From the NCBI GenBank assembly GCA_016204045.1, contig JACQLQ010000001.1, positions 257,792 through 321,791 on the forward strand: a stretch of 64,000 nucleotides of DNA, given 5' to 3'. The notes below the pieces were generated by a model. That model saw only the letters and a list, made by a program, of their open reading frames with translations. It was not told the DNA's origin and made no database searches. The position numbers were made by a program, and so were the translations under genes. Shown piece after piece: positions 1-64,000 of the stretch; positions within the stretch are counted from its first letter, which is position 1, and the number at the start of each line of letters is the position of its first letter. Source of the stretch: Parcubacteria group bacterium (GTDB taxonomy: Bacteria; Patescibacteriota; Minisyncoccia; Phycocordibacterales; UBA2135).

Positions 1-2
1 CG

Positions 3-1223
3 TTGGTAGAAATCGGGGGCACGGTGGGCGACTACCAGAACACCCTTTTTATCGAGGCGGCGCGTGTCATGCACTTGAACCACCCCGGTGATGTCATTTT
101 CATCATGCTCTCGTACCTCCCTATACCAAAAGTCACGGGGGAGATGAAGACGCGTCCGACGCAAAACGCGGTGCGTCAGCTCAACTCCTACGGCGTCCAG
201 CCGGACATCATCATTGCGCGTAGTGAGGTGCCGCTCGACAAACGAAGGAAGGAGAAGATTGCTGTGACGTGCAACATCTTGTGGGAGAACGTTATCTCTG
301 CGCCGGATATCGAGAGCATTTACGACGTTCCGATCAACTTCGAAAAGGACAAGATAAGCGAAAAGCTCTTAAACGCACTCTCGCTCAAGGCAAAGCGGGG
401 GAGCGACCTTAAGCGGTGGCGCGCTTTTGTTGCAAAGACAAAGACGGCGCAAACGCCGGTCAACATCGCAGTTGTCGGCAAGTACTTCGACACGGGCGAC
501 TTCACGCTCTCGGATTCGTACATCTCTGTCATCGAGGCGCTCAAGATTTCCGCCTATCACGCCGGGAGAAAGCCCCGTATCACATGGCTCAATGCCATAG
601 ACTACGAGAAGGACCCGCGCAAACTCCGCGAGCTCAAAAAGTATGATGGGGTTTTGATCCCTGGTGGCTTTGGCGACCGTGGAGTAGAGGGCAAGATGCG
701 CGCCATCAAATTCGTCCGTGAAAACAAAATCCCGTATTTTGGCCTCTGTTACGGCATGCAACTCGCTATCATTGAATACGCACGCAATGTCGCCGGGTTA
801 AAGGGGGCACACACTACGGAAGTAAATCTCGACACCTCTCACCCGGTTATCGACATTATGCCGGAGCAAAAGAAACTTTTGGAACGACAGGAGTATGGTG
901 GGACCATGCGGCTCGGCGAGTACCCAGCGCTTTTGAAGAAGCAAACAATTGCACGGAGGGCGTACGGGGCGGAGGTCGCGCGAGAGCGACACCGTCATCG
1001 GTACGAAGTGAATCCGGGATACATTGAACGCTTGGAGGAGACAGGTCTTGTTTTTTCCGGCACTTCGCCTGATGGGAAACTGATGGAGATAGTGGAGCTT
1101 CCAGAAAAGGTGCACCCCTTCTTCCTCGGTACGCAGTTCCACCCAGAATTTCACGCTCGACCCCTAAGCCCGCATCCGCTTTTTAACGCGTTCATTAAAG
1201 CGGCCTTGCGCGCGCGACATTAG
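3..1223 (+). CDS. pyrG: CTP synthase, C-terminal part including the glutamine amidotransferase domain. The 5' end lies upstream of the window.
   Basis: GATase motif GLCYGMQLAIIEYARNVAG, plus HRHRYEVN and the typical PyrG C-terminus. The ORF runs off the window start. Confidence 0.9.
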   Translation: MVEIGGTVGDYQNTLFIEAARVMHLNHPGDVIFIMLSYLPIPKVTGEMKTRPTQNAVRQLNSYGVQPDIIIARSEVPLDKRRKEKIAVTCNILWENVISAPDIESIYDVPINFEKDKISEKLLNALSLKAKRGSDLKRWRAFVAKTKTAQTPVNIAVVGKYFDTGDFTLSDSYISVIEALKISAYHAGRKPRITWLNAIDYEKDPRKLRELKKYDGVLIPGGFGDRGVEGKMRAIKFVRENKIPYFGLCYGMQLAIIEYARNVAGLKGAHTTEVNLDTSHPVIDIMPEQKKLLERQEYGGTMRLGEYPALLKKQTIARRAYGAEVARERHRHRYEVNPGYIERLEETGLVFSGTSPDGKLMEIVELPEKVHPFFLGTQFHPEFHARPLSPHPLFNAFIKAALRARH

Positions 1224-1306
1224 CGTGTTTGTTGAGTTGCGTTTTGATAGTGAATACGGTAGTGTGGAGAGTATTGTTTTAAAAATTTAGTCTTGTTTTT
1301 AAGAGT

Positions 1307-1573
1307 ATGCATCAAGGGAATTGGACATGTAGTTCGTGCGGAGGATCGATAACAGAGCTTCCATTTGAACCACGAAGCACTACTAACTTATTGTGCCGAG
1401 CGTGCCACGCCTCGAAAGGGGGAACGCGTCGCGGGAATGGGAATGGAAATGGTGAGCGCAAGATGTTTGAGGGCAACTGGCAGTGCGCAGATTGTGGTAA
1501 TGCAATCACGAAGCTTCCATTTGAGCCACGTGAGACAGGCAATCTCCGCTGTCTCGTTTGCTTTAAGAAATAG
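1307..1573 (+). CDS. Small protein with two tandem C4 zinc-finger repeats (CxxC-x18-CxxC, each containing LPFEPR). Resembles TraR/DksA-type zinc fingers.
   Basis: Internal duplication GNWxCxxCGxxITxLPFEPRxTxNLxCxxC seen twice. Followed by a strong terminator. Confidence 0.55.
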   Translation: MHQGNWTCSSCGGSITELPFEPRSTTNLLCRACHASKGGTRRGNGNGNGERKMFEGNWQCADCGNAITKLPFEPRETGNLRCLVCFKK

Positions 1574-1586
1574 TTTTTAGCTTGAA

Positions 1587-1627
1587 AACAGGGCACACCG
1601 CCGTACGGCGGTGTGCCCTGTTTTCGT
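1587..1627 (+). terminator. Rho-independent terminator
   Basis: 15-bp perfect GC-rich stem (cagggcacaccgccg/cggcggtgtgccctg) followed by TTTTCG. Confidence 0.6.
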
Positions 1628-1767
1628 TCTGTAATAAGCTTTTTTAGCGACCCATCGGCACCGTTGGAGAGGGGGCTTGACAGGTCATTACTAGTATGCT
1701 AAGTTAGGCACGGAACGCGCTCCTGCGTTCGAACCCCGAAACCACAACCACGAGAGGAACTACTCCG

Positions 1768-2265
1768 ATGCGCATGCTCATCTCTGGCTTCGCCGCCATG
1801 GTCAACAGCGCGATGCAGCAGGGTCTGTCCGAGTTCAAGCGCTACACCGACAAGGACACCCTTCGTGCGGCAGTCGCGTCCGCCACTCTGACCGGCTGGG
1901 CCGACGGCAGCTTCGACCCCAACGAGAAGCGCAAGGCGATGACGGTGCTGACGAAGCACCCGGCCATGGCGCACTTCAAGATGGCCGATATCACGACCAC
2001 CTGGGGCGAGCTCGACGGCGTCTACATGATCGATCCCACCATGGGCGACGACCAGGCCCTCCAGTGGATCAACGCCGCCCGCGCCAAGCCCGAACCGGTC
2101 CGTCGCGTCATCGGTATGATCGGCTGCGCTGTGGCCGGTGCCGACGACAACTTCGACGCCAACGAGGTCAACAAGGTGAAGGCGACGTGCATTGCCCTTG
2201 GCCTCGCACCCTCGACCGTTGCGCCGCTCGTCACCGCCGCCGGCAAGCACGGCATCGCACTCTAA
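1768..2265 (+). CDS. terB: TerB-like tellurite-resistance/stress protein
   Basis: Paired acidic motifs GWADGSFDPNEKRKA and AGADDNFDANEVNKV are typical of the TerB fold. Local GC about 65%. TTGACA-type promoter at 1676. Confidence 0.7.
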   Translation: MRMLISGFAAMVNSAMQQGLSEFKRYTDKDTLRAAVASATLTGWADGSFDPNEKRKAMTVLTKHPAMAHFKMADITTTWGELDGVYMIDPTMGDDQALQWINAARAKPEPVRRVIGMIGCAVAGADDNFDANEVNKVKATCIALGLAPSTVAPLVTAAGKHGIAL

Positions 2266-2483
2266 GCTCTTTCATCTCAACATTTTTTATCTTCAGGCAC
2301 CCGCAAGGTGCCTTTTTCGTTGTTTCTTAAAGGTCTTTGAGATCACCCCACCATCCCAACCCAATAGTGGGCTTGACATATTTGGTGGGTATGCTAACAT
2401 GTTCCTTGGATCCAATGCTGGATTCACCTGGGAAGTCCACCGGAAACCCAGGTACAACCCTGCAGGAAAAAGGACACAACCCA

Positions 2484-2909
2484 ATGAAGACGTACACCGG
2501 ACTCACTGCCATTGCCGTTGCTGCCGCCGTCCTCGCCGATGGTGTCGTCGACACCGCCGAAGTCGCCGCGCTCCGCAAGTACATCTTCGCCGACGGCAAG
2601 GTCGACGCGGATGAATTCCACCTCGTGACCGTCATCAACAACGCCGTCGCCAAGAGCGAGAACGCCGGCCACGACATGCCCGGCTGGACCGCGCTCTACA
2701 CCGACGTCGTCGCCGCCTACGTGCTCGAGGACGAGTCGTCCCCGGGCGAGGTGAGCGAAGCCGAGGCCACGGAGCTCGTGCGCGCCTGGTCGGGTGACAG
2801 CACGTTCGATGCTCGCGAGAGCTCGGCTGCCCGGACCATCGCCACGCGTGCGACCAAGATGCCGGAGGGCTTCCGCGCCTTCCTCACCGGCCGCGGCATC
2901 AGCGCCTAA
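2484..2909 (+). CDS. Second TerB-like domain protein
   Basis: ADGVVDTAEVAALRKYIFADGKVDADE repeats. Start taken at the internal Met with an AAAGGA upstream. High GC. Confidence 0.6.
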   Translation: MKTYTGLTAIAVAAAVLADGVVDTAEVAALRKYIFADGKVDADEFHLVTVINNAVAKSENAGHDMPGWTALYTDVVAAYVLEDESSPGEVSEAEATELVRAWSGDSTFDARESSAARTIATRATKMPEGFRAFLTGRGISA

Positions 2910-3017
2910 CGTCGGCGAGTCCAATACGAGTAGTACCTTCGCCGCAGAGTAGTAAACGCATTCGCGCCCAGCTGGACCACCGGCTGGGCGTTTTAATTTT
3001 ACGAAACGAAGGAATAG

Positions 3018-3046
3018 TTGACATGCATGGTTCTGTATGGTAGTCT
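3018..3046 (+). promoter_or_regulatory. Sigma70-like promoter (TTGACA-17-TAGTCT) with an 8-bp inverted repeat (cctggtac/gtaccagg) just downstream.
   Basis: Hexamers read directly from the sequence. Confidence 0.3.
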
Positions 3047-3097
3047 CTCCTGGTACCAGTACCAACCGAGTACCAGGAGCAGAGGAGCAAACGCGCA

Positions 3098-3493
3098 ATG
3101 ACGTGGAAGGGAAAGTTCATCGGACTTGTGCTTGCGTTGACGGTTGTCGTCGGCGGCCCCTACATGATGTGGGCTTGGCCGACCGTTGATGAGGCGAAGA
3201 TCGTCGACGCCTCGAACAAGATCATCACTGGCACGACGAATGACCAGTTCCGCATCGAAACCGTGCGCGCAGACACCGGCAAGGTGTACGTGTATCGGAA
3301 CGATGATGCGCCGTACGTGTTCCCGTTCTTCTTCTACTTGAAGTGGGACAGCCAGGACCTGAACACTCGTGCCAAGTCGTATGCCGGCAAGGACGTCATT
3401 GTCTGCGTCCGGTCGTATGGTTGGCGTGTCCCGTTCATGAGCTGGTTCCCCAACGCGACAAGCTTGTGGGCCAAAGAGGGCGATAGCTGCTAA
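3098..3493 (+). CDS. Membrane-anchored hypothetical protein within the Ter cluster
   Basis: N-terminal TM helix, good RBS (GAGGAG). No recognisable family. Confidence 0.5.
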   Translation: MTWKGKFIGLVLALTVVVGGPYMMWAWPTVDEAKIVDASNKIITGTTNDQFRIETVRADTGKVYVYRNDDAPYVFPFFFYLKWDSQDLNTRAKSYAGKDVIVCVRSYGWRVPFMSWFPNATSLWAKEGDSC

Positions 3494-3504
3494 CGCAGTT
3501 CTAC

Positions 3505-3536
3505 GCCGACGCCGTCCTTTATGGGCGGCTTTTTAG
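3505..3536 (+). terminator. Rho-independent terminator
   Basis: gccgtcc...ggcggc stem followed by TTTTT. Confidence 0.4.
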
Positions 3537-3683
3537 TTGTTTTTTTGTCTATTTAAAATTATCCTTAGAACGATTAGGGTGTTTCCAAACTATTTGGACC
3601 ATGAAAGGGGTTGACTTCTATCCCCAATTATGGTATACAATCTCTGGACATGTGCGTCCAGAGGACAACGAAAAGGAGTCCTT

Positions 3684-4739
3684 ATGAACACAATTAATTT
3701 ATTGCTTGGGATGGAGGTGTGGGGCTACAGCCTCCTTAGCGTCCTGCTCTTCTGCACCGCCATTGTGGGCATGCTGGTCATCGACTTGTACGCCCACCGT
3801 GGCGACAAGGCAGTGACGTTCAAGAATGCAGCCTTGTGGAGCGTGGTGTGGGTTTCAATCTCGCTCCTCTTCGCATGGCACATCTTGCTTACACGCGGAG
3901 GTGAGGACGCCTCGCTCTTCATGGCGGGGTACCTGCTCGAGCAGTCACTCGCCGTCGACAACCTCTTCGTCTTCATGGCGGTCTTCGCAAGCTTCGGCAT
4001 CATTGGCGGTCTGCAACACCGTATTCTCTACTACGGCATTCTCGGCGCCATTGTCTTGCGGCTCCTCTTCATCGGTGCGGGTACTTCGCTCCTGGTTGCG
4101 GGCGATTTCTTCGCCGCGGGCGAGTGGGTGCTCGTCGGCTTTGGCGCGATCGTCCTCTGGTCTGCATGGAAGATGCTCCAGGGGATGCGCGAGAAGGATG
4201 ACACCGACGAGATCGAGGACTACTCGAACCACTGGTCCATTCGCGGCGTCAAGCGCTTCATCCCGGTGTGGCCGCGGCTTGTGGGGCACAACTTCTTCAC
4301 GTGGCAGAACGGCATGCTCTATGCCACACCGCTTCTCCTGTGCTTGGTCTGCATCGAGTTCTCGGATGTGATGTTCGCATTCGACTCGGTCCCGGCGGTC
4401 ATCGCGGTGACACAGGACCCGTTCCTGATCTACACCTCGAACATCTTTGCCGTCTTGGGGCTTCGGTCCATGTACTTCCTCCTCGCGGCAGCGAAGCGAT
4501 TCCTCTGCCACCTCGAGAAGGCGGTCATCGCGATCTTGGCCTTCATCGGTTTCAAGATGTTGATTCCGCTCTTCGACTTGGTCTCCGTACCCATTACCGG
4601 ACAGCCGTTCCTCGACCTCTTCGGGATCGAGCACATCTCTGCGATGGCAAGCCTCGCCGTCGTCGGGACACTGCTCGCGACTGGCATTCTCGCTTCAGTC
4701 GTCTTCCCCGAACGCGAAGGTGACGAGGCAAAGGCCTAA
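3684..4739 (+). CDS. terC: TerC-family integral membrane protein
   Basis: Multi-TM protein with the TerC/Alx-type motif AVDNLFVFMAVF. Start at MNTIN behind an AAAGGAG RBS. Confidence 0.8.
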   Translation: MNTINLLLGMEVWGYSLLSVLLFCTAIVGMLVIDLYAHRGDKAVTFKNAALWSVVWVSISLLFAWHILLTRGGEDASLFMAGYLLEQSLAVDNLFVFMAVFASFGIIGGLQHRILYYGILGAIVLRLLFIGAGTSLLVAGDFFAAGEWVLVGFGAIVLWSAWKMLQGMREKDDTDEIEDYSNHWSIRGVKRFIPVWPRLVGHNFFTWQNGMLYATPLLLCLVCIEFSDVMFAFDSVPAVIAVTQDPFLIYTSNIFAVLGLRSMYFLLAAAKRFLCHLEKAVIAILAFIGFKMLIPLFDLVSVPITGQPFLDLFGIEHISAMASLAVVGTLLATGILASVVFPEREGDEAKA

Positions 4740-5124
4740 TTTCATAGTGATGCACCCGTCGCGCAAGCGGCGGGTTTTTTGTTTTTCACCCGCACAAATC
4801 GAGTCTTTTGACGAGATTTTGCGGCGTGTGAAAAACAAACCCCGTACCAATTTTGCCCCGGGAGCCATGCGATGCGCGTGCGCCGAATAGGCGCACCCCT
4901 CATTGGGCGAAGCGCATCGCCGCCTGGATATTTGGAAGACACATAGCATGACTCACACCTCATTTGTGCAGAGCAAAATTGGTATCGGGGTAGTTAATTT
5001 GCACCAAACATCCAAGCGACCGAATTATTGACATAGACGCGTAATAATGCTAGCGTGTTTTTGGCAACACAGGCCCGAAAAGGCTTGAGATGTTGTCTGA
5101 CAACCAACACACGAGGCACAACCA

Positions 5125-5730
5125 ATGGATCTCGCACGCAAGGGCGCGGAAGCGCCAGTCGACCCCTTCAAGTCGCTCGCTGTCACCATGAGATGGACGG
5201 CCGCAACCGACCTCGACCTCGCGGTGCTCGCCGAGCCCAAGGGCGGCGGCGCGCCGAAGATGTTCTACTTCGGCAACATCAACAAGGATGACGGCCAAGG
5301 CGTCGTCCAGGCGCTCGATGCGCCGCCCTATATCAAGCTGTCGGGCGACGCCGGCGTCGGCGACACCAAGGCCGCGGACGGCAAGGGCAACTGCGAAGAG
5401 CTCAAGATCACGAGTCTCGCTCCGTGGGGCAAGCTCCACATCATGACGTGGGACTACGGCGCCATCGGCAAGGGCGAGGGCGCTCGCTTCCAGTCGAGCG
5501 GCGTGACGCTCGAAGTCAAGGACGACAAGGGCACCGCCCACAAGGTGGCGCTCTCGCTCGTCGGCGATGGCCTCGCCGTCAAGGAGAACGTGTGCGTCAT
5601 CGCGACGATCGACAACACGGGCGCCTATCCGAGGCTCGTGAACTCGAGCGCGGCGGCCCTCTTCGGCGGCGCGAGCGGCAAGAAGCTGAACGTGAACGAT
5701 CTCACCGCTCTCGTTCGTTCGGCGGCCTAG
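5125..5730 (+). CDS. terD: TerD-domain protein
   Basis: About 200 aa with the TerD-type DLDLAVL motif and Gly/Asp-rich beta sandwich. GC about 65%. Confidence 0.75.
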   Translation: MDLARKGAEAPVDPFKSLAVTMRWTAATDLDLAVLAEPKGGGAPKMFYFGNINKDDGQGVVQALDAPPYIKLSGDAGVGDTKAADGKGNCEELKITSLAPWGKLHIMTWDYGAIGKGEGARFQSSGVTLEVKDDKGTAHKVALSLVGDGLAVKENVCVIATIDNTGAYPRLVNSSAAALFGGASGKKLNVNDLTALVRSAA

Positions 5731-5798
5731 ACTTCCACCCAGGCAAAGGCGGGAACGGCATCGTGCCGTTCCCGCCACGGCCCAACCAAGGAGGACCG

Positions 5799-6617
5799 AT
5801 GGATCTCGCGACGAAGGACAGGGAACTTCAGGCGAAGGACCCGGCAATGTTCGATCTGGTGAAGAAGCTCGATCCGCATTTGGAGCGGCATGGCCTCGTG
5901 GGCCACGTCGCCCGGGTGGCACTCGTGCTCGACGTCAGTCGTTCGATGGAACGCCTCTATCAGAGAGGATTAATCCAAGGACTTGTCGATCGTTTCCTCC
6001 CGCTCGGTCACCGCTTCGATGACAACGGGGCAATCGACGTCTTCACTTTTGGCATCAAGGCCCACGACATCGGCGAGGTTTCAACAAGTGACCACAATGG
6101 GTTTGTCGCGCGCCATATCAACGTAAACGATCTGGAGGGTGGCACACAATACGCGCAGGCCATCCGGGCAGTGCGTCGTCACTACTTCAACTACGACGAC
6201 TCTCGGCGTGCTCCGCATACCGACGGTGGTCCGCCGATCTATGTCGCATTTGTGACCGACGGTGAGACGTACGACGAATCGGAGACCGTTGATCAGGTTC
6301 GGTCTGCGTCGCATGAGCCGATCTTCTGGCAGTTCATTGCTCTTGGCGCAGACTATGTGCCGGGACAGATGACCACCGGAAAAGGTCTCTTTGGTGGGTC
6401 GAAGCAAGTCCCCGTGCAGCCTCCAGAGCAATTCCGCTTCCTGGCAGAGCTCGACACACGTGTGCGTGGTCGGTTCGTGGACAACGCAGGCCTCTTCGCA
6501 ATTCGGTCGCCAGCACCCGAAGACATCTCGGACGAAGAGCTCTTCGCGCGCCTAATGAGTGAGTATCCCCAATGGCTGGAGCGTCCGGAAGTCAAACTGC
6601 ACCTTTTGATGAAGTAA
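5799..6617 (+). CDS. von Willebrand factor A domain protein, TerY-like
   Basis: MIDAS motif VLDVSRSM. Start at MDLATK with an AAGGAGG RBS. The upstream part of the longer ORF is Arg-rich junk. Confidence 0.7.
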   Translation: MDLATKDRELQAKDPAMFDLVKKLDPHLERHGLVGHVARVALVLDVSRSMERLYQRGLIQGLVDRFLPLGHRFDDNGAIDVFTFGIKAHDIGEVSTSDHNGFVARHINVNDLEGGTQYAQAIRAVRRHYFNYDDSRRAPHTDGGPPIYVAFVTDGETYDESETVDQVRSASHEPIFWQFIALGADYVPGQMTTGKGLFGGSKQVPVQPPEQFRFLAELDTRVRGRFVDNAGLFAIRSPAPEDISDEELFARLMSEYPQWLERPEVKLHLLMK

Positions 6618-6621
6618 TAGG

Positions 6622-6665
6622 AAGCAGACGCCGCATTCCCCTCGGGAATCGGCGTTTTTTTATTT
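6622..6665 (+). terminator. Terminator at the end of the Ter cluster
   Basis: Imperfect GC stem plus a T7 run. Confidence 0.4.
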
Positions 6666-6754
6666 TCTCACCACGCTATGTGGAAGGACTGGACAAGTTT
6701 ATATAAGTATGCTAAAAGATATTTAGTAACCGCTTCAGGACGAGGAGAACGAAC

Positions 6755-6922
6755 ATGCTGTGGTTGATCATTGCGTTGGGTTGGCTCGTTGTCGGCCTTT
6801 GGACCGCCATCTTTTTCCACAAGAGAATTCCTTGGCATCTCAAGGTTTTGGCCGTTGCATTTTGGCCCATGGCACTCGTCTTGATTGGTCTCCTCTCCCC
6901 AGGGGAAAAGAAGGCCTCCTAA
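6755..6922 (+). CDS. 55-aa two-helix small membrane protein. Not in the ORF track because it is under 60 aa.
   Basis: GAGGAG RBS 7 nt upstream of ATG. Hydrophobic MLWLIIALGWLVVGLW... Terminator directly after. Confidence 0.4.
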   Translation: MLWLIIALGWLVVGLWTAIFFHKRIPWHLKVLAVAFWPMALVLIGLLSPGEKKAS

Positions 6923-6934
6923 TTTTTTACCACA

Positions 6935-6956
6935 CCCGTCCTTTCGACGGGTTTTT
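6935..6956 (+). terminator. Rho-independent terminator
   Basis: cccgtc/gacggg hairpin followed by TTTTT. Confidence 0.5.
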
Positions 6957-7029
6957 ACATGGCAGAAATTAGGGACACTAAAAAACTCCCACAGGGGGAG
7001 TGCTTACATGATATTGTTTTCTGCGCGTA

Positions 7030-7347
7030 TTACCGAGGAGGGTTGGGGCCGAGGACTTCTTCTGCTGGTCTCTCCCAACCTATGGTGTCGAGAGAAATTG
7101 CTCCTGGCGCGTGCCGTGCCAACTCACTTCCGGCAAAGGCAAGCCAGAGCAACGCGTCGGCGACGTCCTTGCCGTTACGAGCGGCGCGGCGAAGGTCGTA
7201 AAGGCTCTGTTCCCAGTCTCCGATTTCTTTTTCATACGTCTTTCCATCCAGCACGACAGTAACTTTGCCGACGACTTTGTAAGGTTTTCCATCAAGCGGT
7301 ATGACGACCTTTTCTACGAATGGTTCTGTGGTCGCTGGCTTATTCAT
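7030..7347 (-). CDS. Hypothetical protein. Start uncertain: ATG at 7347 or TTG at 7404.
   Basis: The minus frame reads protein-like (KVVIPLDGKPYKVVGKVTVVLDGKTYEKEIGDWEQ), whereas the overlapping plus frame is low-complexity. Confidence 0.45.
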   Translation of the reverse strand: MNKPATTEPFVEKVVIPLDGKPYKVVGKVTVVLDGKTYEKEIGDWEQSLYDLRRAARNGKDVADALLWLAFAGSELARHAPGAISLDTIGWERPAEEVLGPNPPR

Positions 7348-7465
7348 TGTGATTTCACTCACGGAATCTTCCGTACTTATATCACGGCGATTGTCGTGGA
7401 GCAACGCCGCTTGAATAGGGAGTCTTTTTGCGATATTCTCAAAAGGCGCGTAAGCACTTTTTCTT

Positions 7466-7536
7466 TGCGGGATCGTCTAATGGTAGGACATCGCCCTCTG
7501 GAGGCGAGTATCTTGGTTCGAGTCCAAGTCCCGCAG
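7466..7536 (+). tRNA. tRNA-Gln(CUG)
   Basis: Cloverleaf with U1:A72 and G73, Glu/Gln-type 3-bp D-stem, anticodon loop CUCUGGA, T-loop TTCGAGT. Confidence 0.8.
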
Positions 7537-7572
7537 TTCGAAGAGAGCAAGAACTGGTCAGCTTCAAAAATT

Positions 7573-8349
7573 ATGTCACTAGAGAAACCACAACAAGAAC
7601 CTAAAAACCCGCTTACGTCAGAACACTTGAAAGAAGGCGTGCGCCCAATCATTGCTGCAGTTGGTACCAGAGAACAATTTGAAAATCACCCCGGTGCCGG
7701 AAGGGACCTTTTCAATGCTACCTTGAGGGCCTTGGGGAACACCCCAACAAGAAATGTAAATTATTACGGAAACCCAGCAGAGTTAACAAGCGAAAGCTTT
7801 AAAAATGCTGGGATGCATTCCTATGTGATATCCACCATAGACAATGCCAACAAGTTTTCTGAAGGATACGCGGATTGTACTGGCCTGGTTGTTGCCGGAC
7901 AGGACAAAGAAACGGGCGAGAATGTATCATTTTTGAGTCACCAAGATCCTTCTTATTTTTTGACACTTGTGGGACTTGAAGCTAATTTTAAAAGAGATTT
8001 AAAAGAACGCCTCGAGGAGTTTAAAAGGAGGTGTAAAGAAGGAACTATTGATGCGGTGATTGTCGGTGGGAATTATTTTATAGATAAGTTTCCCGAGCAC
8101 GATCATGAGTACCGAGCGAAGTACTTGCAATCAATCAATCTCCTGAAGGGTGAGGTGTCTCAAGTTTTTGGGTTTGAACCCGTAGTGATGACGGGCCCCA
8201 AAATAGTGTCAGGCAAAGACAATATTTTTTACGACAATGAGCGCCGGAGATTATATGTCGTGAGGCCCGAGGTCGGTGATGCCTCTACTGAAAGTTTTGC
8301 GCCAGGAACGGTAAAAGAACAGGAGAAGAAATGGGGACAGCAAATGTAG
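7573..8349 (+). CDS. Hypothetical protein of about 258 aa in a low-GC segment. Possible Cys/His hydrolase.
   Basis: The track ORF 7111-8349 spans the tRNA, so the start was moved to MSLEK at 7573. Candidate catalytic residues DCTGLVVAG...SHQDP. GC about 42%. Confidence 0.5.
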   Translation: MSLEKPQQEPKNPLTSEHLKEGVRPIIAAVGTREQFENHPGAGRDLFNATLRALGNTPTRNVNYYGNPAELTSESFKNAGMHSYVISTIDNANKFSEGYADCTGLVVAGQDKETGENVSFLSHQDPSYFLTLVGLEANFKRDLKERLEEFKRRCKEGTIDAVIVGGNYFIDKFPEHDHEYRAKYLQSINLLKGEVSQVFGFEPVVMTGPKIVSGKDNIFYDNERRRLYVVRPEVGDASTESFAPGTVKEQEKKWGQQM

Positions 8350-8370
8350 ATATCCTCTTCTCTTGCGGCA

Positions 8371-8838
8371 GTGCGTTGCTATACTATAGGTATGTCACTT
8401 ATAGACCTCGATGCGTTTAGTCTCGATGCGCACAAGAAGAAAAGCCTACTCCACTATTACGGAGACAACGTGCGCACGGTGTTTTTAATCGGAAGCGCTA
8501 CCGTGCTGTTGTCTCTCCCGATTTTTGCGCGCGTCATTGCGGACTCAATCATTTACCCCGTAACAGCAATCGCAGTGTTTGTTATCGCCGCGGGCCTTGC
8601 GAATCCAGCCCAACGATGGACGATGGTCCTGAATACAATAGTTGCGGCTGGAGCCGTCGCATTCTTTGAATACCAAGCACTTTTGGTCTCAGGCCTCCCA
8701 GCCACCACAGACTGGCAACAGAGCTTCTTGTTTTTCGAAAACCACGCGCTCGCGCTGTTGTTTCTTGTCGCGCTCTACTACAGCATCAAGACGACGCGCG
8801 GACGATTGCTCAAGAAGAATGTTACTGACCAAGAATGA
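8371..8838 (+). CDS. Hypothetical multi-pass membrane protein
   Basis: 4-5 hydrophobic helices. No family recognised. Confidence 0.5.
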   Translation: MRCYTIGMSLIDLDAFSLDAHKKKSLLHYYGDNVRTVFLIGSATVLLSLPIFARVIADSIIYPVTAIAVFVIAAGLANPAQRWTMVLNTIVAAGAVAFFEYQALLVSGLPATTDWQQSFLFFENHALALLFLVALYYSIKTTRGRLLKKNVTDQE

Positions 8839-8926
8839 GCGGCAAGAAACCGAATCAGCACAGTAGCAGAAAAGACACCTTAGCCCGAAGGGTGTTTTTT
8901 GTTTGCCGTAGTATATACTTACTGTT

Positions 8927-9508
8927 ATGAACAAAGTACTTGTGTGGATAGTGGCCGCCCTCGCCGTGATCGCGGGTGGTTTTTGGGTCTTGAACGCATA
9001 TATCTATGATGAGAAACAAGTTGTTGCCGCAGCCAATTACAAAGATGCGGAGTATGTCATTGAAGGTGAGCGCGTGACACTCAAGGATGGCGTTTCGGAA
9101 ACCGATATTGAGATAGGCTCGGCTTCGGCGACGGTTACTACCAAGTACTTTGGCAATGAATTAAAAACCGATCTGGACGGAGATGGCCGCGAGGATGTCG
9201 TATTCCTCCTTACACAGAATCGTAGCGGCTCCGGCACCTTCTTTTACGTCGTTGCCGCGCGCAACACCGAAGAGGGGTACGTCGGCTCTGATGGGTATTT
9301 CCTAGGGGACAGGATAGCCCCCCAGACTACTGAAGTGAGTCGGAATCCACGACATAAGTACGTCATTGTCGTAAATTACGCGGATCGTGCAGCTGGGGAA
9401 CCAATGACCGCCCGACCTTCTCTAGGTAAGAGTGCTTACATCAAACTCGACCCAGTATCTATGCAATGGGGCATCGTGGAGCCAAACTTCGAAGGTGAGT
9501 CTCGATAG
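8927..9508 (+). CDS. Membrane-anchored or secreted hypothetical protein
   Basis: N-terminal TM/signal anchor followed by a DLDGDGREDVVF motif. Confidence 0.55.
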   Translation: MNKVLVWIVAALAVIAGGFWVLNAYIYDEKQVVAAANYKDAEYVIEGERVTLKDGVSETDIEIGSASATVTTKYFGNELKTDLDGDGREDVVFLLTQNRSGSGTFFYVVAARNTEEGYVGSDGYFLGDRIAPQTTEVSRNPRHKYVIVVNYADRAAGEPMTARPSLGKSAYIKLDPVSMQWGIVEPNFEGESR

Positions 9509-9524
9509 GCAATCCTAAAGAACC

Positions 9525-10622
9525 TTAAGCGCGCCCAGTCCACATCCGCGCTTCCTCCTTGAGCGAACGGTGTATTTCCACCATTGATCCAAGCCACGAC
9601 GTGGTGTGGTAGCGCAGGCCGTGCTTTACGCAAAACTCCCGCACTATTGTTTGTGCTTCCCCGTAGTTGAAGCGCGGCATTGTCGGGAACAAATGATGTT
9701 CGATTTGAAAGTTTAGTCCGCCAAATACATACGATGCAAGCCATGATGAGTGTAGGTTGCGCGTTAGCGTGATCTGGTGCGCCCAATTGAATGTCTCGTC
9801 TTCGTCGAGCATCGCTTCCCCTTTGTGATTGGGTGCAAAAACTACCCCGAGATATGCGCCGATAATGACAAACGCGGTAGTGAGGAAGAGGAGTGCGATG
9901 GGAAGCGGTAGGAAATAGAATGGTAGTCCTATTGTTATGATAAAGTGCGCGGCCATTAACAGAAGCTCGATGATGGATCGAATTGTCATGTTGCTGAAGA
10001 TAAACTTCATACTGTAGGCGATGTTGTAGGGGTATACAAATGCGAGTGCGGGCCAAAACATGATGTGTTGGTAGGGGAATACCCATTTTTTGTAAAAAGG
10101 AGAGCGTCGTGCCGCTTGTGCCCCAGAAAAGACAAACGGGATCTCCAGATCGGGGTCATGGCCAATGTGATTTGGATTTTTGTGGTGAGCGTTGTGCTTA
10201 GAAAACCACCGACTTTCGCTCAGTCCGCCCAAGAGCCCCCATGCAAGCATCCCCCAGAAACGATTTCTCTTGTTGGATGTGAACACTTCCTCGTGTGAGA
10301 GATCGTGCCCAATCATACCAATTTGCACAGAAAAAAAGGAAAACACGAGAGCGTTCACTATTTGGAATACTGCATTGTCGCTCGCTGTAAGAGCGAACAA
10401 GCTCGCCCCGACGCCGAGAATACTGACTCCGCCCGTCAGAGCATAGTGCCAGTAGGTCCGTTTAAACAGACCCCGTTCAGTAACCTCCACAAGGAGCGAC
10501 TGGTAGAGTTCTATAGGAAGAGCCATTTTGTGAGCAGGGGTCGACGGATCGCCTGTTTTAAGGGCTTTTTCACTCATTGCCCGTATTCTACCGCAATCAT
10601 TAGTATATAAAAACACCGTCAT
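9525..10622 (-). CDS. Membrane fatty-acid desaturase family protein
   Basis: Three histidine boxes: HDLSH, HNAHHKNPNH, QIEHHLFP. Confidence 0.75.
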   Translation of the reverse strand: MTVFLYTNDCGRIRAMSEKALKTGDPSTPAHKMALPIELYQSLLVEVTERGLFKRTYWHYALTGGVSILGVGASLFALTASDNAVFQIVNALVFSFFSVQIGMIGHDLSHEEVFTSNKRNRFWGMLAWGLLGGLSESRWFSKHNAHHKNPNHIGHDPDLEIPFVFSGAQAARRSPFYKKWVFPYQHIMFWPALAFVYPYNIAYSMKFIFSNMTIRSIIELLLMAAHFIITIGLPFYFLPLPIALLFLTTAFVIIGAYLGVVFAPNHKGEAMLDEDETFNWAHQITLTRNLHSSWLASYVFGGLNFQIEHHLFPTMPRFNYGEAQTIVREFCVKHGLRYHTTSWLGSMVEIHRSLKEEARMWTGRA

Positions 10623-10638
10623 GGGACGGCGCTTACGT

Positions 10639-11469
10639 TTAGGTCACATCAGGTGTGACGGTTTCGACTAGGCGAAGCAAGTCGTCGTTTGAATACTTCG
10701 GGCGTTCAATAGTTTGCCAGCCAGTATCCCAGACAGGATTCTCTGCAGGACGTACCATACGGAGCCAGTTTGCGCGCGGTGCGAGTTCTCCAGTGAAGGG
10801 GTTTCTGCGAGTGTAATGTAGTACCTGGCAGTTTTTGATCCTATCATCAGGATCTTTTGAAAGATGGAGATCCCTAAAACGCTGTTGGGAAATTCGCTCG
10901 ATTCTGACGCGAATAGCCCACGTTGTTTCGCCGTGACAAGCCATGAGCACACTCATGTCTCGGCATTCACGATCAAGTGTGTCCAAGACGCGGTCAACGT
11001 GCAAACATTTTTCTGCAAGCGATTGCCCATTAGGGGGTCTCCAAAAGAATGGTTCTTGCTCCTTCATACGGAGCGCCTCACCGAACTTTGCTTGTCGCTC
11101 GTCCTCCGGGAGAGCGTGAATATCGCCCCAGTCACGTTCAGTTAGATACATGTCGCAATGCCACCGAGCGTTCGGGAGTTGGAAAAGGCCACCTGTTTCC
11201 ATTGCACGGAGGTAATCTGACGTATAGCAACGATCAAATCCCCAACCTCTCCACCGCTGTATCTCATTTCCGTAAAATTCTTTGCGGAGCCATTCCCCCG
11301 TGACACGCGCTTGCTCTTTCCCTCGATCTGTCAGTCGAAAGCTCGCAGTGTGGCGTCCCCGTAGCTTATTTGCCGCTTCATTGTCACCCTTTTTCGAGCG
11401 GCGTTTTGCTGCATTGCTTTCAGACTCGGCATGTCGAATAACGACGAGATTCACTGGCAACATATCCAT
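10639..11469 (-). CDS. Histidine phosphatase superfamily protein (phosphoglycerate mutase-like)
   Basis: RHAESE (RHG-type) catalytic motif near the N-terminus. Confidence 0.7.
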   Translation of the reverse strand: MDMLPVNLVVIRHAESESNAAKRRSKKGDNEAANKLRGRHTASFRLTDRGKEQARVTGEWLRKEFYGNEIQRWRGWGFDRCYTSDYLRAMETGGLFQLPNARWHCDMYLTERDWGDIHALPEDERQAKFGEALRMKEQEPFFWRPPNGQSLAEKCLHVDRVLDTLDRECRDMSVLMACHGETTWAIRVRIERISQQRFRDLHLSKDPDDRIKNCQVLHYTRRNPFTGELAPRANWLRMVRPAENPVWDTGWQTIERPKYSNDDLLRLVETVTPDVT

Positions 11470-11518
11470 TTCTCCTTCCTCTACCCCGATTGAACTATAA
11501 AGGAGATAGAAAGGTCAA

Positions 11519-12139
11519 GTGTGGTATACTTCAGCCATGAAAAAGCAGGTCGTTTTTATCCACGGCGGGGACGCATTTAGTTCCTACGAGAAATATCTTG
11601 AGGCGCTTCGCAGTGCCGAGTATGACCCCGTCGTGTACGGGCAGAAGCGTTGGAAACATACGCTTGCCGAACGACTGGGTCCGGATTTTGAAGTATTGGC
11701 TCCCGCAATGCCATGCAAGGATAACGCAAAGTATGTTGAGTGGAAGATTTGGTTTGAGAAAGTACTTCCGTATATCCACGATGGGGTCATCCTCATCGGG
11801 CACTCGTTAGGGGGACTCTTCCTTGCGAAATATCTTTCAGAAAACGAGTTTCCAAAAGAAGTGCGCGCGACATTTCTTGTTGGCGCGGTGTACGACGAAG
11901 ACAGCGACACGCACTCGGTAGGGGACTTCGAGCTTCCGGCATCACTTGAGCATTTTGCAAAACATGGTGGCGACATTTTCCTCTACCACAGTGAAGATGA
12001 CTTCGTCGTGCCTGTCTCTGCGATTGAGAAGTATGGCAAAGCGCTTCCAGACGCTGAGGAGCATATCTTTATCGACCGCGGTCATTTTCTCCAAGAAGAA
12101 TTTCCCGAGCTCATCGAGAAAATCAAAAGTCTCTCCTAA
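11519..12139 (+). CDS. Alpha/beta hydrolase (serine hydrolase, RBBP9/YdeN-like)
   Basis: Nucleophile elbow GHSLGG. About 200 aa. Confidence 0.7.
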   Translation: MWYTSAMKKQVVFIHGGDAFSSYEKYLEALRSAEYDPVVYGQKRWKHTLAERLGPDFEVLAPAMPCKDNAKYVEWKIWFEKVLPYIHDGVILIGHSLGGLFLAKYLSENEFPKEVRATFLVGAVYDEDSDTHSVGDFELPASLEHFAKHGGDIFLYHSEDDFVVPVSAIEKYGKALPDAEEHIFIDRGHFLQEEFPELIEKIKSLS

Positions 12140-12192
12140 AAGTATTCTCGTATTCTCGGGAATATGAGAATACTTTTATTATTTCTTGTTGT

Positions 12193-12225
12193 TTGACATG
12201 TCCTGATAAAGTGTATATAATACAC
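12193..12225 (+). promoter_or_regulatory. nadM promoter (TTGACA-17-TATAAT) with an overlapping palindrome GTGTATATAATACAC, a candidate NrtR operator. The -10 lies about 9 nt from the ATG, so the transcript is probably leaderless.
   Basis: Perfect consensus hexamers. The palindrome overlaps the -10 box. Confidence 0.45.
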
Positions 12226-12229
12226 TAAC

Positions 12230-12772
12230 ATGATAAATACGCAGGGGAAAAAATACGGTGTTTTCGTGGGGCGCATAAGCCCTCTTCACCACGGTCATGC
12301 GCAAGCCATAGAGGCGATGCTCCAAGACTTTGGGCATGAATGTTCAACTATTGTTATTGGAAGCACCAATGCTCCGATCGCCGAAAAGACCCCTTTTACC
12401 TTTGATGAGCGGAAGAGCTTTTGCGAGGCGATCTTTCCCGAGGTACGCGTGCTTGGATTGCCCGACTTCCACAATAATGAAGCGTGGCTTGCTGCTCTCG
12501 ATCGGCTCCTAGAAGAACAGGGCATAGACCCCAGCTCAACCGTTTTTTATGGAGGGTCAGGACCAGATATCGCTTTTTTCGAGGCTGATGGGAGAAGTGT
12601 GGAGATCGTAGACAGATATGGCGACTCCTCACTTTCTATCTCTGCTACCGACATACGCCAGTTTTTGCGCAGAAAAGAATATGAGAAACTTGATGGACGT
12701 GTCGACCCAAGAATTAGAGAACAGGTAATAGAACTTTTTGAAAAGCGTCGACACGAAATCTATGGGAAATAA
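12230..12772 (+). CDS. nadM: Nicotinamide/nicotinate mononucleotide adenylyltransferase, NadM type
   Basis: GRISPLHHGH matches the (H/T)xGH nucleotidyltransferase motif. About 180 aa. Confidence 0.75.
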   Translation: MINTQGKKYGVFVGRISPLHHGHAQAIEAMLQDFGHECSTIVIGSTNAPIAEKTPFTFDERKSFCEAIFPEVRVLGLPDFHNNEAWLAALDRLLEEQGIDPSSTVFYGGSGPDIAFFEADGRSVEIVDRYGDSSLSISATDIRQFLRRKEYEKLDGRVDPRIREQVIELFEKRRHEIYGK

Positions 12773-13439
12773 AACGTACAAAAAATATGATTTTGCTGTG
12801 ATCGCGACTGATGTGGCGCTTTTCACCGTACGTGACAATCTTCTTCAGGTGCTTCTTATTAAGATGAAAAAAGAGCCATACACAGGCAAATGGGCAATGC
12901 CCGGCGGCTTGGTGAAGCCGGACGAATCAGTAGACAGCGCTGCTGAACGTGTTTTGCAAGAAAAAGGCGGCATACAGAACGTCTACCTGGAGCAACTGCA
13001 CACCTTTGGTCGTGTTGATCGTGACCCCTTTGGCCGCGTGGTGTCTGTGGCATACACCGCTCTTGTGCCAAGCGCGAAGCTTTCGCTAAAAACGACGGAA
13101 GAATATTCAAACATCGCGTGGTTTCCCGTGAAGAGCGCCCCAGTGCTTGCATATGACCACAAAGAAGTACTTGCGACTGCAGTCGAACGGCTTCGAGCGA
13201 AGCTCGGGTATACAACTATTGCACAAAACCTTTTGCCGAAGGAGTTTACGTTAAGCGAACTCCAAAACATATACGAAGTGGTTTTAGGAAAGAAACTCGA
13301 TAAGCGTAACTTTAGGAAGAAGATACTTGCCGTTGGACTCGTGAAGAGCACAGGAAAAGAGAGGAGGGGAGGGGCAAACCGCCCTGCGGAGCTCTATACG
13401 TTTCAAGCGAAGCAGTTGAAAACGGTTGAGATTCTCTAG
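12738..13439 (+). CDS. nrtR: NrtR-like Nudix-related transcriptional regulator (Nudix domain plus C-terminal winged helix). The start may be 12762.
   Basis: Nudix box GKWAMPGGLVKPDESVDSAAERVLQEKGG. C-terminus ...LDKRNFRKKILAVGLV...RPAELYTF is typical of the NrtR wHTH. Overlaps the nadM stop. Confidence 0.7.
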   Translation: MKSVDTKSMGNKTYKKYDFAVIATDVALFTVRDNLLQVLLIKMKKEPYTGKWAMPGGLVKPDESVDSAAERVLQEKGGIQNVYLEQLHTFGRVDRDPFGRVVSVAYTALVPSAKLSLKTTEEYSNIAWFPVKSAPVLAYDHKEVLATAVERLRAKLGYTTIAQNLLPKEFTLSELQNIYEVVLGKKLDKRNFRKKILAVGLVKSTGKERRGGANRPAELYTFQAKQLKTVEIL

Positions 13440-13512
13440 CCACCCTTGACTTCAATGTAAAAGTGTCCCACAATCAGGCAAGAAACTTGTATTATTTTTT
13501 TGAACATGGTAA

Positions 13513-13527
13513 GTGTAACTTATACAC
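13513..13527 (+). promoter_or_regulatory. Second GTGTA-N5-TACAC palindrome, upstream of pncA. Candidate NrtR operator.
   Basis: GTGTAACTTATACAC shares both half-sites with the nadM site. Confidence 0.3.
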
Positions 13528-13660
13528 AAACTAATCAGTTAGATAAGAAGTGCGGACGATTGAGCCAGTGAAGCATTGTCTCAATCGCCCGGACTGCTTA
13601 AGGCGTCCGGTCGTGAGGTAGCTCACGAGCCCATTCACACACAACCTAGGGAGACCTCCC

Positions 13661-14218
13661 ATGGCGGACAAGGCACTCATACTTGTCGATGTGCAGAACG
13701 ATTTTTGCCCAGGTGGCTCACTTGCTGTTCCTCGTGGCGATGAAGTGGTTCCGCCGCTCAATCGCATGATTATGTTCGCGGTTGCGCAGGGTTGGGATAT
13801 CGTCGCCTCCCGCGATTGGCATCCGAGGCAGACCAAGCACTTTGCGGAGTTTGGCGGCATCTGGCCGGTACACTGCGTGCAGGGAACACCTGGTGCTGAA
13901 TTCCATTCTGGTCTACACCTGTCCATGAGCTACTCGCAGTTCCAAGTTGTTTCCAAGGGACTTGGTGATGCGGACGATTATTCTGCCTTTGACAGCGGCA
14001 TGAAGCCAGAAGCGAAGCATCTCTACGTTGGCGGACTAGCCACTGACTATTGTGTTCTCGCTACGGTGAGAAGGGCGCTCGAGCTCGGGTATGAAGTGAC
14101 CTTGCTCACTGATGCGTCTCGGGCTGTGGACCTGAAGCCCGGTGATGGTGAGCGTGCTATTGCGGAGATGCAGGCTGCCGGAGCCGTGCTCGCGACTACC
14201 GAAGAAGTGATGGCTTGA
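13661..14218 (+). CDS. pncA: Nicotinamidase/pyrazinamidase
   Basis: LILVDVQNDFCPGGSLAV, the catalytic Cys in GLATDYCVLAT, and SRDWHP. Confidence 0.85.
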   Translation: MADKALILVDVQNDFCPGGSLAVPRGDEVVPPLNRMIMFAVAQGWDIVASRDWHPRQTKHFAEFGGIWPVHCVQGTPGAEFHSGLHLSMSYSQFQVVSKGLGDADDYSAFDSGMKPEAKHLYVGGLATDYCVLATVRRALELGYEVTLLTDASRAVDLKPGDGERAIAEMQAAGAVLATTEEVMA

Positions 14219-14238
14219 TCTTTGAAGAGCGTAATTTC

Positions 14239-14265
14239 GTGGAGGATTTCTTCCTCCACTTTTCT
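14239..14265 (+). terminator. Rho-independent terminator
   Basis: gtggagga/tcctccac hairpin followed by TTTTCT. Confidence 0.55.
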
Positions 14266-14423
14266 ATAGAGCACCCGAATCATCGGATGTCCTTAGAGAA
14301 AGATTTTGGCAGAAAGTGTTAGTTGACTACGCGGACTTTTTGTGGTAGTTTTCTACGCAGTCAACTGTCTCTTTTGAGACAGTAAGGCAAGCACTTCACA
14401 CAACCCAAAGAGAAGGGGCGAGC

Positions 14424-15725
14424 ATGAACCTACGGCTCGAATATTTTGAGACAGCGGATCAGGAACTTGCTCTTCGGCGTGAGTCACTGGCGGACATCGA
14501 TTTTTACAAATACACGATGGGCCAGTGGATCCTTGAAAATGGCCTCGGCGGGACCGAAGTAACGTTTGAGCTTATTGTCCGCGATCCCAATATCAAGCTT
14601 GCCCAAGTCATTCCCGAAAACGAGCTCCGTGAAGCTCTTGATCGCAAACGTGATCTTCGGCACTTGCCCGTTGAGATCAAGTTTCTCCGCGACATGCAGG
14701 CAGATGGCAAAAACGTTTTTGGGGAGAGATATCTCCAATTCCTTGAACGGTTCCAGCTCCCACCCTATGAGCTAAAGAGGGAAGGAGATCAGTATCACCT
14801 CACTTTCACCGGCAAGTGGATTGAGGTCACCATGTGGGAAACGATTGCGCTCGCAGTTATCTCTGAGCTTTACTACACAAAGTTGGGAGAGGGGCATCTC
14901 ACTACCGATGAATATGTGGCGATGCTCAAGAAAGCGAGCGACAAGTTGTATCGGAAATTAGACAGGATTGCACAGTACCCAGGCATACGCTTCAGTGATT
15001 TTTGCCAGCGTCGTCGGAATAGCTTTATGTGGCAGAAGTTTGCAGTGGGAGTCGCGAAAAGCGCTCTCCCGAAGCAGTTTATCGGGACTTCAAACACCTG
15101 GATGGCGATGCATCATAACGTTCCAGTAGTGGGAACCATGGCTCACGAAATATTCATGGTGCTTGCTGCTCTCGCGCGCTCTGGCGGAGACCTCCGCGAC
15201 TCACAATACCGAGTATTGGCGCGTTGGATGGAACTTTATGGACCCAAATTCCGCGTATTCCTGGCGGACACGTATAGAACACCTGAATTTTTGAAGCACG
15301 CCCCAGCTTGGATTGCCCACCATTATAGCGGCATGCGCCTCGATTCGGGTAATCTGGCACACAATGGGCATCTCTATATCGATTGGCTTAAGGGGCATGG
15401 AGTCGACCCTATGGAGCGATTTGTTGTTCCCTCTGACGGCCTCGATGACGAGGACATGATTCGACTGCACCTGGAGTTTCAGGACAAAATAGACCACTTC
15501 TTTGGCTGGGGCACGCTTTTCGGAAACGATTTTCGTGATTGCGCACCGCCGTCACTCATCGGGTTCAGACCGTTCTCGGTGGTCTGCAAGGTGACCAGAG
15601 TTGCTGGTAGGCATGCAGTCAAACTCTCCGACAATAGGGGCAAGGAGACAGGCCCCAAGATAGAGGTCGACCGTTACAAAGGGACTTTCGGTATCCAGGA
15701 CGTAAATACACAACCGATTGTGTGA
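14424..15725 (+). CDS. pncB: Nicotinate phosphoribosyltransferase
   Basis: 433 aa with GTMAHE and the overall NAPRTase layout. Confidence 0.8.
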   Translation: MNLRLEYFETADQELALRRESLADIDFYKYTMGQWILENGLGGTEVTFELIVRDPNIKLAQVIPENELREALDRKRDLRHLPVEIKFLRDMQADGKNVFGERYLQFLERFQLPPYELKREGDQYHLTFTGKWIEVTMWETIALAVISELYYTKLGEGHLTTDEYVAMLKKASDKLYRKLDRIAQYPGIRFSDFCQRRRNSFMWQKFAVGVAKSALPKQFIGTSNTWMAMHHNVPVVGTMAHEIFMVLAALARSGGDLRDSQYRVLARWMELYGPKFRVFLADTYRTPEFLKHAPAWIAHHYSGMRLDSGNLAHNGHLYIDWLKGHGVDPMERFVVPSDGLDDEDMIRLHLEFQDKIDHFFGWGTLFGNDFRDCAPPSLIGFRPFSVVCKVTRVAGRHAVKLSDNRGKETGPKIEVDRYKGTFGIQDVNTQPIV

Positions 15726-15835
15726 AGATTCAAATCAAAATCGGGGAAGCCAAGTGTTTCCCCATCTTATAGAGTACCCGAAGCGATTCGGATGCTCTTA
15801 AAGATTCGCACCTCTCACAACCAAAAGGGCGCGCT

Positions 15836-17794
15836 ATGCGACTCATCAAAATCGGCATCGGAAACATAAATACCACCGTAGGAGCGTTCGTGTCGAATAC
15901 CGACCTGCTCCTACAAAGGGGGAGGGAGATGGCAGAGGCGGAATGCACCGTCGGGTGCTTCCAGGAGCTCTCCATCGGTGGTTATCCGGCCGAGGATTTG
16001 GTGCAGTGGCGGCATTTTGTCTCTGGACAATGGGAAGCCCTCAATAGATTTGCCAAAGCAACGACGAGTTTTGGTTTGGGGTTTCCCACCGTGTTCGTCA
16101 TCGGCGTGGTTGTCTCTTTCGAGGGGCAGCTCTACAACGCTGCGGCAGTCGTTTCCCGCGGGAAGATATGGGGCATTGTCCCGAAAGAAAAGCTTCCCAC
16201 CTATGGGGTGTTCTACGAGGGCAGAGTGTTTGCACCGGGGACACCGCATCTTTCGGGCAAAGTCGACTGGATTCCTTTTGGCGACCTCATCTTCAAAACC
16301 TCCTTTGGCACATTTGCCGTCGAGGTGTGCGAGGATATGTGGTCTCCTGATGGCCCCATGCGTCGGCGTTCGATGTCGGGCGCAGAGCTTGTCGTCAATA
16401 TTTCCGCATCCCCGTTTCGCGTTGGTGTACTCGAAACACGCCGCGAGATGATCGCGACGCGTGCCGCGGACAACCAAGTGACCGTGGTGTATGCGAACCA
16501 CATTGGCGGCAACGACGCGCTTGTCTTTGACGGTGGTGGTTTTGTAAACCAAAACGGGACTATGCTCTGCGAGGTGCCGCGATGGAAAGAGGGGGTTACG
16601 ACCCAGGTTGTTGACCTCGACAGGACAGCACGTCTACGCACCGAGAATACGACATGGCGCACTGACCGAGAGCACTACTTCAAGACGAATCAGAGGGTCA
16701 AAGAAGTAGAGATCCTCGGTGCTCCGCAGCCGAACCAACCTTTGTACCAGTATCCTGTACCCAAAAGCAAGAATTTCTTCATCCCTGATTTTGATTCGGA
16801 AAATCGTCGCGAAAGACATTTCGAAGATTTGATCCAGGCGATGATCATGGGTCTCGATTATTTCGACAAGACGAAGGCGTTTCAGAGGATTGGCATTGCG
16901 CTCTCCGGTGGCAAGGATTCTGCGTTGACGCTCATCATCGCATGGCTCTATGCCCTTAAGAAATTTGGTGGCGACAGAGAACGTGCACGCGCGTTCATTC
17001 ACTGTTTTAGCATGCCCACACGGTTTAATTCGGAGGGCACGAAGACGATCGCCTCTGAACTTGCGCGAGAGCTCGATGTGACATTCAAGGAAGTTTCCAT
17101 TGCCGAAGCATTTGAGCGCGAGTGTGAGGCGGCAAAGGCGATGCTTGCTGAAGGAGAGGAACTCTCTCCCACAACAATCCAAAACATCCAGGCAAGAATT
17201 CGTGCCACGAGGATGTGGAATTGGGCAAACAGTGTAGGCGGTCTCTTTCTTCAGACGGGGAATATGTCAGAGAAGGCGGTCGGGTACACCACGATTGGAG
17301 GGGATCTTTCGGGTGGGTATTCTCTCATCGGGAACCTCCCAAAGACGGTGGTCATCGAACTTCTTCGCTATATGAAAGAGAGCTTCGGTCTCGTCTCGCT
17401 CGGAGCACTCCTTGAGACGAAGGCCTCTGCCGAGCTTGCTCCTAATCAATTCGACGAAGATGATTTGATGCCATTCCCAGTTCTCGATGCGTGTTTCGCG
17501 CTCTTTGCGGGGGAAAAGCTTTCACCGAAAGAGCTTTATCTCGTACTTCGCTCCATGTGGAGTGATGAAGAGTTGGAGGCGATGGCTCCGCGCTACAAAG
17601 AGGGCATGCTTAAGGAGTGGGTCAAGCGGTTTGTAAAGCTCTTTAGCCAGTCGATCTTCAAGTGGGTGCAAGCACCACAGGCGGTGCACCTTGGCACGCT
17701 TGACCTCGATCGCGAACGTGCGCTCCAGCTCCCCGTAGTGCATTCAAACGAATGGCTCGAGGAGTCGCTTAAAGAGATTGATGTTCTTTTGTAA
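15836..17794 (+). CDS. nadE: Glutamine-dependent NAD+ synthetase (N-terminal nitrilase domain plus NAD synthetase domain)
   Basis: The CN-hydrolase Cys in CEDMW, the PP-loop SGGKDSAL, 652 aa. Confidence 0.9.
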   Translation: MRLIKIGIGNINTTVGAFVSNTDLLLQRGREMAEAECTVGCFQELSIGGYPAEDLVQWRHFVSGQWEALNRFAKATTSFGLGFPTVFVIGVVVSFEGQLYNAAAVVSRGKIWGIVPKEKLPTYGVFYEGRVFAPGTPHLSGKVDWIPFGDLIFKTSFGTFAVEVCEDMWSPDGPMRRRSMSGAELVVNISASPFRVGVLETRREMIATRAADNQVTVVYANHIGGNDALVFDGGGFVNQNGTMLCEVPRWKEGVTTQVVDLDRTARLRTENTTWRTDREHYFKTNQRVKEVEILGAPQPNQPLYQYPVPKSKNFFIPDFDSENRRERHFEDLIQAMIMGLDYFDKTKAFQRIGIALSGGKDSALTLIIAWLYALKKFGGDRERARAFIHCFSMPTRFNSEGTKTIASELARELDVTFKEVSIAEAFERECEAAKAMLAEGEELSPTTIQNIQARIRATRMWNWANSVGGLFLQTGNMSEKAVGYTTIGGDLSGGYSLIGNLPKTVVIELLRYMKESFGLVSLGALLETKASAELAPNQFDEDDLMPFPVLDACFALFAGEKLSPKELYLVLRSMWSDEELEAMAPRYKEGMLKEWVKRFVKLFSQSIFKWVQAPQAVHLGTLDLDRERALQLPVVHSNEWLEESLKEIDVLL

Positions 17795-17802
17795 ATTGTG
17801 TG

Positions 17803-17836
17803 TGGCGGTCGCGCTTGTGCGCACCGCCACTTTTTG
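17803..17836 (+). terminator. Rho-independent terminator
   Basis: gtggcggt...accgccac stem followed by TTTTT. Confidence 0.5.
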
Positions 17837-17848
17837 TTATAGTGGGAC

Positions 17849-18457
17849 ATGCTTAATACAACAACCTTGAGCATCGCGGGTTTTGTCGCCGTTGTCTTTG
17901 TTGCCGCAGGGTTTCTCTTCTTTTCTCAAGAAAAGACCCCCGGAAACGAAGCGACACCCGTCACTATTGCTCCTATGACTACAAACGTTATCATGAAGAC
18001 AAATAAAGGCGAGATTGAACTCGAGCTTTTGAGCGATCTTGCTCCCAAGACCGTCGAGAACTTTCTTACGCTTGCGAAAAGCGGCTTTTACAATGGAGTG
18101 AAATTCCACCGCGTCATACAGGGCTTCATGATCCAAGGGGGAGACCCTCTTTCCAAGGATGATGCACAAAAAGGTGGGTGGGGAACTGGTGGCCCGGGCT
18201 ATGCGTTTGAGGACGAGATCCATGCCGAGAACAAGAATCTCACGGGTACAATCGCTATGGCCAATGCTGGTCCAAATACGAACGGTAGCCAATTTTTCAT
18301 CAACACGGCTGACAATGTCTTTCTTAACGACAAGCACACTGTTTTTGGTAAAGTAGTTAGGGGTCTTGATGTGGTGCGCCTCATCGAAGATACCCCGACT
18401 GATGGAAACGATCGACCAGTTTCGAGCGTCGTAATTGAAGGCATCATCGTGAAATAA
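17849..18457 (+). CDS. Cyclophilin-type peptidyl-prolyl cis-trans isomerase, membrane-anchored
   Basis: FHRVIQGFMIQGGDP and GTIAMANAGPNTNGSQFFI. Confidence 0.85.
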   Translation: MLNTTTLSIAGFVAVVFVAAGFLFFSQEKTPGNEATPVTIAPMTTNVIMKTNKGEIELELLSDLAPKTVENFLTLAKSGFYNGVKFHRVIQGFMIQGGDPLSKDDAQKGGWGTGGPGYAFEDEIHAENKNLTGTIAMANAGPNTNGSQFFINTADNVFLNDKHTVFGKVVRGLDVVRLIEDTPTDGNDRPVSSVVIEGIIVK

Positions 18458-18483
18458 CCCTGGCTATATCCCTTGAACTCAAG

Positions 18484-18516
18484 AAAAAATTACTGCTGTA
18501 CGGCAGTAATTTTTTT
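18484..18516 (+). terminator. Rho-independent terminator
   Basis: attactgctg/cggcagtaat stem with flanking A6 and T7 runs. Confidence 0.55.
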
Positions 18517-18617
18517 AAATGTTTGCACGAAGGGGAAGTGCGTGGTGTGGAAAACGTAGGCGAGACAAGGTGCTATACTAATTACATATACTAATTACTA
18601 ACAAGTAATCATTACTT

Positions 18618-19001
18618 ATGCAGCTTTCCCCAGTAGATATTTTTGCAACAGTGTTCGCTGTGCTCGTGTTGGTCAAGCTCGTGGTTGTGCTCATCGACGC
18701 AAAGGCGTGGATGAAATATGTCGCAGACCCGATTTACAAAAACCCCAATATCGCGATGGGTGTGTATCTCGCCCTCCTCGCGCTTGCCGCCTATTACCTC
18801 CGACCGATTATTTCGGCCGCAGAGTTTGGGTCAGTCTTGTTTATTGCTGCGTTTCTCTTTGGTATTGCATTTCTCCCGTATGCGAAAGAGACACTCAAAT
18901 TTCGTGATGCCATTATAGCAAAAGGGCTTGGCAAGGCGTGGTTCCCAGTGCTTCTCTGGGCACTCCTCGCGGTGGCTGTTCTCTACGGCGTGTACAATTA
19001 G
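18618..19001 (+). CDS. Hypothetical 4-TM membrane protein
   Basis: Hydrophobic throughout. No family recognised. Confidence 0.5.
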   Translation: MQLSPVDIFATVFAVLVLVKLVVVLIDAKAWMKYVADPIYKNPNIAMGVYLALLALAAYYLRPIISAAEFGSVLFIAAFLFGIAFLPYAKETLKFRDAIIAKGLGKAWFPVLLWALLAVAVLYGVYN

Positions 19002-19063
19002 TTTGAGGGTTAGTATACGGTTTGACCACATTTGAAAAATGCGGCGTACTGTTCTAGTATGCT

Positions 19064-20167
19064 TTGTATAGTATGAGACGTCGACGCGTTCCCAGGAAAA
19101 CGAGTTTGCTCCTCGCCCGTGTAGTAGTCGGGGCGACTTTTGCGTTACATGCTGGGATCATCATTCCAGCCCCTGTTCTACCTGCCCAAATGGTGGCAAT
19201 GGAGAGCGGAAGGATGTCGCTCTACGTACCCCCCTTTCTTTCGTATGAAGATGTCTTCGGAGCGAGGGTCGCCCCTAAGGTGGTGGCTGCTACGCAAGAA
19301 GAGAGTGAGGACGCTTCAGAAACGGTTTCAAAAAAGACACCAGAAAAGCCCTCTGTCGTCGCCGAGAAACCAAAGCCAAAGGTCGTCCCTCTTGTGAATC
19401 TTGCGGCGCCGCAGGCAATAGAGGTGGTAGCCCCACCTCCGCCGCAAGCAGTAGCTCTTCCAACGGATGAAAACGGCCCCGACTTCGTTCTCTCGGCATT
19501 TTCGCACTACGGCGCGCCCATTGACGAAGGGCAAGCACCATCCTTGTCAGTCATTGTAACGAACAAGGGAAAAAGTAAAACCGAAGAAAAAATCCGCGTT
19601 CAGTTTTTTGTGGACAAGGACAGCAACGGCACGCGCGATGTCGCTTTTTCTGCGCAGGAAAGTCGCCCCTTAGATATAAACGATCAAGAGACGCTCATAT
19701 GGAAAAACGCGTGGACCCTCGTCTCCGGTACACATCGCCTTGAGGTATGTGCGGATGTGCTTAATCTCGTCGTCGAAATCAACGAAGACAACAACTGCGT
19801 CTCGATGATTCTTGAGGTCGGCTCAAAGATGGACAACGCCGATCTTGTCGTCTCTGCGGCCTCGTATGCGCCGACGAATCCAACCCCCGGGATGTCCGTG
19901 TCGTTCTTTGCAGAAATTGCGAACCAGGGAAAGAAGACGTCAACAACACAGTATGTTTCTCTCCTGATCAATGGCGTTATAACAGGGAGGACGGGCATTG
20001 CTTCGATACCAGTAGGAGGAGAAGGGAAGACGGTTGAATGGAAGACGGTTTGGAAAGCAGTGGCCGGTACCCACACCTATGATATTTGCGCCGACAGCAC
20101 CAATCGAATCCATGAGCCAAATGAAGACAATAACTGCGCGAAGGGAACGTTCGTTGTAACTCCGTAG
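19064..20167 (+). CDS. Secreted protein with two CARDB-like repeats
   Basis: Signal anchor, then a Pro-rich linker, then a motif seen twice (...CADxxNxxxExNEDNNC...). Confidence 0.6.
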   Translation: MYSMRRRRVPRKTSLLLARVVVGATFALHAGIIIPAPVLPAQMVAMESGRMSLYVPPFLSYEDVFGARVAPKVVAATQEESEDASETVSKKTPEKPSVVAEKPKPKVVPLVNLAAPQAIEVVAPPPPQAVALPTDENGPDFVLSAFSHYGAPIDEGQAPSLSVIVTNKGKSKTEEKIRVQFFVDKDSNGTRDVAFSAQESRPLDINDQETLIWKNAWTLVSGTHRLEVCADVLNLVVEINEDNNCVSMILEVGSKMDNADLVVSAASYAPTNPTPGMSVSFFAEIANQGKKTSTTQYVSLLINGVITGRTGIASIPVGGEGKTVEWKTVWKAVAGTHTYDICADSTNRIHEPNEDNNCAKGTFVVTP

Positions 20168-20194
20168 GAGAGCTGATATGTAAAATGATATGTA

Positions 20195-20219
20195 AAACCC
20201 CCGGACAGGTCCGGGGGGT
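20195..20219. terminator. Bidirectional terminator between convergent genes
   Basis: cccccggac/gtccggggg hairpin, preceded by the tandem repeat atatgtaaaa(t/c)g x2. Confidence 0.5.
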
Positions 20220-20245
20220 ACTATGCGTACTATCGTGGCGATACT

Positions 20246-21043
20246 TCAGGCGGTGGCTCTCGCCGCCGCCGCCCTTGTGGCGCGGTTAGCGTAGATCTTC
20301 TCTAACATCTTCCCAATCGGGATGACGTAGTCGACGAGCGTTCCATCGGCGTCGCGGAAGTTCCCATTGACTTTGATGTATCCCTCGTCGATAAGCATTC
20401 TCATCGCCAAAGCGAGTGACTGGGGGATGCCGTTCACGCGCGTCGCCTCGAAGATGCGTAGGCTGCGACGGCCCACATGTGCGTATTCAGTCGGCTGTTT
20501 GTCCTGCTCCCGAATCTGCGTGACGCGGTTGAGGGCCGCTGCATACGCGAGGTAGCTGGAGAGGCTGCCGTCATAGGCGAATGCGTGCTTGATGCGCGCC
20601 CGCCTCGATTGCCTAGAGTAGGCACCCAAGAGGGAGGCAACAAGGCGCGGCCAGGGGACGGCATGCCAGCGACATTGCTTCTTCTCGCTGACACCTTTGC
20701 CGTGAGAGTGCTCGAGCACGACTTCGTCTCTGCCCCGGCTCGACAGGAAGGCGATTACATGAGCCGCCGTTGCCGTTGGGTCATCGAGATCCGAGAACCG
20801 CTCCATCGCTGGCATGGCCCCGAGTGGGTACACGTCGTCGTAGCGGTAATGAAGGTCCGCGAGCAATATGAACGGTGCGTCGAGGAGTCGTTCGATTCGG
20901 TGGTTAGCCGAGACGAGGGTAGGGGCGACGAGACGACTGAATGCCTCTCGCTTGATGCCCGACAGAGCGTCGTCGGCAAGGTTGCCTCTGATGATGTTCA
21001 AGGATTTCCTCCGCGTTTTCCGCCTTTCGGCGGTCCAGGCCAA
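20246..21043 (-). CDS. Hypothetical protein, higher GC (about 58%). Probable start at TTG 21001 behind GGAGG.
   Basis: The minus frame is protein-like, whereas the overlapping plus ORF is Arg/Pro-rich. No family recognised. Confidence 0.45.
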   Translation of the reverse strand: MAWTAERRKTRRKSLNIIRGNLADDALSGIKREAFSRLVAPTLVSANHRIERLLDAPFILLADLHYRYDDVYPLGAMPAMERFSDLDDPTATAAHVIAFLSSRGRDEVVLEHSHGKGVSEKKQCRWHAVPWPRLVASLLGAYSRQSRRARIKHAFAYDGSLSSYLAYAAALNRVTQIREQDKQPTEYAHVGRRSLRIFEATRVNGIPQSLALAMRMLIDEGYIKVNGNFRDADGTLVDYVIPIGKMLEKIYANRATRAAAARATA

Positions 21044-21140
21044 TTATATCATATTTTACATAGCCTGTCAATCAATTACGCCACAGAGAAAAAGCTCGCG
21101 GGAGTGTCGCAGGTATCGGTCAGTGGTATACACTCCCGCC

Positions 21141-21716
21141 ATGACGAAGCGCAAAGTGGCTCTCCTCGGGAGACGTAAAATAGCCTATACAGTGAGGCGA
21201 AATGCCCGGGCAAGGCAGATCGGTATTACGATCTACCCCAACGGGAGCGTCGTACTCACAGTCCCACAGAGTGACACACTACGAAGCGCTGAAGCCTTTC
21301 TCCGAGCAAAGGCCGATTGGGTATTAGGACTCATACGGCAATCGAAGACGGAGCGTGCGAAACGGCTTCCGCCTCCAAACAAACGATACTATCTCCTCAA
21401 TCATGATCGGGCGCGCGACCTCATTACCTCTCGCCTTGAGCATTTCAATGAACATTATGGTTTTCGATATCGTGATGTACGTATTAAAAATCTTCTTTCG
21501 CAGTGGGGGAGCTGTTCGGATAAGAAGAACCTGAACTTCAACTACCGCATTATGTTTCTTTCGCCGCGCCTCCGAGATTATGTGATTGTGCACGAGCTGT
21601 GTCACTCCGCCCAAATGAATCACTCTGCATCTTTCTGGCGGCTTGTTGAAGAGATGTTTCCTAACTATAAAGCACTGGAAGAAAGACTTGGGCGCTACAC
21701 GCTCGCGCGCTTCTAA
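21141..21716 (+). CDS. DUF45/YgjP-family zinc metallohydrolase
   Basis: HELCH (HExxH) motif near the C-terminus with WGSC upstream. Start at MTKRKV 21141. Confidence 0.7.
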   Translation: MTKRKVALLGRRKIAYTVRRNARARQIGITIYPNGSVVLTVPQSDTLRSAEAFLRAKADWVLGLIRQSKTERAKRLPPPNKRYYLLNHDRARDLITSRLEHFNEHYGFRYRDVRIKNLLSQWGSCSDKKNLNFNYRIMFLSPRLRDYVIVHELCHSAQMNHSASFWRLVEEMFPNYKALEERLGRYTLARF

Positions 21717-21742
21717 GCGGAGGGTGGGGTTACCACAATATA

Positions 21743-21770
21743 TTGACAAAAGTCTTTTATATTGTATTAT
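21743..21770 (+). promoter_or_regulatory. Sigma70-like promoter TTGACA-16-TATTAT
   Basis: Hexamers read directly from the sequence, upstream of the 21799 ORF. Confidence 0.4.
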
Positions 21771-21798
21771 TGTAACGGAGTCCCATGGAGGTAGTGTC

Positions 21799-22083
21799 GT
21801 GAAAAACCTCGCGGTCCAAGATTTTGTGGTGTATTGTCAGCCGTTGGTGTCGGAGGGTGGCGCGACAACGGTTCAGGGTTACGTATTGCACACCGACACG
21901 GCCAAGCTCAGCGCCTTTTGCGCGGGGTACCGTCAAAGGTGCAATCTCGTGCCGCAAGAAAATGCACTATACGTTATTGACCCGACCTTCTCACTTGAGG
22001 CCGATAACATGATGGTGCTTCGCGGTGGTGGCACCGTGCTCGTGTTGAACAATGATCTCCCGCCGCAACGACGGCTTCACTAA
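21799..22083 (+). CDS. Small hypothetical protein of about 95 aa. Probable GTG start with a GGAGG RBS.
   Basis: Only the promoter and RBS context support it. No family recognised. Confidence 0.35.
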   Translation: MKNLAVQDFVVYCQPLVSEGGATTVQGYVLHTDTAKLSAFCAGYRQRCNLVPQENALYVIDPTFSLEADNMMVLRGGGTVLVLNNDLPPQRRLH

Positions 22084-22150
22084 TATATAGTTACGTATGT
22101 CACCCGTGTTCGCTCAGTTGGCGAATGCGGGTTTTTGATATACTAAAGAT

Positions 22151-23371
22151 ATGACTTCGCGCGCATTGTTTTCTCCCGCACCCGTACTCTTGCTCGGAGG
22201 GTTACTCCTTGCTTTTGGCGCATACTTAGATATTCCAGTGCTTCGAGTGCCTGGCGAGCTAGTTGCGAACACTATCTTCGGCGTAGGACTTTCACCTGAC
22301 GAGCTTCGCGCCAGGTATTGGACAGGCCCTCTGCCTATATTGATTGTTCCCGGACACGACAACGCCTCGCGGGGGACACAGTTCAGGGGTTTGAAAGAAG
22401 GAGACCTTAACGTCACACTTGGCTATCTCCTCTACGACGTCTTAGCAAAAGACCCGCGTTTTGTGCCCATGATAAACCGCACCCCCGACGGGGAGTATGC
22501 ACTGTGGTTTGCTTCATACATGAAAGAGAATCGTGTTGCGATTCAGGAGTTTCGGACACAATCAAAGGTGAAGACGCGCTATTTTGCGACTCAAGGTCTC
22601 TATGATCCGCGCCGTCTTGTGCACCACAACCCCGCCGCGGACAATGTCTCTGTTGCGCTCTATGCCGTAAACAAATGGGCAAATGACCAAGACGTTCCCG
22701 TTGTGCTCCACCTTCACTTCAACGACTATCCGCGCCGCAAAAAGACGGAAGTCGGTGAATACTCGGGGTTTGCGATTTATGTGCCCGAAGGCCAACTGCC
22801 CAATGCGGGCGTCTCGACCGCGCTTGCAGAAATGCTCGCAGAACGTCTGGGGCGTGTCGTCGGTCCCAGCAACTTGCCTGGCGAGAAAGGGCCAATTGTT
22901 CCCGACCAAGAGCTCATTGCCGTTGGCTCAAACGGCTCTCGAAATGGCGCGTCGGCAGTGATTGAGTACAGCTATATTTACGAACCACAGCTCCACGACC
23001 CCGAGGTTCGTCAGCTCTTCCTTCGTGAACTAGCGCACCAGACGTATCTGGGGCTCAAGGCATTTTTTGACCCCGGGGTGCTTGCATACGCCGGAGTGCC
23101 CCCGACAACGTTATTGCCGTATGAATGGACATCAAAAACAGTTGTCGATGGCATGCGCGGTAAAGAAGTTTTTGCGCTTCAATCGGCGCTCCGCATTAGT
23201 GGATATTACCCGCCCTCCGGGCTCTCGCTTGCAAGCTGTCCATTGTCGGGCAACTATGGCCCCTGCACCACCTTTGCGGTGAAGGCATTCCAGCAAGCAT
23301 GGGGTCTCGCGCCATCCGGGTCAGCCGATGAAGCAACGCTCGAAGCAATAAAAGGCATTGGTGCAAAATGA
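22151..23371 (+). CDS. N-acetylmuramoyl-L-alanine amidase (Amidase_3-like) with a C-terminal peptidoglycan-binding domain
   Basis: ILIVPGHD, VVLHLHFNDYP...SGFAIYV, AVIEYSYIYE. C-terminus LQSALRISGYY...TTFAVKAFQQAWGL matches PG_binding_1. N-terminal TM helix. Confidence 0.7.
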   Translation: MTSRALFSPAPVLLLGGLLLAFGAYLDIPVLRVPGELVANTIFGVGLSPDELRARYWTGPLPILIVPGHDNASRGTQFRGLKEGDLNVTLGYLLYDVLAKDPRFVPMINRTPDGEYALWFASYMKENRVAIQEFRTQSKVKTRYFATQGLYDPRRLVHHNPAADNVSVALYAVNKWANDQDVPVVLHLHFNDYPRRKKTEVGEYSGFAIYVPEGQLPNAGVSTALAEMLAERLGRVVGPSNLPGEKGPIVPDQELIAVGSNGSRNGASAVIEYSYIYEPQLHDPEVRQLFLRELAHQTYLGLKAFFDPGVLAYAGVPPTTLLPYEWTSKTVVDGMRGKEVFALQSALRISGYYPPSGLSLASCPLSGNYGPCTTFAVKAFQQAWGLAPSGSADEATLEAIKGIGAK

Positions 23372-23477
23372 TCCCATTAGAAGTCGCGGGAATCAAAAGT
23401 GCGGTAATCCACGCAATGCCTAATTCTGAGTTGGGGAGCGTAAACGGTTTGTACGATTCCCTACTTCTAACGGGATG
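23370..23477 (+). promoter_or_regulatory. Copy A of a conserved leader element. 5' arm gatcccattagaagtcgcgggaatc; loop motif TAATTCTGAGTTGGGGAGCG; 3' arm gattccctacttctaacgggATG.
   Basis: About 19 bp of pairing between arms about 60 nt apart. The 3' arm ends at the start codon of the 23475 gene. Shares the motif CTTCTAACGGGATGAAAC with copy B. Confidence 0.45.
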
Positions 23478-23882
23478 AAACGGAAAGAATTTGAAAAACT
23501 TGTTTTGGAAAGCTACGCGGCACTGCCGTCGCGTTTTCAAGAGCGAGTCAAAAATGTAGCTGTCTTGGTAGAAGATGAGCCGTCGACTGCCCTGCGGCAA
23601 GAAGAGGGCCTCGTGCCAGATGAAACGCTTCTTGGACACTACCGCGGGATTCCTGCGACGGAGCGTGGAGAAGACTATGGTGTTGGGGTGACACTGCCGG
23701 ACACGATAACACTCTATCAAAAGCCGATTGAAGAAGCGGCGCACGAACTTTCGGAAGGGGTGGAAGGAGTGTTCGAGGAGAAAGTGAAAGAAGTGATCTC
23801 CGATACTGTGTGGCACGAATTTGCGCACTACTTTGGCATGGATGAAAATGATGTCGCATTGCGAGAGCGCGCGGAGGAGTAG
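23475..23882 (+). CDS. Zincin-like metallopeptidase family protein (DUF1025-like)
   Basis: HEFAHYFG (HExxH) near the C-terminus. About 135 aa, acidic. Confidence 0.6.
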   Translation: MKRKEFEKLVLESYAALPSRFQERVKNVAVLVEDEPSTALRQEEGLVPDETLLGHYRGIPATERGEDYGVGVTLPDTITLYQKPIEEAAHELSEGVEGVFEEKVKEVISDTVWHEFAHYFGMDENDVALRERAEE

Positions 23883-23903
23883 AGGTGTGGTATCATATTT
23901 TGT

Positions 23904-25184
23904 ATGAATGTCAGTGCATTTGAGGCGTACCACGCGCATTTAAAAAGAGCAGCAGAGATCCTCGGGCTCTCGGAGGAGACCGTTCTGCGTTTCCGTGAAC
24001 CTGACAGGAACATTGTAAAAACACTCACGATTGAACGCGATAGCGGCGAGCATGTGTCGCTTAGTGCCTATCGTGTTCAGTTCTCAAACGCGCGCGGACC
24101 TTACAAAGGCGGTATCCGTTTCCACCCCGAAGCAGACTTGGATGAAGTTAAATCACTTGCGGCTGAAATGGCTGTTAAGACAGCGGTTGTTGGGATTCCT
24201 TTTGGTGGGGCTAAGGGTGGCGTAGCTTTTGACCCAAAAGGGTATAGCAAGCAAGAAATTGAAAGGGTTGCGCGTGCCTATGCGCGTGCGTTCGCGGATG
24301 ATATTGGTCCTGATAAAGATATTCCAGCTCCGGACGTATACACCAATCCAGAGATCATGCAGTGGATGCTCGATGAATACGAGAAGGTGGTCGGACACGC
24401 GGCACCGGCCACATTTACCGGGAAACCAGTTCGCGCTGGTGGAAGCGAAGGGAGAGACACTGCGACAGCAGATGGTGCCATTTTTGTTTTAGAGGCATTC
24501 ATGAAAAAGAGAGGACTCAAGGTGTCTTCACAAGGTCGCGTTGCTATACAAGGGTTTGGCAACGCGGGGTTCAATGCTGCGCGCGTCCTTTACAATATGG
24601 GGTATACCATTGTCGCTGTCTCTGATTCAAAGGGTGCGATACATAAACCGACCGGTCTCGACCCGGAAGAAGTTAATCGTGTCAAAGAAGAGGGGCGTTC
24701 GGTTACAGAGCTCTATTGCAAAGGCTCTGTCTGTGACGCAAAAAAACTCGCAGATGATGGCGCGAGTGTTTTAAGTGGTGAGGATATATTCGGGGTCTCG
24801 TGCGATATTTTTATCCCCGCTGCGCTAGGTGGTGTTCTCACAAAAGAAAATGCATCTAAGGTGAAAGCTGCTGTGGTATTGGAGATAGCAAATGGCCCAA
24901 CAACCCCAGAGGCCGACCAGAGCCTGGAAGAACGCGGTATCGTCGTCATCCCTGACGTGCTTGCAAATGCAGGGGGTGTCGCAGTCTCATACTTTGAGTG
25001 GTTCCAGAACCAGAAAGGAGAAGCCTGGAGCAAGGAAGAGGTACGGAAGCGCCTTAAGGAGATGATGGAGAAAGCATTTGTTACTGTTTTTACTCGCGCA
25101 GAAAAAGATAAACTTACATTGCGTGACGCTGCTTACGCTGTCGCTTTTGAGAAAATTCTCGCGGCATCCCCCGAGAAAAGATAA
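23904..25184 (+). CDS. gdhA: Glutamate dehydrogenase
   Basis: KGGIRFHPEADLDEVKSLAAEMAVKTAVVGIPFGGAKGG and a Rossmann GFGNAG. Confidence 0.9.
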   Translation: MNVSAFEAYHAHLKRAAEILGLSEETVLRFREPDRNIVKTLTIERDSGEHVSLSAYRVQFSNARGPYKGGIRFHPEADLDEVKSLAAEMAVKTAVVGIPFGGAKGGVAFDPKGYSKQEIERVARAYARAFADDIGPDKDIPAPDVYTNPEIMQWMLDEYEKVVGHAAPATFTGKPVRAGGSEGRDTATADGAIFVLEAFMKKRGLKVSSQGRVAIQGFGNAGFNAARVLYNMGYTIVAVSDSKGAIHKPTGLDPEEVNRVKEEGRSVTELYCKGSVCDAKKLADDGASVLSGEDIFGVSCDIFIPAALGGVLTKENASKVKAAVVLEIANGPTTPEADQSLEERGIVVIPDVLANAGGVAVSYFEWFQNQKGEAWSKEEVRKRLKEMMEKAFVTVFTRAEKDKLTLRDAAYAVAFEKILAASPEKR

Positions 25185-25311
25185 GTTTGTATCGGGGTGT
25201 GGATAACTGCTGCTGTCATGGGTATCACGCTTTTGATATCCTTAAGTAGTAAAGCTGAATTAATGTAATTTATTCAGGTCGAAGTATTAATCAAAAAATC
25301 GTTCTTTTATT

Positions 25312-25500
25312 ATGGACGTTCTCCACAAAATCTCGTTCTGGCTTCTCGTCATCGGTGGTTTGAACTGGCTCTTGTATGTCTTGGGCTGGGAAGTCGGAGG
25401 TGTCCTCTTGGGCGGCATGGATGCCATGCTTGCGCAGGTCGTCTACGTTGTCGTAGGACTTGCTGCGCTCTTTGAGGTCTTCTACTTCTTCAAGAAGTAG
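25312..25500 (+). CDS. DUF378-like small membrane protein
   Basis: LLVIGGLNWLLYVLG is a DUF378-type motif. Two TM helices. Confidence 0.5.
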   Translation: MDVLHKISFWLLVIGGLNWLLYVLGWEVGGVLLGGMDAMLAQVVYVVVGLAALFEVFYFFKK

Positions 25501-25533
25501 AAGCAACAATTCATATCAGTTTCTTCTTTAAAC

Positions 25534-25560
25534 AAATCCCCTTCACGGGGGTTTTGTTTT
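25534..25560 (+). terminator. Rho-independent terminator
   Basis: aaatcccc...ggggg followed by TTTTGTTTTT. Confidence 0.5.
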
Positions 25561-25626
25561 TGCTACAATTGCTCGTTCCACAAGCATGGTATATGCTCGA
25601 GAAAGAAATAGACGAGAGGTCTCCCT

Positions 25627-26196
25627 ATGACAGGCGATGTGTGGAAGGTTGTAATGCAGCAGCCTGGATACTCTGGTAAGCGCCGCGATGAGATCCGTCA
25701 AGGGTGGGATAAGGAATACGGTCCTCTTAATTGGCGCATTGCGTGGCAGGTGAACGACATAGTTACTGATTTTCTTGGCGTGTGTGCGCTCTATGAAGAC
25801 GCATACTTCAAATTCTTGTGCAGACATCAGGATGTTCTTGCCACTCTCGTGAACCAAGCTTCCGAAGTCTATGATGATGCACCGTCCAATGTCCTGTCGG
25901 GTTTTAACTATCTAGCGCAAGAGACAAACCGGACGCATATCCAAGACATCGCCATTCGAAAGTGCCTAGTCCGCATGGCCCTACAGTTTCGGGGGAAGGA
26001 ACTTATCCGGATTCGTGACAGCAGGGGAACGCATCCGCTCTCAAAAACACTCTCGCCTGGTCGCATACCGTTCCATGTGCGGCGTCTCATTGTAACCCCA
26101 GAGCTTTCTGGTTGGTGGGAGAAGGGAAGCGTTGAAAGTTTCTATCAATCGAATAAGGTATTGCAAGTGCGGAAGGGCTCATCACCCGCAGCGTAA
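25627..26196 (+). CDS. Hypothetical protein
   Basis: ORF with a plausible promoter and RBS. No family recognised. Confidence 0.45.
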   Translation: MTGDVWKVVMQQPGYSGKRRDEIRQGWDKEYGPLNWRIAWQVNDIVTDFLGVCALYEDAYFKFLCRHQDVLATLVNQASEVYDDAPSNVLSGFNYLAQETNRTHIQDIAIRKCLVRMALQFRGKELIRIRDSRGTHPLSKTLSPGRIPFHVRRLIVTPELSGWWEKGSVESFYQSNKVLQVRKGSSPAA

Positions 26197-26198
26197 TT

Positions 26199-26226
26199 AA
26201 ACAGGAGAAATCCTGTTTTTTATTTC
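26199..26226 (+). terminator. Rho-independent terminator
   Basis: aaacagga/tcctgttt followed by TTTTATTTC. Confidence 0.55.
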
Positions 26227-26405
26227 GTCGAGCGAGTGGGCAAAATGAAAATGTTTCAATTTTCATTTTCTCCGAGCGAAGACGAAATGAGGGTAGACTA
26301 CCGCGCGGCTTGCCGCGCATTGCTGCGAGCGAAGCAAGCTCCTCCAATACCTCGGGGCTTGCCCCGAGGACACCTTTATTTTCTCCGTAATGATACAATG
26401 CGTGA

Positions 26406-27032
26406 ATGATAGATAAAGAGGTAAAACGCCGTGCCGCGGCACTCCTTCGTGCGCTTACGAAGTTGTTCCCCAATCCCAAGATTGTTCTCAAGTACCACTC
26501 CAACTGGGAGCTTTTGGTTGCGGTGGAGTTATCTGCACAATGCACAGACAAGAAAGTGAACGAAGTAACTGAAAGACTTTTTAAAAAATACAGGACTCTT
26601 GATGACTATGTGCGTGCCGACCCGCGAGAGTTCGAGATAGATATTCACTCCACGGGTTTCTTTAGGAACAAGACAAAGAACATTCTTGCGGCCGCAAAGA
26701 TGGTAAAGGAGAAACACGGCGGTCGTGTGCCTGACACGATGGAAGAGCTTATCGAATTACCGGGTGTTGCGCGCAAGACCGCAAACATCATTCTCGGAAA
26801 TGCCTTTGGCAAAGTAGAGGGGATTGCGGTTGATACGCACGTCATACGCCTTGGGCATCGCTTCGGGCTCTCGAAAGAAAAAAATCCGGAGAAGATTGAA
26901 AGAGACTTGATGGCGACCTTCCCCAAAAAGGAGTGGTTCAAGCTCACCTATCGCCTCATTGAATACGGGCGTAACTACTGTCCTGCGCGTGGATGTCCGG
27001 ATGACCACCCCCTAGCACGTTTTGACGCCTAA
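26406..27032 (+). CDS. nth: Endonuclease III (HhH-GPD glycosylase) without the C-terminal 4Fe-4S Cys cluster
   Basis: HhH motif LPGVARKTANIIL, catalytic K and D context. The C-terminus ends in CPARGC with only 2 Cys. Confidence 0.8.
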   Translation: MIDKEVKRRAAALLRALTKLFPNPKIVLKYHSNWELLVAVELSAQCTDKKVNEVTERLFKKYRTLDDYVRADPREFEIDIHSTGFFRNKTKNILAAAKMVKEKHGGRVPDTMEELIELPGVARKTANIILGNAFGKVEGIAVDTHVIRLGHRFGLSKEKNPEKIERDLMATFPKKEWFKLTYRLIEYGRNYCPARGCPDDHPLARFDA

Positions 27033-27058
27033 TTTTGAGTATTTTCTAATCATATTTT

Positions 27059-27091
27059 CTCTTGCATAGACTGGCTGGAGGTGTGTATACT
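27059..27091 (+). promoter_or_regulatory. Promoter TTGCAT-18-TATACT driving leader element B
   Basis: Hexamers read directly. The TSS would fall a few nt before the 5' arm. Confidence 0.35.
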
Positions 27092-27103
27092 TTCAGTTAC
27101 TAT

Positions 27104-27230
27104 GGAATCCCGTTAGAGGCCACGATCATTCGCAGGTTTCTGGCTGGAGATGGGAATAGCTTACCAATTTTAATTCTAAGGCGGGGAACGATTTTCATAT
27201 GATCGTGATCGCCTCTAACGGGATGGAACC
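27104..27230 (+). promoter_or_regulatory. Copy B of the conserved leader element. 5' arm ggaatcccgttagaggccacgatcat; loop motif TAATTCTAAGGCGGGGAACG; 3' arm atgatcgtgatcgcctctaacgggATGgaacc.
   Basis: About 22 bp of pairing (13 bp + bulge + 9 bp) across a 69-nt loop. The 3' arm contains ATG 27199 and ATG 27223. Confidence 0.45.
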
Positions 27231-27840
27231 AATGGATTACAACACGGGAGAGAAGCGCACCTCTAAAGGAGCTCTTTTTATCTCATTTATCGTAGGTATC
27301 GTCGTGGGAGTAGGTGGTTATTGGAGTGTAGACGAGAAAGGTTTTCTCGGTGATTTCTTGGCTCAACGCGAAGAAGTGGGAGAGGGGGTCGAAACTAGCC
27401 AGGAGAATGGAGGAGGTGATACGGTTGGAGATATTTTAAAGAATGCACGTCAGGCAGAACAAACTGCAGGACTTGTACAACCTGCCGTAGTCTCCGAGAA
27501 CAACGCACTTGTTGTCACAAACCAAAGCGCAGGCAACACTGTCCTCGTATCACTCGTTTCTCTCGAGCAGAGCGGTTGGGTAGCGGTACATGAGCAAACC
27601 CCCGAAGGGAACCTCGGTAACATCTTGGGCGCGCGTCGCTTTGACGCCGGAAAGCAGTTCGGACAATCAATCGCGCTACTTCGTGGCACGGAAGCAGGCA
27701 AGGTATACCAGGTGGTGCTTCACGCAGACGATGCGGATAACGTGTTTGATTTTAGATTGGAGCTTCCAGTAACTACTGCTGGGGGCGAAGGCATTGCGGC
27801 AGTCTTTACAGCGACAGCCGTTGAAGAAGTAGCATACTAA
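27199..27840 (+). CDS. Membrane-anchored hypothetical protein. The start may be 27223 or 27232.
   Basis: TM helix FISFIVGIVVGVGGYW, then a soluble domain. No family recognised. Confidence 0.55.
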   Translation: MIVIASNGMEPMDYNTGEKRTSKGALFISFIVGIVVGVGGYWSVDEKGFLGDFLAQREEVGEGVETSQENGGGDTVGDILKNARQAEQTAGLVQPAVVSENNALVVTNQSAGNTVLVSLVSLEQSGWVAVHEQTPEGNLGNILGARRFDAGKQFGQSIALLRGTEAGKVYQVVLHADDADNVFDFRLELPVTTAGGEGIAAVFTATAVEEVAY

Positions 27841-27842
27841 AT

Positions 27843-27891
27843 AGCACCAATTAAAAACACCCGCATGAGGCGGGTGTTTTTAATTGGTGCT
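27843..27891. terminator. Bidirectional terminator: a 49-bp perfect palindrome between convergent genes
   Basis: agcaccaattaaaaacacccgc-atga-gcgggtgtttttaattggtgct. Confidence 0.65.
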
Positions 27892-29085
27892 CGTGTGCGC
27901 CGGGCTTCTCATGAGTGCGGCGTTGAGTGCTCCGAAAAGCAGGATGCCCGCCAAGATAAAAAAGAGTAAACGTGCGTCAAAAAAGAGGAGGAGCACTGAT
28001 GCCGAGAGCGGGCCCGCAATAGCTGAAATCGGACGCATATCACGGAAGATGCTTATGATACTTGTGTCGGAGGCTGTAACTCGTTTGAAAAAATAACTTT
28101 CCGAAGTAATCTCGACAAAACTCATTCCAACACGAGTGCCAAAGAGACACAGTGCCCACAAAAGAAGCGAGGGCTCTCTAAGCAACACGAGAGTAGCCGT
28201 GAAGAACGCGGCAATCAAAAATCCCAGGAACATGACCCGCCTCTCTGCATTTTTCGAATCTACATAACGACCTACGGGGATTTCGAAGAGCACGAAGGGG
28301 AGGAGCATTATAGTGAGAATGATACCGATTTCGCCCCACGAGAACCCAATGTAGTCGTGCAAATAGATGGGTGTGTAGATTACCATCCACGAATAAAAGA
28401 AGTTCATCAAAAAACTCGCAATACCGGCATGACGGATGTCGTCTTTTGGGTGTTTTGCTAGAAGCGTTTTTTTGAGTGCGGCAAACAGTGAAATATCTTG
28501 ATAGACAGGGTCCTTAAAGTTGTGAAAATGGCGAGCGATAATCCACCACGTCGGGAGGGTGAAGAACGCGGCGGCGAGATACACTTTGGAGAAATCCCCG
28601 TTAGCGAGGAGATACCCCGCGACCAGAGGGCCAAGAAGAATGGCGAAGTTCAAAACAGTAAGCATGACACCCCGCAATGCCCCGGTAATACGCTCCTCGG
28701 AGTACTGTTCGATGAAGACATCGATGTTAAAGAGCGATATGGTAACAAACCCTTGGTAGACAATAAAGAGGGGAATGACAGCGCTTGACTCCGGCCATAC
28801 GGCAATTGCCACGAGCGCGAAGAACTCAAGCCCCAGGAGCGCAAGGGTTGTTTGGTAGTTCCCGAGTGTCGGAAGTACTTTGGGTGTGTATACCAAAGCA
28901 AAAAGCGAGGCAACCGAAGCCGCAATATATACAAAACCGACAAAACTCTCCGGGAGGAAGTTTTTGAGGAATGACGAGGTAATATAGAGCGTAAGACCAA
29001 GCTGGAAAGAAAAAAAGAAAAGTGCGGCGTAGAGAAAGTACAGCTTGGAGAACTTTTTAGGGAAGAGCCTCTGCATCACCCTCAT
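27880..29085 (-). CDS. MFS transporter
   Basis: 12 predicted TM helices. Typical MFS loop G-R-Y-V-D-S-K. Confidence 0.75.
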   Translation of the reverse strand: MRVMQRLFPKKFSKLYFLYAALFFFSFQLGLTLYITSSFLKNFLPESFVGFVYIAASVASLFALVYTPKVLPTLGNYQTTLALLGLEFFALVAIAVWPESSAVIPLFIVYQGFVTISLFNIDVFIEQYSEERITGALRGVMLTVLNFAILLGPLVAGYLLANGDFSKVYLAAAFFTLPTWWIIARHFHNFKDPVYQDISLFAALKKTLLAKHPKDDIRHAGIASFLMNFFYSWMVIYTPIYLHDYIGFSWGEIGIILTIMLLPFVLFEIPVGRYVDSKNAERRVMFLGFLIAAFFTATLVLLREPSLLLWALCLFGTRVGMSFVEITSESYFFKRVTASDTSIISIFRDMRPISAIAGPLSASVLLLFFDARLLFFILAGILLFGALNAALMRSPAHTSTN

Positions 29086-31088
29086 TATATTCCAAGTATG
29101 ACAGGGATGACAATCGGGCGTTTGTTAGTTTTCTGGAAGAGATATTTCGATACCTCGTCAGTCAAGATGCCCTTAAGGTAGTCGAAGTTCACCGGGTGCA
29201 TTGCGCCAACCTCCTTCTCAACCGTTTTCTTTACAAGCGTGCGAGCATTTGAGAGCAGTTCTTGAGACTCGCGAAGGTATACGAACCCACGTGAGATGAT
29301 GTCTGGTGATTTGCGGAGCTTTCCTGTAGTAACGTCCAAAGTTACCACGAGGACAAACATGCCGTCTTGAGCAAGCATTTGTCGGTCTCGAAGCACAACC
29401 TCCTGTATGTCGCCGATTGAGAAGCCGTCCACAAGGACCATTCCGCGAGGGGCCATTTCTTTAAGACGGACTATTTTCTCGCCTCCGTTCTGTATTTCAA
29501 TGATAGCGCCGTTGTCAGGGATTATGACGCGGTCTTCGGGCATCCCGACTCTCTGCGCGAGTTTTCCATGCACATGAAGCATGTAGTGGTAGCCGTGAAT
29601 CGGAATAAAGAACCGTGGTTTTACATGTTTGTGGATCCATTCAAGTTCACCCTGGTTCGCATGCCCACTTGAGTGCACGTCGGAGACTTGATAATGGACA
29701 ATGTTTGCGCCCTGCCGTGCAAGGTTGTCTTTAAGTTTTTGTACAGCGAGCTCATTTCCAGGGATGATAGAGGACGAGAGAACAATCGTATCTCGTTTTG
29801 AGAGGCGAATGTACTTGTGACCCTTGTTTGCAACACGCATGAGAACCGCGTGCTCGTCTCCCTGCGCACCGGTCACAAGAATAACAATTTTTTCTGGAGA
29901 ATAATCATCCATGGCATCAATGGGGACGATTGTTCCTTTCTGCGGCTTCAAAATGCCCGCTTCCGTTGCTATCTCAACGTTTTGCTTCATGCTCCGTCCG
30001 TCGATAATGATTTTCTTGTTGTATTTCTCGGTAATCTCTATGATTTTTGCGATACGCTCTATCTGAGAGGCAAACGTGCCGATGATAAGACGGCCTCGCG
30101 CATTCTTGATGATGTCCTCCATCGTCTTAAAGACGGCTGATTCTGGGATAGACCACCCCGGCTTCTCAACGTTGGTTGAGTCTGCGAGCAATGCAAGGAC
30201 CTTTTCTTTTGCAAATATGCCGAATTCCTCATCCTCTTTCTTGGATGGCGTACCGTCTTTATGTTCAAGCTTTAAGTCACCTGTGTGCACAATGACACCG
30301 TGGGGGGTTTCAATGATGACTCCAGCAGCGTCCGGTATTGTATGTGTTACCGCAAAGAAACGCACACGAAAGCCGCCCAAGATAAGGTTCTCGTCTCCTT
30401 TGATCTCATTCAAATTAAGTGGCGGTAGTTCCGGGAATTCACCTTGCCGTTTCTTCACCATAAGCAAGGTCAAGAGCCGGGTGTAGATAGGCGGATTTCC
30501 AATGCGCGGCATGATGTAGGGGATACCACCAATGTGGTCGAGGTGTCCGTGCGTGATAATCACTCCTCGGATCTTTTCTTTTCTCTCCTCGAGGTATCGT
30601 GTATTGGGGAGAATGTAGTCGATACCCGGTGTCTCTTCGGCTTGGAACTGGATGCCACAGTCAACAATGAGGATGTCATCCCCGTATTCAAAAGCCGTCA
30701 TGTTGCGGCCAACCTCTTCAACCCCTCCCAACGGAATGATTCGAATAGAATCCTTGGCGAGGGGTGGGATTATCTCCTCTCCCGGCCTTCGTTCTTTTGT
30801 TGGGTGCCCACCCTTGGGGGCGTCTCTCCATACGGCATTGCCGCTTTGTCTCTGGCGGCTACGTCCTCCATGGGACTTATGGCCTCCGCCACTCTTGCCA
30901 CCTCCGTGGTATGGTTTGCGTCGTCCTCCGCCTCGGCTCTGCCCAGGCGAGGCTGGTCCTCCTGTTTTTCTTTCAGCAGACTGATGCGGCCGCCAACGCG
31001 ACCCTCGTTCTCCTCCCTCTTTCTTTGGTGCGCGGTCCACTTGTCGTCCGTGCGATGCTTGTTTTTTGTCGTCCATGATTGTAGCCAC
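29085..31088 (-). CDS. rnj: Ribonuclease J (MBL + beta-CASP) with an N-terminal Arg/Gly-rich extension of about 110 aa
   Basis: HGHLDHIGG and the beta-CASP layout. N-terminus: GGGRRKPYHGGGKSGGGHKSHGGRSRQRQ. Confidence 0.85.
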   Translation of the reverse strand: MATIMDDKKQASHGRQVDRAPKKEGGERGSRWRPHQSAERKTGGPASPGQSRGGGRRKPYHGGGKSGGGHKSHGGRSRQRQSGNAVWRDAPKGGHPTKERRPGEEIIPPLAKDSIRIIPLGGVEEVGRNMTAFEYGDDILIVDCGIQFQAEETPGIDYILPNTRYLEERKEKIRGVIITHGHLDHIGGIPYIMPRIGNPPIYTRLLTLLMVKKRQGEFPELPPLNLNEIKGDENLILGGFRVRFFAVTHTIPDAAGVIIETPHGVIVHTGDLKLEHKDGTPSKKEDEEFGIFAKEKVLALLADSTNVEKPGWSIPESAVFKTMEDIIKNARGRLIIGTFASQIERIAKIIEITEKYNKKIIIDGRSMKQNVEIATEAGILKPQKGTIVPIDAMDDYSPEKIVILVTGAQGDEHAVLMRVANKGHKYIRLSKRDTIVLSSSIIPGNELAVQKLKDNLARQGANIVHYQVSDVHSSGHANQGELEWIHKHVKPRFFIPIHGYHYMLHVHGKLAQRVGMPEDRVIIPDNGAIIEIQNGGEKIVRLKEMAPRGMVLVDGFSIGDIQEVVLRDRQMLAQDGMFVLVVTLDVTTGKLRKSPDIISRGFVYLRESQELLSNARTLVKKTVEKEVGAMHPVNFDYLKGILTDEVSKYLFQKTNKRPIVIPVILGI

Positions 31089-31134
31089 TCGTTCGTAGCT
31101 TTTAGAGAAATTTTAATCTCTTATCTATTTGTAA

Positions 31135-32910
31135 TTACTTGAAAAATACCCACTCTCTATTAGTTTCTATGAACCACTGATGTATGTTAATGAATCGCTC
31201 TGACGGCAAGGCGATCGTGCCTCGCTCCACTCCTTGTATCCGCTCCGGCAATATGTAGATAAAGTCTGGGGAATAGATGAACACTGCGGGGGAGTCCGAT
31301 GCAATTTCTTTTTGGAACTTTTCGTATGCTTCTGCGCGTTTCTCAATATCCGTTGTCGAACGAGCTCCTTCGAGCAGTTTGTCCACAGTGATGTTTGTAT
31401 AGAGTGCAATGTTTAGTCCAGGATCGTTTCTTTGTGAGGAGTGCCAGAAGGGGAATGGGTCTGATTCTCTGCCGATGACTTCTCCAAAGAAAAGTGTGTC
31501 ATAGGTGCGCGGTCGTATAACATTTTGGTTGAGCTCGTTCACGGGGAGTGTCTGGATGATGACATCCGCTCCGAGCCCCCTCCATTCGCTCTGAAGTGCT
31601 TTTGCGGTGAGGAGGAGCTCCTCCGCATTTGACGTTGCGAGTGAAAAAGCAAGCGCTTGCCCCTTTCGTTTACGAATGCCCGTCTCTTTATCGAGTACCC
31701 ATCCGTTCTTTTCGAGAAGCGCTATGGCGGCTTCCACATCCCCTGAGCTTTCCTCGGTAGGAGCTATATAACCGAGAGCCCCCGGCGGGAGCGGCCCCTC
31801 AAGTGGCGTGCCATAGCCATGAAGCACATTATCTACCAGTTTCTTCTTGTCGAGCGCCATTTCGAGAGCCTGCCGCACCGCTTTTTGGGTGAAGATTTCA
31901 TTTTTGTTGTGATTGAAAAAGACTCCGAAGACACGGGGGAGGAGGAAGTTTAATATGCGATAGCCCTCTTCTCTAAGTTTTGCCGCCTCAAATGTAGGTA
32001 TTGCAGAGACTGCCTCAACACCTCCCTTGCGCAGTGCCACAAGCAAATGTTCCTCGTCTGGATAAAAGTTGATATGAATCTTTGCAATATACGGTATCCC
32101 AAGCGCAAAGTGCTTGAACGGTGCGAGTTCGTAATACTTAGGAATCCCAGCCGAGTCGCGCTTAATTTTCTCGACACGATATGGTCCCGAACCAATTGGG
32201 TTTATGTTGTACAACGAGAAGGCAAATTGCTCCGGTGTGATCTTTTCCCAAACGTGTTTTGGCAGTATCCCGAGTGTCGTGTTCTCAAGGAATGGAGCAT
32301 AGGGCTGTTTCAGCGTAAAGACAACTGTCTTATTATCCGTTTTTGCAACATCAACACCTTCCCAGTTTGCAAGCTTGGGGCTTTTGAGCGTGCTGTCTTG
32401 AACTTTTTTGATAGTAAAAACGACATCATCCGCCGTCACTGGCTTGCCATCATGCCAGCGAAGGGCGTCTCGCAATACAAATGTATATGAGAGCCCATCA
32501 GGAGAAACAATATAGTTTTCTGCAAGGTCATTCACCAGTGTCCCGTCTGTGGTTGGGCGAAGGAGGCCCGAATAGACGAGTGCTGTGATATCGCGATCTG
32601 CGTCTGACGTGGCAAGTAGCGGATTCAAAAAGCGCGGTGTACCAACAACTCCTTCAGTGAAGGAGCCGCCACGCGCGGGGACTATTTCGATGAACATCGC
32701 ATTCACGGTAAGCAGTGTACCGAGGACTCCCACGACAAATAGGAGGACAAGCCCGAAGAATACTCGGCGCTCATGGGTACCAAGCGAAAGAATAATCAGC
32801 CGCACATAACGTACGGAAGCCTTAACTTTTTCGCGGAACCCAGGTGTTTCCGGCGTGGAATCACTGCTCTTCTCTGATTCGTTTGTAGTATTTTCGAGAG
32901 GAGAAATCAC
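31135..32910 (-). CDS. ABC transporter substrate-binding protein, family 5 (peptide/nickel type), with an N-terminal anchor
   Basis: Length and the typical SBP_bac_5 features. Confidence 0.75.
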   Translation of the reverse strand: MISPLENTTNESEKSSDSTPETPGFREKVKASVRYVRLIILSLGTHERRVFFGLVLLFVVGVLGTLLTVNAMFIEIVPARGGSFTEGVVGTPRFLNPLLATSDADRDITALVYSGLLRPTTDGTLVNDLAENYIVSPDGLSYTFVLRDALRWHDGKPVTADDVVFTIKKVQDSTLKSPKLANWEGVDVAKTDNKTVVFTLKQPYAPFLENTTLGILPKHVWEKITPEQFAFSLYNINPIGSGPYRVEKIKRDSAGIPKYYELAPFKHFALGIPYIAKIHINFYPDEEHLLVALRKGGVEAVSAIPTFEAAKLREEGYRILNFLLPRVFGVFFNHNKNEIFTQKAVRQALEMALDKKKLVDNVLHGYGTPLEGPLPPGALGYIAPTEESSGDVEAAIALLEKNGWVLDKETGIRKRKGQALAFSLATSNAEELLLTAKALQSEWRGLGADVIIQTLPVNELNQNVIRPRTYDTLFFGEVIGRESDPFPFWHSSQRNDPGLNIALYTNITVDKLLEGARSTTDIEKRAEAYEKFQKEIASDSPAVFIYSPDFIYILPERIQGVERGTIALPSERFINIHQWFIETNREWVFFK

Positions 32911-32979
32911 AAAAGATAGGCACTAGGTTTTGGTCGCCGATGTTAGGCGAGTTCGTCCCTATGAGCTAGTCGCTAAACT

Positions 32980-33207
32980 CTAAATAAGGAGAGTGACAAA
33001 CGCTGTAATTGCAAAAAGAATACCAAGGATAATTGTTGCAAGGAAGAAAACGCGCTCTGCACCACGCCTTGTGTGGAAGCCGCCTGCGTCTGCCCCACCG
33101 AATGCTCCACCTAAACTGGCTCCAGTTTGCTGGAGTAAGATTGCTGCGACGAGGAGCACTGAAAGCACGATTTGGATCCAAGGAAGGACCGATACAAGCA
33201 ATTCCAT
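32980..33207 (-). CDS. secG: Preprotein translocase subunit SecG
   Basis: VLLVAAILLQQTGASLGGAFGG. Two TM helices, 75 aa. Confidence 0.75.
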   Translation of the reverse strand: MELLVSVLPWIQIVLSVLLVAAILLQQTGASLGGAFGGADAGGFHTRRGAERVFFLATIILGILFAITAFVTLLI

Positions 33208-33425
33208 GTAATTCCCACTCTAGCGTACTATTGCGACGGAGTCAACTACCCAGCAAACATGCCCGAAAGCCCTCTAATACAAGGGGCTATGTGGCAGTAG
33301 CTTTTTTGCAATTTGCGTGTTACAATTTGCCCACGAAGTGGGTTATGTATAACAAAGAGCGGCTTTGTCGCCTTGTTTTCTAAGGTGGTGAGGACGTAGC
33401 AAAAAGAACTTAATTTTTTAAAACT

Positions 33426-33734
33426 ATGAGTACAAAAAAACCAAAAGAGATTATCCCCTTGGGGGACAGGGTTCTCATTGAGCCCCTCGAAGATGAGAAG
33501 AGGACGGACTCGGGTATTATTATTCCCGATACTGCAAAGGGAGAGCGACCTCAGATGGGCAAGGTTGTAGCAGTCGGCGAAGGCAAGAGAAATGATAATG
33601 GCGACCTTGTGCCCATGACAGTCAAGAAGGGCAACGTTGTCCTTTTCTCGAAATACGGTCCTGATGAAATAAAGGTTGAGGGGGAGGAGTTTCTCATTAC
33701 CAGCGAATCCAATATCTTGGCTATCATCAAATAA
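33426..33734 (+). CDS. groES: Co-chaperonin GroES
   Basis: [12 protein letters not shown]...[10 protein letters not shown]...GKVVAVG. Confidence 0.9.
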
Positions 33735-33737
33735 CGT

Positions 33738-35384
33738 ATGGCAAAACGAATTCTCTTTAACGAAGAAGCGCGCAGCGCCTTGAGGCGCGGAGTAGATATT
33801 GCCGGAGACGCTGTCCGGATAACCTTGGGCCCGCGGGGGAGGAACGTCATTTTTGACAAAGGCTTTGGCGCACCCACCATCACGAACGACGGTGTTTCTA
33901 TAGCAAAAGAAATCGAGCTCAAGGACAAGTTTGAGAACATGGGTGCAGAGATTGCGAAAGAGGTTGCGAACAAAACGAACGATGTCGCCGGTGACGGCAC
34001 CACGACGTCCGTCGTGCTTCTCCAGGCAATGGTCTCTGAAGGCTTTCGCAAGATTGCAATGGGCTTAAACCCCATGGCGACACGCGCGGGTATTGAGCGT
34101 GCACTCGCGGATGTCGTCGCGGCGCTTCACACCATTGCGACACCGATCAAGGGTCGCACAGAGATCGAACATGTCGCGACCATCTCTGCGGAGTCCGAAG
34201 AGATCGGCAAGAAGATCGCTGAGACATTCGAGAAGGTTGGCGAAGACGGCGTCGTGACCGTCGAGGAATCGCAGTCATTTGGCGTCGAGTCAGAAGTTGC
34301 ACTAGGGCTCGAGTTCGACAAAGGGTATGTTTCTCCGTACATGATTACAAACACGGAACGCATGGAAGCGGAATACCGCGAGGTCTCGATACTTATTACC
34401 GACAAAAAGATTGCAAGCGTGCAAGAAATCTTACCGCTTCTTGAAAAGCTGGCGCAGAGTGGCAAAAAGGAGCTCGTCATTATTGCTGATGATGTGGAGG
34501 GCGAGGCGCTCACCACCTTCGTCGTGAACAAACTACGCGGCGCCTTTAGTATACTCGCGGTCAAGGCTCCTGGCTACGGCGACCGCAAGAAAGAGATGCT
34601 CCAGGACATTGCAACTACGACGGGTGGACAGGTCATCTCTGAAGATCGAGGTGTCAAACTTGAAAATGCGGAAGTAAAGATGCTCGGCAAGGCGGGGAGA
34701 GTTGTCGCGACCAAGGAGTCCACCCTCATCGTCAATGGCAAGGGGAAGAAGTCTGACATCGATGAACGCGTAGCACAACTGAGGCGTCAACTTGAACAAA
34801 CAGATTCTAAATTTGATAAAGAAAAAATCCAAGAACGTATCGGCAAACTTTCAGGAGGGGTGGCCGTGATTCGTGTTGGGGCCGCAACTGAGACCGAGAT
34901 GAAGTATAAGAAATTGAAGATTGAAGATGCGGTGAACGCTACTCGTGCCGCTATTAAAGAAGGTGTTGTGCCTGGGGGTGGCACCGCATTGGTTAAGGTG
35001 CTCGAGAAACTCGAAGGCAAGAAAAGCCTTGAGAGTCTTTCAGAAGAAGAGCGCGCTGGCTACGAGATCGTCCTTCGCTCGCTTTCGATGCCTCTTCGCC
35101 AGATTGCTGTTAATGCCGGAAAGGGTGATGGTTCACTCATTGTGCATGAAGTACGAAAGGGCAAGGGTAACGCAGGTTATGATGCAAAGAAGGACCAGGT
35201 GATCCCAGACATGATTGCGGCAGGTATCATTGACCCTGTTAAAGTGACCCGGAGCGCTATTGAAAACGCAGCCTCTGCGGCGGGTATCCTCCTCACGACT
35301 GAAGCAGCGATCGCTGAAGAGCCAAAAGAAGAGAAAGGCGATAATGGCGCCGGAATGGGAGGCGGTATGCCAGGAATGATGTAG
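33738..35384 (+). CDS. groEL: Chaperonin GroEL
   Basis: AGDGTTTSVVL, a GGM-rich C-terminus, 548 aa. Confidence 0.95.
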   Translation: MAKRILFNEEARSALRRGVDIAGDAVRITLGPRGRNVIFDKGFGAPTITNDGVSIAKEIELKDKFENMGAEIAKEVANKTNDVAGDGTTTSVVLLQAMVSEGFRKIAMGLNPMATRAGIERALADVVAALHTIATPIKGRTEIEHVATISAESEEIGKKIAETFEKVGEDGVVTVEESQSFGVESEVALGLEFDKGYVSPYMITNTERMEAEYREVSILITDKKIASVQEILPLLEKLAQSGKKELVIIADDVEGEALTTFVVNKLRGAFSILAVKAPGYGDRKKEMLQDIATTTGGQVISEDRGVKLENAEVKMLGKAGRVVATKESTLIVNGKGKKSDIDERVAQLRRQLEQTDSKFDKEKIQERIGKLSGGVAVIRVGAATETEMKYKKLKIEDAVNATRAAIKEGVVPGGGTALVKVLEKLEGKKSLESLSEEERAGYEIVLRSLSMPLRQIAVNAGKGDGSLIVHEVRKGKGNAGYDAKKDQVIPDMIAAGIIDPVKVTRSAIENAASAAGILLTTEAAIAEEPKEEKGDNGAGMGGGMPGMM

Positions 35385-35415
35385 TGACACCCACCTATAA
35401 ATGTCGCAAAAGAAC

Positions 35416-35445
35416 AAAAACCCCGCGCCTTGCGCGGGGTTTTTG
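35416..35445 (+). terminator. Rho-independent terminator with a CTTG loop
   Basis: aaaaaccccgcgc-cttg-gcgcggggttttt. Confidence 0.65.
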
Positions 35446-35504
35446 TTGGGTGAGTTGTATGCTACTATTGATCGTATCTTACTAACTAACCATCAGTTAG
35501 CACC

Positions 35505-36131
35505 ATGTCTCAATTTTGGAATATCATCTTTGCACTTGTTGTACTAGCCCTCCTTGCAAGTGGCTTCTTCGATTTTATCGAATGGAAATTCAACCTCATC
35601 GCGATTGCAGTGGCCGCAGTCTTTTGGTTCGTCGCAATTTACAACAGCTTTGTCGCGCTCGTAAACCGTGCCAAAGAGGCATGGGCGGACATTGACGTGC
35701 AGTTGAAGCGCCGCTATGATCTGATCCCGAATTTGGTGAACGCTGTGAAGGGGTATATGACACATGAACGCGCGACCCTAGAGAAGGTGACAGAAGCCCG
35801 GGCGCAAGCGCTTGCGGCACAGACAGTGGGGGAGCACAACAAAGCAGATAACATGCTCTCGGATGCGCTCAAGTCGCTCTTTGCCGTTTCTGAAAATTAC
35901 CCGGATCTCAAAGCGAGCCAGAACTTTCTTGAGCTCCAACGCGAGCTCTCCGACACAGAGAACAAGATTCAAGCGGCGCGACGATTCTACAATACGAATG
36001 TGCGCGACCTTAACACAGCAATCGACTCGTTTCCGTACAATATCTTTGCTGGAGTCTTTGGCTTCAAGCCGCGCGACTTCTTCGAACTTGGAGAGGCAGG
36101 AGCGCGCGAGCCGGTGAATGTGAACTTTTAG
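35505..36131 (+). CDS. lemA: LemA family protein
   Basis: N-terminal TM helix, then NRAKEAWADIDVQLKRRYDLIPNLV. Confidence 0.8.
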   Translation: MSQFWNIIFALVVLALLASGFFDFIEWKFNLIAIAVAAVFWFVAIYNSFVALVNRAKEAWADIDVQLKRRYDLIPNLVNAVKGYMTHERATLEKVTEARAQALAAQTVGEHNKADNMLSDALKSLFAVSENYPDLKASQNFLELQRELSDTENKIQAARRFYNTNVRDLNTAIDSFPYNIFAGVFGFKPRDFFELGEAGAREPVNVNF

Positions 36132-36174
36132 CTACTAGAGTGCAATAAAAAAATCCCTATTGGGGGATTTTGCG

Positions 36175-36384
36175 CTAGCGCCTCGGCGCTTCGTAGATAC
36201 AGAGACCAACAAGAAACATGATGCCCAAGAATGTGAACGGGATGTCCCAAACTCTATTGAACGCCTGAAAGGCATTGGGTAGATCAGTATTCCAGAACCT
36301 ATTTAGCAAAAGATCGCTTATCGGGTAGAGGAAAAATCCAGCGAGGCAGACAAGAAAGGTGACCTTCAACAGACGCGCGAGCAT
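36175..36384 (-). CDS. Small membrane protein of 69 aa
   Basis: Two hydrophobic helices. TAAATG stop/start overlap with the upstream small ORF. Confidence 0.4.
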   Translation of the reverse strand: MLARLLKVTFLVCLAGFFLYPISDLLLNRFWNTDLPNAFQAFNRVWDIPFTFLGIMFLVGLCIYEAPRR

Positions 36385-36633
36385 TTAGGAGTACTTGTCT
36401 AGACGTTCCCAGTTTTTTGTGACAAATCCGATTGCGCCCACGAGAGCGGCTATGAGGAGACCTGGAATCAGGAGGAGACTTGGTCCGAAGATGCCCAACG
36501 CACCCAAAGGTATCATCAGGAGAAAGAGACCCAAAGACCCGAAGCAAATAACGAGGAACGTTAGATCCAGACCATCAAAAGACACGTCACGATAAGAGGG
36601 TTTCGTCTGCGTTACCATCGCTATTCCTCGCAT
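36385..36633 (-). CDS. Small membrane protein of about 82 aa. Start at MRGIAMV.
   Basis: Hydrophobic helices. Translationally coupled to 36175-36384. Confidence 0.4.
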   Translation of the reverse strand: MRGIAMVTQTKPSYRDVSFDGLDLTFLVICFGSLGLFLLMIPLGALGIFGPSLLLIPGLLIAALVGAIGFVTKNWERLDKYS

Positions 36634-36699
36634 TTGTTCTAAAAACAATTTACCACAACTATTTGAAATACGCAAGCCCCCCAATTGTTTAATTCCTAA

Positions 36700-37617
36700 T
36701 TGCTAATCCCTAGTGGCTATATTATGGCTTCCATTTACACCCACAAAGATGCAAATATCAGGAAAACATGGCTTCTTATGCTAGGGTTTTTGATCGTGGT
36801 TATTCTCATTGGCTGGGGGTTTAGCTGGTACATGGGAGACGCCGTCGTCCTGTATGTCGCAGTTGCATTAGCTCTCGGCATGAATGTCAGCGCCTACTGG
36901 TGGTCCGATAAGCTTGTGATCAAGATGACAGGGGCTCACCCGATAACCCGCGATTCACATCGCGAACTCTGGAATGTTGTCGAGAATCTCTCCATCACCG
37001 CGGGGCTCCCAATGCCGAAGGTCTATGTGGTGGATGATCCGGCGCCGAACGCATTTGCGACAGGAAGGAACCCCAAACACGCAGTCGTTGCTGCGACGAC
37101 GGGGCTCTTGCAGATCCTGAACAAGACAGAACTCGAAGGTGTCATTGCGCATGAGCTTTCGCATATCGGTAACCGGGACATGTTTGTTTCAACGGTCGCA
37201 GTCGTTCTCGTTGGTTTCATTGCAATCCTCGCAGACATCTTTCTTCGCATGATGTATTTTGGTGGAGGTCATGACCGCGACTCTCGCGCCGGCGTTGCTT
37301 TTTTACTATTGGGACTTGTCGCTGCAATCTTGGCTCCCATCGCAGCGCAACTCATTCACTTGGCTATTTCTCGCAAGCGCGAGTTTTTAGCGGACGCTTC
37401 GGGGGCACTATTAACCCGTTACCCGGAAGGACTTGCCACTGCTTTGGAGAAGATTGCGGTGCATGGAATGGAAATGAGGAAGACGAGCCACGCGACCGCC
37501 CACCTTTTTATTGCCAATCCGTTTGGTTCGAATGGGAGGGGAATGCACTGGGTTAACAAGCTGTTTAGCTCACACCCTGATCCCAAAGAGCGCGTTCGGA
37601 TCTTGCGCGGGCTTTAG
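36700..37617 (+). CDS. htpX: M48 family protease HtpX
   Basis: HELSHIGNRD (HExxH), a TM-rich N-terminus, and the conserved C-terminus. Confidence 0.85.
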   Translation: MLIPSGYIMASIYTHKDANIRKTWLLMLGFLIVVILIGWGFSWYMGDAVVLYVAVALALGMNVSAYWWSDKLVIKMTGAHPITRDSHRELWNVVENLSITAGLPMPKVYVVDDPAPNAFATGRNPKHAVVAATTGLLQILNKTELEGVIAHELSHIGNRDMFVSTVAVVLVGFIAILADIFLRMMYFGGGHDRDSRAGVAFLLLGLVAAILAPIAAQLIHLAISRKREFLADASGALLTRYPEGLATALEKIAVHGMEMRKTSHATAHLFIANPFGSNGRGMHWVNKLFSSHPDPKERVRILRGL

Positions 37618-37693
37618 GAGTATTTTAATATTTCGCTCAAAAAAGTTTAAAAAGCACTTAATTCTCAAGTGTTTTTTAGTGTATCGCTATCTA

Positions 37694-37721
37694 TTGACTT
37701 TTGCTACCAATTTGCTATAAT
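37694..37721 (+). promoter_or_regulatory. Consensus promoter TTGACT-16-TATAAT
   Basis: Hexamers read directly, 34 nt upstream of the 37755 ATG, which has a GGAGG RBS. Confidence 0.45.
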
Positions 37722-37754
37722 TAAGGGGAAACGAATTGGAGGAGATCTTTCATC

Positions 37755-38114
37755 ATGCCGGTCCGTTATAAGACCATCTCAAACCGTCGTGGCGTCGTCT
37801 TGTTCCGGCCCGAACCGAAGCAAGAAACTGTCACCGCTACGGTGACGGCGAGAGTGGCCCCGAATGACCCCGTCGTGGTCCTTGTGCGGGGAACTCGTGG
37901 CGTCGCTCCCTCTCCGCAGGGCAACACCGAGAACACTTCCGGGGTGCGCAAGGCTGTAGCCGTGGAGGCCGGACCCTATGTGCCCACTAAGTGGGAAATG
38001 CGGGCGCCGAAGTGCATCGATGTTCGGTCCGCCACTCGTCGGTTCTGGAAGGAGGCAAGACGTCGCGAGCGCGTGCGTCGTGAGCGCACGCGTCAGAGCT
38101 TCGCATTCGCATAA
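37755..38114 (+). CDS. Hypothetical basic protein with an Arg-rich C-terminus and about 60% GC
   Basis: Strong promoter and RBS. Higher GC than its surroundings. No family recognised. Confidence 0.4.
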   Translation: MPVRYKTISNRRGVVLFRPEPKQETVTATVTARVAPNDPVVVLVRGTRGVAPSPQGNTENTSGVRKAVAVEAGPYVPTKWEMRAPKCIDVRSATRRFWKEARRRERVRRERTRQSFAFA

Positions 38115-38240
38115 CAACAAACACACACCGGGGGAGGTTTTCTGCCTGTGCGCGGCACGCAGACAGGCCTCCCCCGACAAGGGCAGCATGATACGCTGCT
38201 CTTTTGTTTTTTCTACTGTGAATGTTGGTATAATGAAACA

Positions 38241-38588
38241 ATGCTATTACTTTCTGCTATAGCACACAGTATGGCTCCGTGGGCTTGGATTCTCGTGGGT
38301 GGGATTATTCTTACTGGAGGAGATATTATGACCAAGCTTGCAATTGAGGGGAGAGGGGAAACGTTCTTTTGGACAGGATTCACCCTTTTTATTATTGGCG
38401 AGTTTTTCCTCGCTATGAGTTTTTTTGGACAAAACATAGCTCAAGCAAGTTTGGCAATGGTCATCATTAATATCCTGGCACTTACGCTCGTAAACATCTT
38501 TGTGTTTCATGAGTCGATGTCTCTCCTTGGGTATGCTGCGATGGTGCTCGGACTCGTGTCGTATATCGTTCTTGAATTCTATGCGTAA
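38241..38588 (+). CDS. Small 4-TM membrane protein (SMR/DMT-like)
   Basis: Extended -10 TGGTATAAT upstream. About 115 aa with four hydrophobic helices. Confidence 0.5.
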   Translation: MLLLSAIAHSMAPWAWILVGGIILTGGDIMTKLAIEGRGETFFWTGFTLFIIGEFFLAMSFFGQNIAQASLAMVIINILALTLVNIFVFHESMSLLGYAAMVLGLVSYIVLEFYA

Positions 38589-38617
38589 GATGCATTTCCT
38601 GGTATAGTAGTTTTTTT

Positions 38618-38702
38618 GGAGGGGTCGCATAGTGGTCTAGTGCACACGCTTGGAAAGCGTGCAACCCGAAAGGGTTCGGGAGTTCGAATCTCCCCCCCTC
38701 CG
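38618..38702 (+). tRNA. tRNA-Ser(GGA)
   Basis: Long variable arm, anticodon loop TTGGAAA, T-loop TTCGAAT, G73. Confidence 0.85.
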
Positions 38703-38781
38703 TCCAGGTCACGCAACGTTTGGCCACCGCCTCCGTTTTGGTGTACACCCAGGTTCATAGGGAAAAAGATTTTTAAACAGT

Positions 38782-39774
38782 ATGCTGCAGTGGAAACATA
38801 TAACAATTATTGTCCTCACTTTCATCTTGGGGGCAGCACTTGGTTATACTCTTCATAGAACCTTCCAAACACAAGAGCGTGGTTTCATTGTGCGTGAGGG
38901 AGAATATAAATTCATCAGCCCAATCCTTGCATGTGAAATTGCGCAGGCAGGATCTTTTTCCGAACTGCATTCGGTGGAATCGGCGCTTGAACGAGTCATC
39001 GACAAAAAGATTGCTGACCGTGAAGTGGGTCATCTCTCCGTTTACCTCCGGCTGTTAAACAGCGGACGTTGGGTTGGTATCAATGAAGACGAGGAATATA
39101 CCCCCGCGAGTCTGATGAAGGTTCTTCTCATGATGGCCTTTTTAAAGGAAGCTGAGTTGAAGCCCTCTGCGCTGACCCAAGTTTTACAGTTTACCGATGC
39201 AAAAGAGCCAGGCCAGTATGGACCAGACGGAAGACGAGTTCCGCCATTAGAGGTCGGCAGTTTCTATACGGTTAGCAACTTAATAGAGCGTATGGCGGTC
39301 TACTCTTCTAATGCCGCTGAACACACTCTGCTCGATAATGTTAATCTTCCCATCCTCGAAGAGGTCTTTTCCGACCTCGGCTTGCCACCCCCCGACTCAC
39401 AAAGTGACAACGGTTTTTATGCCATGTCACCTGCAAAGTATTCACTCGCACTCCGTGTCCTCTACGGCGCTTCCTACTTGAACCGGGAGATGTCGGAGGC
39501 AGCCCTCGCGCTTCTGTCCAGTGGCGCCTACGAAGATGGTATTCGGAAGGGTGTATCAGAAGATATGACTGTTGCCAATAAGTATGGCATTTTCTTTGAG
39601 AAGGAGACGGGCCCCTTTGAACTCCACGACTGCGGCATCGTCTATTATCCTGACCATCCCTATCTTTTGTGCGTCATGACAAAAGGAACTAATCTTTCGG
39701 CACTTTCCTCTGCTATTGCGGATATCGCAACAACGGCGTATACAGAACTTGATCAGTTCTACCAAAACGAGTAG
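38782..39774 (+). CDS. Class A beta-lactamase-related serine hydrolase
   Basis: An S-x-x-K box (ASLMK), an SxN box (SSN), and KYG in place of KTG. Confidence 0.6.
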   Translation: MLQWKHITIIVLTFILGAALGYTLHRTFQTQERGFIVREGEYKFISPILACEIAQAGSFSELHSVESALERVIDKKIADREVGHLSVYLRLLNSGRWVGINEDEEYTPASLMKVLLMMAFLKEAELKPSALTQVLQFTDAKEPGQYGPDGRRVPPLEVGSFYTVSNLIERMAVYSSNAAEHTLLDNVNLPILEEVFSDLGLPPPDSQSDNGFYAMSPAKYSLALRVLYGASYLNREMSEAALALLSSGAYEDGIRKGVSEDMTVANKYGIFFEKETGPFELHDCGIVYYPDHPYLLCVMTKGTNLSALSSAIADIATTAYTELDQFYQNE

Positions 39775-39853
39775 CCGATTACAGAGAATCTTGACTCTCC
39801 ATTCGAGACGCTCTATAGTTGCAGGAGTTTTGAAATGAAGCGGAGTCGGAGAA

Positions 39854-40564
39854 ATGGCGAAGCGAAAAGATGTGGCGAAGGATGAGTCTCGCGTGGTGGT
39901 GTCAACCAGCTACTTCCTTTGTGCCAGTGATCACAAAGCACTTCGTGGATTTGCTTTTTGGGAAGAAAAGCCTGGTTACGAGGTGGCGCGTTCTTTCATT
40001 CAAAAAGGGCTTAAGAACGCCAAACGTCGGCGAGATTCTGTGGCTCGCTTGATTAGCGCCCAGCGCAGTGCCGAACGAAATCCGCAAGGCACATTAAATA
40101 GTGAGCGCGTGCGTAGTGTCCTGATTTCAAGAGAAGAATATGAGCAACTTCGCGATGAGGCACACGAGACGCACGTTACAATTTCGGAGCTCGTTCGTGC
40201 GTATGTGATACAAGGGCTGGAGGAAGCCCCGAAAGCGCGAAAGGCTTTTGAGCGGCGTCTCAAGAAACAGCGCAAGGCAGAAGTAGCAAAGTCACATGAC
40301 AAGTTTGTGCGGCGAATTGTCCGCGCGGCGACTAAGGAATTCCCGTCATTCGGTGGCGGACAGACGAGCGATACGAACCCGATTGCTCGAGCAATGAGCG
40401 ACAAGCCCCCCAAGTTTGCCGCAATGGTAGATATTGAATCAGTTGTCCGCTTCGTCTTTAAGCGAGCCGCCACTCAACTAGAAAGAGAGAAGCAGGGTGT
40501 TCGAGTTCGAAAGGTTTCGAGTAAGGCAGTTAGTCTGCAAGAGAAAAAGAGCGCGGGTGCATAA
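39854..40564 (+). CDS. Basic protein with a ribbon-helix-helix-like segment. Putative DNA-binding.
   Basis: RVRSVLISREEYEQLRDEAHETHVTISELVRAYVIQGLEE resembles CopG/Arc-type RHH. Lys/Arg-rich tails. Confidence 0.45.
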   Translation: MAKRKDVAKDESRVVVSTSYFLCASDHKALRGFAFWEEKPGYEVARSFIQKGLKNAKRRRDSVARLISAQRSAERNPQGTLNSERVRSVLISREEYEQLRDEAHETHVTISELVRAYVIQGLEEAPKARKAFERRLKKQRKAEVAKSHDKFVRRIVRAATKEFPSFGGGQTSDTNPIARAMSDKPPKFAAMVDIESVVRFVFKRAATQLEREKQGVRVRKVSSKAVSLQEKKSAGA

Positions 40565-40661
40565 GCCCCGCGCTTTTAATTAGTGTATTAGTTGACAAAG
40601 CCCCCAAGTATTCTATAGTTGGAAAAGCTGTTTACGCTTTCTTGCGAGCGCCGGAGGAGAA

Positions 40662-41132
40662 ATGGCACATCATTTCGACAAGCTGACCATTCGAACGGCA
40701 GGGATGCTACCGACAAGTGTGCCCAACATTCGTTTGTACGATATTACAAAAAACATAACAGGGGTAGTACTTGCTTCAAAGATTAAACACGGGATTGTGG
40801 TCGCTCAATCACTCCACACAACGGCAGGGCTTCTCGTAAATGAGAACGAAGATGGGTTGCTTCAGAACGACTTCCCAAATCTGTTAGTGTCTCTCTGCCC
40901 AGAAGGAACGTATACTCATGACCGCCCCGAGCGACTCGCCACACTAACCAATGAGCCCGTTAATGGTGTGTCGCACTTACGTGCCGCTCTCGGTCTTTTG
41001 CCATCAGTTACGCTTATCGTTAAGCATTCTGTGGTACAACTCGGGACATGGCAGGCGCTGCTCTTTGTCGATTGTGACCCTGTTCATCGAGAGGAACGTT
41101 TTGTCGATGTACTAGTTCTTGGTGAAGCGTAG
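40662..41132 (+). CDS. YjbQ/UPF0047 family protein
   Basis: SLHTTAGLLVNEN...HLRAAL...QLGTWQALLFVDCD. Confidence 0.75.
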   Translation: MAHHFDKLTIRTAGMLPTSVPNIRLYDITKNITGVVLASKIKHGIVVAQSLHTTAGLLVNENEDGLLQNDFPNLLVSLCPEGTYTHDRPERLATLTNEPVNGVSHLRAALGLLPSVTLIVKHSVVQLGTWQALLFVDCDPVHREERFVDVLVLGEA

Positions 41133-41168
41133 ACCCCTCCGCCAGTTGGCGGATGGGGTTTTTCTTTT
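41133..41168 (+). terminator. Rho-independent terminator
   Basis: cccctccgcc/ggcggatgggg followed by TTTTTC. Confidence 0.5.
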
Positions 41169-41242
41169 GAAAAAGTGGATAACGCACGATTTATCGCGTG
41201 GTATACTTGAGTCAACATTACGACTAACGTTCTCGCACGTGC

Positions 41243-41674
41243 ATGCCAGAGATAAGTATTAATTTTGTCGCGGTAGTAGTAGCTGCAGTCGTGTATATGG
41301 GGATAGGAATGCTTTGGTACGGGCCCTTATTTGGAAAAGAGTGGAGGCGACTCATAGGGTTCTCTGAAGCAGACATGAAGAAGATGACGATGACTCCAGT
41401 CCAGGCGATGGTCGGTGGTTTCATTGCCGCGCTCATCATGTCGTTCGTCCTCGCGCACGATGCGTATGTGTGGGGACTCTTCTTCGGGGCTTCTGTCGGA
41501 TCGTATCTTTTTGCATTCCAGCTTGCTTTCTGGATCTGGCTTGGGTATATCGCAACGACGCAACTCGGAGCTGTCTTATGGGAAGGCCGACCATGGAAAC
41601 TCTTTTGTCTTAATGCCGCGAACTCACTCGTCTCGCTTATCGCGATGGCGCTCGTCATCACTTTTCTCAAGTAA
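41243..41674 (+). CDS. DUF1761-like membrane protein
   Basis: MLWYGPLFGKEW near the N-terminus. 4 TM helices. Confidence 0.5.
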   Translation: MPEISINFVAVVVAAVVYMGIGMLWYGPLFGKEWRRLIGFSEADMKKMTMTPVQAMVGGFIAALIMSFVLAHDAYVWGLFFGASVGSYLFAFQLAFWIWLGYIATTQLGAVLWEGRPWKLFCLNAANSLVSLIAMALVITFLK

Positions 41675-42043
41675 CTCCTTCTGGTACACTCATAACCAGA
41701 ACAAAGTAATGAGGAGCTGGCAGTTGGGAGCAAAACTCGTCGCTTCAGTGATCTTCATAATTGCGGCTCTGCTTGCCTATATCAACGGTTTGTTGGTCGG
41801 AACCCTCGTTTTCTCCGGTTTATGGGTCATTGTAGGCACTGGATCCTTAAGAGAGTCGCTGATCAAGGGGGACAAAAGACTTTTGCGCATGACGGCCTCC
41901 CAGAGCCTGAAAACTTTTGCCAGAGCGGCTTTTTATGGTCCGTTTGTGCACCAGAGGGTGATGGCAAAACTATAGATGTGCAGAATCCCAAAAGGCGCTT
42001 TATTTGCGCCTTTTTACATTAAAAAAACCGAGCTAATGCTCGG

Positions 42044-42493
42044 CTATTCTTCATCAATGTCTCTCAAGACCACGATAAACGGATACTGCTTTGAGCTAAA
42101 GGCGTACCCGCGGAGGATATCCTTCATACCGCGATACTCCTCTCTATACCCTAAGTTAAAAGAAATGCGATTTGCCAACCACCAGTATCGCCAACCTTCA
42201 ACGGCGACAAACTCGCGGAATGCCTTTGGCTCGAAACGAACCAACTTGCAGTTGAAGACAGCGACGCCGGAGGAAGTAATGCACACTCGCGTGGGCCGCG
42301 TATCGATCCTAGAGACGAAAACCCACGGGGGAGTGATGTGCCACCCCGACCTCTCTTGCATCGCTACTGTACCGTCGACCACATTCCACGTGATACCCAC
42401 CTGGTGGGGGTCGAGGTGATTCAGGAAAGCAAGGTAAAAACCAAAAAGCAAAGAGGCGACTACCGCGACAACACTTGCCGAAAACCTTATCAC
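42044..42493 (-). CDS. Membrane-anchored protein, paralog 2 of a tandem pair
   Basis: Shares with 42490-42987 the pattern PP-x-V-x6-ID-x-RP-x2-VCI-x9-NCKLV-x-F-P and a C-terminus YAF-x4-YPF-x2-VLR. Confidence 0.55.
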   Translation of the reverse strand: MIRFSASVVAVVASLLFGFYLAFLNHLDPHQVGITWNVVDGTVAMQERSGWHITPPWVFVSRIDTRPTRVCITSSGVAVFNCKLVRFEPKAFREFVAVEGWRYWWLANRISFNLGYREEYRGMKDILRGYAFSSKQYPFIVVLRDIDEE

Positions 42494-42987
42494 GGCGCTA
42501 CGTCTTCAGCCTTAAGCTCTCGAAGGACGGTGAGGAATGGGTAGGTTTTGCTACTTCCATCGAATGCGTAGCTCTTCAGAATCTCACCCAATGCTGTAGC
42601 CCCAGTTCCTGTCGGAACAGTGGCGCCAGACCTGTAATCACGGCCATGCCAAGAGAGAAAGAGATCGAGCCCTTCAGGGTTGAACTTCACCAACTTGCAG
42701 TTCAGAACTCGAGCATTTGCGTTGATGCACACCTGCATAGGACGAAGGTCAATGGTCCCCACAATTACGAGAAATGGTGGGTTGATGACATACCCATTTC
42801 GTTCAATGCGCGAAATCTCACCGGTGCGGGCATCGTACTTGTAGCCGAGCTCGTAATTGTCGACGAAGTTAACCCAGCCAATGCGGAAGATGATTGCTCC
42901 TACGAAGGCAAGTGCGGCAATGAACCCAACAACAGTGAGTACGGCTCTTCCCCAACGAATCTGTGTTTTTTCGGGTGCCATTGGCAA
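42490..42987 (-). CDS. Membrane-anchored protein, paralog 1 of the tandem pair
   Basis: N-terminal TM helix. Homologous to the downstream gene, with a 4-nt ATGA overlap. Confidence 0.55.
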   Translation of the reverse strand: MPMAPEKTQIRWGRAVLTVVGFIAALAFVGAIIFRIGWVNFVDNYELGYKYDARTGEISRIERNGYVINPPFLVIVGTIDLRPMQVCINANARVLNCKLVKFNPEGLDLFLSWHGRDYRSGATVPTGTGATALGEILKSYAFDGSSKTYPFLTVLRELKAEDVAP

Positions 42988-43212
42988 CCTCCGTGGTTTA
43001 GTGCCTTGCGTATTTTATAACACCGCCAATGTTTGTCAACAAGCACTTCGAGGGCTTTCGATATTGTTCACTACGTTGTTGATAAATCACAAAAAGGTTG
43101 AACCTCCGGGTAATTTATCCACACTTCGTGAAAGAGATTCTGGGTACTTGCGCGTCTTGTGATACAATAGTGACAACTGTTGTATTACCAGTTAGTTTTT
43201 TGCTTACATCTA

Positions 43213-43394
43213 TGGATTTTCTTAAAAAAATGTTTGGTATGGGGAAGAAGGATGACGGTCAAATGCCGAAGGAGCCGCAAGTGAATCCCGACATGAATAG
43301 GGTTGATACAAGCATGGGGGGCGCGGAAAGCGCGAAGGCTTCGGGGCAACACGAACACAAGAGCGAGGACAAAAACGTGTGTGAGTTTTGCTAA
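43213..43394 (+). CDS. Small 60-aa protein ending in CEFC
   Basis: Extended -10 (TGATACAAT) upstream. Weak support. Confidence 0.3.
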
Positions 43395-43445
43395 CCATTT
43401 TTCTTCACATCGAACCTGCTGTGCCTTCGGCACGGCAGGGCGCAT

Positions 43446-44318
43446 GTGCAGAAAAATATGTTTCAACGCATCGTCTTTTTACTTGCGGTTTTTTTGCCAT
43501 CTATCGCCCGTGCTCATGATGGGCACGAGCATAGTCCGATAGACTTGGCACAGTTTGGCGCAGTCATCGGCGCACTTTCTGGCGCGAGCCAACTAGTGCT
43601 TACCGGTGTTGCTTTCGGCCTACTGCTCCTCATCGCACTCGCTGTCACTGTGAAGAAGCCGCAAAGTGAGTTCGCAAAAGCTTTTCTCTTCTTCCTACTC
43701 TCTGCTATTACAATACTCAGTACATGGGTCCTGGTTGACCGAACATTAGATGATGTGCGCCTGTCCCCAACGGGAGGCCCCGTACATTGGCACGCAGATT
43801 TCAGAGTTTTTAATTGCGACGAAGAAATTGATTCACTCGATCCATCGGGGCTTTCTAATCGTATTGGTACATCCGAGGTTCACGAACACGGCGATCTTCG
43901 TATTCATATCGAAGGCATTATTAGTGCCTTTACGGAAGCATCGCTCGGTAACTTTTTTAACGTAATCGGGGGCGAGCTCACAAACGAACGGCTCGTTGTT
44001 CCGACGAACAACGGTCTAGTGGTAATGGAGAACGGGAGGATGTGTCCAGGTGGAAGACCGGGAACACTCCAGGCATTTTTGTGGAGCACGGATGTGAGCA
44101 AAAAGCCGTGGGTGGCCAGCGTACAAAAGCTGGGAAGCGATTTCCCGGATTATGTCATGACTCCCGAAGCGATAGTTCCGCCCGGCGACTGTGTCGTCTT
44201 TGAGTTTGTTCCTGAAAAAGAGAAGACCTTTCGCACATGTGAGCAATATGAAGCGGCAGAAAACAGGGGAGACCTCATCATTCTCTGGCCGGATCTAGGT
44301 GATGATATCCGCAATTAA
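43446..44318 (+). CDS. Secreted or membrane protein with an HDGHEH motif and an extracytoplasmic Cys-containing domain
   Basis: Signal peptide, then HDGHEHS, a TM helix, and a domain with several Cys. Confidence 0.5.
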   Translation: MQKNMFQRIVFLLAVFLPSIARAHDGHEHSPIDLAQFGAVIGALSGASQLVLTGVAFGLLLLIALAVTVKKPQSEFAKAFLFFLLSAITILSTWVLVDRTLDDVRLSPTGGPVHWHADFRVFNCDEEIDSLDPSGLSNRIGTSEVHEHGDLRIHIEGIISAFTEASLGNFFNVIGGELTNERLVVPTNNGLVVMENGRMCPGGRPGTLQAFLWSTDVSKKPWVASVQKLGSDFPDYVMTPEAIVPPGDCVVFEFVPEKEKTFRTCEQYEAAENRGDLIILWPDLGDDIRN

Positions 44319-44326
44319 GTACGCAT

Positions 44327-45034
44327 ATGCTTGAAGCACAACTACCAACCCTCTTAACGGTCATTACAACGGCGGCCATTGACTCCATTAACCCGTGCGC
44401 TATCGGTGTCTTAATCCTGATGGTGAGCGTCATTCTTGCCTCGGGAGGATCGAAGGGGCGGCTTTTGTGGTTAGGTTGTCTCTATATACTCTCCATCTTT
44501 GTTGTCTACCTTCTCGCCGGACTTGGTCTCGCCTACTTCTTCACCAAAGTTCCGTTGGTGCTGACACTCTATATTTCGATTGTCGTAGGCGCCTTCATCA
44601 TTCTTGCCGGACTTCTTGAGGTTAAAGATTACTTTTGGTATGGGCGGTGGTTTTCGCTCGCTATCCCCGTGGCTTTTGCGAAAAAAATCCACGTCTACTC
44701 GGAACGCGCCACGATCCCAGGAGTCATTTTTCTCGGCGCCTTTGTCTCGGCGGTTGAGCTACCTTGTACCGGGGCGCCGTATCTCGCGATTATCACACTT
44801 CTTGCGCAGTACTTTGATTTCACTGCGTTCATGATGCTCGTGCTGTACAACATCATCTTCGTCGCGCCACTCATTATCCTCCTCCTTCTTGTTGCTGGGG
44901 GGATGCAAGTTCAGCGACTCAAGGCATGGAAACAAGGCGCGCGCGGTTACGTGCGCCTCCTTATAGGACTTCTCCTGGTTGCCTTGGGTTGGCTCTTGAT
45001 TTTAATTGCAAACGGGTCGATTAATTTTGGGTAA
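44327..45034 (+). CDS. DsbD/CcdA-like thiol-disulfide transporter family membrane protein
   Basis: Conserved Cys in the TM helices: DSINPCAIGVL and ELPCTGAPY. 6 TM helices. Confidence 0.5.
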   Translation: MLEAQLPTLLTVITTAAIDSINPCAIGVLILMVSVILASGGSKGRLLWLGCLYILSIFVVYLLAGLGLAYFFTKVPLVLTLYISIVVGAFIILAGLLEVKDYFWYGRWFSLAIPVAFAKKIHVYSERATIPGVIFLGAFVSAVELPCTGAPYLAIITLLAQYFDFTAFMMLVLYNIIFVAPLIILLLLVAGGMQVQRLKAWKQGARGYVRLLIGLLLVALGWLLILIANGSINFG

Positions 45035-45044
45035 AATAGTATGT

Positions 45045-45320
45045 ATGGACCACACACACATTGTTAAACGACACGGACACGAGGAAGCTTACGATAACCA
45101 CAAAGTATATGCCTCATGTTACGCGGCATGTGTTTCTGCGGCATGTCACAAAGAAGACGCGGAGCGCATTTGTGGGGAGGTAATGCAAGAGGTCGATACC
45201 TTTATTGACGACAAGGGTTCTGTCACCTCGGACGAGATTTTTAACGAAACAGCACGAGCGATGAGGGGGCGCCATGGAGAGGCCGCATTTTTGTACGAAA
45301 CGCACCGGGACATTTCGTGA
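45045..45320 (+). CDS. Standalone ATP-cone domain protein with a Cys cluster
   Basis: HIVKRHGHEEAYDNHKVYASCYAACVSAAC is an ATP-cone-type opening. GTGA overlap with the next gene. Confidence 0.45.
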   Translation: MDHTHIVKRHGHEEAYDNHKVYASCYAACVSAACHKEDAERICGEVMQEVDTFIDDKGSVTSDEIFNETARAMRGRHGEAAFLYETHRDIS

Positions 45321-45805
45321 AAGTTCTAGTTTCTAAGCTTTCCATTGTGAGTAAATATTTAGGCGTTCTCATTTTTCTTGTCTTAGCAGTAGTATTTGCC
45401 CGGCATGTCTTTTTTGATGCTAATACATGTGGTGCGACACTTCCGACATTTGCGTCGTTAAGTCTGGGAGGGGCATTCTTTGATGTAGAAATAGCGGGTA
45501 CGGCGGAAGAGCGCGCATGCGGGCTCTCCCGTCGTGCTTCTCTCCCAAAGGATCGGGCAATGCTCTTCATGTTTCCCGAAAGTGGCCTTCACGGGATATG
45601 GATGAAGGATATGCATTTTCCAATCGATATTCTCTGGCTAGATAAGGACCTCGTTGTTGTTGATTCTGCGCGAGATGTCTCCCCGGACTCATACCCAACC
45701 GTGTTTCATCCAAAGCGGGAAGCACGATATGTGCTTGAGCTTTCTGCTGGTGCCGCAGACGTCTTGCATCTCAAAGAGGGGGATAAGGTTACGATCCCCA
45801 ACTAA
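45317..45805 (+). CDS. DUF192 domain protein
   Basis: ERACGLSRRASLPKDRAMLFMF. N-terminal TM helix. Confidence 0.7.
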   Translation: MKVLVSKLSIVSKYLGVLIFLVLAVVFARHVFFDANTCGATLPTFASLSLGGAFFDVEIAGTAEERACGLSRRASLPKDRAMLFMFPESGLHGIWMKDMHFPIDILWLDKDLVVVDSARDVSPDSYPTVFHPKREARYVLELSAGAADVLHLKEGDKVTIPN

Positions 45806-45854
45806 TACGTTTTTTGGCTTGCTTTTTCTATTTTGTATAGTATAATGTAAGTAT

Positions 45855-46204
45855 CCCCTGTATTGGGTAGTTGCGCTCCGATGTAAATCGGAGTGAGGAA
45901 AGTCCGAACACGCCCCCGACGTAAGTCGGGGAGGACGGTAGCGGGTAACACCCGTCTGGAGTAATCCAAGGGATGCGAGCAGTGACGCCAAGGCCGAGAG
46001 GCCGAGGGCTCCTTAGGGAGTAATCCCGCCGAAAGGCGGGGGTGAAACGGCCAAATTCCTATCTGCGTGCAAGGCCGTGGTCACTTCTACCAACTGGCAG
46101 AAGTGACAGTGCCGCTTGAGGTCTTGAGCAATCAGGATCCTAGATAAATAGCTGCCGTCCCGATGTCATGTCGGGATACAGAATTCGGCTTATAGATACA
46201 GGGG
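45855..46204 (+). ncRNA. rnpB: RNase P RNA, bacterial type A
   Basis: P4 strands GAGGAAAGTCCG... and ...ACAGAATTCGGCTTATAG. P1 pairing cccctgtat/atacagggg. A TATAAT box 9 nt upstream. Confidence 0.85.
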
Positions 46205-46213
46205 AACATACAT

Positions 46214-46250
46214 GAAAATCCCCCCGAGAAATCGGGGGGATTTTCTGTTT
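46214..46250 (+). terminator. Rho-independent terminator after rnpB
   Basis: aaaatcccccc-gagaaat-cggggggatttt followed by CTGTTT. Confidence 0.6.
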
Positions 46251-46422
46251 ACCAGGGCTGTCTCTTGTGTCGTGTGCGTGTAGCGGTATAATTAGCATAC
46301 GTGTCATTGATCTATGTTAGCTTCGCTGTAACGTAAGGCGATGTGTTAGATCAAAGGTTTTTTATTGGATAATTACGTGCATACCCTCCCGCGTTAACAC
46401 ACAACTCATTGCGGGACTTATT

Positions 46423-48795
46423 ATGGAAATTCTTAAAAATTTTGTAGCCGATATTTCTGGTGAGCGGAGTAAGCAAGATGCCGGTACGTCCATCGATGCT
46501 CTTATCGCATGGGTCATCGTTGCTGGGTTCTTTCTTACCCCCCTTCTTTTCGTACCTTTTGAAAGTATCCCGCTCGAGTGGGGAAAGATGCTTTTTATCG
46601 CGGCAATCGCTCTAGCCACCCTCGTGCTTTGGGTTGTGGCGCGGCTCAAGGAAGGAGCGATCAGTATCCCTAAGAGCCCAATACTTCTCGCCGCTTTCGC
46701 AATAGTCGTCGTCTTCATTTTGGCGGCCCTCTTTTCTCCGGTCATGAGTGTCTCTCTTGGCGGGGTTGCGTATGAATTTGGCACGGCACTCTCCTTTGCC
46801 TTTCTCTTCGTGCTTCTTGTTCTTGTTTCCGCCCTATTCCGCAATGCCTACTGGGTTTCTCTTTCCTACTTCGCGCTTTTCCTCTCATTTCTCGTTGCCT
46901 TTGTCTATCATGCCTTGCGGTTAGTGGTCGGAGTTGATTTTCTAGATTTTGGAATTTTCACGTCAGAATCGATGAGTCTCTTAGGGAAGTGGAATGACTT
47001 TGGAATCTTTGCGGGTCTTGTAGCTCTTTTAACGCTCATGATTATTGAGCTTTCCTATCCCCAGGGTCGCATGCGGATTTTTGCCTACACTCTGCTTGGG
47101 GCGGCACTTATTGTTCTTGCTACCATCAACTTCTCTGTTTCCTGGATACTTCTTGGGGGAACCGCGCTTGTTATGGTCGTGTATCACCTGTCTGTCACGC
47201 GTTTTGTTGAGACACAAAGGAAAAAGGTATACGCATTTCCAGTCACTGCACTCGTGGTACTTCTCATTGCTTCGGTCTTTTTGATGGCCGGAAGCGCCAT
47301 TGGAAACGCCATTCGGCAGTACGTACCGCTCCCTTCTGTTGTGGAAGTACGCCCCTCCTGGTCTGCAACAGTCGACATTATTAAGCAAACATGGAAGGAG
47401 CAACCCCTTGTCGGGAATGGTCCGAACCGCTTCAATATTTCCTGGCTTCTTCACAAGCCCGACGCAATCAATGCAACACAACTCTGGAATACCGATTTTC
47501 GCCACGGGGTCGGTCTCATCCCCACCTACGCGGTGACCGCCGGCCTTTTGGGCTTGCTTGCTTGGCTTGTGTTCTTCGGCACCTTCTTGTATAGTGCCGC
47601 TCGCTCACTCTTTGCCTTTAGTGACACGCGCACGAACTACCTCGTCCTCTCATCGTTTGTTGCGGCACTGTATCTGTGGCTCACAGCAATTTTCTACACT
47701 CCAGGGGTCACCATTGTCGCGTTCGCCTTCTTCTTTACTGGGATTTTTATCGCACTTCTCGCGCAAAAAAAAGAGATTCCGAGTATTGAATTTTCTTACA
47801 TTCGCGATCCGCGAACCGGCTTCTTCTCTGTTCTTGCTCTTGTGGCGCTTCTCGTCGTTACTGCTGGAGGAATGTACGATTTCGGGAAACGTGGGCTTTC
47901 GCTCCTCTCATACCACCAAGGCAGTGTTGCGGCGGCCGAGGGCAATCTTGATAAAGCAGACGCAGCGCTTGTGCGTGCAGGCGCACTCCAGGATTCAGAT
48001 GTCGTATACCGCTCGCTTTCTGAAATACGAATAGGACGGCTATCTACGCTCTTGGGAAGGCAAGACTTGTCACCAGACAACGCTCGCGCGGAGTTCCAGA
48101 ATATTCTAGGGAGCACGATAGACGCCGCACAGAACGCCGTGCGATACGATACGACAAATTATCGAAACTGGCTTACTCTCTCAAGGGTGTACACGGCCGT
48201 TGTCCCACTCAATGTGACAGGGGCGTATGAGAATGCAAAAGCGGGCCTGGAGCAGTCGCGCCTCTATAACCCCAAGAGTCCCGAGCTTTTCCTCGAGGAG
48301 GCGCGCCTGGAGGCAGGCCGCGGTGATAACGACAAAGCTCGCGAGCTCATCCAGCAATCGCTTGTTCTCAAAAACAACTACACAGATGCGATATTCCTCT
48401 TGGCGCAGATGCAGATTGACGAGGGGAACGTCAAAGATGCTATTCGCTCGGTGGAGCAGGCGTCTATCATCGATGCGAATAATCCCGGGGTTTTCTTCCG
48501 TCTTGGTCTCTTGCGCTATGCAAACAAGGACTACCGCGGCGCGGCATCGGCATTTGAGCGTGCAGTAACGCTTCTCCCCGATTACGCCAATGCGCAGTAT
48601 TATCTCGGTCTCTCACTCGACATGATAGGGGAGAGCGAGCGGGCAATTGCGATATTTGATGGGCTTACAAAAACAAACCCCGATAACGAGGACATCAAGA
48701 ACATCCTCGAGAACCTAAAAGACGGGCGAGCCCCCTTTGCTGAACGCAAAACCGCATCGCCAGCCGAACTTGACGAACCGCCTATAGAAGAATAA
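46423..48795 (+). CDS. Large polytopic membrane protein (O-antigen ligase/Wzy_C-like) with C-terminal TPR repeats
   Basis: About 12 TM helices, then 4-5 TPR-like repeats (AIFLLAQ...YYLGLSL...). Confidence 0.6.
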   Translation: MEILKNFVADISGERSKQDAGTSIDALIAWVIVAGFFLTPLLFVPFESIPLEWGKMLFIAAIALATLVLWVVARLKEGAISIPKSPILLAAFAIVVVFILAALFSPVMSVSLGGVAYEFGTALSFAFLFVLLVLVSALFRNAYWVSLSYFALFLSFLVAFVYHALRLVVGVDFLDFGIFTSESMSLLGKWNDFGIFAGLVALLTLMIIELSYPQGRMRIFAYTLLGAALIVLATINFSVSWILLGGTALVMVVYHLSVTRFVETQRKKVYAFPVTALVVLLIASVFLMAGSAIGNAIRQYVPLPSVVEVRPSWSATVDIIKQTWKEQPLVGNGPNRFNISWLLHKPDAINATQLWNTDFRHGVGLIPTYAVTAGLLGLLAWLVFFGTFLYSAARSLFAFSDTRTNYLVLSSFVAALYLWLTAIFYTPGVTIVAFAFFFTGIFIALLAQKKEIPSIEFSYIRDPRTGFFSVLALVALLVVTAGGMYDFGKRGLSLLSYHQGSVAAAEGNLDKADAALVRAGALQDSDVVYRSLSEIRIGRLSTLLGRQDLSPDNARAEFQNILGSTIDAAQNAVRYDTTNYRNWLTLSRVYTAVVPLNVTGAYENAKAGLEQSRLYNPKSPELFLEEARLEAGRGDNDKARELIQQSLVLKNNYTDAIFLLAQMQIDEGNVKDAIRSVEQASIIDANNPGVFFRLGLLRYANKDYRGAASAFERAVTLLPDYANAQYYLGLSLDMIGESERAIAIFDGLTKTNPDNEDIKNILENLKDGRAPFAERKTASPAELDEPPIEE

Positions 48796-48869
48796 GTAAT
48801 GGATTATTGCTAGAGTGTGCCTGCCCTACCCACATAATCGGGTAGGGCAGCACTCTAAGTCCCTCTCTA

Positions 48870-50543
48870 ATGGTCACGAAGTTAAAAGATCTCTTATATG
48901 GAGAGACAAGCGGTCTTCTTGAGGCCGCTTTTCTCCTTGGTGGGTTTGCACTCTTCTCAAAGTTGCTTGCTTTGGTGCGTGACCGCCTCCTCGCGGGGAA
49001 CTTTGGGGCAGGTCTCGAGCTCGATATTTACTATGCGGCGTTTCGTGTGCCTGATTTTGTTTTTATTTCACTCGCGTCTCTCGTCGCTTCTGCCGTCTTG
49101 ATTCCGTTTTTCGTAGAGAGGCTTGGAGACAAGGAAGACGCGGAGCGTTTCTTCAACTCCATATTTACGGTTTTCTTCCTAGCCATCACTGTCGTCTCGG
49201 CAATCCTCTTTGTCGCCATGCCGAGACTCGCGCCCCTCGTTGTCCCTGGTTTTGACCCGGCATCAGAAGAGACAATGATACTGCTTTCGCGCATCATGCT
49301 TCTTTCCCCGATACTTCTCGGCCTTTCTGGCCTTTTCGCGAGTGTGACGCAGGCGCTTCGGAGGTTTTTTATCTACGCCCTGACGCCGGTTGTGTATAAT
49401 CTCGGTATCATTCTCGGCATTCTCTTCCTCTACCCGACCTTTGGAATGCCGGGGCTTGCGTACGGGGTTGTTTTGGGCTCTCTTCTCCACTTCGCTATTC
49501 AATTGCCAGTGCTCGCGCGGAATGGCTTTCTCCCCAGATTCTCATTTGGATTGCGGTTTGCTGAGCTCGAGCGTGTACTCGCGCTTTCCTTGCCGAGGAC
49601 GATTACTCTGTCGGCAAATCATCTTGTGATCCTAATTTTTATCGCGATGGCCTCTCTTGTCGCGGAAGGTTCAATCGCCGTCTTCAATCTCTCCTACAAT
49701 CTCCAATCTGTCCCGCTCTCGGTTATCGGAATTAGTTATTCGGTTGCCGCATTTCCCACCCTTGCGTATCTGCTTTCAAACGGGAAGCGTACGGCGTTTG
49801 TGTCCCAGATTTTGACCGCAGCTCGGCACATTATCTTTTGGTCAATCCCGATAACCGTGCTTTTTATTGTCCTGCGTGCACAGATTGTTCGAACCATTTT
49901 CGGCACAGGAGAGTTTGGATGGGCGGAGACACGACTTACAGCCGCGGCACTAGCGCTGTTTGCGTTGTCCGTTGCCGCCCAAAGCTTACTCCTCCTTTTT
50001 GTCCGTGGGTATTATGCGGCCGGCTACACCAAGAAGCCGCTTTTTGTGAACGTGATTTCGGCGGTCGGCACCGTCCTCCTGGGATCTTTCCTCTTCTCGC
50101 TCTTCTCCTCATCAGAGACATTCAAGTATTTCATTGAGACGGTCCTGCGCGTCGAGGGTCTTGAGGGCACCTCCATTCTCATGCTCCCACTTGCGTTTTC
50201 GATAGGTCAGATACTAAACCTCGTCGCATTGTGGATCTTCTTCTCGCGCGACTTTGATGCGCCGTTTAAAGAGGTGTGGCTCACACTGCGGCACAGTTTC
50301 TACGGTGCGGTTGCGATGGGGTTTGTTTCGTTCGAGTCTCTTCGCGTATTCGATGACGTCTTTGATCTAAACACACTCTTTGGCATCTTCTCTCAAGGAT
50401 TCCTCTCGGGTCTCATCGGTATCTTGGCCGGGATTCTTTTATTGCTTCTTCTTGGTAACCAGGAGGTCAAAGAAATTGGCAAGGCTCTCCACGGGAAGTT
50501 CTGGCGAGGGAAACCCATTGCACCAGACCAGGGGGAACTGTAA
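48870..50543 (+). CDS. murJ: Lipid II flippase MurJ
   Basis: An MviN-type N-terminus (LLALVRDRLLAGNFGAGLELDIYYAAFRVPDF). 14 TM helices. Confidence 0.85.
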   Translation: MVTKLKDLLYGETSGLLEAAFLLGGFALFSKLLALVRDRLLAGNFGAGLELDIYYAAFRVPDFVFISLASLVASAVLIPFFVERLGDKEDAERFFNSIFTVFFLAITVVSAILFVAMPRLAPLVVPGFDPASEETMILLSRIMLLSPILLGLSGLFASVTQALRRFFIYALTPVVYNLGIILGILFLYPTFGMPGLAYGVVLGSLLHFAIQLPVLARNGFLPRFSFGLRFAELERVLALSLPRTITLSANHLVILIFIAMASLVAEGSIAVFNLSYNLQSVPLSVIGISYSVAAFPTLAYLLSNGKRTAFVSQILTAARHIIFWSIPITVLFIVLRAQIVRTIFGTGEFGWAETRLTAAALALFALSVAAQSLLLLFVRGYYAAGYTKKPLFVNVISAVGTVLLGSFLFSLFSSSETFKYFIETVLRVEGLEGTSILMLPLAFSIGQILNLVALWIFFSRDFDAPFKEVWLTLRHSFYGAVAMGFVSFESLRVFDDVFDLNTLFGIFSQGFLSGLIGILAGILLLLLLGNQEVKEIGKALHGKFWRGKPIAPDQGEL

Positions 50544-50973
50544 GTTGTTGGCGTTTAGAAAACAAAAGCCTGCCTCGCGTAGAGCGAGACAGGCGATTAG
50601 CGGTTGTGGATCCAAAAATTCTTAAGCCACAACAACCATAGTTTATGATGCGCGGTTACGTGGGAGGGGAATTTCCCATCACGTCCCCAACCAAATACTC
50701 GAAGAATGACATCGCGACCTCACAGTGATGAGCATCACACACCCCAAAGAATTGCTACACAGACAATAGCCATTCTTCACGCGCCTGTCAATTTCCCGCA
50801 TTCTCCCACGGACTACATCTGTGGGAGAATGCGGGAATACAGGAAGGGGTCGGGGAACCAGTAGGGTTCCCCGTGGAGGAGTTAAGTGATGCAAGCGGGG
50901 CGGAGCATCGCGATTCTAGAACCGTGGGTTCATTGTTTTGGAGAAAAGGGCATTTTCAGGTATTGTTGAATCA

Positions 50974-52770
50974 ATGGATACGAAGCTTATTCGAAACTTT
51001 AGCATTATCGCGCATATCGATCACGGGAAGTCTACTTTAGCTGACCGGATGCTTGAGGTAACAGGGACTATCGAAAAGCGCAAAATGCGTGAGCAGGTTT
51101 TGGATGATATGGAGCTCGAAAGGGAGAAGGGGATCACGATTAAGATGACACCCGTCACGATGCGCCACAATCTAGGGGGTACCGACTATAAGTTGAACTT
51201 GATTGACACCCCAGGCCACATCGACTTTTCTTACGAAGTTTCCCGGTCGCTAAAGGCTGTCGAAGGGGCGATTTTGCTCGTGGATGCTACCCAGGGCGTA
51301 CAGGCGCAGACACTCTCGGTTTTTGAGATGGCGCGTGCTCAAGAACTCGTACTGATCCCCGTTGTCTCAAAGATTGACTCCCCGCTCGCGCGTATTGAGG
51401 AAGTGAGGGAAGAGCTCGCGTCTTTACTCGACGTACCCCCGGAAACTGTTGTGGGTGTGTCGGGCAAGACAGGAGAAGGAGTCCCCGAGCTACTCAAGGC
51501 AATTATTGAGCGTATCCCAGCCCCTACAAGCGCTTCAGGAAAGTCACTTCAGGCGCTTGTCTTTGATTATGCTTTTTCGGAGCATCGCGGCATTGTTATG
51601 TATGTGCGTGTCTTTGGAGGTGTGGTGAAAAAGGCTGATGAACTTTCACTTAAAATACGAGGAGAACAGTTTAAGTCACTTGAAGTTGGACAATTTGCAC
51701 CGACTCAGCGACCCGTGGAGGAGCTTGGTGCAGGTGAAATTGGGTATGTTGTCTCTGGTGTTAAGGAGGCGGGTAAAGCGATTATTGGAGACACCCTTAC
51801 CAGTGCCAAGAGCCCGAGCGAAACGCTCCCTGGATATCGAGAGCCCCAAAGTATGGTATGGATCTCGCTGTACCCAGAAAGCCAAAGTGACTTCTATGAA
51901 CTGAAAAGTGCCTTAGAGCGGCTCAAATTATCGGACGCAGCTCTTTCCTTTGAAGGAGAAATGTCTCCAACACTTGGGCGAGGGTTCCGGTGTGGGTTCC
52001 TTGGGATGCTTCACTTGGAAATAGTAATTGAACGGTTACGTCGCGAGTTTGGTCTTAAGTTAGTCGTAACCTCTCCGTCCATTGTGTACGAAGTAGAAAA
52101 AAAAGGTAAACGTGAGAAAATCTACTCACCGACACAGTTTCCAGATCATGGAACATATGAAAAGGTATATGAACCTTGGGTTCGTCTTACGATTATTACG
52201 CCTGAAGCGCGCTTGGGGGATGTCATCAAACTTTGCTACACACACGAAGGCGTGGCTGGGGCGTCAGAAAACTGGAGTGGCGGGCGTGTCTCCTTGTTGG
52301 TCGAAATGCCACTTCGTGAGCTTATGCGCGGGTTTTTCGATGAGCTGAAAAGTGCTTCATCGGGATTTGCTTCGCTTTCGTACGAACCCCTCGATATGCG
52401 TGAGGCTGAAGTAGCGCGCCTCGATATTCTTGTTGCTGATGAGTCCGTCACCGCGTTTTCACAAGTCGTCTCGCTCGCCCGTGCCTACGATGAGGCAAAG
52501 GATTCCGTAGAGCGACTCTATGATGTTCTCCCAAAACAGCTTTTCCCCGTCAAAATCCAAGGGCGCGCGCGGGGGCGCATTCTCTCATCAAAAACACTAC
52601 CCGCAATGCGCAAGGACGTGACGGGGTATCTGTACGGAGGAGACATTACACGAAAAATGAAGCTTTTGGAGAAACAGAAGAAGGGCAAGAAAAAGATGCT
52701 TGCGCGCGGAAAAGGAAGCGTCGAGATCCCGCAGGATGTGTTCGTTAAAATGATCCGACGAGAAAAATGA
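50974..52770 (+). CDS. lepA: Elongation factor 4 (LepA)
   Basis: IRNFSIIAHIDHGKSTLADR, DTPGH, and the LepA C-terminal domain. Start at the second Met, 50974. Confidence 0.95.
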   Translation: MDTKLIRNFSIIAHIDHGKSTLADRMLEVTGTIEKRKMREQVLDDMELEREKGITIKMTPVTMRHNLGGTDYKLNLIDTPGHIDFSYEVSRSLKAVEGAILLVDATQGVQAQTLSVFEMARAQELVLIPVVSKIDSPLARIEEVREELASLLDVPPETVVGVSGKTGEGVPELLKAIIERIPAPTSASGKSLQALVFDYAFSEHRGIVMYVRVFGGVVKKADELSLKIRGEQFKSLEVGQFAPTQRPVEELGAGEIGYVVSGVKEAGKAIIGDTLTSAKSPSETLPGYREPQSMVWISLYPESQSDFYELKSALERLKLSDAALSFEGEMSPTLGRGFRCGFLGMLHLEIVIERLRREFGLKLVVTSPSIVYEVEKKGKREKIYSPTQFPDHGTYEKVYEPWVRLTIITPEARLGDVIKLCYTHEGVAGASENWSGGRVSLLVEMPLRELMRGFFDELKSASSGFASLSYEPLDMREAEVARLDILVADESVTAFSQVVSLARAYDEAKDSVERLYDVLPKQLFPVKIQGRARGRILSSKTLPAMRKDVTGYLYGGDITRKMKLLEKQKKGKKKMLARGKGSVEIPQDVFVKMIRREK

Positions 52771-52920
52771 TCCTTTGGATAGTGTATTTAGTAAAATAGC
52801 CCAGGTGCGTAAGCGAGAATCATCGAGAGGATGACAAAAATCCCAAGTACGATCCACACCCACTTCACTATTTTTTTGTTTCGTTGATCGAAAAGCATAC
52901 CTCATACTTTATACCAAATA

Positions 52921-53325
52921 TTGTATACTAACAATATGCGCTCAATCCAAAAGAAACAGCGTTTTTTGCGTCTCCTCTACTCGCGTCTTTCTCTTGGCCT
53001 TCTCCTACTCGTTCTTCTTATGGGTGTAAGCGCAGTGTGGAATGTCTACGGGAAGTTCAAAGATGCTGCCAGGGAGCGCCTGCAGAGCAAAGAGGCCCTA
53101 TCGGGGATTGAGGAGCGCATCACCCAGGTGAGAGAGGATGTCGCTCAACTAAAGACCGTAGAAGGGGTTGAGGAAGAGTTTCGAACCACCTTTGGCTTGG
53201 TCAAGAAAGGCGAGGGGGTGATTGTGGTCATTAATGATAAAAATCAAGCCGGGGTTGAGGAGGACGCACAGGGAGGCTTTTGGGCAAACATCTCTAGGGG
53301 CTTGAAAAGCCTCCTTGGAATGTAG
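52921..53325 (+). CDS. FtsB/DivIC-like septum formation initiator. The start may be 52936.
   Basis: N-terminal TM helix followed by a coiled coil. Confidence 0.5.
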   Translation: MYTNNMRSIQKKQRFLRLLYSRLSLGLLLLVLLMGVSAVWNVYGKFKDAARERLQSKEALSGIEERITQVREDVAQLKTVEGVEEEFRTTFGLVKKGEGVIVVINDKNQAGVEEDAQGGFWANISRGLKSLLGM

Positions 53326-53346
53326 TATGAGATTATATGGGTGCGC

Positions 53347-53417
53347 GCGGGCATAGTTTAGTGGCAGAACAGTTGCTTCCCAAGCAACGGATCGGGGTTC
53401 GATTCCCCGTGCCCGCA
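53347..53417 (+). tRNA. tRNA-Gly(CCC)
   Basis: Acceptor gcgggca/tgcccgc, anticodon loop TTCCCAA, T-loop TTCGATT. Confidence 0.85.
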
Positions 53418-53458
53418 CTAAGAAAATAAAACACCCTCGAAAGAAGGTGTTGAAATTA

Positions 53459-54322
53459 TTACTCAGGTTTAAACTGGCGGCCAAGATTCCCCAAAAGTTT
53501 TGAGACATCGACGGGTGCTGACAAGACCCGGAACATTCTTTTCCTGCGTTCTTCGTTCCGTTCCATTGCACGTGAAATGGTATGGGTACCGTCAATCACG
53601 TCATCAACGAACCCCCACTTCTTTGCCTCATCGGCGGAAAGGAACGTATCAATGCGGCGCTCCATCAGTCCTTCAAGCATCTTTCGGATTTTTTCCGGAG
53701 GCGACTTTTGGAATTGCCCCTGCTCCTTTAGTCGCGCAACATATAGTCGCAGCATCATATCCTGGGTCTTCAAGAGCTCGACAAGCTGGGTTGTTGCTTC
53801 TTGGGTGAGCCCAGAAAATTCCCATGAACCATGGTGGAACATGTACCCCGTTGGCTCTCGCAGTACGAAGCGGTCTGCAGCAAGCGGAATAATCGAAGTC
53901 ATGGACCTCGCGTCTTTCATCGCGAGGACAGTTGTGGGGTTTGGCGAGGCGAGTAGCGCGCTAAACATTTGCATACCCTCTTCCCAAAATCCGCCACAAC
54001 TCGCAAGGTTGATCAAAATCGGACGCGTCGGATCAATGCTACTCAAGATGCCGAGATTGCGCTCAAATCGGCCTGCCATGTTGTGTTCAACGCCAGGCTC
54101 GAGGCTTTCCGGGGCGTCTGAGTGAATCACCGTCTCTTCATTGCCGAGATAGATCGTAAACGTGTCTAGGTCCACTCGATACGTGTGGACATTGTCCAGA
54201 ATGTGATTGTCGACACGTGTCTTCCGTCGAGGCGCCATGGGCGCCAGACGGGCATCGCTGCCTTTGGGGCGTCTTTTGATCTGGCGAGCCATGGGGTTAC
54301 CTCGCAATCTGCTATTCTCCAC
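53459..54322 (-). CDS. Divergent ClpP-family serine protease with a basic N-terminal extension of about 90 aa
   Basis: ILINLASCGG corresponds to the SPGG box. Ser in ARSMTS and His in MFHHG. FLSADEAKKWGFVDDVI is the ClpP C-terminal motif. Confidence 0.6.
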   Translation of the reverse strand: MENSRLRGNPMARQIKRRPKGSDARLAPMAPRRKTRVDNHILDNVHTYRVDLDTFTIYLGNEETVIHSDAPESLEPGVEHNMAGRFERNLGILSSIDPTRPILINLASCGGFWEEGMQMFSALLASPNPTTVLAMKDARSMTSIIPLAADRFVLREPTGYMFHHGSWEFSGLTQEATTQLVELLKTQDMMLRLYVARLKEQGQFQKSPPEKIRKMLEGLMERRIDTFLSADEAKKWGFVDDVIDGTHTISRAMERNEERRKRMFRVLSAPVDVSKLLGNLGRQFKPE

Positions 54323-54441
54323 CCATTGTATAGCTCAAAAATGGGAAAAGGCAAGAAGGCCTCCGCATTAGAACATATGTTTGTCCCAAACCGTTCTTTA
54401 ATGGGTGTAACCCTTTTAGATTTAAGTGTTTTTGCGATATA

Positions 54442-55833
54442 ATGGGTACTATGGTGCAAAAACATTACGACCTTGTCATTGTCGGCGCTGGTTCCGGATT
54501 GAACCTCGCGGCAAAAACTGCGGAGGCAAACAACTGGAAGGTTGCCGTCATCGAAAAAGGGCCGCTTGGCGGCACGTGCCTCAACCGTGGCTGTATCCCC
54601 TCAAAAATCCTCATCCACGCGGCAGATGTTGCAAATGAAATCCGTAGAGCACGAGAGTTTGGCATTGACGCAGAGATCACAGGTATTCGTTTTGCTGATG
54701 TGGTAAATCGAGCGAGCGAGTTTGTGGATGCTGATGCGGCAAAACTTGAGCGAGGAGTCCGCGCACACCCCGGAATCGACCTCTACGAGACAGAGGCATA
54801 TTTTGTAAGTGACAAAACACTAGATGTCGGCGGCCCTTCGAGTACCTCAGGACAAGAGACCATTACGGGCGAGCGCATTTTGATTGCGGCGGGGACGCGG
54901 CCCTTTGTTCCTCCGGTCCAGGGGATAGAGAGCATTGAATATTTGACGAGCGATGAAGCGCTAAGACTTACAAAGCAGCCGAAGTCCATGATTATCATAG
55001 GCGGTGGCTATATCTCTGCCGAATTGGGGCACTTTTTCGGTGCGCTGGGGACGGAGGTCACGATTATTGAAGCGGGGGAGCGGCTTATTGGTCGTGAAGA
55101 CAGTGATATTTCCGCCGCATTTACCCGTATTTTTTCGGAAAGCCATCGAGTTGTTTTGAATGCAAAAGTTATCTCTGTTGCACAAGGCAACGGACTAAAA
55201 CAGGTGATTGTTGAAGGCAAAGACGGGAAACAGCAGACGCTCGAAGCCGAAGCGTTACTCCTCACTACAGGGCGTCGGTCCGCAAGTGATCTACTGAAAC
55301 TCAAAGAAAACACGAAGATCGAATTAGACGAGCGCGGCTTTGTGAAAGTGAACGAATATCTGGAAACAAACGTGCCAAATGTCTGGGCGCTCGGGGATAT
55401 TGTTGGCAAGGCGCCGTTCAAGCATGGAGCCAACATGGAGGCGCGGCACCTGCTCGCGGCATTGACTGGTGGAAAGAAGACCCCCGTTGATTATTCGCTC
55501 ATGCCGCACGCGATTTTTTCTTACCCCCAAGTTGCAGGAGTCGGACTCACCGAGGAGGAGGCAAAAGCGAAAGGAATTAAATACGAAGTACGTAAAAAAG
55601 AATATGCCAAAACAGGCATGGGTAAGGCTCTTGAGGAAAAAGATGGTTTTGTAAAGTTCATCATTGATCCAGAAAAAGAAAAGATTTTAGGATGCCATAT
55701 TATGGGGCCCCATGCCTCAACACTTATCCACGAGGTTATCGTCGCCATGAAGGCGGGTGGTGACATTTCTCTTATTCGCGATTCTATCCATGTTCACCCC
55801 GCGCTCTCAGAGGTAGTTCAGAGGGCGTTGTAG
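54442..55833 (+). CDS. Class I pyridine nucleotide-disulfide oxidoreductase, dihydrolipoyl dehydrogenase-like
   Basis: An FAD GxGxxG, redox-active GGTCLNRGCIPSK, and a C-terminal HVHPALSE (His-Glu) dimer-interface motif. Confidence 0.8.
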   Translation: MGTMVQKHYDLVIVGAGSGLNLAAKTAEANNWKVAVIEKGPLGGTCLNRGCIPSKILIHAADVANEIRRAREFGIDAEITGIRFADVVNRASEFVDADAAKLERGVRAHPGIDLYETEAYFVSDKTLDVGGPSSTSGQETITGERILIAAGTRPFVPPVQGIESIEYLTSDEALRLTKQPKSMIIIGGGYISAELGHFFGALGTEVTIIEAGERLIGREDSDISAAFTRIFSESHRVVLNAKVISVAQGNGLKQVIVEGKDGKQQTLEAEALLLTTGRRSASDLLKLKENTKIELDERGFVKVNEYLETNVPNVWALGDIVGKAPFKHGANMEARHLLAALTGGKKTPVDYSLMPHAIFSYPQVAGVGLTEEEAKAKGIKYEVRKKEYAKTGMGKALEEKDGFVKFIIDPEKEKILGCHIMGPHASTLIHEVIVAMKAGGDISLIRDSIHVHPALSEVVQRAL

Positions 55834-55842
55834 TTAGGCCAC

Positions 55843-55886
55843 AAAAAAACTCCAATCTGCCAGCTGGCGGATTGGAGTTTTTTTTC
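55843..55886. terminator. Bidirectional terminator
   Basis: A7-actccaatc...gattggagt-T8 with a nested gccagctggc hairpin. Confidence 0.6.
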
Positions 55887-55897
55887 GTACCTACTTA

Positions 55898-56212
55898 CTA
55901 GATGAGAAGCAAGACGAAAGCGGTTAAGAGGAGGAAGGCGACAAGCCAAGCGAGTGTCGCGAGGAGGAACACAATAGCCTCTTTTTTCTGATTGTTGAGG
56001 TAAAGGTACACTGGCCACCCGAAGACCAAGAGGCTCGTAATCGTCGCCGATATGATAAAGAGGAGGAGCATGAAGATGGGAACAAACAACCCCTCTTCGT
56101 GCTTCCCAAAAATGCGCTCTGCATTGGAGAGGAACGAGGCCACCCCAAAAACATAGAGAAATACGCCGGACCCGTGCACGAAACTTTTAAAGAGATAATC
56201 AGAGTACTTCAT
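55898..56212 (-). CDS. Hypothetical membrane protein
   Basis: 3-4 hydrophobic helices. Confidence 0.45.
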   Translation of the reverse strand: MKYSDYLFKSFVHGSGVFLYVFGVASFLSNAERIFGKHEEGLFVPIFMLLLFIISATITSLLVFGWPVYLYLNNQKKEAIVFLLATLAWLVAFLLLTAFVLLLI

Positions 56213-56214
56213 GG

Positions 56215-56511
56215 TTATTTTTTAAGAAATCTATCTGCTAATACGTCTATTTCGTCTGGTGTAAAACGGAAATCTTGAGCAACCTTCACCAACGTTTCGT
56301 AAAACGACTTTGTGTGAGGGAGTTTCCTAATTTTGCTGAACTCCTCAACAGCTTTCAACTCTTCGTCCGAAAAGCGGCTATCAGATGCCGTCACCTTTTC
56401 CTCTAACGCATTCGCATAAGCAGCGAAAAACTCCGCAATGAATTGAGGATCTTCAATTCTTGATCGATGGGCTTCAAATTCTTCTCCTTTTGGTGCTGAT
56501 TCCGATGTCAT
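56215..56511 (-). CDS. Hypothetical acidic cytoplasmic protein. Start at MTSES.
   Basis: Protein-like composition. No SD; a TATAAT-like box sits directly upstream. Confidence 0.4.
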   Translation of the reverse strand: MTSESAPKGEEFEAHRSRIEDPQFIAEFFAAYANALEEKVTASDSRFSDEELKAVEEFSKIRKLPHTKSFYETLVKVAQDFRFTPDEIDVLADRFLKK

Positions 56512-56631
56512 GATGCAAATTATAACATTTATCCCCGCAAGAAAGATGCCCCGCTTTGTTAAAAGAGTAGCACTTAAGAAATGTCGGGGCAAAAGAAAAA
56601 GAGCAATCAATGTTGATTGCTCTTTTGGGGT

Positions 56632-57270
56632 TTACGCGTGTTTACGCTGCTTTTTGGATAGTGATTGCAGAATAATCCATCTTATGTCAGCTGAAATCTC
56701 CACCTCCTCTCCATGGGGAGTTTCGAACGTGAGTACCTCTACACTCTTTGGGATGTAGCGACGTATGCCGCGAAGCCTGCTTTTCTCGGCTCCGCCGACG
56801 AACTTGCGGAGCGGAGTCTCCACCACGTTGACTCTTTCGTTTGCTGCGTTAACAATCGTTCCCTCGCCAGTAGCAATACCGACATGACCAACCCCATCAT
56901 TGGGGTCAGTATCATAGAGATTGACACATCCTGTAACAAATACTACGTCTCCGGCGGTAATCTCCTCCAGAGCGATGACCTCACCAAGTCGGCGCTGCTC
57001 GATCGCAAGCCGAGGCAGCCAGATACCGCGCTGGGCATAGAGCCACCTGACAAGGCCCGAGCAGTCGACAAACCATGGAGCATCACGCGGCTTTGCATAG
57101 TCACGAAAGCATGATGTTCCGATGCGCTGCCGAGCGAGTGCGACGATATCCACTTCAACCAATGTAAAACCTTTATCGGTAAGCATGGCCAAAGTTTCCT
57201 CACGCGAGAGCGGCAAATGTAGCGAATCGAGGGACACTGCGCAGCGATTTCCGACAGCTCGGTATTCCAT
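56632..57270 (-). CDS. NlpC/P60 (C40) family peptidase
   Basis: The catalytic Cys in DCSGLVRW and the His in GHVGIATG. Confidence 0.7.
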   Translation of the reverse strand: MEYRAVGNRCAVSLDSLHLPLSREETLAMLTDKGFTLVEVDIVALARQRIGTSCFRDYAKPRDAPWFVDCSGLVRWLYAQRGIWLPRLAIEQRRLGEVIALEEITAGDVVFVTGCVNLYDTDPNDGVGHVGIATGEGTIVNAANERVNVVETPLRKFVGGAEKSRLRGIRRYIPKSVEVLTFETPHGEEVEISADIRWIILQSLSKKQRKHA

Positions 57271-57701
57271 TCCTCTCTCCTCTCTGGGTTTCCTTGTGAA
57301 AGAACAAAAATCTGCCCCAGCAGGGCAGATTTCGAGGCTTTGAACATCAAAGCCTGCCCTCTAGGTCAGGAGGTAAAAAGATATGTGGATAAAGCCAGAC
57401 CACGTTGCAATTTGATGATTATGAATCATGGTGTTGAAAGATATAATGTGGACCTACGGGGAATCGGACCCCGACCTCATCCATGCCATGGATGCGTAAT
57501 ACCATTTTACTATAGGCCCTAGTGAGGATTCAAAATGAGAACTTGCTCATATCTTCTCCGAGCGATGGGCCTATATCAATTCTCTCATTGATATAGGCCC
57601 CTTGGGGGAATCCTAACATGTTTCCTGTGGATTTCTCAACTATGATATACTGGTAGAACACTCTAAAAGTTGTTTTACCAGACTTAAGTATAAACATTTT
57701 T

Positions 57702-57938
57702 ATGCAGCACAAGGTAGAGATTTACACGACCCCGACATGCAAGTTTTGTCTTGCGACCAAGGAACTTTTCCAGGAGAACAACATAGAGTACACGGAACAC
57801 GATGTCGCAACTGATATGGAAAGGCGTCAGGAAATGCTTACAAAGAGCGGGCAGGGTGGTGTGCCAGTTATCTTCATTGATGGTCAAATGGTCATCGGTT
57901 TTAACGAGCCAAAGTTAAGAGAACTTCTCGGTATTTAG
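57702..57938 (+). CDS. Glutaredoxin (NrdH/Grx-like)
   Basis: CKFC active site, GGVPVIFIDG, 78 aa. Confidence 0.8.
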   Translation: MQHKVEIYTTPTCKFCLATKELFQENNIEYTEHDVATDMERRQEMLTKSGQGGVPVIFIDGQMVIGFNEPKLRELLGI

Positions 57939-58019
57939 TGAATAGCCTCGAGATGATGGCAAACAAGCGGCGCATTCGTAAGCTGACGGATGTGCTGTTT
58001 TGTGTTAGAGTTTGGGATA

Positions 58020-58091
58020 CCCCCCATAGCTCAACGGATAGAGCAATCCCGTCCTAAGGGAGAGATCCAAGTTCAATTCCTGGTGGGGGGA
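58020..58091 (+). tRNA. tRNA-Arg(CCU)
   Basis: Acceptor ccccccA/Tgggggg, D-arm tagctcaacggatagagc, anticodon loop GTCCTAA. One T-stem mismatch. Confidence 0.7.
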
Positions 58092-58186
58092 TCCGCCACA
58101 GTGTGATACCATCACCAGGAATTGAACAGGAATGGTGTAGAGGAGGAGGTTTGCCCCCGTAGTTTAGGACCCCGTACTAAAAAAAT

Positions 58187-58258
58187 GTCCTCATAGCTCA
58201 ACGGATAGAGCGTAGGCCTCCGAAGCCTGAGATCGAGGTTCGATTCCTCGTGGGGACA
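58187..58258 (+). tRNA. tRNA-Arg(CCG)
   Basis: The same D-arm, anticodon loop CTCCGAA, T-loop TTCGATT. Confidence 0.8.
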
Positions 58259-58369
58259 CTAGGAGTAATGACGGCTTAGTACGGGGTAGGTGCCACTTGA
58301 AACTTTTTATAGGATATGGTATTCGTTGTGTAGGTTTGGCAAGCTCTCGAACACAGGAGGAGAGGGCGT

Positions 58370-58696
58370 ATGGCTCAGCACAAGGCACGCCTAGTAACCA
58401 TTTCAGTCACATCAGGTTCTGTTGCCAAGTTTCTTCAGGGCTTAACTGGGGCAATTGTGCCCGAATATCAAGCCCTGGCGGCGTATCTTGGAGGACACTC
58501 CGGAGAGGCCCAATTTGAGGGAGAGCCGGATAAGGAGCCCAATGGAACCCCAGTGCTTGTGGTCGCAGACGCGCGGTTCCCTGCAGGGAGGCTTCGCATG
58601 GCTGCTTGCGAAGGTGTGTGGAACAGGGCTGTGGGTGTTTGGGAGAAGCCCAATCGACAGACCCTCATCACGCATGGATTCCTGCCGCAAGAATAA
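58370..58696 (+). CDS. Hypothetical protein of 108 aa
   Basis: AGGAGGAG RBS. No family recognised. Confidence 0.4.
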   Translation: MAQHKARLVTISVTSGSVAKFLQGLTGAIVPEYQALAAYLGGHSGEAQFEGEPDKEPNGTPVLVVADARFPAGRLRMAACEGVWNRAVGVWEKPNRQTLITHGFLPQE

Positions 58697-58793
58697 GTTC
58701 ACTTTTTTCGGTCCCGCGGGCGCAAATGCGCTCGCGGGCTTCGTTTTAGGGGCTCCCCCTTTCCCCTTAAATATTGCATGGTATACTCTTGTG

Positions 58794-59072
58794 ATGGATT
58801 CTGAAGATCGAAAATTGTTGCAAAAGATCCAAAAAACAGTGGAGGAAAACAACTCCATGTTGCACAAAATGCGAAGCTCTATGAAGTGGTCCAAGTTCTT
58901 CAGGTCTTTGTATTGGCTCCTCATTATCGGTACATCAGTCGGAGCGTTTTACTATCTCCAGCCTTATGTAGAGCAAATGCAAGAAGCCTATGTCTTGCTT
59001 CGGTCTGGAGTAGGGGGTATACAAGAGATAGGGAACAAACTGCCCGACCTCAATCAATTCATACAGCAATAG
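58794..59072 (+). CDS. Small membrane protein of 92 aa
   Basis: Internal Met of the track ORF 58455-59072. A TGGTATACT -10-like box upstream. A C-terminal TM helix. Confidence 0.4.
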   Translation: MDSEDRKLLQKIQKTVEENNSMLHKMRSSMKWSKFFRSLYWLLIIGTSVGAFYYLQPYVEQMQEAYVLLRSGVGGIQEIGNKLPDLNQFIQQ

Positions 59073-59081
59073 TTCAGATTT

Positions 59082-59153
59082 GCCTGGGTAGCTCAGTGGT
59101 AGAGCGCTGCCCTGAAGAGGCAGGCGTCCGGTGTTCGATTCACCGCCCAGGCA
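59082..59153 (+). tRNA. tRNA-Phe(GAA)
   Basis: Acceptor gcctggg/cccaggc, anticodon loop CTGAAGA, T-loop TTCGATT. Confidence 0.85.
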
Positions 59154-59295
59154 CAACAAATATCACGTCCCTTGGACATGAAATTTGTTTCCAGAACCCA
59201 CGGTTCTAGAAACGCGATGCTACGTGCACTCGCATCGCTTAACTCCTCCACGGGAAAACCGCAGTTTTCCCGGCCCCTTTCACAATGCCTATGCA

Positions 59296-59308
59296 CACCG
59301 CCCAGGCA
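59296..59308 (+). repeat. 13-bp direct repeat of the tRNA-Phe 3' end (caccgcccaggca). Looks like an att-site remnant.
   Basis: Identical 13-mer at 59141-59153 and 59296-59308. Confidence 0.5.
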
Positions 59309-59324
59309 TAATAAAAGAAATCCC

Positions 59325-59352
59325 CGCATCTGCGGGGATTTCTTTTACGCCG
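59325..59352. terminator. Hairpin terminator
   Basis: aaatccccgca-tc-tgcggggattt. Confidence 0.5.
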
Positions 59353-59815
59353 GCTTCACTTTAAGTTTTTGTGTCTTCTTCTTATCAATCTTTGGGAGAC
59401 GTACAGTGAGGAGTCCGTTTTGGAATGACGCCTCCGACTCCTCCACCTCGATTTCCTCTGGGAGGACGATGGTGCGGGAGAATGAACCCCAGTAAAGTTC
59501 CTCAAAGAAGTAGTCATCGCGGGATGCACTCCGTGAGCGCTCGCGCTTTCCTTTGATGGTTACCATGTCCCGGGTAATATTGACGTCCAAGTCGTCAGGC
59601 CTAACCCCCGCCGCCATGGTCTGGATAATGATCTCGGACGGTGTCTGATACATGTCAACCGTAAGCTCGCCCTCGGAGTCGTCTTCTTCGTCCTCCTCGT
59701 CGGCCTCTTCTGTACCTTCGTCTTCGAGTTCAACATCTACCTCTTCTCTTGGAGCATCATCAGGATTTAGGAGGCCTGACATCTTTTCGAAAAATGATGG
59801 TTTGTTTTTGAACAT
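59345..59815 (-). CDS. Hsp20/alpha-crystallin small heat-shock protein with an acidic N-terminal tail
   Basis: An alpha-crystallin domain (GSFSRTIVLPEEIEVEESEASFQNGLLTVRLPK). N-terminal stretch EEADEEDEEDD. Confidence 0.85.
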   Translation of the reverse strand: MFKNKPSFFEKMSGLLNPDDAPREEVDVELEDEGTEEADEEDEEDDSEGELTVDMYQTPSEIIIQTMAAGVRPDDLDVNITRDMVTIKGKRERSRSASRDDYFFEELYWGSFSRTIVLPEEIEVEESEASFQNGLLTVRLPKIDKKKTQKLKVKPA

Positions 59816-59820
59816 AACTG

Positions 59821-60534
59821 TTAGAGACGTGGGCTTCTGATCCGCTTCACTCGTTCAAAGAGATAGACGACGACGAGTGCAGAGAACCACACGATTGCAA
59901 AAATAAGGAAGAGATTACCACCCTCACTAAGAAGTATAGAGAAGTTAAAGGCTGTGTGCAAAATGGCAGCTGTGCATAACCCAAAAAGAAGGGATAGGCG
60001 CTTCACCCATGGCGATTTGTAGAACGCAAAGCCTATGGCGAAGCCGACAGAGGCACTTGCGACGACATGGAGCACTGTTGCCCCAATGAAGCGGAGATTC
60101 CCCATCACGATTCCCGAAAGCGACTCGCCTGCCGCAAGGGGGGAGAGCAAGAAAAGCGTGTTTTCGAGCGCCGCGAAACCAAGCGCGACAGTAACCATGT
60201 AGATGACCGGGTCAATCGTCTCGTCGAGGCACCGACTCTTGTCGATGCACGCTTTACGGAAGGCGATGAAGTAGGCGCCGAAGTATTTTACAAGTTCTTC
60301 GATTGATGCCCACAAGAGAAGGAGAAAAAAGCCTCGGGTGAAGTAGTTGTCAGCAAATTGCTCGAGCACAAGGGCGACTGGCACTGCTATCATACCAGCG
60401 ATGAATGCGAAGAAAATGAGCCGCCCCGGTTCTGGGTGCCATCCGTCTTCCTTGAGCCAAAACCAAAGCCACAGGAGCGCTGGCAGAAGGCCTCCCAAGA
60501 ATGCCCAAATGAATGTAGTTAAAGAAAAATCCAT
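59821..60534 (-). CDS. PrsW-like intramembrane metalloprotease family protein
   Basis: EELVKYF (EExxK), FIGATVLH, and an 8-TM layout. Confidence 0.55.
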   Translation of the reverse strand: MDFSLTTFIWAFLGGLLPALLWLWFWLKEDGWHPEPGRLIFFAFIAGMIAVPVALVLEQFADNYFTRGFFLLLLWASIEELVKYFGAYFIAFRKACIDKSRCLDETIDPVIYMVTVALGFAALENTLFLLSPLAAGESLSGIVMGNLRFIGATVLHVVASASVGFAIGFAFYKSPWVKRLSLLFGLCTAAILHTAFNFSILLSEGGNLFLIFAIVWFSALVVVYLFERVKRIRSPRL

Positions 60535-60550
60535 CCCGTTAATATGTAGC

Positions 60551-62737
60551 CTAGACGGGCCACTTCGATATCATAAGGAGTTCCTCGTCTCTCTCCTTCT
60601 CGGGGAGGAGAGACCAGATCTCTTCCGTTATGAATGGCATGAAAGGGTGAAGAAGTTTGAGGCACCCTACCCAGAGGTGGAGCAAGAGGGCTTCACGTGA
60701 GCGCTTCGCCCCAACGTCGGCGCCTAAGAGTATTGGTTTACTCTCTTCTATTATTTTATCAGCAAATGTGTGCCAGATATAGTGGTAAATCTTTTCCGAA
60801 GCAAGGTGCAGCTGATACGTTTCAAAATTGTCCGTTACCTCTTGTGCGGTTGCGTTGAACTCCTGCAGTAGCTTTTCGTCTTCGGATGCGGAGATCGCCT
60901 CTTTTGACACCGACGAACCTGGACCACTCGAAAACACAAAGCGGGTAATATTCCATGCTTTGTTGGCGAAGTGTTTATATCCTCGTATCTTATCTTCTGA
61001 GAGCGCAACCGTGCCACCCGGGGTGTTTCCCACAGTTAAAGCCATGCGAAAGGCGTCTGCGCCGTATTTTTCGGACATCTCGACGGGGCTAATGACATTC
61101 CCTTTGCTCTTCGACATCTTTTTGCCCTTGTTGTCAGTCACCATACCGTGGAAGTAGACCGTCTTGAAGGGGATGTCCTTGCCCAAGTAGAGGCCAAACA
61201 TGATCATGCGTGGCACCCACTTAAAGACGAGGTCCGAGCCGGTTTCCATGAGGTCGGTTGGGTAGAAGGCCTTAAAGTCAGCCCCGTTAGGATAGCCAAG
61301 CGTTGTAAGTGGCCATTGGCCAGACGAAAACCACGTGTCGAAGGTGTCGGGGTCTGGTGCATATTCCGCATCGCAAAACTCGCACTCAGGTTTTGTCATA
61401 GAGACCACAATACTCTCGCATTTACTTACGTCCTCTTCATGCCCAGGGCGAGGAATGCAGACAGAAGCGTGGAACCACGCTGGGATGGGAATGCCCCACA
61501 CGATTTGCCGCGAGATGTTCCAATCGATAGTGTTGTGCATCCAGTGGAGGAGCACTTTCTTTTGGTGATCGGGCAGAAACGCTATTTTATTTTCTTCTTC
61601 TACCGCCTTGATGACCATTTCTGTGAGTGGTTTCATCTTTACAAACCACTGCGCTCTGATTTGCGGTTCAATGGGTACGTTAGTCCTGCTGTCGATGCGC
61701 ACTGTGTGCTTGTAATGCTCGTCTACTTTCACAAGGAGACCCTTGCTCTTCAGTTTTTCGATAATGAGCGGTCGTGCTTTTTTCCAATGCAAACCAGCAA
61801 AGTCTCCGGCGCTCGGAAGAAGCTTACCGCTGAAGTCGATAATTTGCTCCTTCTCCAGTCCATGGCGTTCGGCAATATCAAAGTCGGTCTGGGAGTGCCA
61901 CGGGGTGATGGTCATGACCCCAGAACCGAACTCCATATCGATTGATTCATCCTTAATCACGGTCGCGGTGATCGGGCCATTGATCCACTCAAGTTCGAAC
62001 GTTTGCCCGTGTTTGTATTCTTTATACCGTGCGTCGTTGGGGTGCATAACGACGTATTTGTCACCAAACTTTGTCTCGGGGCGCACGGTCGCAATAACAA
62101 AGGGGCCGTATTGGAGGAAGTAGAAGGGGTCCTCCTGTTCTATGAACTCCGTCTCAACATCAGAGAGCGATGTCTGGTGCTTTGGGTTCCAGTGAATGAT
62201 GCGCTCACCGCGGTAGATGAGGCCATCTTCGTACATTTTGATAAAGGTCTCTTGCGTGCGTGCAACAACCTTCGGGTCGAGCATGAACGTGTTGCGTGAC
62301 CAGTCGCACGAGGCGCCGAGCTTCCTCACGTCATCTTCCATGTACGCCTTGTTTTCAAGCGTAAAGGCCATGATCTCTTCGTAAAGTTGCTGTGGCGAAA
62401 GGTCGTGGCGAGAGCGGCCCTCTTTTTCGAGCTTTTTCTCAAATACCATCTGTGTTTCAAAACCGGCATGGTCAGAGCCGGGGAGATAGAGCGTTTTCTT
62501 GCCGCGCATTCTTTGGAAGCGGATGATTGCGTCTTTGAGAGCAATATCAAGGCCATGGCCTGCATGTAGACGGCCATTCGCGTTGGGTGGTGGCATCAGG
62601 GTGGAGTAGGGTTCTTGGTGTCGTGCTGGTAGATTGTCAGGGTTGAAAAAACCGCTTTCTTCCCAGCGCTTGTAGATAGCCCCTTCGGTTTCGTTCGGCT
62701 GATAGGGCTTCGTCAGTTTTTCGGGCAAATCCGCCAT
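60551..62737 (-). CDS. valS: Valyl-tRNA synthetase (short form of 728 aa, no C-terminal coiled coil)
   Basis: A HIGH-type PPPNANGRLHAGHG and KMSKSKGN. Confidence 0.9.
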   Translation of the reverse strand: MADLPEKLTKPYQPNETEGAIYKRWEESGFFNPDNLPARHQEPYSTLMPPPNANGRLHAGHGLDIALKDAIIRFQRMRGKKTLYLPGSDHAGFETQMVFEKKLEKEGRSRHDLSPQQLYEEIMAFTLENKAYMEDDVRKLGASCDWSRNTFMLDPKVVARTQETFIKMYEDGLIYRGERIIHWNPKHQTSLSDVETEFIEQEDPFYFLQYGPFVIATVRPETKFGDKYVVMHPNDARYKEYKHGQTFELEWINGPITATVIKDESIDMEFGSGVMTITPWHSQTDFDIAERHGLEKEQIIDFSGKLLPSAGDFAGLHWKKARPLIIEKLKSKGLLVKVDEHYKHTVRIDSRTNVPIEPQIRAQWFVKMKPLTEMVIKAVEEENKIAFLPDHQKKVLLHWMHNTIDWNISRQIVWGIPIPAWFHASVCIPRPGHEEDVSKCESIVVSMTKPECEFCDAEYAPDPDTFDTWFSSGQWPLTTLGYPNGADFKAFYPTDLMETGSDLVFKWVPRMIMFGLYLGKDIPFKTVYFHGMVTDNKGKKMSKSKGNVISPVEMSEKYGADAFRMALTVGNTPGGTVALSEDKIRGYKHFANKAWNITRFVFSSGPGSSVSKEAISASEDEKLLQEFNATAQEVTDNFETYQLHLASEKIYHYIWHTFADKIIEESKPILLGADVGAKRSREALLLHLWVGCLKLLHPFMPFITEEIWSLLPEKERDEELLMISKWPV

Positions 62738-62780
62738 AATTGCTAATCATAACAAAATAAGGGTTATCAAAAAAGCGACC

Positions 62781-63212
62781 TTAGGAGGTCGCTTGCTTTC
62801 CACGAACTTGCTTTGGGCGCACGCAGAAGTGATATTCAATGTCACCCATCCAGACTTTTTCCGGCGCAAAGAAACACTCGAGATCTTCTTTCTCACACCA
62901 TTCAAAAACAATACGCGCACGGCCGGTTAGGTCATTTGCCGTAAGGATGTGTCCGGCATTGAGTTTCTGCCAGAGCTTGTCGACCTTTTCGGGGTCGTTC
63001 CCCGTAATGTCATCCCACGTAACGAAGAAAAGCCGCACTGATTGTTTTGCTTTACTCGCCGCATCTCTAAATAACAAGGGAATGTGATCAATGATTAGCC
63101 CTGCCTCGTTCTCAAAGGACATCTCCTTTTCCTGTGTCTTACGTTGCTTTTCCGCAACGGCATGCGTATCAAGCACCTGTCTCCATAAAGACCCTAGCGT
63201 GTCTTCAATCAT
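62781..63212 (-). CDS. Hypothetical protein
   Basis: ORF with protein-like composition. No family recognised. Confidence 0.45.
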   Translation of the reverse strand: MIEDTLGSLWRQVLDTHAVAEKQRKTQEKEMSFENEAGLIIDHIPLLFRDAASKAKQSVRLFFVTWDDITGNDPEKVDKLWQKLNAGHILTANDLTGRARIVFEWCEKEDLECFFAPEKVWMGDIEYHFCVRPKQVRGKQATS

Positions 63213-63282
63213 ACTCTCTTCCCGACCCTCTCGCTTCTTACAAAAGGGTACTCTCGCCCCAGAAATGTGTCAATAAAATATC

Positions 63283-64000
63283 TTACGAGAGACGGATGTT
63301 GCCGTTTGCGCTGATGGAGTCTAGGGGTTGGATTGCTTTTTCTCCCGTAAGTGAGTGCCTGACCCATGCGGCCACAGCAATCATGAGGGCGTTGTCACCA
63401 GTCAATTCGCGCGGAGCATAGAGGACGCGTACTTCAGGGTTTTGTATCGCCGATTCTTCGATGAGCACTTCCTTGATTCGGTCATTAGCCGAGACACCTC
63501 CACCGACGAGGATGGTTTTTGTGCCATAGTGCTCGGCTGCGGCAAGTGTCTTCTTGACCAACACTTCAGTCGCCGCCTCCTCAAACTCATGGGACATTTC
63601 GCACCTCAGTTCTTCTGTTATCTCTGGAAATTCCTTAAGACGATACAGCACTGCTGTCTTCAACCCAGAAAAAGAGAAGTTGAAATCACCGGAATCAATC
63701 ATTGGTCGAGGCAAAGAAATACTTTTAGCTTTTGGCGTATAGCTTTTGGCTAACCGCGAGATCGCAGGGCCGCCGGGATAGGGGAGCCCCATCATGCGCG
63801 CGGCCTTGTCGAAAGCCTCACCAACAGCATCATCTTTCGTTTGCCCAACGATTTCGTATTTGAGCCAATCGTGTATGAGGACGAGCTCGGTATGTCCACC
63901 CGATATAAGTAGGGCCAATGCGGGAAATTCTAAATTCGAAATTCTAAATTCAAAATTCTTCTCCACCCCTTTTTCTAAAAGTGCGGAGAGCAGGTGTCCT
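63283..64000 (-). CDS. tsaD: tRNA N6-adenosine threonylcarbamoyltransferase TsaD. The N-terminus lies beyond the window end.
   Basis: ALLISGGHTELV, GEAFDKAARMMGLPYPGGPAI, and VGGGVSAN. The frame stays open through to 64000. Confidence 0.85.
   Translation of the reverse strand, partial: GHLLSALLEKGVEKNFEFRISNLEFPALALLISGGHTELVLIHDWLKYEIVGQTKDDAVGEAFDKAARMMGLPYPGGPAISRLAKSYTPKAKSISLPRPMIDSGDFNFSFSGLKTAVLYRLKEFPEITEELRCEMSHEFEEAATEVLVKKTLAAAEHYGTKTILVGGGVSANDRIKEVLIEESAIQNPEVRVLYAPRELTGDNALMIAVAAWVRHSLTGEKAIQPLDSISANGNIRLS
63924..63958. repeat. 14-bp tandem duplication (gaaattctaaattc x2 plus a partial unit) inside the tsaD coding sequence
   Basis: Read directly. It encodes NFEFRISNLEF, an insertion of about 7 aa relative to the usual TsaD PEFPF region. 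Confidence 0.6.

Follow-up and report, generated by a model that had tools for sequence, protein, structure and literature searches.

Introduction

Ter clusters of the terZABCDEF type, found on IncHI2 plasmids and enterobacterial islands, are associated with tellurite, phage and colicin resistance (ref. 152 in PMC7824862), and the roles of the components of Ter systems have been summarised (PMC7824862). These systems were proposed to block the entry of phages or xenobiotics, and jumbo phages and plasmids are among their carriers (PMC7824862). Mn export and the metalation of exoenzymes are functions of TerC proteins; in Bacillus subtilis, MeeF (YceF), a Mn exporter and metal chaperone of the TerC family, is encoded together with the TerD-family proteins YceC, YceD and YceE in the yceCDE-meeF operon (PMC10550928).

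The locus described here lies in a stretch of 64,000 nucleotides (the window) on a 387-kb contig of a Parcubacteria MAG. As in terZABCDEF, genes for TerB, TerC, TerD-fold and TerF-type vWA proteins are combined in one co-oriented locus, the MIDAS is intact, and there are acidic loops for metal binding. For comparison, the sister Parcubacteria MAG GCA_016204005.1 (L002), a third lineage (L007/L011) and more distant relatives were considered.

Gene content

Six co-oriented genes (g1 to g6) were found on the + strand between positions 1768 and 6617. Together with a downstream gene for a 55-aa protein, they probably form a seven-gene Ter-type module for membrane-linked metal handling or stress response.

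1768..2265, + strand: g1, TerB-domain protein, 165 aa (Pfam TerB 37.2 bits, cut-off 24.4)
2484..2909, + strand: g2, acidic, all-helical, weakly TerB-like protein, 141 aa (Pfam TerB E = 0.021, below threshold)
3098..3493, + strand: g3, DUF1523 membrane protein, 131 aa, N-terminal TM helix (Pfam DUF1523 74.2 bits)
3684..4739, + strand: g4, TerC/Alx integral membrane protein, 351 aa from the ATG at 3684 (TIGR03718 340.9 bits, cut-off 246; Pfam TerC 141 bits)
5125..5730, + strand: g5, divergent TerD-fold protein, 201 aa (assigned by fold only; rare family without a Pfam model)
5799..6617, + strand: g6, vWA protein of the TerF C-terminal type, 272 aa (Pfam vWA-TerF-like 165.4 bits)
6755..6922, + strand: two-helix membrane protein, 55 aa, probable seventh member (neighbour of the vWA gene in three lineages)

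The original prediction had listed six co-oriented genes including terC, and both points were confirmed. Of its two TerB-like proteins, g1 exceeds the cut-off, whereas g2 matches only weakly, as do three of the four members of the g2 family. The "small membrane protein" can now be assigned to DUF1523, and g6 is indeed a vWA protein, of the TerF C-terminal type instead of the suggested TerY type. For the proposed TerD protein g5, the fold was recovered, but searches of Pfam and NCBIfam returned no match.

The g5 family comprises 21 homologues among 5.8 billion clusters. Its predicted structure (AF2 pLDDT 85.5) was searched with Foldseek, and the best solved-structure match was SCP2 (9a6r_B, E = 4.6e-8), which we take to be YceC. 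Phage TerD-like proteins were matched at E = 1e-8 to 1e-7, with TM values of about 0.6 for the g5 structure matches. An hhalign comparison with the TerD domain of TerF gave E = 3e-4, and the acidic loop SGDAGVGD...NEE is conserved. In g6, the MIDAS motif DxSxS is intact (5931-5945), and outside the clade, TerD+vWA fusions come closest among named proteins (40-47% identity), Actinomycetota TerF proteins being among them. Within each genome, g5 and g6 start with nearly the same six residues.

The module probably extends past its originally given end to the 55-aa membrane protein gene, which adjoins the vWA gene in the window genome, in L002 (5253-5429) and in L011 (628-804), although the gene order differs in L011. 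The coding frames are supported by the sense-frame divergence (pos3 > pos1 > pos2), and an independent Logan assembly agrees with positions 3282-6614 at 99.97%.

Transcription signals

Judged by its predicted signals, the block appears to consist of six transcription units rather than one operon, with only g5 and g6 sharing a unit. Every unit has a host-type promoter-like site, and in most units a hairpin is predicted at the 5' end and a terminator at the 3' end.

1578..1632, + strand: terminator hairpin of the zinc-finger gene upstream, marking the left edge of the module (dG -40.8 kcal/mol, z -8.9, then UUUUCGUU)
1677..1705, + strand: promoter-like site for g1 (regex match; TTGACA, 17 nt, TGcTAAGTT extended -10)
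2295..2313, + strand: terminator-like hairpin 3' of g1 (conserved in L002)
2373..2400, + strand: promoter-like site for g2 (10/12 consensus matches, TG extension; conserved in L002)
2408..2453, + strand: two 5' UTR hairpins of g2 (predicted fold)
2964..2991, + strand: terminator-like hairpin 3' of g2 (12-bp stem, 9 GC pairs, T-run; conserved in L002)
3018..3046, + strand: promoter-like site for g3 (regex match; -35 element and TGGTAGTCT kept in L002)
3511..3529, + strand: terminator-like hairpin 3' of g3
3611..3639, + strand: promoter-like site for g4 (TTGACT, 17 nt, TGGTATACA; TTGACT and TATACAATCT kept in L002)
3644..3682, + strand: 5' UTR hairpins of g4 (dG -16.4, z -4.28, 0/200 shuffles as stable)
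4754..4775, + strand: terminator-like hairpin 3' of g4
5029..5057, + strand: promoter-like site for the g5-g6 unit (TTGACA, 17 nt, TGCTAGCGT; AATGCTAGCGTG kept in L002)
5063..5097, + strand: two-tier 5' UTR hairpin of g5 (predicted fold)
6626..6657, + strand: terminator hairpin 3' of g6 (6618-6668 folds with dG -20.7, z -3.9, then U7)
6690..6718, + strand: promoter-like site for the 55-aa gene (direct repeat D3, 73% identical to 1673-1702)
6934-6952: terminator 3' of the 55-aa gene

The form TTGACA-N17-(TGn)TAnnnT, which is found upstream of g1, g2, g3, g4 and g5, is that of host promoter-like sites, with 13 occurrences in the window versus 1.7 in shuffles, and these sites would serve as the promoters of the respective units. 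At g1, the -35 element and a TATG.TAAGTT motif are kept in L002, and the site of the 55-aa gene resembles that of g1. The 68-bp gap between g5 and g6 contains neither a terminator nor a promoter. Two terminators had been proposed to bracket the block; both flanking hairpins are present, the left one also at the equivalent position in L002, but the arrangement is no simple bracketing, as hairpins also follow g1, g2, g3 and g4.

Several predicted 5' hairpins are conserved as well. The first hairpin of g2 is retained in L002 and L011 despite base changes (GGAUCCA/UGGAUUC, GAUCCA/UGGAUC, GAAUCC/GGAUUC). In the g5 hairpin, the outer stem has kept its sequence (GCAACA/UGUUGU), and the inner stem varies among the window genome, L002 and L007 with pairing preserved. 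The second g4 hairpin is predicted to pair over the GGAG ribosome-binding site; a search upstream of g4 for a Mn riboswitch (yybP-ykoY) or another known regulator found none.

Base composition and codon usage

The elevated GC content noted in the original prediction was borne out, with 58.8% GC in 1768-6617 compared to 50.0% in 6618-64000. The block lies about 8 SD above windows of equal size (mean 0.501, sd 0.011, maximum 0.535). The suggested range of 62-66% fits g1 (65%), g2 (68%) and g5 (66%) roughly, whereas g3, g4 and g6 reach 57-59%. The excess is concentrated at third codon positions, with GC3 values of 0.89, 0.88, 0.80, 0.82, 0.89 and 0.66 for g1 to g6 against 0.44-0.67 in the rest of the window. 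GC1 and GC2 are also raised in g1, g2 and g5, and the proteins of the module are rich in Ala, Gly and Asp. The long spacers within the block are host-like (GC 0.43-0.53), and the only GC-rich spacer is the 68-bp gap between g5 and g6 (0.68).

The codon usage is that of a high-GC genome, with both NNC and NNG preferred and fourfold degenerate sites nearly without A, which makes an ultimate foreign origin of the module plausible. The host groEL was examined for the same bias and has none, so that ordinary translational selection is unlikely to be the cause of the GC content of the block.

Conservation and origin of the module

We hold, with moderate confidence, that the locus is an old, probably once acquired and vertically inherited Ter module conserved in a small clade of Parcubacteria (CPR), with a GC bias that is maintained non-neutrally. 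In L002, the six genes and the small membrane gene occur in the same order, and the flanks are alike on both sides, with a zinc-finger gene upstream and the small-membrane gene, tRNA-Gln, FA-desaturase, His-phosphatase, NUDIX and NAPRTase downstream. Protein identities between the two genomes are 61-91% in the cluster (g1 91%, g3 82%) and 62-90% in the flanks, and the long spacers of the block can be aligned. The GC3 values of the six cluster genes in L002 are 0.85, 0.89, 0.73, 0.79, 0.80 and 0.67, against 0.40-0.64 in its flanks. Since the sister genome has the same cluster, site and bias, we regard the module as old and maintained, and not as a fresh foreign island. The same synteny is thus present vertically in at least the one available sister genome, which together with a few short metagenomic contigs makes for a thin sampling of the clade.

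At fourfold sites, the flanks of the window genome and L002 differ by an F81 distance of 1.15 (41% identical versus 26% by chance). The distance for g1 to g5 is 0.66, and the GC content of their fourfold sites is 0.83 in one genome and 0.82 in the other. This lower synonymous divergence of the block also fits a later arrival or an exchange between lineages.

At the rate of the flanks, the fourfold sites of a neutral gene starting at a GC of 0.95-1.0 would by now have fallen to 0.69-0.78. In the third lineage, the bias is gene-specific: g2 of L011 has a GC3 of 0.86 beside TerB with 0.33 and vWA with 0.40, and in this lineage (L007/L011) g5 has 0.71 beside TerC with 0.41. The fourfold sites of g2 are close to saturation between the window genome and L011 (0.49 observed versus 0.43 by chance). 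As the bias persists although synonymous divergence is close to saturation, and as it is confined to particular genes in the third lineage, we infer that a non-neutral process keeps it in place, for example selection acting on synonymous sites or on properties of the mRNA, or the replacement of single cassettes, and that it is no fading trace of a recent transfer. The cluster would have been in place at this site and in this order before the two sister lineages split and would have been inherited vertically since. An older acquisition may be the source of its high-GC codon usage.

Alternatively, a donor of very high GC content could have passed the complete cluster to the ancestor of the clade, followed by slow neutral decay that left the lineages at different stages of amelioration. 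The codon usage, the amino-acid composition and the raised GC1 and GC2 of g1, g2 and g5 are in line with such a history, and the more distant L016, L017 and L020 carry TerC, TerD-like, vWA and g2 genes of near-host composition, as full amelioration predicts. If the distance of the block (0.66) is taken as the clock, the GC3 of g1 could even be roughly reproduced, as an estimate for a very GC-rich start. However, the flank clock allows no more than 0.69-0.78 GC at fourfold sites, yet g1, g2 and g5 are at 0.88-0.89, and the long spacers have already become host-like. Neutral decay also cannot differ so much between neighbouring genes, and the mosaic in L011 therefore counts against this history, which we consider unlikely.

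It also seems rather improbable that individual cassettes of promoter, gene and terminator were exchanged among lineages of Parcubacteria or displaced by copies from a GC-rich relative missing from the sampling, an origin that high GC3 would mark. The mosaic of L007/L011, in which only g2 and g5 are GC-rich, would be explained, as would the gene order that varies between lineages and the TerB of L011, which shares just 29% identity with g1. A terminal repeat of 144 nt in L016 points to a circular or tandem Ter unit of 3.2 kb. Furthermore, relative distances to the window genome are discordant, with identities for L007 and L002 of 67% and 62% for g5, 0.69 and 0.82 for TerC, and 0.67 and 0.85 for vWA; longer branches of g5 and g2 in L002 can, however, account for this as rate variation. 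No GC-rich reservoir lineage was seen, and the closest cross-lineage copies are just 53-68% identical, so any exchange must be ancient and would itself have ameliorated. Taken by itself, the g5 discordance, with L007 as close to the window genome as L002, hints at lateral exchange or rate shifts.

Predicted function

For the old and maintained module that we favour, a metal-related role is suggested by characterised relatives, with g2 and g5 lying below Pfam thresholds. TerC (g4) would conduct Mn2+ or other divalent metals through the membrane. On the cytoplasmic face of TerC, the soluble acidic proteins that bind metal, i.e., the TerB-type proteins, the TerD-fold protein with its Ca2+-type loop and the vWA protein with its MIDAS, would assemble into a layer that senses and buffers metal or envelope stress. 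The DUF1523 and 55-aa proteins would be accessory membrane subunits.

A primary role in defence against phages or other invaders, with Ter as a conflict system instead of metal homeostasis, is considered quite unlikely. It would agree with the proposed entry block and the presence of Ter systems in jumbo phages and on plasmids (PMC7824862), with TerD-like and vWA-TerF-like genes on the phage-like contig L005, with phage TerD-like proteins as the best viral-library structural matches of g5, and with the fast evolution of g2 and g5 (dN about 0.30). Against this, the PADLOC models gave no match to any of the seven proteins, and the PRTases, HAD, ATP-grasp and TelA proteins, which serve signalling and biosynthesis in full Ter systems, are absent at the locus. 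The position of the module is stable, unlike a variable defence island, and the experimental evidence on TerC points to the export of Mn or other metals (PMC10550928).

Comparison with known systems

With a classical tRNA-linked genomic island, the block shares an atypical base composition, its discrete extent and a nearby tRNA gene, the predicted tRNA-Gln being found at 7465-7537, 0.85 kb away. A close donor was sought in collections of 5.8 to 15 billion proteins, and none exceeded 61% identity for any gene; the nearest relatives outside the clade reach at most 50% for g5, 61% for TerC and 48% for vWA, and the best TerB matches, from short contigs, 60% and 44%. Of the proposed horizontal acquisition, only the ultimate foreign origin is left as plausible: a recent island that came from a Proteobacterium or Actinobacterium of high GC content, possibly by targeting near tRNA-Gln, and that retains the donor composition would suit the GC3 contrast (0.66-0.89 versus 0.44-0.67), the codon usage, the tRNA and the Actinomycetota TerF relatives of g6, but it is very improbable given the missing donor, the same site in a sister species at a flank distance of 1.15, the host-like long spacers, promoter-like sites and terminators, the absence of an integrase, an att-like direct repeat of the tRNA end or mobility genes at the locus, and a tRNA that is conserved in L002 with the differing gene content on its far side (7615-8349).

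Compared to terZABCDEF, the module has one divergent TerD-fold gene instead of four to five TerD paralogues (TerZ/A/D/E/F), and TerF is split into TerD-like and vWA genes. An additional TerB-like gene, a DUF1523 gene and the 55-aa membrane peptide are present, whereas linked PRTase, HAD, ATP-grasp and TelA genes are not. Moreover, it is located on the chromosome of a CPR bacterium in apparently separate transcription units.

The DUF1523-TerD pair on Pseudomonas megaplasmids (e.g., pNY11382-IMP) likewise places a DUF1523 gene directly next to a TerD family gene. However, the identity is only 36%, the plasmid TerD has 327 aa, and the plasmid stretch examined contains no adjacent TerC, TerB or vWA gene. 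A parallel in domain order is offered by the TerF-type TerD+vWA fusions of Actinomycetota, Deinococcus and Massilia, since g5 and g6 follow the order of the fused domains; g6 is 40-47% identical to the vWA half, and g5 aligns weakly to the TerD half (E = 3e-4). Here, the two are separate genes 68 bp apart, and the TerD half belongs to a rare family of its own (21 members) with its own insertion.

The yceCDE-meeF operon of B. subtilis differs in being a single operon under stress sigma factors, in lacking TerB, vWA and DUF1523, and in TerD proteins that match Pfam TerD, which g5 does not. In both cases, a TerD-fold protein is encoded with a TerC-family membrane protein, and a TerC conduit with soluble TerD partners is likely the logic that the two systems share.

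Gene content of the Ter-type block

Seven genes lie on the + strand of the window from 1.7 to 6.9 kb, namely the six Ter-type genes g1 to g6, which make up the block (1768-6617), and the small membrane peptide gene s55, a probable seventh member:

g1, 1768-2265, + strand: TerB (PF05099; Pfam 37.2 bits, cut-off 24.4)
g2, 2484-2909, + strand: weakly TerB-like (only a sub-threshold Pfam TerB match, E = 0.021)
g3, 3098-3493, + strand: DUF1523 (74 bits), single N-terminal membrane helix
g4, 3684-4739, + strand: TerC/Alx (TIGR03718, 341 bits; Pfam TerC, 141 bits)
g5, 5125-5730, + strand: predicted TerD-like fold, no match in Pfam or NCBIfam
g6, 5799-6617, + strand: vWA protein of the TerF C-terminal type (PF10138, vWA-TerF-like, 165 bits)
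s55, 6755-6922, + strand: two-helix membrane peptide of 55 aa, no family match

The Ter gene content of the original prediction was recovered by profile for TerB, TerC and the vWA protein, which is of the TerF type, whereas the TerD protein was unmatched by PF02342 and recognized by fold only, and g2 stayed below the TerB threshold. The locus holds a TerC-family integral membrane protein, a TerB-domain protein and a TerF-type vWA protein with a MIDAS motif (DxSxS, read as DVSRS in g6). Proteins matching PF02342, of which Ter clusters usually carry several paralogues, are absent, and a single TerD-like gene is present instead. Sub-threshold TerB matches were obtained for three of the four g2 family members, the hhalign comparison of g2 with g1 was weak (probability 16%), and AF2 run on the g2 sequence alone gave no usable model (pLDDT 49). 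The TerB-like status of g2 is weak. TerY-type kinase or phosphatase partners of g6 are not present, and no PRTase, HAD, ATP-grasp or TelA genes were found among the ORFs from 1 to 10 kb in the window, nor in the sister Parcubacteria MAG GCA_016204005.1. Genes for NAPRTase and a NUDIX protein lie 6-9 kb downstream and are conserved in the sister MAG; they are NAD-salvage neighbours and not known Ter parts.

Composition and codon usage

The composition of the block was predicted to be unlike that of its host, and this was confirmed: its GC content is 58.8% against 50.0% in the rest of the window, approximately 8 SD above equal-sized windows. The GC at third codon positions (GC3) of g1 to g6 is 0.89, 0.88, 0.80, 0.82, 0.89 and 0.66, respectively, compared to 0.44-0.67 in the other genes. 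In the block genes, f(C|Y) is 0.65-0.94 as opposed to about 0.5 in the host, and A is nearly absent from 4-fold sites (0.01-0.15). Codons ending in C and G are favoured alike, which is the pattern of high-GC genomes. The long spacers within the block have a GC of 0.43-0.53, and only the 68-bp spacer between g5 and g6 is GC-rich (0.68). The compositional anomaly is real and is located at synonymous sites.

Some GC-rich sequence was also found outside the block. The pyrG gene (3-1223), directly upstream, has the highest GC3 among the non-Ter genes of the window (0.67, near that of g6), which may be chance or a regional effect. Two further GC-rich ORFs, both unmatched in Pfam, encode a 265-aa protein (20246-21043, - strand; GC 0.61, GC3 0.74) and a basic 119-aa protein (37755-38114, + strand; GC 0.63) with a promoter-like site ahead of it at 37694; GC-rich genes are therefore scattered in the genome and not restricted to the Ter block. 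The stretch at 37.7-38.2 kb, which at first appeared to be non-coding, gave no Rfam match and no fold signal.

Conservation in related genomes

A recent arrival of the horizontal island originally proposed is contradicted by the sister MAG, the one sister genome checked, in which block genes identical in kind and order lie between the same flanks; the Ter synteny is thus shared vertically with this close relative. Upstream, both genomes carry the same zinc-finger gene, and downstream, tRNA-Gln is followed by genes for an FA-desaturase, a His-phosphatase, a hydrolase, a NUDIX protein, an isochorismatase and NAPRTase. Protein identities between the two genomes are 61-91% for the island and 62-90% for the flanks. 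The GC3 excess is present in the sister MAG as well (0.73-0.89, vWA 0.67, against 0.40-0.64 in the flanks). An assembly or binning chimera was rejected, as both junctions are common to two MAG assemblies and an independent Logan assembly matches window positions 3282-6614 at 99.97%. The 88-aa upstream protein (1307-1573), also kept in the sister MAG, contains an internally duplicated treble-clef zinc-finger unit (zf_Tbcl_2, two stretches), with the DNA repeat 156 nt apart.

No integrase or transposase ORFs were found, and tRNA-targeted integration was rejected because an att-like repeat of the tRNA was not found, the only long repeats being promoter look-alikes and a start region shared by g5 and g6. 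Outside the clade, best identities were 50% for g5, 61% for TerC (a plateau with Desulfobacterota and one member of the Patescibacteria) and 48% for vWA, with named vWA relatives in Actinomycetota, Deinococcus and Massilia; the best TerB matches (60% and 44%) came from short contigs. No donor taxon stands out among these homologues. Gene content differs between the two genomes beyond the tRNA, where window positions 7615-8349 correspond to three other genes in the sister MAG (6010-7565; 103 aa, YecM and 188 aa). The window has here one low-GC ORF of 244 aa without a family match (GC3 0.44, local GC 0.41), and this segment is a better candidate than the Ter block for recent gain or loss.

Parts of the module were found in at least four further lineages. 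Two contigs of a third lineage (L007 and L011), both belonging to a single JGI metagenome (background GC about 0.41-0.48), carry DUF1523, TerC and TerD-like genes, then a K+ channel gene, and then s58, vWA, TerB and g2. Host-like GC3 was found here for TerC (0.41), vWA (0.40), TerB (0.33) and DUF1523 (0.42), as opposed to g2 (0.86) and g5 (0.71). The K+ channel gene (Ion_trans_2; L007 2569-3054 and L011 3-560), apparently flanked by the TerD-like gene and the s58-vWA pair, is split over the two non-overlapping contigs, and Ion_trans_2 is followed by what by eye looks like an RCK-type domain.

In lineages further removed (L016, L017 and L020), subsets of the module with near-host composition are present. 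Some other Patescibacteria have TerC and vWA-TerF-like pairs or vWA alone. A metagenome scan with vWA returned 80 loci, with more of the module only at L020, and a metagenome scan with the g2 alignment found no loci. L016 is a 3353-bp JGI contig with DUF1523-like, TerC (apparently frameshifted), TerD-like and vWA genes. Its ends form an exact terminal direct repeat of 144 nt (1-144 = 3210-3353), which may point to a circle or a tandem array of the 3209-bp unit, or may be an assembly artefact.

Persistence of the GC bias

Within a clade sample of two MAGs and short contigs, the bias is either held by selection or another non-neutral force, or else individual cassettes were exchanged, because a neutral relic cannot differ as much between adjacent genes as g2 and its neighbours do in the third lineage. 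Exchange of individual Ter cassettes between lineages has some support: g5 of the third lineage is as near to the window as that of the sister MAG, the TerB of L011 is only 29% identical to g1, and the order of genes varies among lineages. With identities of just 53-68% for all such copies, however, any exchange would itself be ancient.

Simple slow decay of a donor composition does not fit. At 4-fold sites of the flanks, the window and the sister MAG are 41% identical (26% by chance; F81 distance 1.15), whereas the distance for g1 to g5 is 0.66 at a GC of 0.83 and 0.82, although these distances are close to saturation and hence rough. A neutral gene with a GC of 0.95-1.0 at the species split, evolving at the flank rate, is expected at 0.69-0.78 now, but 0.80-0.89 was observed for g1, g2 and g5 in both genomes, and within the block the spacers have a host-like composition. 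For g2 in L011, the argument against simple decay is stronger than from this comparison: between the window and L011, synonymous sites of g2 are near saturation (0.49 against 0.43 by chance), and both copies have a GC of about 0.85, while the L011 neighbours of g2 have a GC3 of 0.33-0.40. Ordinary translational selection of the host was rejected as the cause, because groEL and groES resemble the genome average (f(C|Y) 0.54 and 0.44, GC3 0.56 and 0.54).

Stop-free antisense frames span the whole of g2 in three lineages (window 2427-3116, sister MAG 1068-1856 and L011 2703-3278, all - strand), extending 50-200 nt beyond both gene ends, and the one in L011 was called by the JGI gene caller. Antisense genes were rejected as the cause of the GC3, since the long antisense ORFs lie in the codon-complement frame, as expected for GC3-rich genes, and it is the sense frames that carry the homology, with divergence decreasing from position 3 to position 1 to position 2. 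The antisense frames are probably a by-product of a GC3-rich and GNC-rich gene.

Selection on the nucleic acid may actively maintain the GC-rich synonymous sites (those of g2 and g5 across three lineages and of the entire cluster across two), a reading that we consider possible, if rather unlikely. Its target could be stress mRNAs that are unusually stable, hairpin-capped and each terminated on its own, or else a decoding regime specific to stress; the bolder variant, in which the antisense frames over g2 are themselves coding, has a low probability. If selection does hold the bias, the block would be a long-lived, gene-specific codon-usage island in a streamlined CPR genome, and its atypical composition would serve a function instead of marking a foreign origin. 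It would also make gene-specific synonymous constraint tractable to study in a host with little sign of ordinary translational selection. A donor-like codon regime that outlasts speciation and is gene-specific in a third lineage is both unusual and testable. For island calling the locus is cautionary, as a strong and clean anomaly beside a tRNA is nevertheless conserved in place across species near neutral-site saturation.

Transcription architecture and RNA features

The block, first described as bracketed by two terminators, does not appear to be one operon, with terminator-like hairpins and promoter-like sites also lying inside it. Terminator-like hairpins lie 3' of g1, g2, g3, g4, g6 and s55, and sites of the form TTGACA-N17-(TGn)TAnnnT lie upstream of g1, g2, g3, g4, g5 and s55. 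This form occurs 13 times in the window compared to 1.7 times in shuffled sequence, and the sites are therefore regarded as host-type promoter-like sites. A hairpin is predicted at the start of each of the leaders of g1 to g5. Only the g4 (TerC) leader, with two simple predicted hairpins, clearly exceeds shuffled sequence in stability (z -4.3; other leaders -1.3 to -2.0). For g5, a two-tier hairpin is predicted, the outer stem of which is conserved in sequence, while the inner stem varies yet pairs in three lineages. A yybP-ykoY (Mn2+) riboswitch was not found in the TerC leader (Rfam, window 1-9000, E <= 1), and a known riboswitch or sRNA in the block was rejected, as besides the tRNA only chance-level Rfam matches on terminator hairpins were obtained in this range.

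The spacer between TerC and g5 contains an insertion of approximately 200 bp (4785-4990) that is absent from the sister MAG and L007. It occurs once in the window, folds strongly on the + strand (dG -61.8, z -5.4), and may represent a small RNA or what is left of an inserted element.

The g5 family

Structure prediction indicates that g5 has a TerD-like fold, yet lies outside Pfam TerD. The AlphaFold (AF2) model is confident (pLDDT 85.5, pTM 0.86), and its Foldseek matches include SCP2 (9a6r_B; E = 4.6e-8, TM 0.64), the name that JGI gives to PF02342-containing proteins, and phage "TerD-like tellurite resistance" proteins (E about 1e-8 to 1e-7; one at E = 8e-8, TM 0.61). The top Foldseek matches did not include the TerD crystal and NMR structures (3ibz and 2kxt), and a PDB sequence-profile search with g5 gave no TerD and nothing relevant. 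The hhalign comparison with the TerD half of TerF-type fusions gave E = 3e-4 at a modest probability of 40%, and g5 and g6 together look like a split TerF. In a search of 5.8 billion protein clusters the family comprised just 21 members, only two of which touch PF02342 (E >= 0.0045), and its acidic Ca2+-type loop SGDAGVGD..NEE is invariant or nearly so. With this, g5 defines a rare TerD-fold family overlooked by current Pfam models.

A scan of genome contigs with the TerD-like alignment, using a loose peptide pattern, yielded one Verrucomicrobiota locus among the matches listed. In Desulfobacterales bacterium HSG16 (10001-14442), four paralogues with the TerD-like N-terminus MELKQKG (two with 177 aa each, a third with 368 aa and a fourth, on the opposite strand, with 385 aa) adjoin an M48-like peptidase and lie downstream of a sigma-54 activator, an expanded and different context for this same rare family. 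Another contig (GCA_024449685.1, JAANST012210380.1; 1724-2485 and 10001-10552) carries a TerD-like family member, vWA-TerF-like/Copine, Band_7 and a Na/Ca exchanger, and appears phage-like from its many small genes on a single strand. Within each genome, the starts of g5 and g6 (5121-5151 and 5795-5825) share near-identical codons and residues, and the N-termini co-vary between species (MDLARK and MDLATK in the window, MNLAEK for both in the sister MAG). Possible causes are a shared signal in the start region, gene conversion and a common motif at the N-terminus.

Proposed function

As with its promoters, transcripts and complexes, we infer the function of the module, and by analogy a TerC-centred complex that would respond to metal and envelope stress is favoured. 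Members of the TerC family are Mn2+ exporters that also metalate secreted enzymes, and meeF of B. subtilis shares an operon with three TerD-family genes (PMC10550928). Ter systems have been described (PMC7824862) with TerB and TerD as sensors that bind ligands or metals, TerC as the membrane effector and the TerF vWA protein as a scaffold beneath the membrane. Divalent-cation binding would be compatible with three features of the module, namely the acidic loops in g5, repeated ADG-x-VD-x-x-E helices in g2 and the g6 MIDAS motif. DUF1523 and s55 would act as membrane accessories of the TerC complex; a DUF1523 gene adjoins a TerD gene on a Pseudomonas megaplasmid, which supports DUF1523 as part of the module. 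The module suggests that reduced CPR cells may devote resources to a device dedicated to divalent metals or envelope stress.

A role in defence is possible but unsupported, as signalling and biosynthetic Ter genes are missing and the PADLOC models gave zero matches to all seven proteins (E <= 0.01), by which membership in known or candidate anti-phage defence systems was rejected.

Comparison with known Ter clusters

A full-text literature search returned no description of Ter genes in Parcubacteria or Patescibacteria. While Ter content by itself is unsurprising, a compact Ter-type module is hereby documented in the Candidate Phyla Radiation, together with two linked components seldom counted as Ter parts, DUF1523 and the 55-aa membrane peptide. 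The locus is related to Ter clusters and presumably, by analogy, works like them. However, it differs from them in its single divergent TerD-fold gene outside Pfam TerD, in the split TerF, in the extra TerB-like gene, the DUF1523 gene and s55, in its predicted separate transcription units, and in its host, a CPR bacterium.

Follow-up and report, generated by a model that had tools for sequence, protein, structure and literature searches.

REPINs make no target duplications, have GTAG as their foot, are found between genes or at the 3′ ends of genes, and are associated with a RAYT gene; to our knowledge, Y1 transposition (IS200/IS605, REP elements) makes no target duplication. Correia repeat enclosed elements (CREE/NEMIS) duplicate TA and lie upstream of genes, off the start codon, with an IHF site and promoter-forming ends, and we know of no cognate transposase for them. 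The CREE hairpin is a known RNase III substrate (PMC2649163). Prokaryotic MITEs are taken here as defined in a review that mentions neither start codons nor CPR (PMC10969869). Rickettsia palindromic elements (RPEs) insert in frame inside ORFs, and the resulting protein includes their translated sequence.

Loci A and B of the window, by which we mean the whole 64-kb stretch of DNA analysed, each hold a copy of a small mobile DNA element with palindromic structure, and not a riboswitch-like sensor. The best overall explanation, which we hold to be very probable, is that they belong to a non-autonomous, MITE-like family of palindromic elements that rebuilds start codons, has an inferred translational relay and is widespread in Patescibacteria (CPR). 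The ligand- or temperature-sensor reading of the earlier note is thereby replaced by that of a MITE-like element, while much of what that note described was confirmed: the two loci have near-identical inverted arms of 13–14 nt, a common loop motif and the downstream ATG within the 3′ arm, this ATG is the true gene start at both A (Zincin_1) and B (DUF7282), and no classical SD precedes either ATG. The coordinates are given in Table 1. In the window, the arm motifs are confined to loci A and B, and the loop motif TAATTCTRAGNNGGGGARCG occurs exactly twice, with a chance expectation of 0.09. A covariance model run without filters found no third copy in the 64 kb.

Table 1. Features of element copies A and B and their neighbouring genes (positions in the window)
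Feature	Position	Strand	Remarks
Element copy A, core TCCC...GGGA, 104 bp	23372..23475	+	between amidase and Zincin_1 genes
Copy A 5′ terminal inverted repeat, TCCCATTAGAAGT	23372..23384	+	
Copy A 3′ terminal inverted repeat, ACTTCTAACGGGA	23463..23475	+	ends in the A of the zincin ATG
Copy A left target-site duplicate, TGA	23369..23371	+	doubles as amidase stop codon; A23368 + TGA is the retained original ATG
Copy A right target-site duplicate, TGA	23476..23478	+	with the element's terminal A (23475), rebuilt ATGA
Copy A relay uORF (putative), 36 codons	23368..23478	+	from retained left ATG through whole element to TGA overlapping zincin ATG
Zincin_1 metallopeptidase-family gene, 135 aa	23475..23882	+	start ATG 23475-23477 within copy A 3′ arm
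Copy A loop motif, TAATTCTGAGTTGGGGAGCG	23421..23440	+	common only to copy B
Element copy B, core TCCC...GGGA, 116 bp	27108..27223	+	between HhH-GPD and DUF7282 genes
Copy B 5′ terminal inverted repeat, TCCCGTTAGAGGC	27108..27120	+	
Copy B 3′ terminal inverted repeat, GCCTCTAACGGGA	27211..27223	+	ends in the A of the DUF7282 ATG
Copy B left target-site duplicate, TGGAA	27103..27107	+	with A27102, retained original ATG
Copy B right target-site duplicate, TGGAA	27224..27228	+	
Copy B mini-uORF, 4 codons, ATG GAA TCC CGT TAG (MESR*)	27102..27116	+	from retained left ATG to TAG within 5′ arm
Copy B putative promoter, TTGCAT-18 nt-TATACT	27062..27091	+	read from sequence; -10 box ends 10 nt before left ATG
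DUF7282 membrane-anchored protein gene	27223..27840	+	start ATG 27223-27225 within copy B 3′ arm
Copy B loop motif, TAATTCTAAGGCGGGGAACG	27171..27190	+	

Further copies, which the earlier note had proposed to look for, proved numerous. Using a pattern that additionally required AATTCT, we found 36 loci in GTDB genomes, almost all of them Patescibacteria, and at least 120 loci were found in metagenomes with a pattern free of this constraint; pooled, they give at least 161 non-identical copies. Both patterns required two intact arms. Family members are 102–130 bp long, come nearly all from Patescibacteria, have the ends TCCCGTTAGARG...CYTCTAACGGGA and are too small to encode a transposase. Their 13-bp terminal inverted repeats (TCCCGTTAGARGY...RCYTCTAACGGGA) are near-invariant and usually adjoin an inner helix that covaries between copies and has a conserved 4-nt bulge offset on the 3′ side, while the AT-rich interior is not conserved and its architecture varies between subfamilies. 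The loop motif, though common to A and B, is not a family feature, as it was seen in 0 of 112 listed copies sampled without selection for it. The GAGG of the 5′ arm, once read as a conserved SD-like feature, did not hold up either, since the position is GAAG in 110 and GAGG in 38 listed copies. In the two helices, 98.6% of cells are paired among the listed copies, and changes in the arms are compensatory: arm position 11, with R and Y left free in the search pattern, is A-T in 110 listed copies, G-C in 38, G.T in 1 and A.C in 0. On the sense strand, the outer helix of the listed copies has 8 G.U and 9 A.C, hence no G.U excess, and such strict Watson–Crick pairing is the signature of DNA terminal inverted repeats rather than of a selected RNA helix. 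Comparison of the element with Rfam gave no match. We infer that so long a helix must act on the AUG embedded in it, as had been supposed.

Insertion duplicates a 3–5 bp target T-N(1-3)-A, overwhelmingly TGAA or TGGA. Of the 149 oriented copies among the matches listed, 116 have an exact 3–5 bp direct repeat at their flanks, most often as TGAA (56), TGGA (20), TGA (8), TGGAA (6) and TGTA (6). The original start codon is left in place at the left junction, where the matches listed have ATG (111), GTG (3), TTG (1) or CTG (1); the right junction is always ATG even though the left varies, so the A is supplied by the element. With this terminal A, the right junction always reads A+TGNA and the start codon of the gene is rebuilt. 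TG adjoins one element end in 152 of the 161 copies listed (94%), even with flanks left free in the pattern; for 142 of these it does so in the orientation that ORF length had selected. Orientation relative to target and gene is fixed, being the same in all start-codon copies. Elements also meet one another: contig L040 has one inserted in the internal ATGAA of another, and at the yidD start there lies a chimera of the outer 5′ end and the inner element with its own ATGA repeat, while L012 carries two tandem copies with one TGAA in common. With regard to an autonomous partner, 1.1 Mb of flanking DNA contained no long terminal-repeat pairs, no recurrent transposase-like protein was found near the copies, and viral contigs held no copy.

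Copy A inserted recently, to judge from sequence comparison with a relative (L003) that is syntenic over more than 10 genes and has no copy there, and its flanks show a target duplication. The amidase stop and zincin start of L003 overlap as an intact ATGA, the junction reading ...GGAAAATGATATC... versus ...GCAAAATGA[TCCC...GGGATGA]AACGG in the window. The 36-codon uORF, which a gene caller also predicted on contig L002, would restore this ancestral amidase–zincin ATGA coupling. Folding of copy A gave -41.5 kcal/mol (z = -3.3), and that of copy B -54.9 kcal/mol (z = -5.5), with a 14-bp outer and a 9-bp inner helix. Copy B would represent a short type, in which a 4-codon uORF stops at the 5′-arm TAG, predicted to pair with CUA 6 nt before the AUG of the gene; this MESR* layout recurs in L003, L017, L033 and L036. 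Its promoter is kept in L003 and is called putative because the consensus scan did not call it. L003 also has its called DUF7282 start at the same ATG, and the other nearby ATGs of the window are not kept there. The orthologous site of L003 holds an element copy (13935-14051) of a different arm variant with fully complementary arms, from which the loop motif has been lost; at the more distant DUF7282 orthologues L163-L165 the copy is absent. That two species retain copy B at one site, its arms having changed in concert, could point to selection on the hairpin, and with it a host function, rather than to neutrality.

Start codons are the usual site of the family, as the junction ATG opens an ORF of at least 50 codons in 135 of the 149 oriented copies listed (~90%). 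Pfam profiles begin at residues 1–6 for SSB, L9, TopA Toprim, LepA and GT2, indicating that these are true starts. The downstream genes, among them ssb, topA, infB, ftsH and lepA, are functionally unrelated housekeeping genes, the 132 downstream proteins of the listed copies are almost all unrelated, and essential genes carry the element at their starts.

The succession of a uORF from the left ATG and then the gene ATG suggests a translational relay. Among listed copies, the left-start frame is open through the interior in 40 of 115, compared with 33 of 230 for the other two sense frames (Fisher p = 2e-5, optimistic because the copies are not phylogenetically independent) and 47 of 345 for the antisense frames; shuffled interiors gave 14.2 ± 3.6 open versus the 40 observed. 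The frame distribution of 55/38/22 for frames 1/2/0 (p = 8e-4) and the preference of core lengths for multiples of 3 (p = 0.014) come from the same listed, non-independent copies, so that these values too are optimistic. Open uORFs end at the 3′-arm TAA, 4 nt before the gene ATG, in 29 cases and at a TGA overlapping the ATG in 6, and frame 0 is depleted, with 1 of 22 frame-0 copies open. Ribosomes would still initiate at the retained left ATG, keeping the original promoter or coupling context, and would translate into the element, melting the hairpin as they go; termination at that TAA or at the overlapping TGA, in about a third of copies, would be followed by re-initiation on the rebuilt ATG. 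The uORF stops early in two thirds of copies; the relay therefore cannot be the sole route of expression, yet essential genes carry the element.

A dedicated cis-regulatory RNA, whose riboswitch-like or thermometer hairpin hides the start codon and opens with ligand or temperature, is highly improbable. It would account for a start codon inside a stable long-range helix, for A and B folding far better than shuffled sequences, for the compensatory arm changes and for the lack of a match to any known family, but it does not fit an element with no conserved core, an interior built differently between subfamilies, and unrelated downstream genes. Copy A also inserted recently, with target duplication, copies are nested, chimeric and tandem, G.U is not in excess over A.C, most copies have GAAG in place of the SD-like GAGG, and helices that pair perfectly at -41 to -55 kcal/mol do not resemble thermometers. 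Almost certainly wrong is the idea that locus A is a small protein gene whose 36-aa ORF encodes a functional peptide. That ORF is open, has ATGA overlaps at both sides and was picked up by the gene caller; however, peptides of different copies are alike only in the arm-encoded residues M[NDY]PVR[SG]...[CY][FL], copy B yields just MESR*, and the enrichment is of frame openness, not of sequence. We also consider it distinctly unlikely that an HUH/Y1 enzyme (REP/REPIN-RAYT, IS200/IS605-like), rather than a DDE transposase acting on terminal repeats, mobilises the element as a hairpin of single-stranded DNA. Variable flanking duplications match their own target (TGAA, TGGA, TGTA), unlike in Y1 transposition, identical arms occur with different duplications (e.g. 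L013 and L034 versus L025 and L030), and no GTAG-type foot motif is present. On the other side, the element forms a hairpin over its full length, its inner helix covaries and its bulge is conserved, its orientation to a non-palindromic target is fixed, and the search of the flanking DNA yielded no autonomous insertion sequence, a situation also met with REPINs, which a single-copy gene serves in trans.

Two further readings accept a mobile origin or insertion and differ on what holds the element at start codons. Co-option, in which the element would serve its host as an attenuator or coupler of translation at gene starts generally and selection on expression level would keep hairpin and uORF, is unlikely in our view. 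In its favour, the left-ATG frame is open beyond chance, with biases in frame and in length; two species retain copy B at orthologous sites, its arms fully complementary; essential genes bear the element; and 14 clusters of orthologous genes, ssb, proS, lepA and rplI among them, have copies in different genomes. However, a selfish element with only harmless copies surviving fits the same data, two thirds of the uORFs are interrupted, and orthologous sites with different subfamilies (ssb in L028 and L142) look like repeated insertion, not conservation. It is possible, if doubtful, that the association with start codons is a matter of survivorship and not of targeting, the enzyme needing just T-N-N-A or TGNA. 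Intragenic copies would then be lethal, intergenic ones would soon be deleted or decay in streamlined genomes, and start-codon copies would be trapped because only precise excision keeps the gene alive. Since two intact arms were required on both sides in the search, decayed copies were invisible and the start-codon excess could arise in this way; non-start duplications (TAAA, TTTA, TAAG, TTTG) exist, as does one insertion in a non-genic ATGAA inside another element. Yet about 0.9 Mb of loci contain 3325 intergenic TG[AGT]A sites versus ~308 gene starts of that form, roughly 10:1, and 91% of the listed copies lie at starts; the adjoining TG despite free flanks and the fixed orientation to the target likewise argue for targeting.

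As a MITE-like family, the elements agree with prokaryotic MITEs in being shorter than 500 bp without transposase coding capacity, in their terminal inverted repeats and flanking direct repeats by target duplication, in the AT-rich interior and a transcript that would form a stable hairpin, and in their many copies with presence/absence polymorphism (PMC10969869). MITEs typically land in AT-rich intergenic DNA, whereas the present family sits on start codons in ~90% of listed copies, in fixed orientation and with its own terminal base rebuilding the ATG. Unlike MITEs, it has ends that hardly vary between several phylum-level lineages of CPR, and no known parent insertion sequence. With the CREE of Neisseria the family shares a palindromic structure (~100–155 bp), long terminal repeats, a short target duplication, and a position close to gene 5′ ends, where the present family too would be co-transcribed (PMC2649163), but the terminal repeat sequences are unrelated, CREE are restricted to Neisseria, and no positioned promoter was detected in the present family.

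RPEs are likewise palindromes of ~100–150 bp that survive in or at coding genes through their relation to the reading frame (PMC10969869). In contrast to their in-frame insertion, the present family avoids in-frame fusion, as seen from the depletion of frame 0, and the element would be translated as a uORF of its own, upstream of the gene. REP/REPIN sequences with RAYT resemble it as hairpin-forming extragenic repeats of ~100 nt whose foot is conserved and whose middle varies, and which have lasted through long evolutionary periods with no transposase next to them, yet none of the four REPIN traits (no duplication, GTAG foot, location, RAYT) was seen in the present family. The relay itself is closest to termination–reinitiation coupling at ATGA or TAA-N-ATG operon overlaps, with a uORF stop 4 nt before the gene AUG or overlapping it. 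Unlike in operon coupling, the upstream cistron would be a meaningless ORF from a mobile element, from whose stop ribosomes are predicted to reinitiate; at copy A, the ancestral ATGA coupling appears to have been replaced by two serial ATGA overlaps.

The inverted arms and embedded ATG described in the earlier note are present at both loci, and the 20-nt loop motif that they share occurs exactly twice in the window against a chance expectation of 0.09. A motif search of the window recovered the arm motifs only at loci A and B; a third arm-like match, at 37304, is a chance match within a coding region. Both copies are predicted to fold into a long hairpin, with energies of -41.5 kcal/mol (z = -3.3) for copy A and -54.9 kcal/mol (z = -5.5) for copy B, the latter having an outer helix of 14 bp and an inner helix of 9 bp. 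The ATG in the 3' arm was confirmed as a real gene start in both cases: that at 23475 opens a 135-aa Zincin_1 protein, and that at 27223 opens a DUF7282 protein and corresponds to the called start in the closest relative, in which the window's other nearby ATGs are not conserved. The deposited DUF7282 protein (P0121, window 27199-27840, 213 aa) starts at an ATG inside the element and is 8 codons too long. The host of the window is a Parcubacteria-group (CPR) MAG.

Positions of the two element copies and of other RNA and hairpin features in the window
Feature	Position	Strand	Remark
Element copy A	23372-23475		core TCCC...GGGA; arms TCCCATTAGAAGT and ACTTCTAACGGGA
Element copy B	27108-27223		core; arms TCCCGTTAGAGGC and GCCTCTAACGGGA
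Perfect 20-bp hairpin, T-runs on both sides	27844-27890		between convergent DUF7282 and MFS genes
Bacterial RNase P RNA, class A	45855-46208	+	130 bits vs gathering score of 100
tRNA genes (six)	7466-7536, 38618-38702, 53347-53417, 58020-58091, 58187-58258, 59082-59153	+	
tRNA gene (seventh)	57449-57519	-	

The perfect hairpin downstream of the DUF7282 gene is probably a bidirectional intrinsic terminator. Several helices of the RNase P RNA are shortened or missing, as expected for a reduced CPR genome, and four of the seven tRNA genes are clustered at 57.4-59.2 kb.

The two loci had been taken for a cis-regulator resembling a riboswitch or an RNA thermometer. The description as a structured element containing the start codon stands, but neither regulatory reading is supported. 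No match to either locus was found in Rfam 15 at gathering thresholds or at E-values up to 10. A conserved ligand-binding core was not borne out, as only the outer arms are conserved and the interior architecture differs between subfamilies. The GGGGARCG loop motif was found in 0 of 112 copies sampled without selecting for it; because it is confined to copies A and B of this genome, it reflects shared descent and not function. The coherent set of downstream genes that a riboswitch would have is likewise missing, the genes encoding, among others, SSB, ProRS, LepA, L9, TopA, FtsH, IF2, H+-PPase and PilB. Thermometers of the ROSE or fourU type hide the SD and/or the AUG in a weak, imperfect helix that opens at physiological temperatures. 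Here the AUG is masked as well, but by a perfect helix of 13-14 bp plus another of 7-9 bp, at -41.5 and -54.9 kcal/mol, and this reading is therefore not supported. The SD-like GAGG ascribed to the arm is GAAG in 110 of 149 copies among the matches listed, and the helix holds no SD.

The best explanation, and in our judgement a highly probable one, is that copies A and B belong to a MITE-like family resident on the start codons of CPR bacteria. The closest relative available, GCA_016204005.1 (locus L003), has a zincin 71% identical to that of the window and more than 10 genes in the same order. Its site A has no element, and the amidase stop and zincin start overlap there as ATGA: L003 reads ...GGAAAATGATATC..., and the window reads ...GCAAAATGA[TCCC...GGGATGA]AACGG.... 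Since the L003 site is empty with its ATGA intact, copy A arose by insertion, with the TGA duplicated on either side of it. At site B, L003 carries an element (13935-14051) whose arms, GATAGTGG/CCACTATC compared with GTTAGAGG/CCTCTAAC in the window, are altered in concert. The interior of this copy is unrelated to that of window copy B and lacks the GGGGARCG motif, and both copies are flanked as ATGGAA...ATGGAA. No element was found at the distant DUF7282 orthologues (L163-L165, two of them syntenic). In this pair of copies, as in pairs at ssb (L028 and L142) and proS (L056 and L110), the same start codon of orthologous genes bears different subfamilies, which suggests that one site was hit repeatedly and independently or that a resident copy was replaced.

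A scan of GTDB species genomes, using a pattern built from three copies and requiring AATTCT, returned 36 loci. The hosts are Saccharibacteria, Parcubacteria/Paceibacteria, and Kaiser-, Kerfeld-, Wildermuth-, Nomura- and Sungiibacteria; one evident chance match came from a Lachnospiraceae MAG. With a pattern of the arms only and free flanks, a metagenome scan gave at least 120 loci, and viral contigs gave 0 matches to the element pattern. The pooled set comprises at least 161 non-identical copies with cores of 92-130 bp (mode 117-120 bp). AATTCT was discarded as a family motif: no more than 2-3 of 112 copies contain it when it is not made a condition of sampling, and its prominence was a bias of the search pattern. 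Because the genome scan required it, the 36 genome loci are only a few percent of the copies present. Colonisation can be dense, with 4-5 copies per 8 kb in each of two loci, L022 (copies at 823, 3947, 5920 and 7488) and L040. Typical copies at gene starts also occur on two contigs (L023 and L029; CAZZBC010000001.1 and CAZZBC010000004.1) from a MAG that bears the label 'uncultured Gammaproteobacteria'. This label may result from faulty binning or classification; alternatively, the family may extend beyond CPR.

The best delimitation of the element is TCCC...GGGA. Its terminal inverted repeats of 13 bp (TCCCGTTAGARGY / RCYTCTAACGGGA) are 99.5% complementary in 58 aligned copies, and its ends read TCCCGTTAGARG...CYTCTAACGGGA. 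It is shorter than 500 bp and without transposase coding; the only ORFs are uORFs of at most 44 codons, whose sequence is not conserved. Most copies have a covarying inner helix of 7 bp (CGCGRWC/GWYCGCG), displaced from the outer one by a 3'-side bulge of 4 nt, and in other subfamilies a local hairpin beside one arm replaces it. The bulge also covaries with the inner helix (alignment A2 columns 110-120; e.g. window 27199-27210), owing to a direct repeat in the 3' arm, GAYC-GCG-AYC, which allows two alternative pairing registers that score equally. The helices are 98.6% paired, with many double changes, and at position 11 the 149 copies among the matches listed have 110 A-T, 38 G-C, 1 G.T and 0 A.C pairs, though R/Y was free in the search pattern. 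On the sense strand, the outer helix has 8 G.U against 9 A.C, and with G.U not in excess over A.C, RNA-strand-specific pairing was rejected. As judged from the alignment, the pairing pattern is that of terminal repeats recognised as DNA, with no RNA-specific signal. Gene-oriented copies have one common arm asymmetry throughout, and the idea that elements lie in both orientations relative to the gene was dropped. A covariance model scored the sense strand above the antisense strand at both window loci (68 vs 46 bits for copy B, 37.5 vs 28 bits for copy A).

Of the 149 TG-oriented copies among the matches listed, 116 lie between exact direct repeats of 3-5 bp, in the forms TGAA (56), TGGA (20), TGA (8), TGGAA (6), TGTA (6) and rarer ones; a few repeats are not start-like (TAAA, TTTA, TAAG, TTTG). 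The repeat originates from the target, because identical arms occur with different repeats. Again among the matches listed, the left repeat is preceded by A in 111 copies, by G in 3, by T in 1 and by C in 1, whereas the right junction is invariably A followed by TG; it is thus the terminal base of the element that supplies the A of the rebuilt start codon. The copies are dispersed and polymorphic in presence, copy A being missing from the syntenic relative, and some are nested, chimeric or tandem. In L040 (4117-4680), one element is inserted in an internal ATGAA of another, and the yidD start carries a chimera, made up of the outer element's 5' end and the inner element, that has an ATGA repeat of its own; apparently any two element ends can be moved together. 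In L012 (3560-3815), two tandem copies have a single TGAA in common, from which it follows that the element regenerates its own target. A search for a parent autonomous insertion sequence gave no repeat pairs more than 300 bp apart in 1.1 Mb of flanking DNA, and the DNA flanking the copies has no recurrent transposase-like protein cluster, the clusters there being housekeeping genes. Orphan arms in the flanking DNA are decayed or indel-bearing copies. To our knowledge, the parent insertion sequence is likewise missing for accepted MITEs such as Correia elements.

Among the matches listed, 135 of the 149 oriented copies have a junction ATG that begins an ORF of 50 codons or more. Pfam profiles for SSB, L9, TopA, LepA and GT2 begin at residues 1-6 of the downstream ORFs, and the junction ATGs are therefore real starts. 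The 132 downstream proteins are nearly all unrelated and almost all singletons. Essential genes downstream include ssb, proS, a second class II aminoacyl-tRNA synthetase gene (tRNA-synt_2b and HGTP_anticodon domains), lepA, rplI, topA, ftsH, infB, H+-PPase and pilB.

At the 5' junction, the original start codon (the left ATG) is retained together with its original upstream context. No SD peak was seen upstream of this left start, and the idea of a hairpin that brings an upstream SD next to the AUG was rejected. Instances of -10-like hexamers peak 6-7 nt before it (15 and 15 among 115 copies), a leaderless-like arrangement that is common in these loci generally and suggests that leaderless mRNAs are common in these Patescibacteria loci. 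Across the compared loci L007-L162, there is little Shine-Dalgarno signal, and -10-like hexamers lie 6-7 nt before the start in about 18% of 612 long ORFs. The window's own genome makes more use of the SD, with a peak at a spacing of 7-8.

The frame beginning at the left ATG is open through the interior in 40 of 115 copies among the matches listed, compared with 33 of 230 for the other sense frames (Fisher p = 2e-5), 47 of 345 for antisense frames and 14.2 +/- 3.6 copies when the interiors are shuffled. Relative to the gene, this uORF is enriched in frame 1 (55) and depleted in frame 0, the in-frame position (22), with 38 in frame 2 (p = 8e-4); the core length is biased towards multiples of three (p = 0.014). 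For 29 uORFs, 33-44 codons long, the stop is the 3'-arm TAA located 4 nt upstream of the gene's ATG, and for 6 it is a TGA overlapping that ATG. The only residues common to their peptides are those encoded by the arms. On this pattern of frames, the conserved property is translation across the element and not a peptide sequence. In a relay of this kind, ribosomes would initiate at the old ATG, open the hairpin as they advance, stop at the gene's ATG and initiate again there; such a relay, supported by the frame statistics, could be the main expression route, a tentative reading that we place just short of an even call. Copy A fits it exactly, the ancestral amidase-zincin ATGA coupling having become amidase-TGA/ATG-uORF(36 codons)-TGA/ATG-zincin. 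This uORF is annotated as a spurious 36-aa ORF on contig L002 (2497-2607). Copy B is of a minority type with a 5-bp duplication, and its uORF encodes MESR and stops at the 5'-arm TAG, which in the predicted helix pairs with CUA 6 nt before the gene's AUG. As two thirds of the copies have early stops in the uORF, a second expression route must operate besides the relay. Reinitiation across the opened helix, RNase III processing and an internal promoter are the candidates. RNase III processing occurs in Correia elements (PMC2649163). For an internal outward promoter, -10-like hexamers are common on both strands of the element and have no positional peak.

Start codons are occupied by 91% of the copies. 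In about 0.9 Mb of these loci, TG[AGT]A occurs at 3325 intergenic positions and at about 308 gene starts, and with intergenic sites so far in excess, a target motif combined with purging of intragenic insertions does not explain this occupancy. The bias may reflect true targeting of start sites. It may instead be survivorship, in that copies on starts are lost only by precise excision, and the search patterns, which required both arms intact, favour survivors. Taken further, targeting would make this a selfish element, harmless by design, whose specific homing site throughout the CPR radiation is the start codon, a possible account that we lean against more than towards. Its last base would regenerate the ATG and hence its own target, allowing tandem stacking, and the retained upstream ATG, open relay uORF and arm TAA would pass ribosomes to the gene. 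Even essential genes (topA, infB, ftsH, ssb) would be open to colonisation, and an element would be lost only by precise excision. Such homing would use a feature of start sites beyond ATGNA, for example the open complex at leaderless promoters, and an as yet undescribed enzyme would mobilise the element.

CPR/Patescibacteria have small genomes in which mobile DNA is thought to be scarce. In them, one repeat family, its ends conserved across several phylum-level lineages, occupies the start codon of hundreds of genes, some of them essential. If start-codon specificity and the relay uORF both hold true, mobile DNA can occupy a start codon without breaking the gene. Gene callers misplace starts at element sites, and the family amounts to more than 100 natural experiments on how translation begins in bacteria that are poor in SD sequences and rich in leaderless mRNAs. 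For structured-RNA screens, a conserved hairpin with compensatory changes and no Rfam match need not be a riboswitch.

Several known kinds of palindromic repeat were compared with the MITE-like family. REP/REPIN-RAYT systems have no target duplication, a GTAG foot and a linked RAYT gene, whereas here target duplications are present, the GTAG foot is missing, and no RAYT-like recurrent gene occurs in the flanking DNA searched. IS200/IS605-derived palindromic elements insert 3' of a fixed tetra- or pentanucleotide without duplication; here the flanking repeat varies (TGAA, TGGA, TGTA, TAAA) among copies with identical arms. Helix polarity, target duplications and foot motifs, judged partly on established knowledge, speak against attC-like, IS200/IS605-like and REP-like models alike. 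The Correia repeat enclosed element has a 26-bp terminal repeat, a TA duplication and a Neisseria host (in part, PMC2649163), and was ruled out on the different repeat sequence, TGNA duplication and Patescibacteria hosts found here. A 2024 review defines MITEs as short, AT-rich and dispersed, with terminal repeats, target duplications and a hairpin transcript (PMC10969869); the start-codon family falls within this definition, its parent insertion sequence not having been found in the flanking DNA searched. Searches of the literature on MITEs with start codons, CPR or Patescibacteria, and on the arm sequences, gave no description of it. The element resembles Correia elements and ERIC in size and palindromy, and Rickettsia RPEs in surviving at coding sequence. 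Unlike all three, it sits on the start codon, restores the ATG from its own terminus and avoids in-frame fusion.
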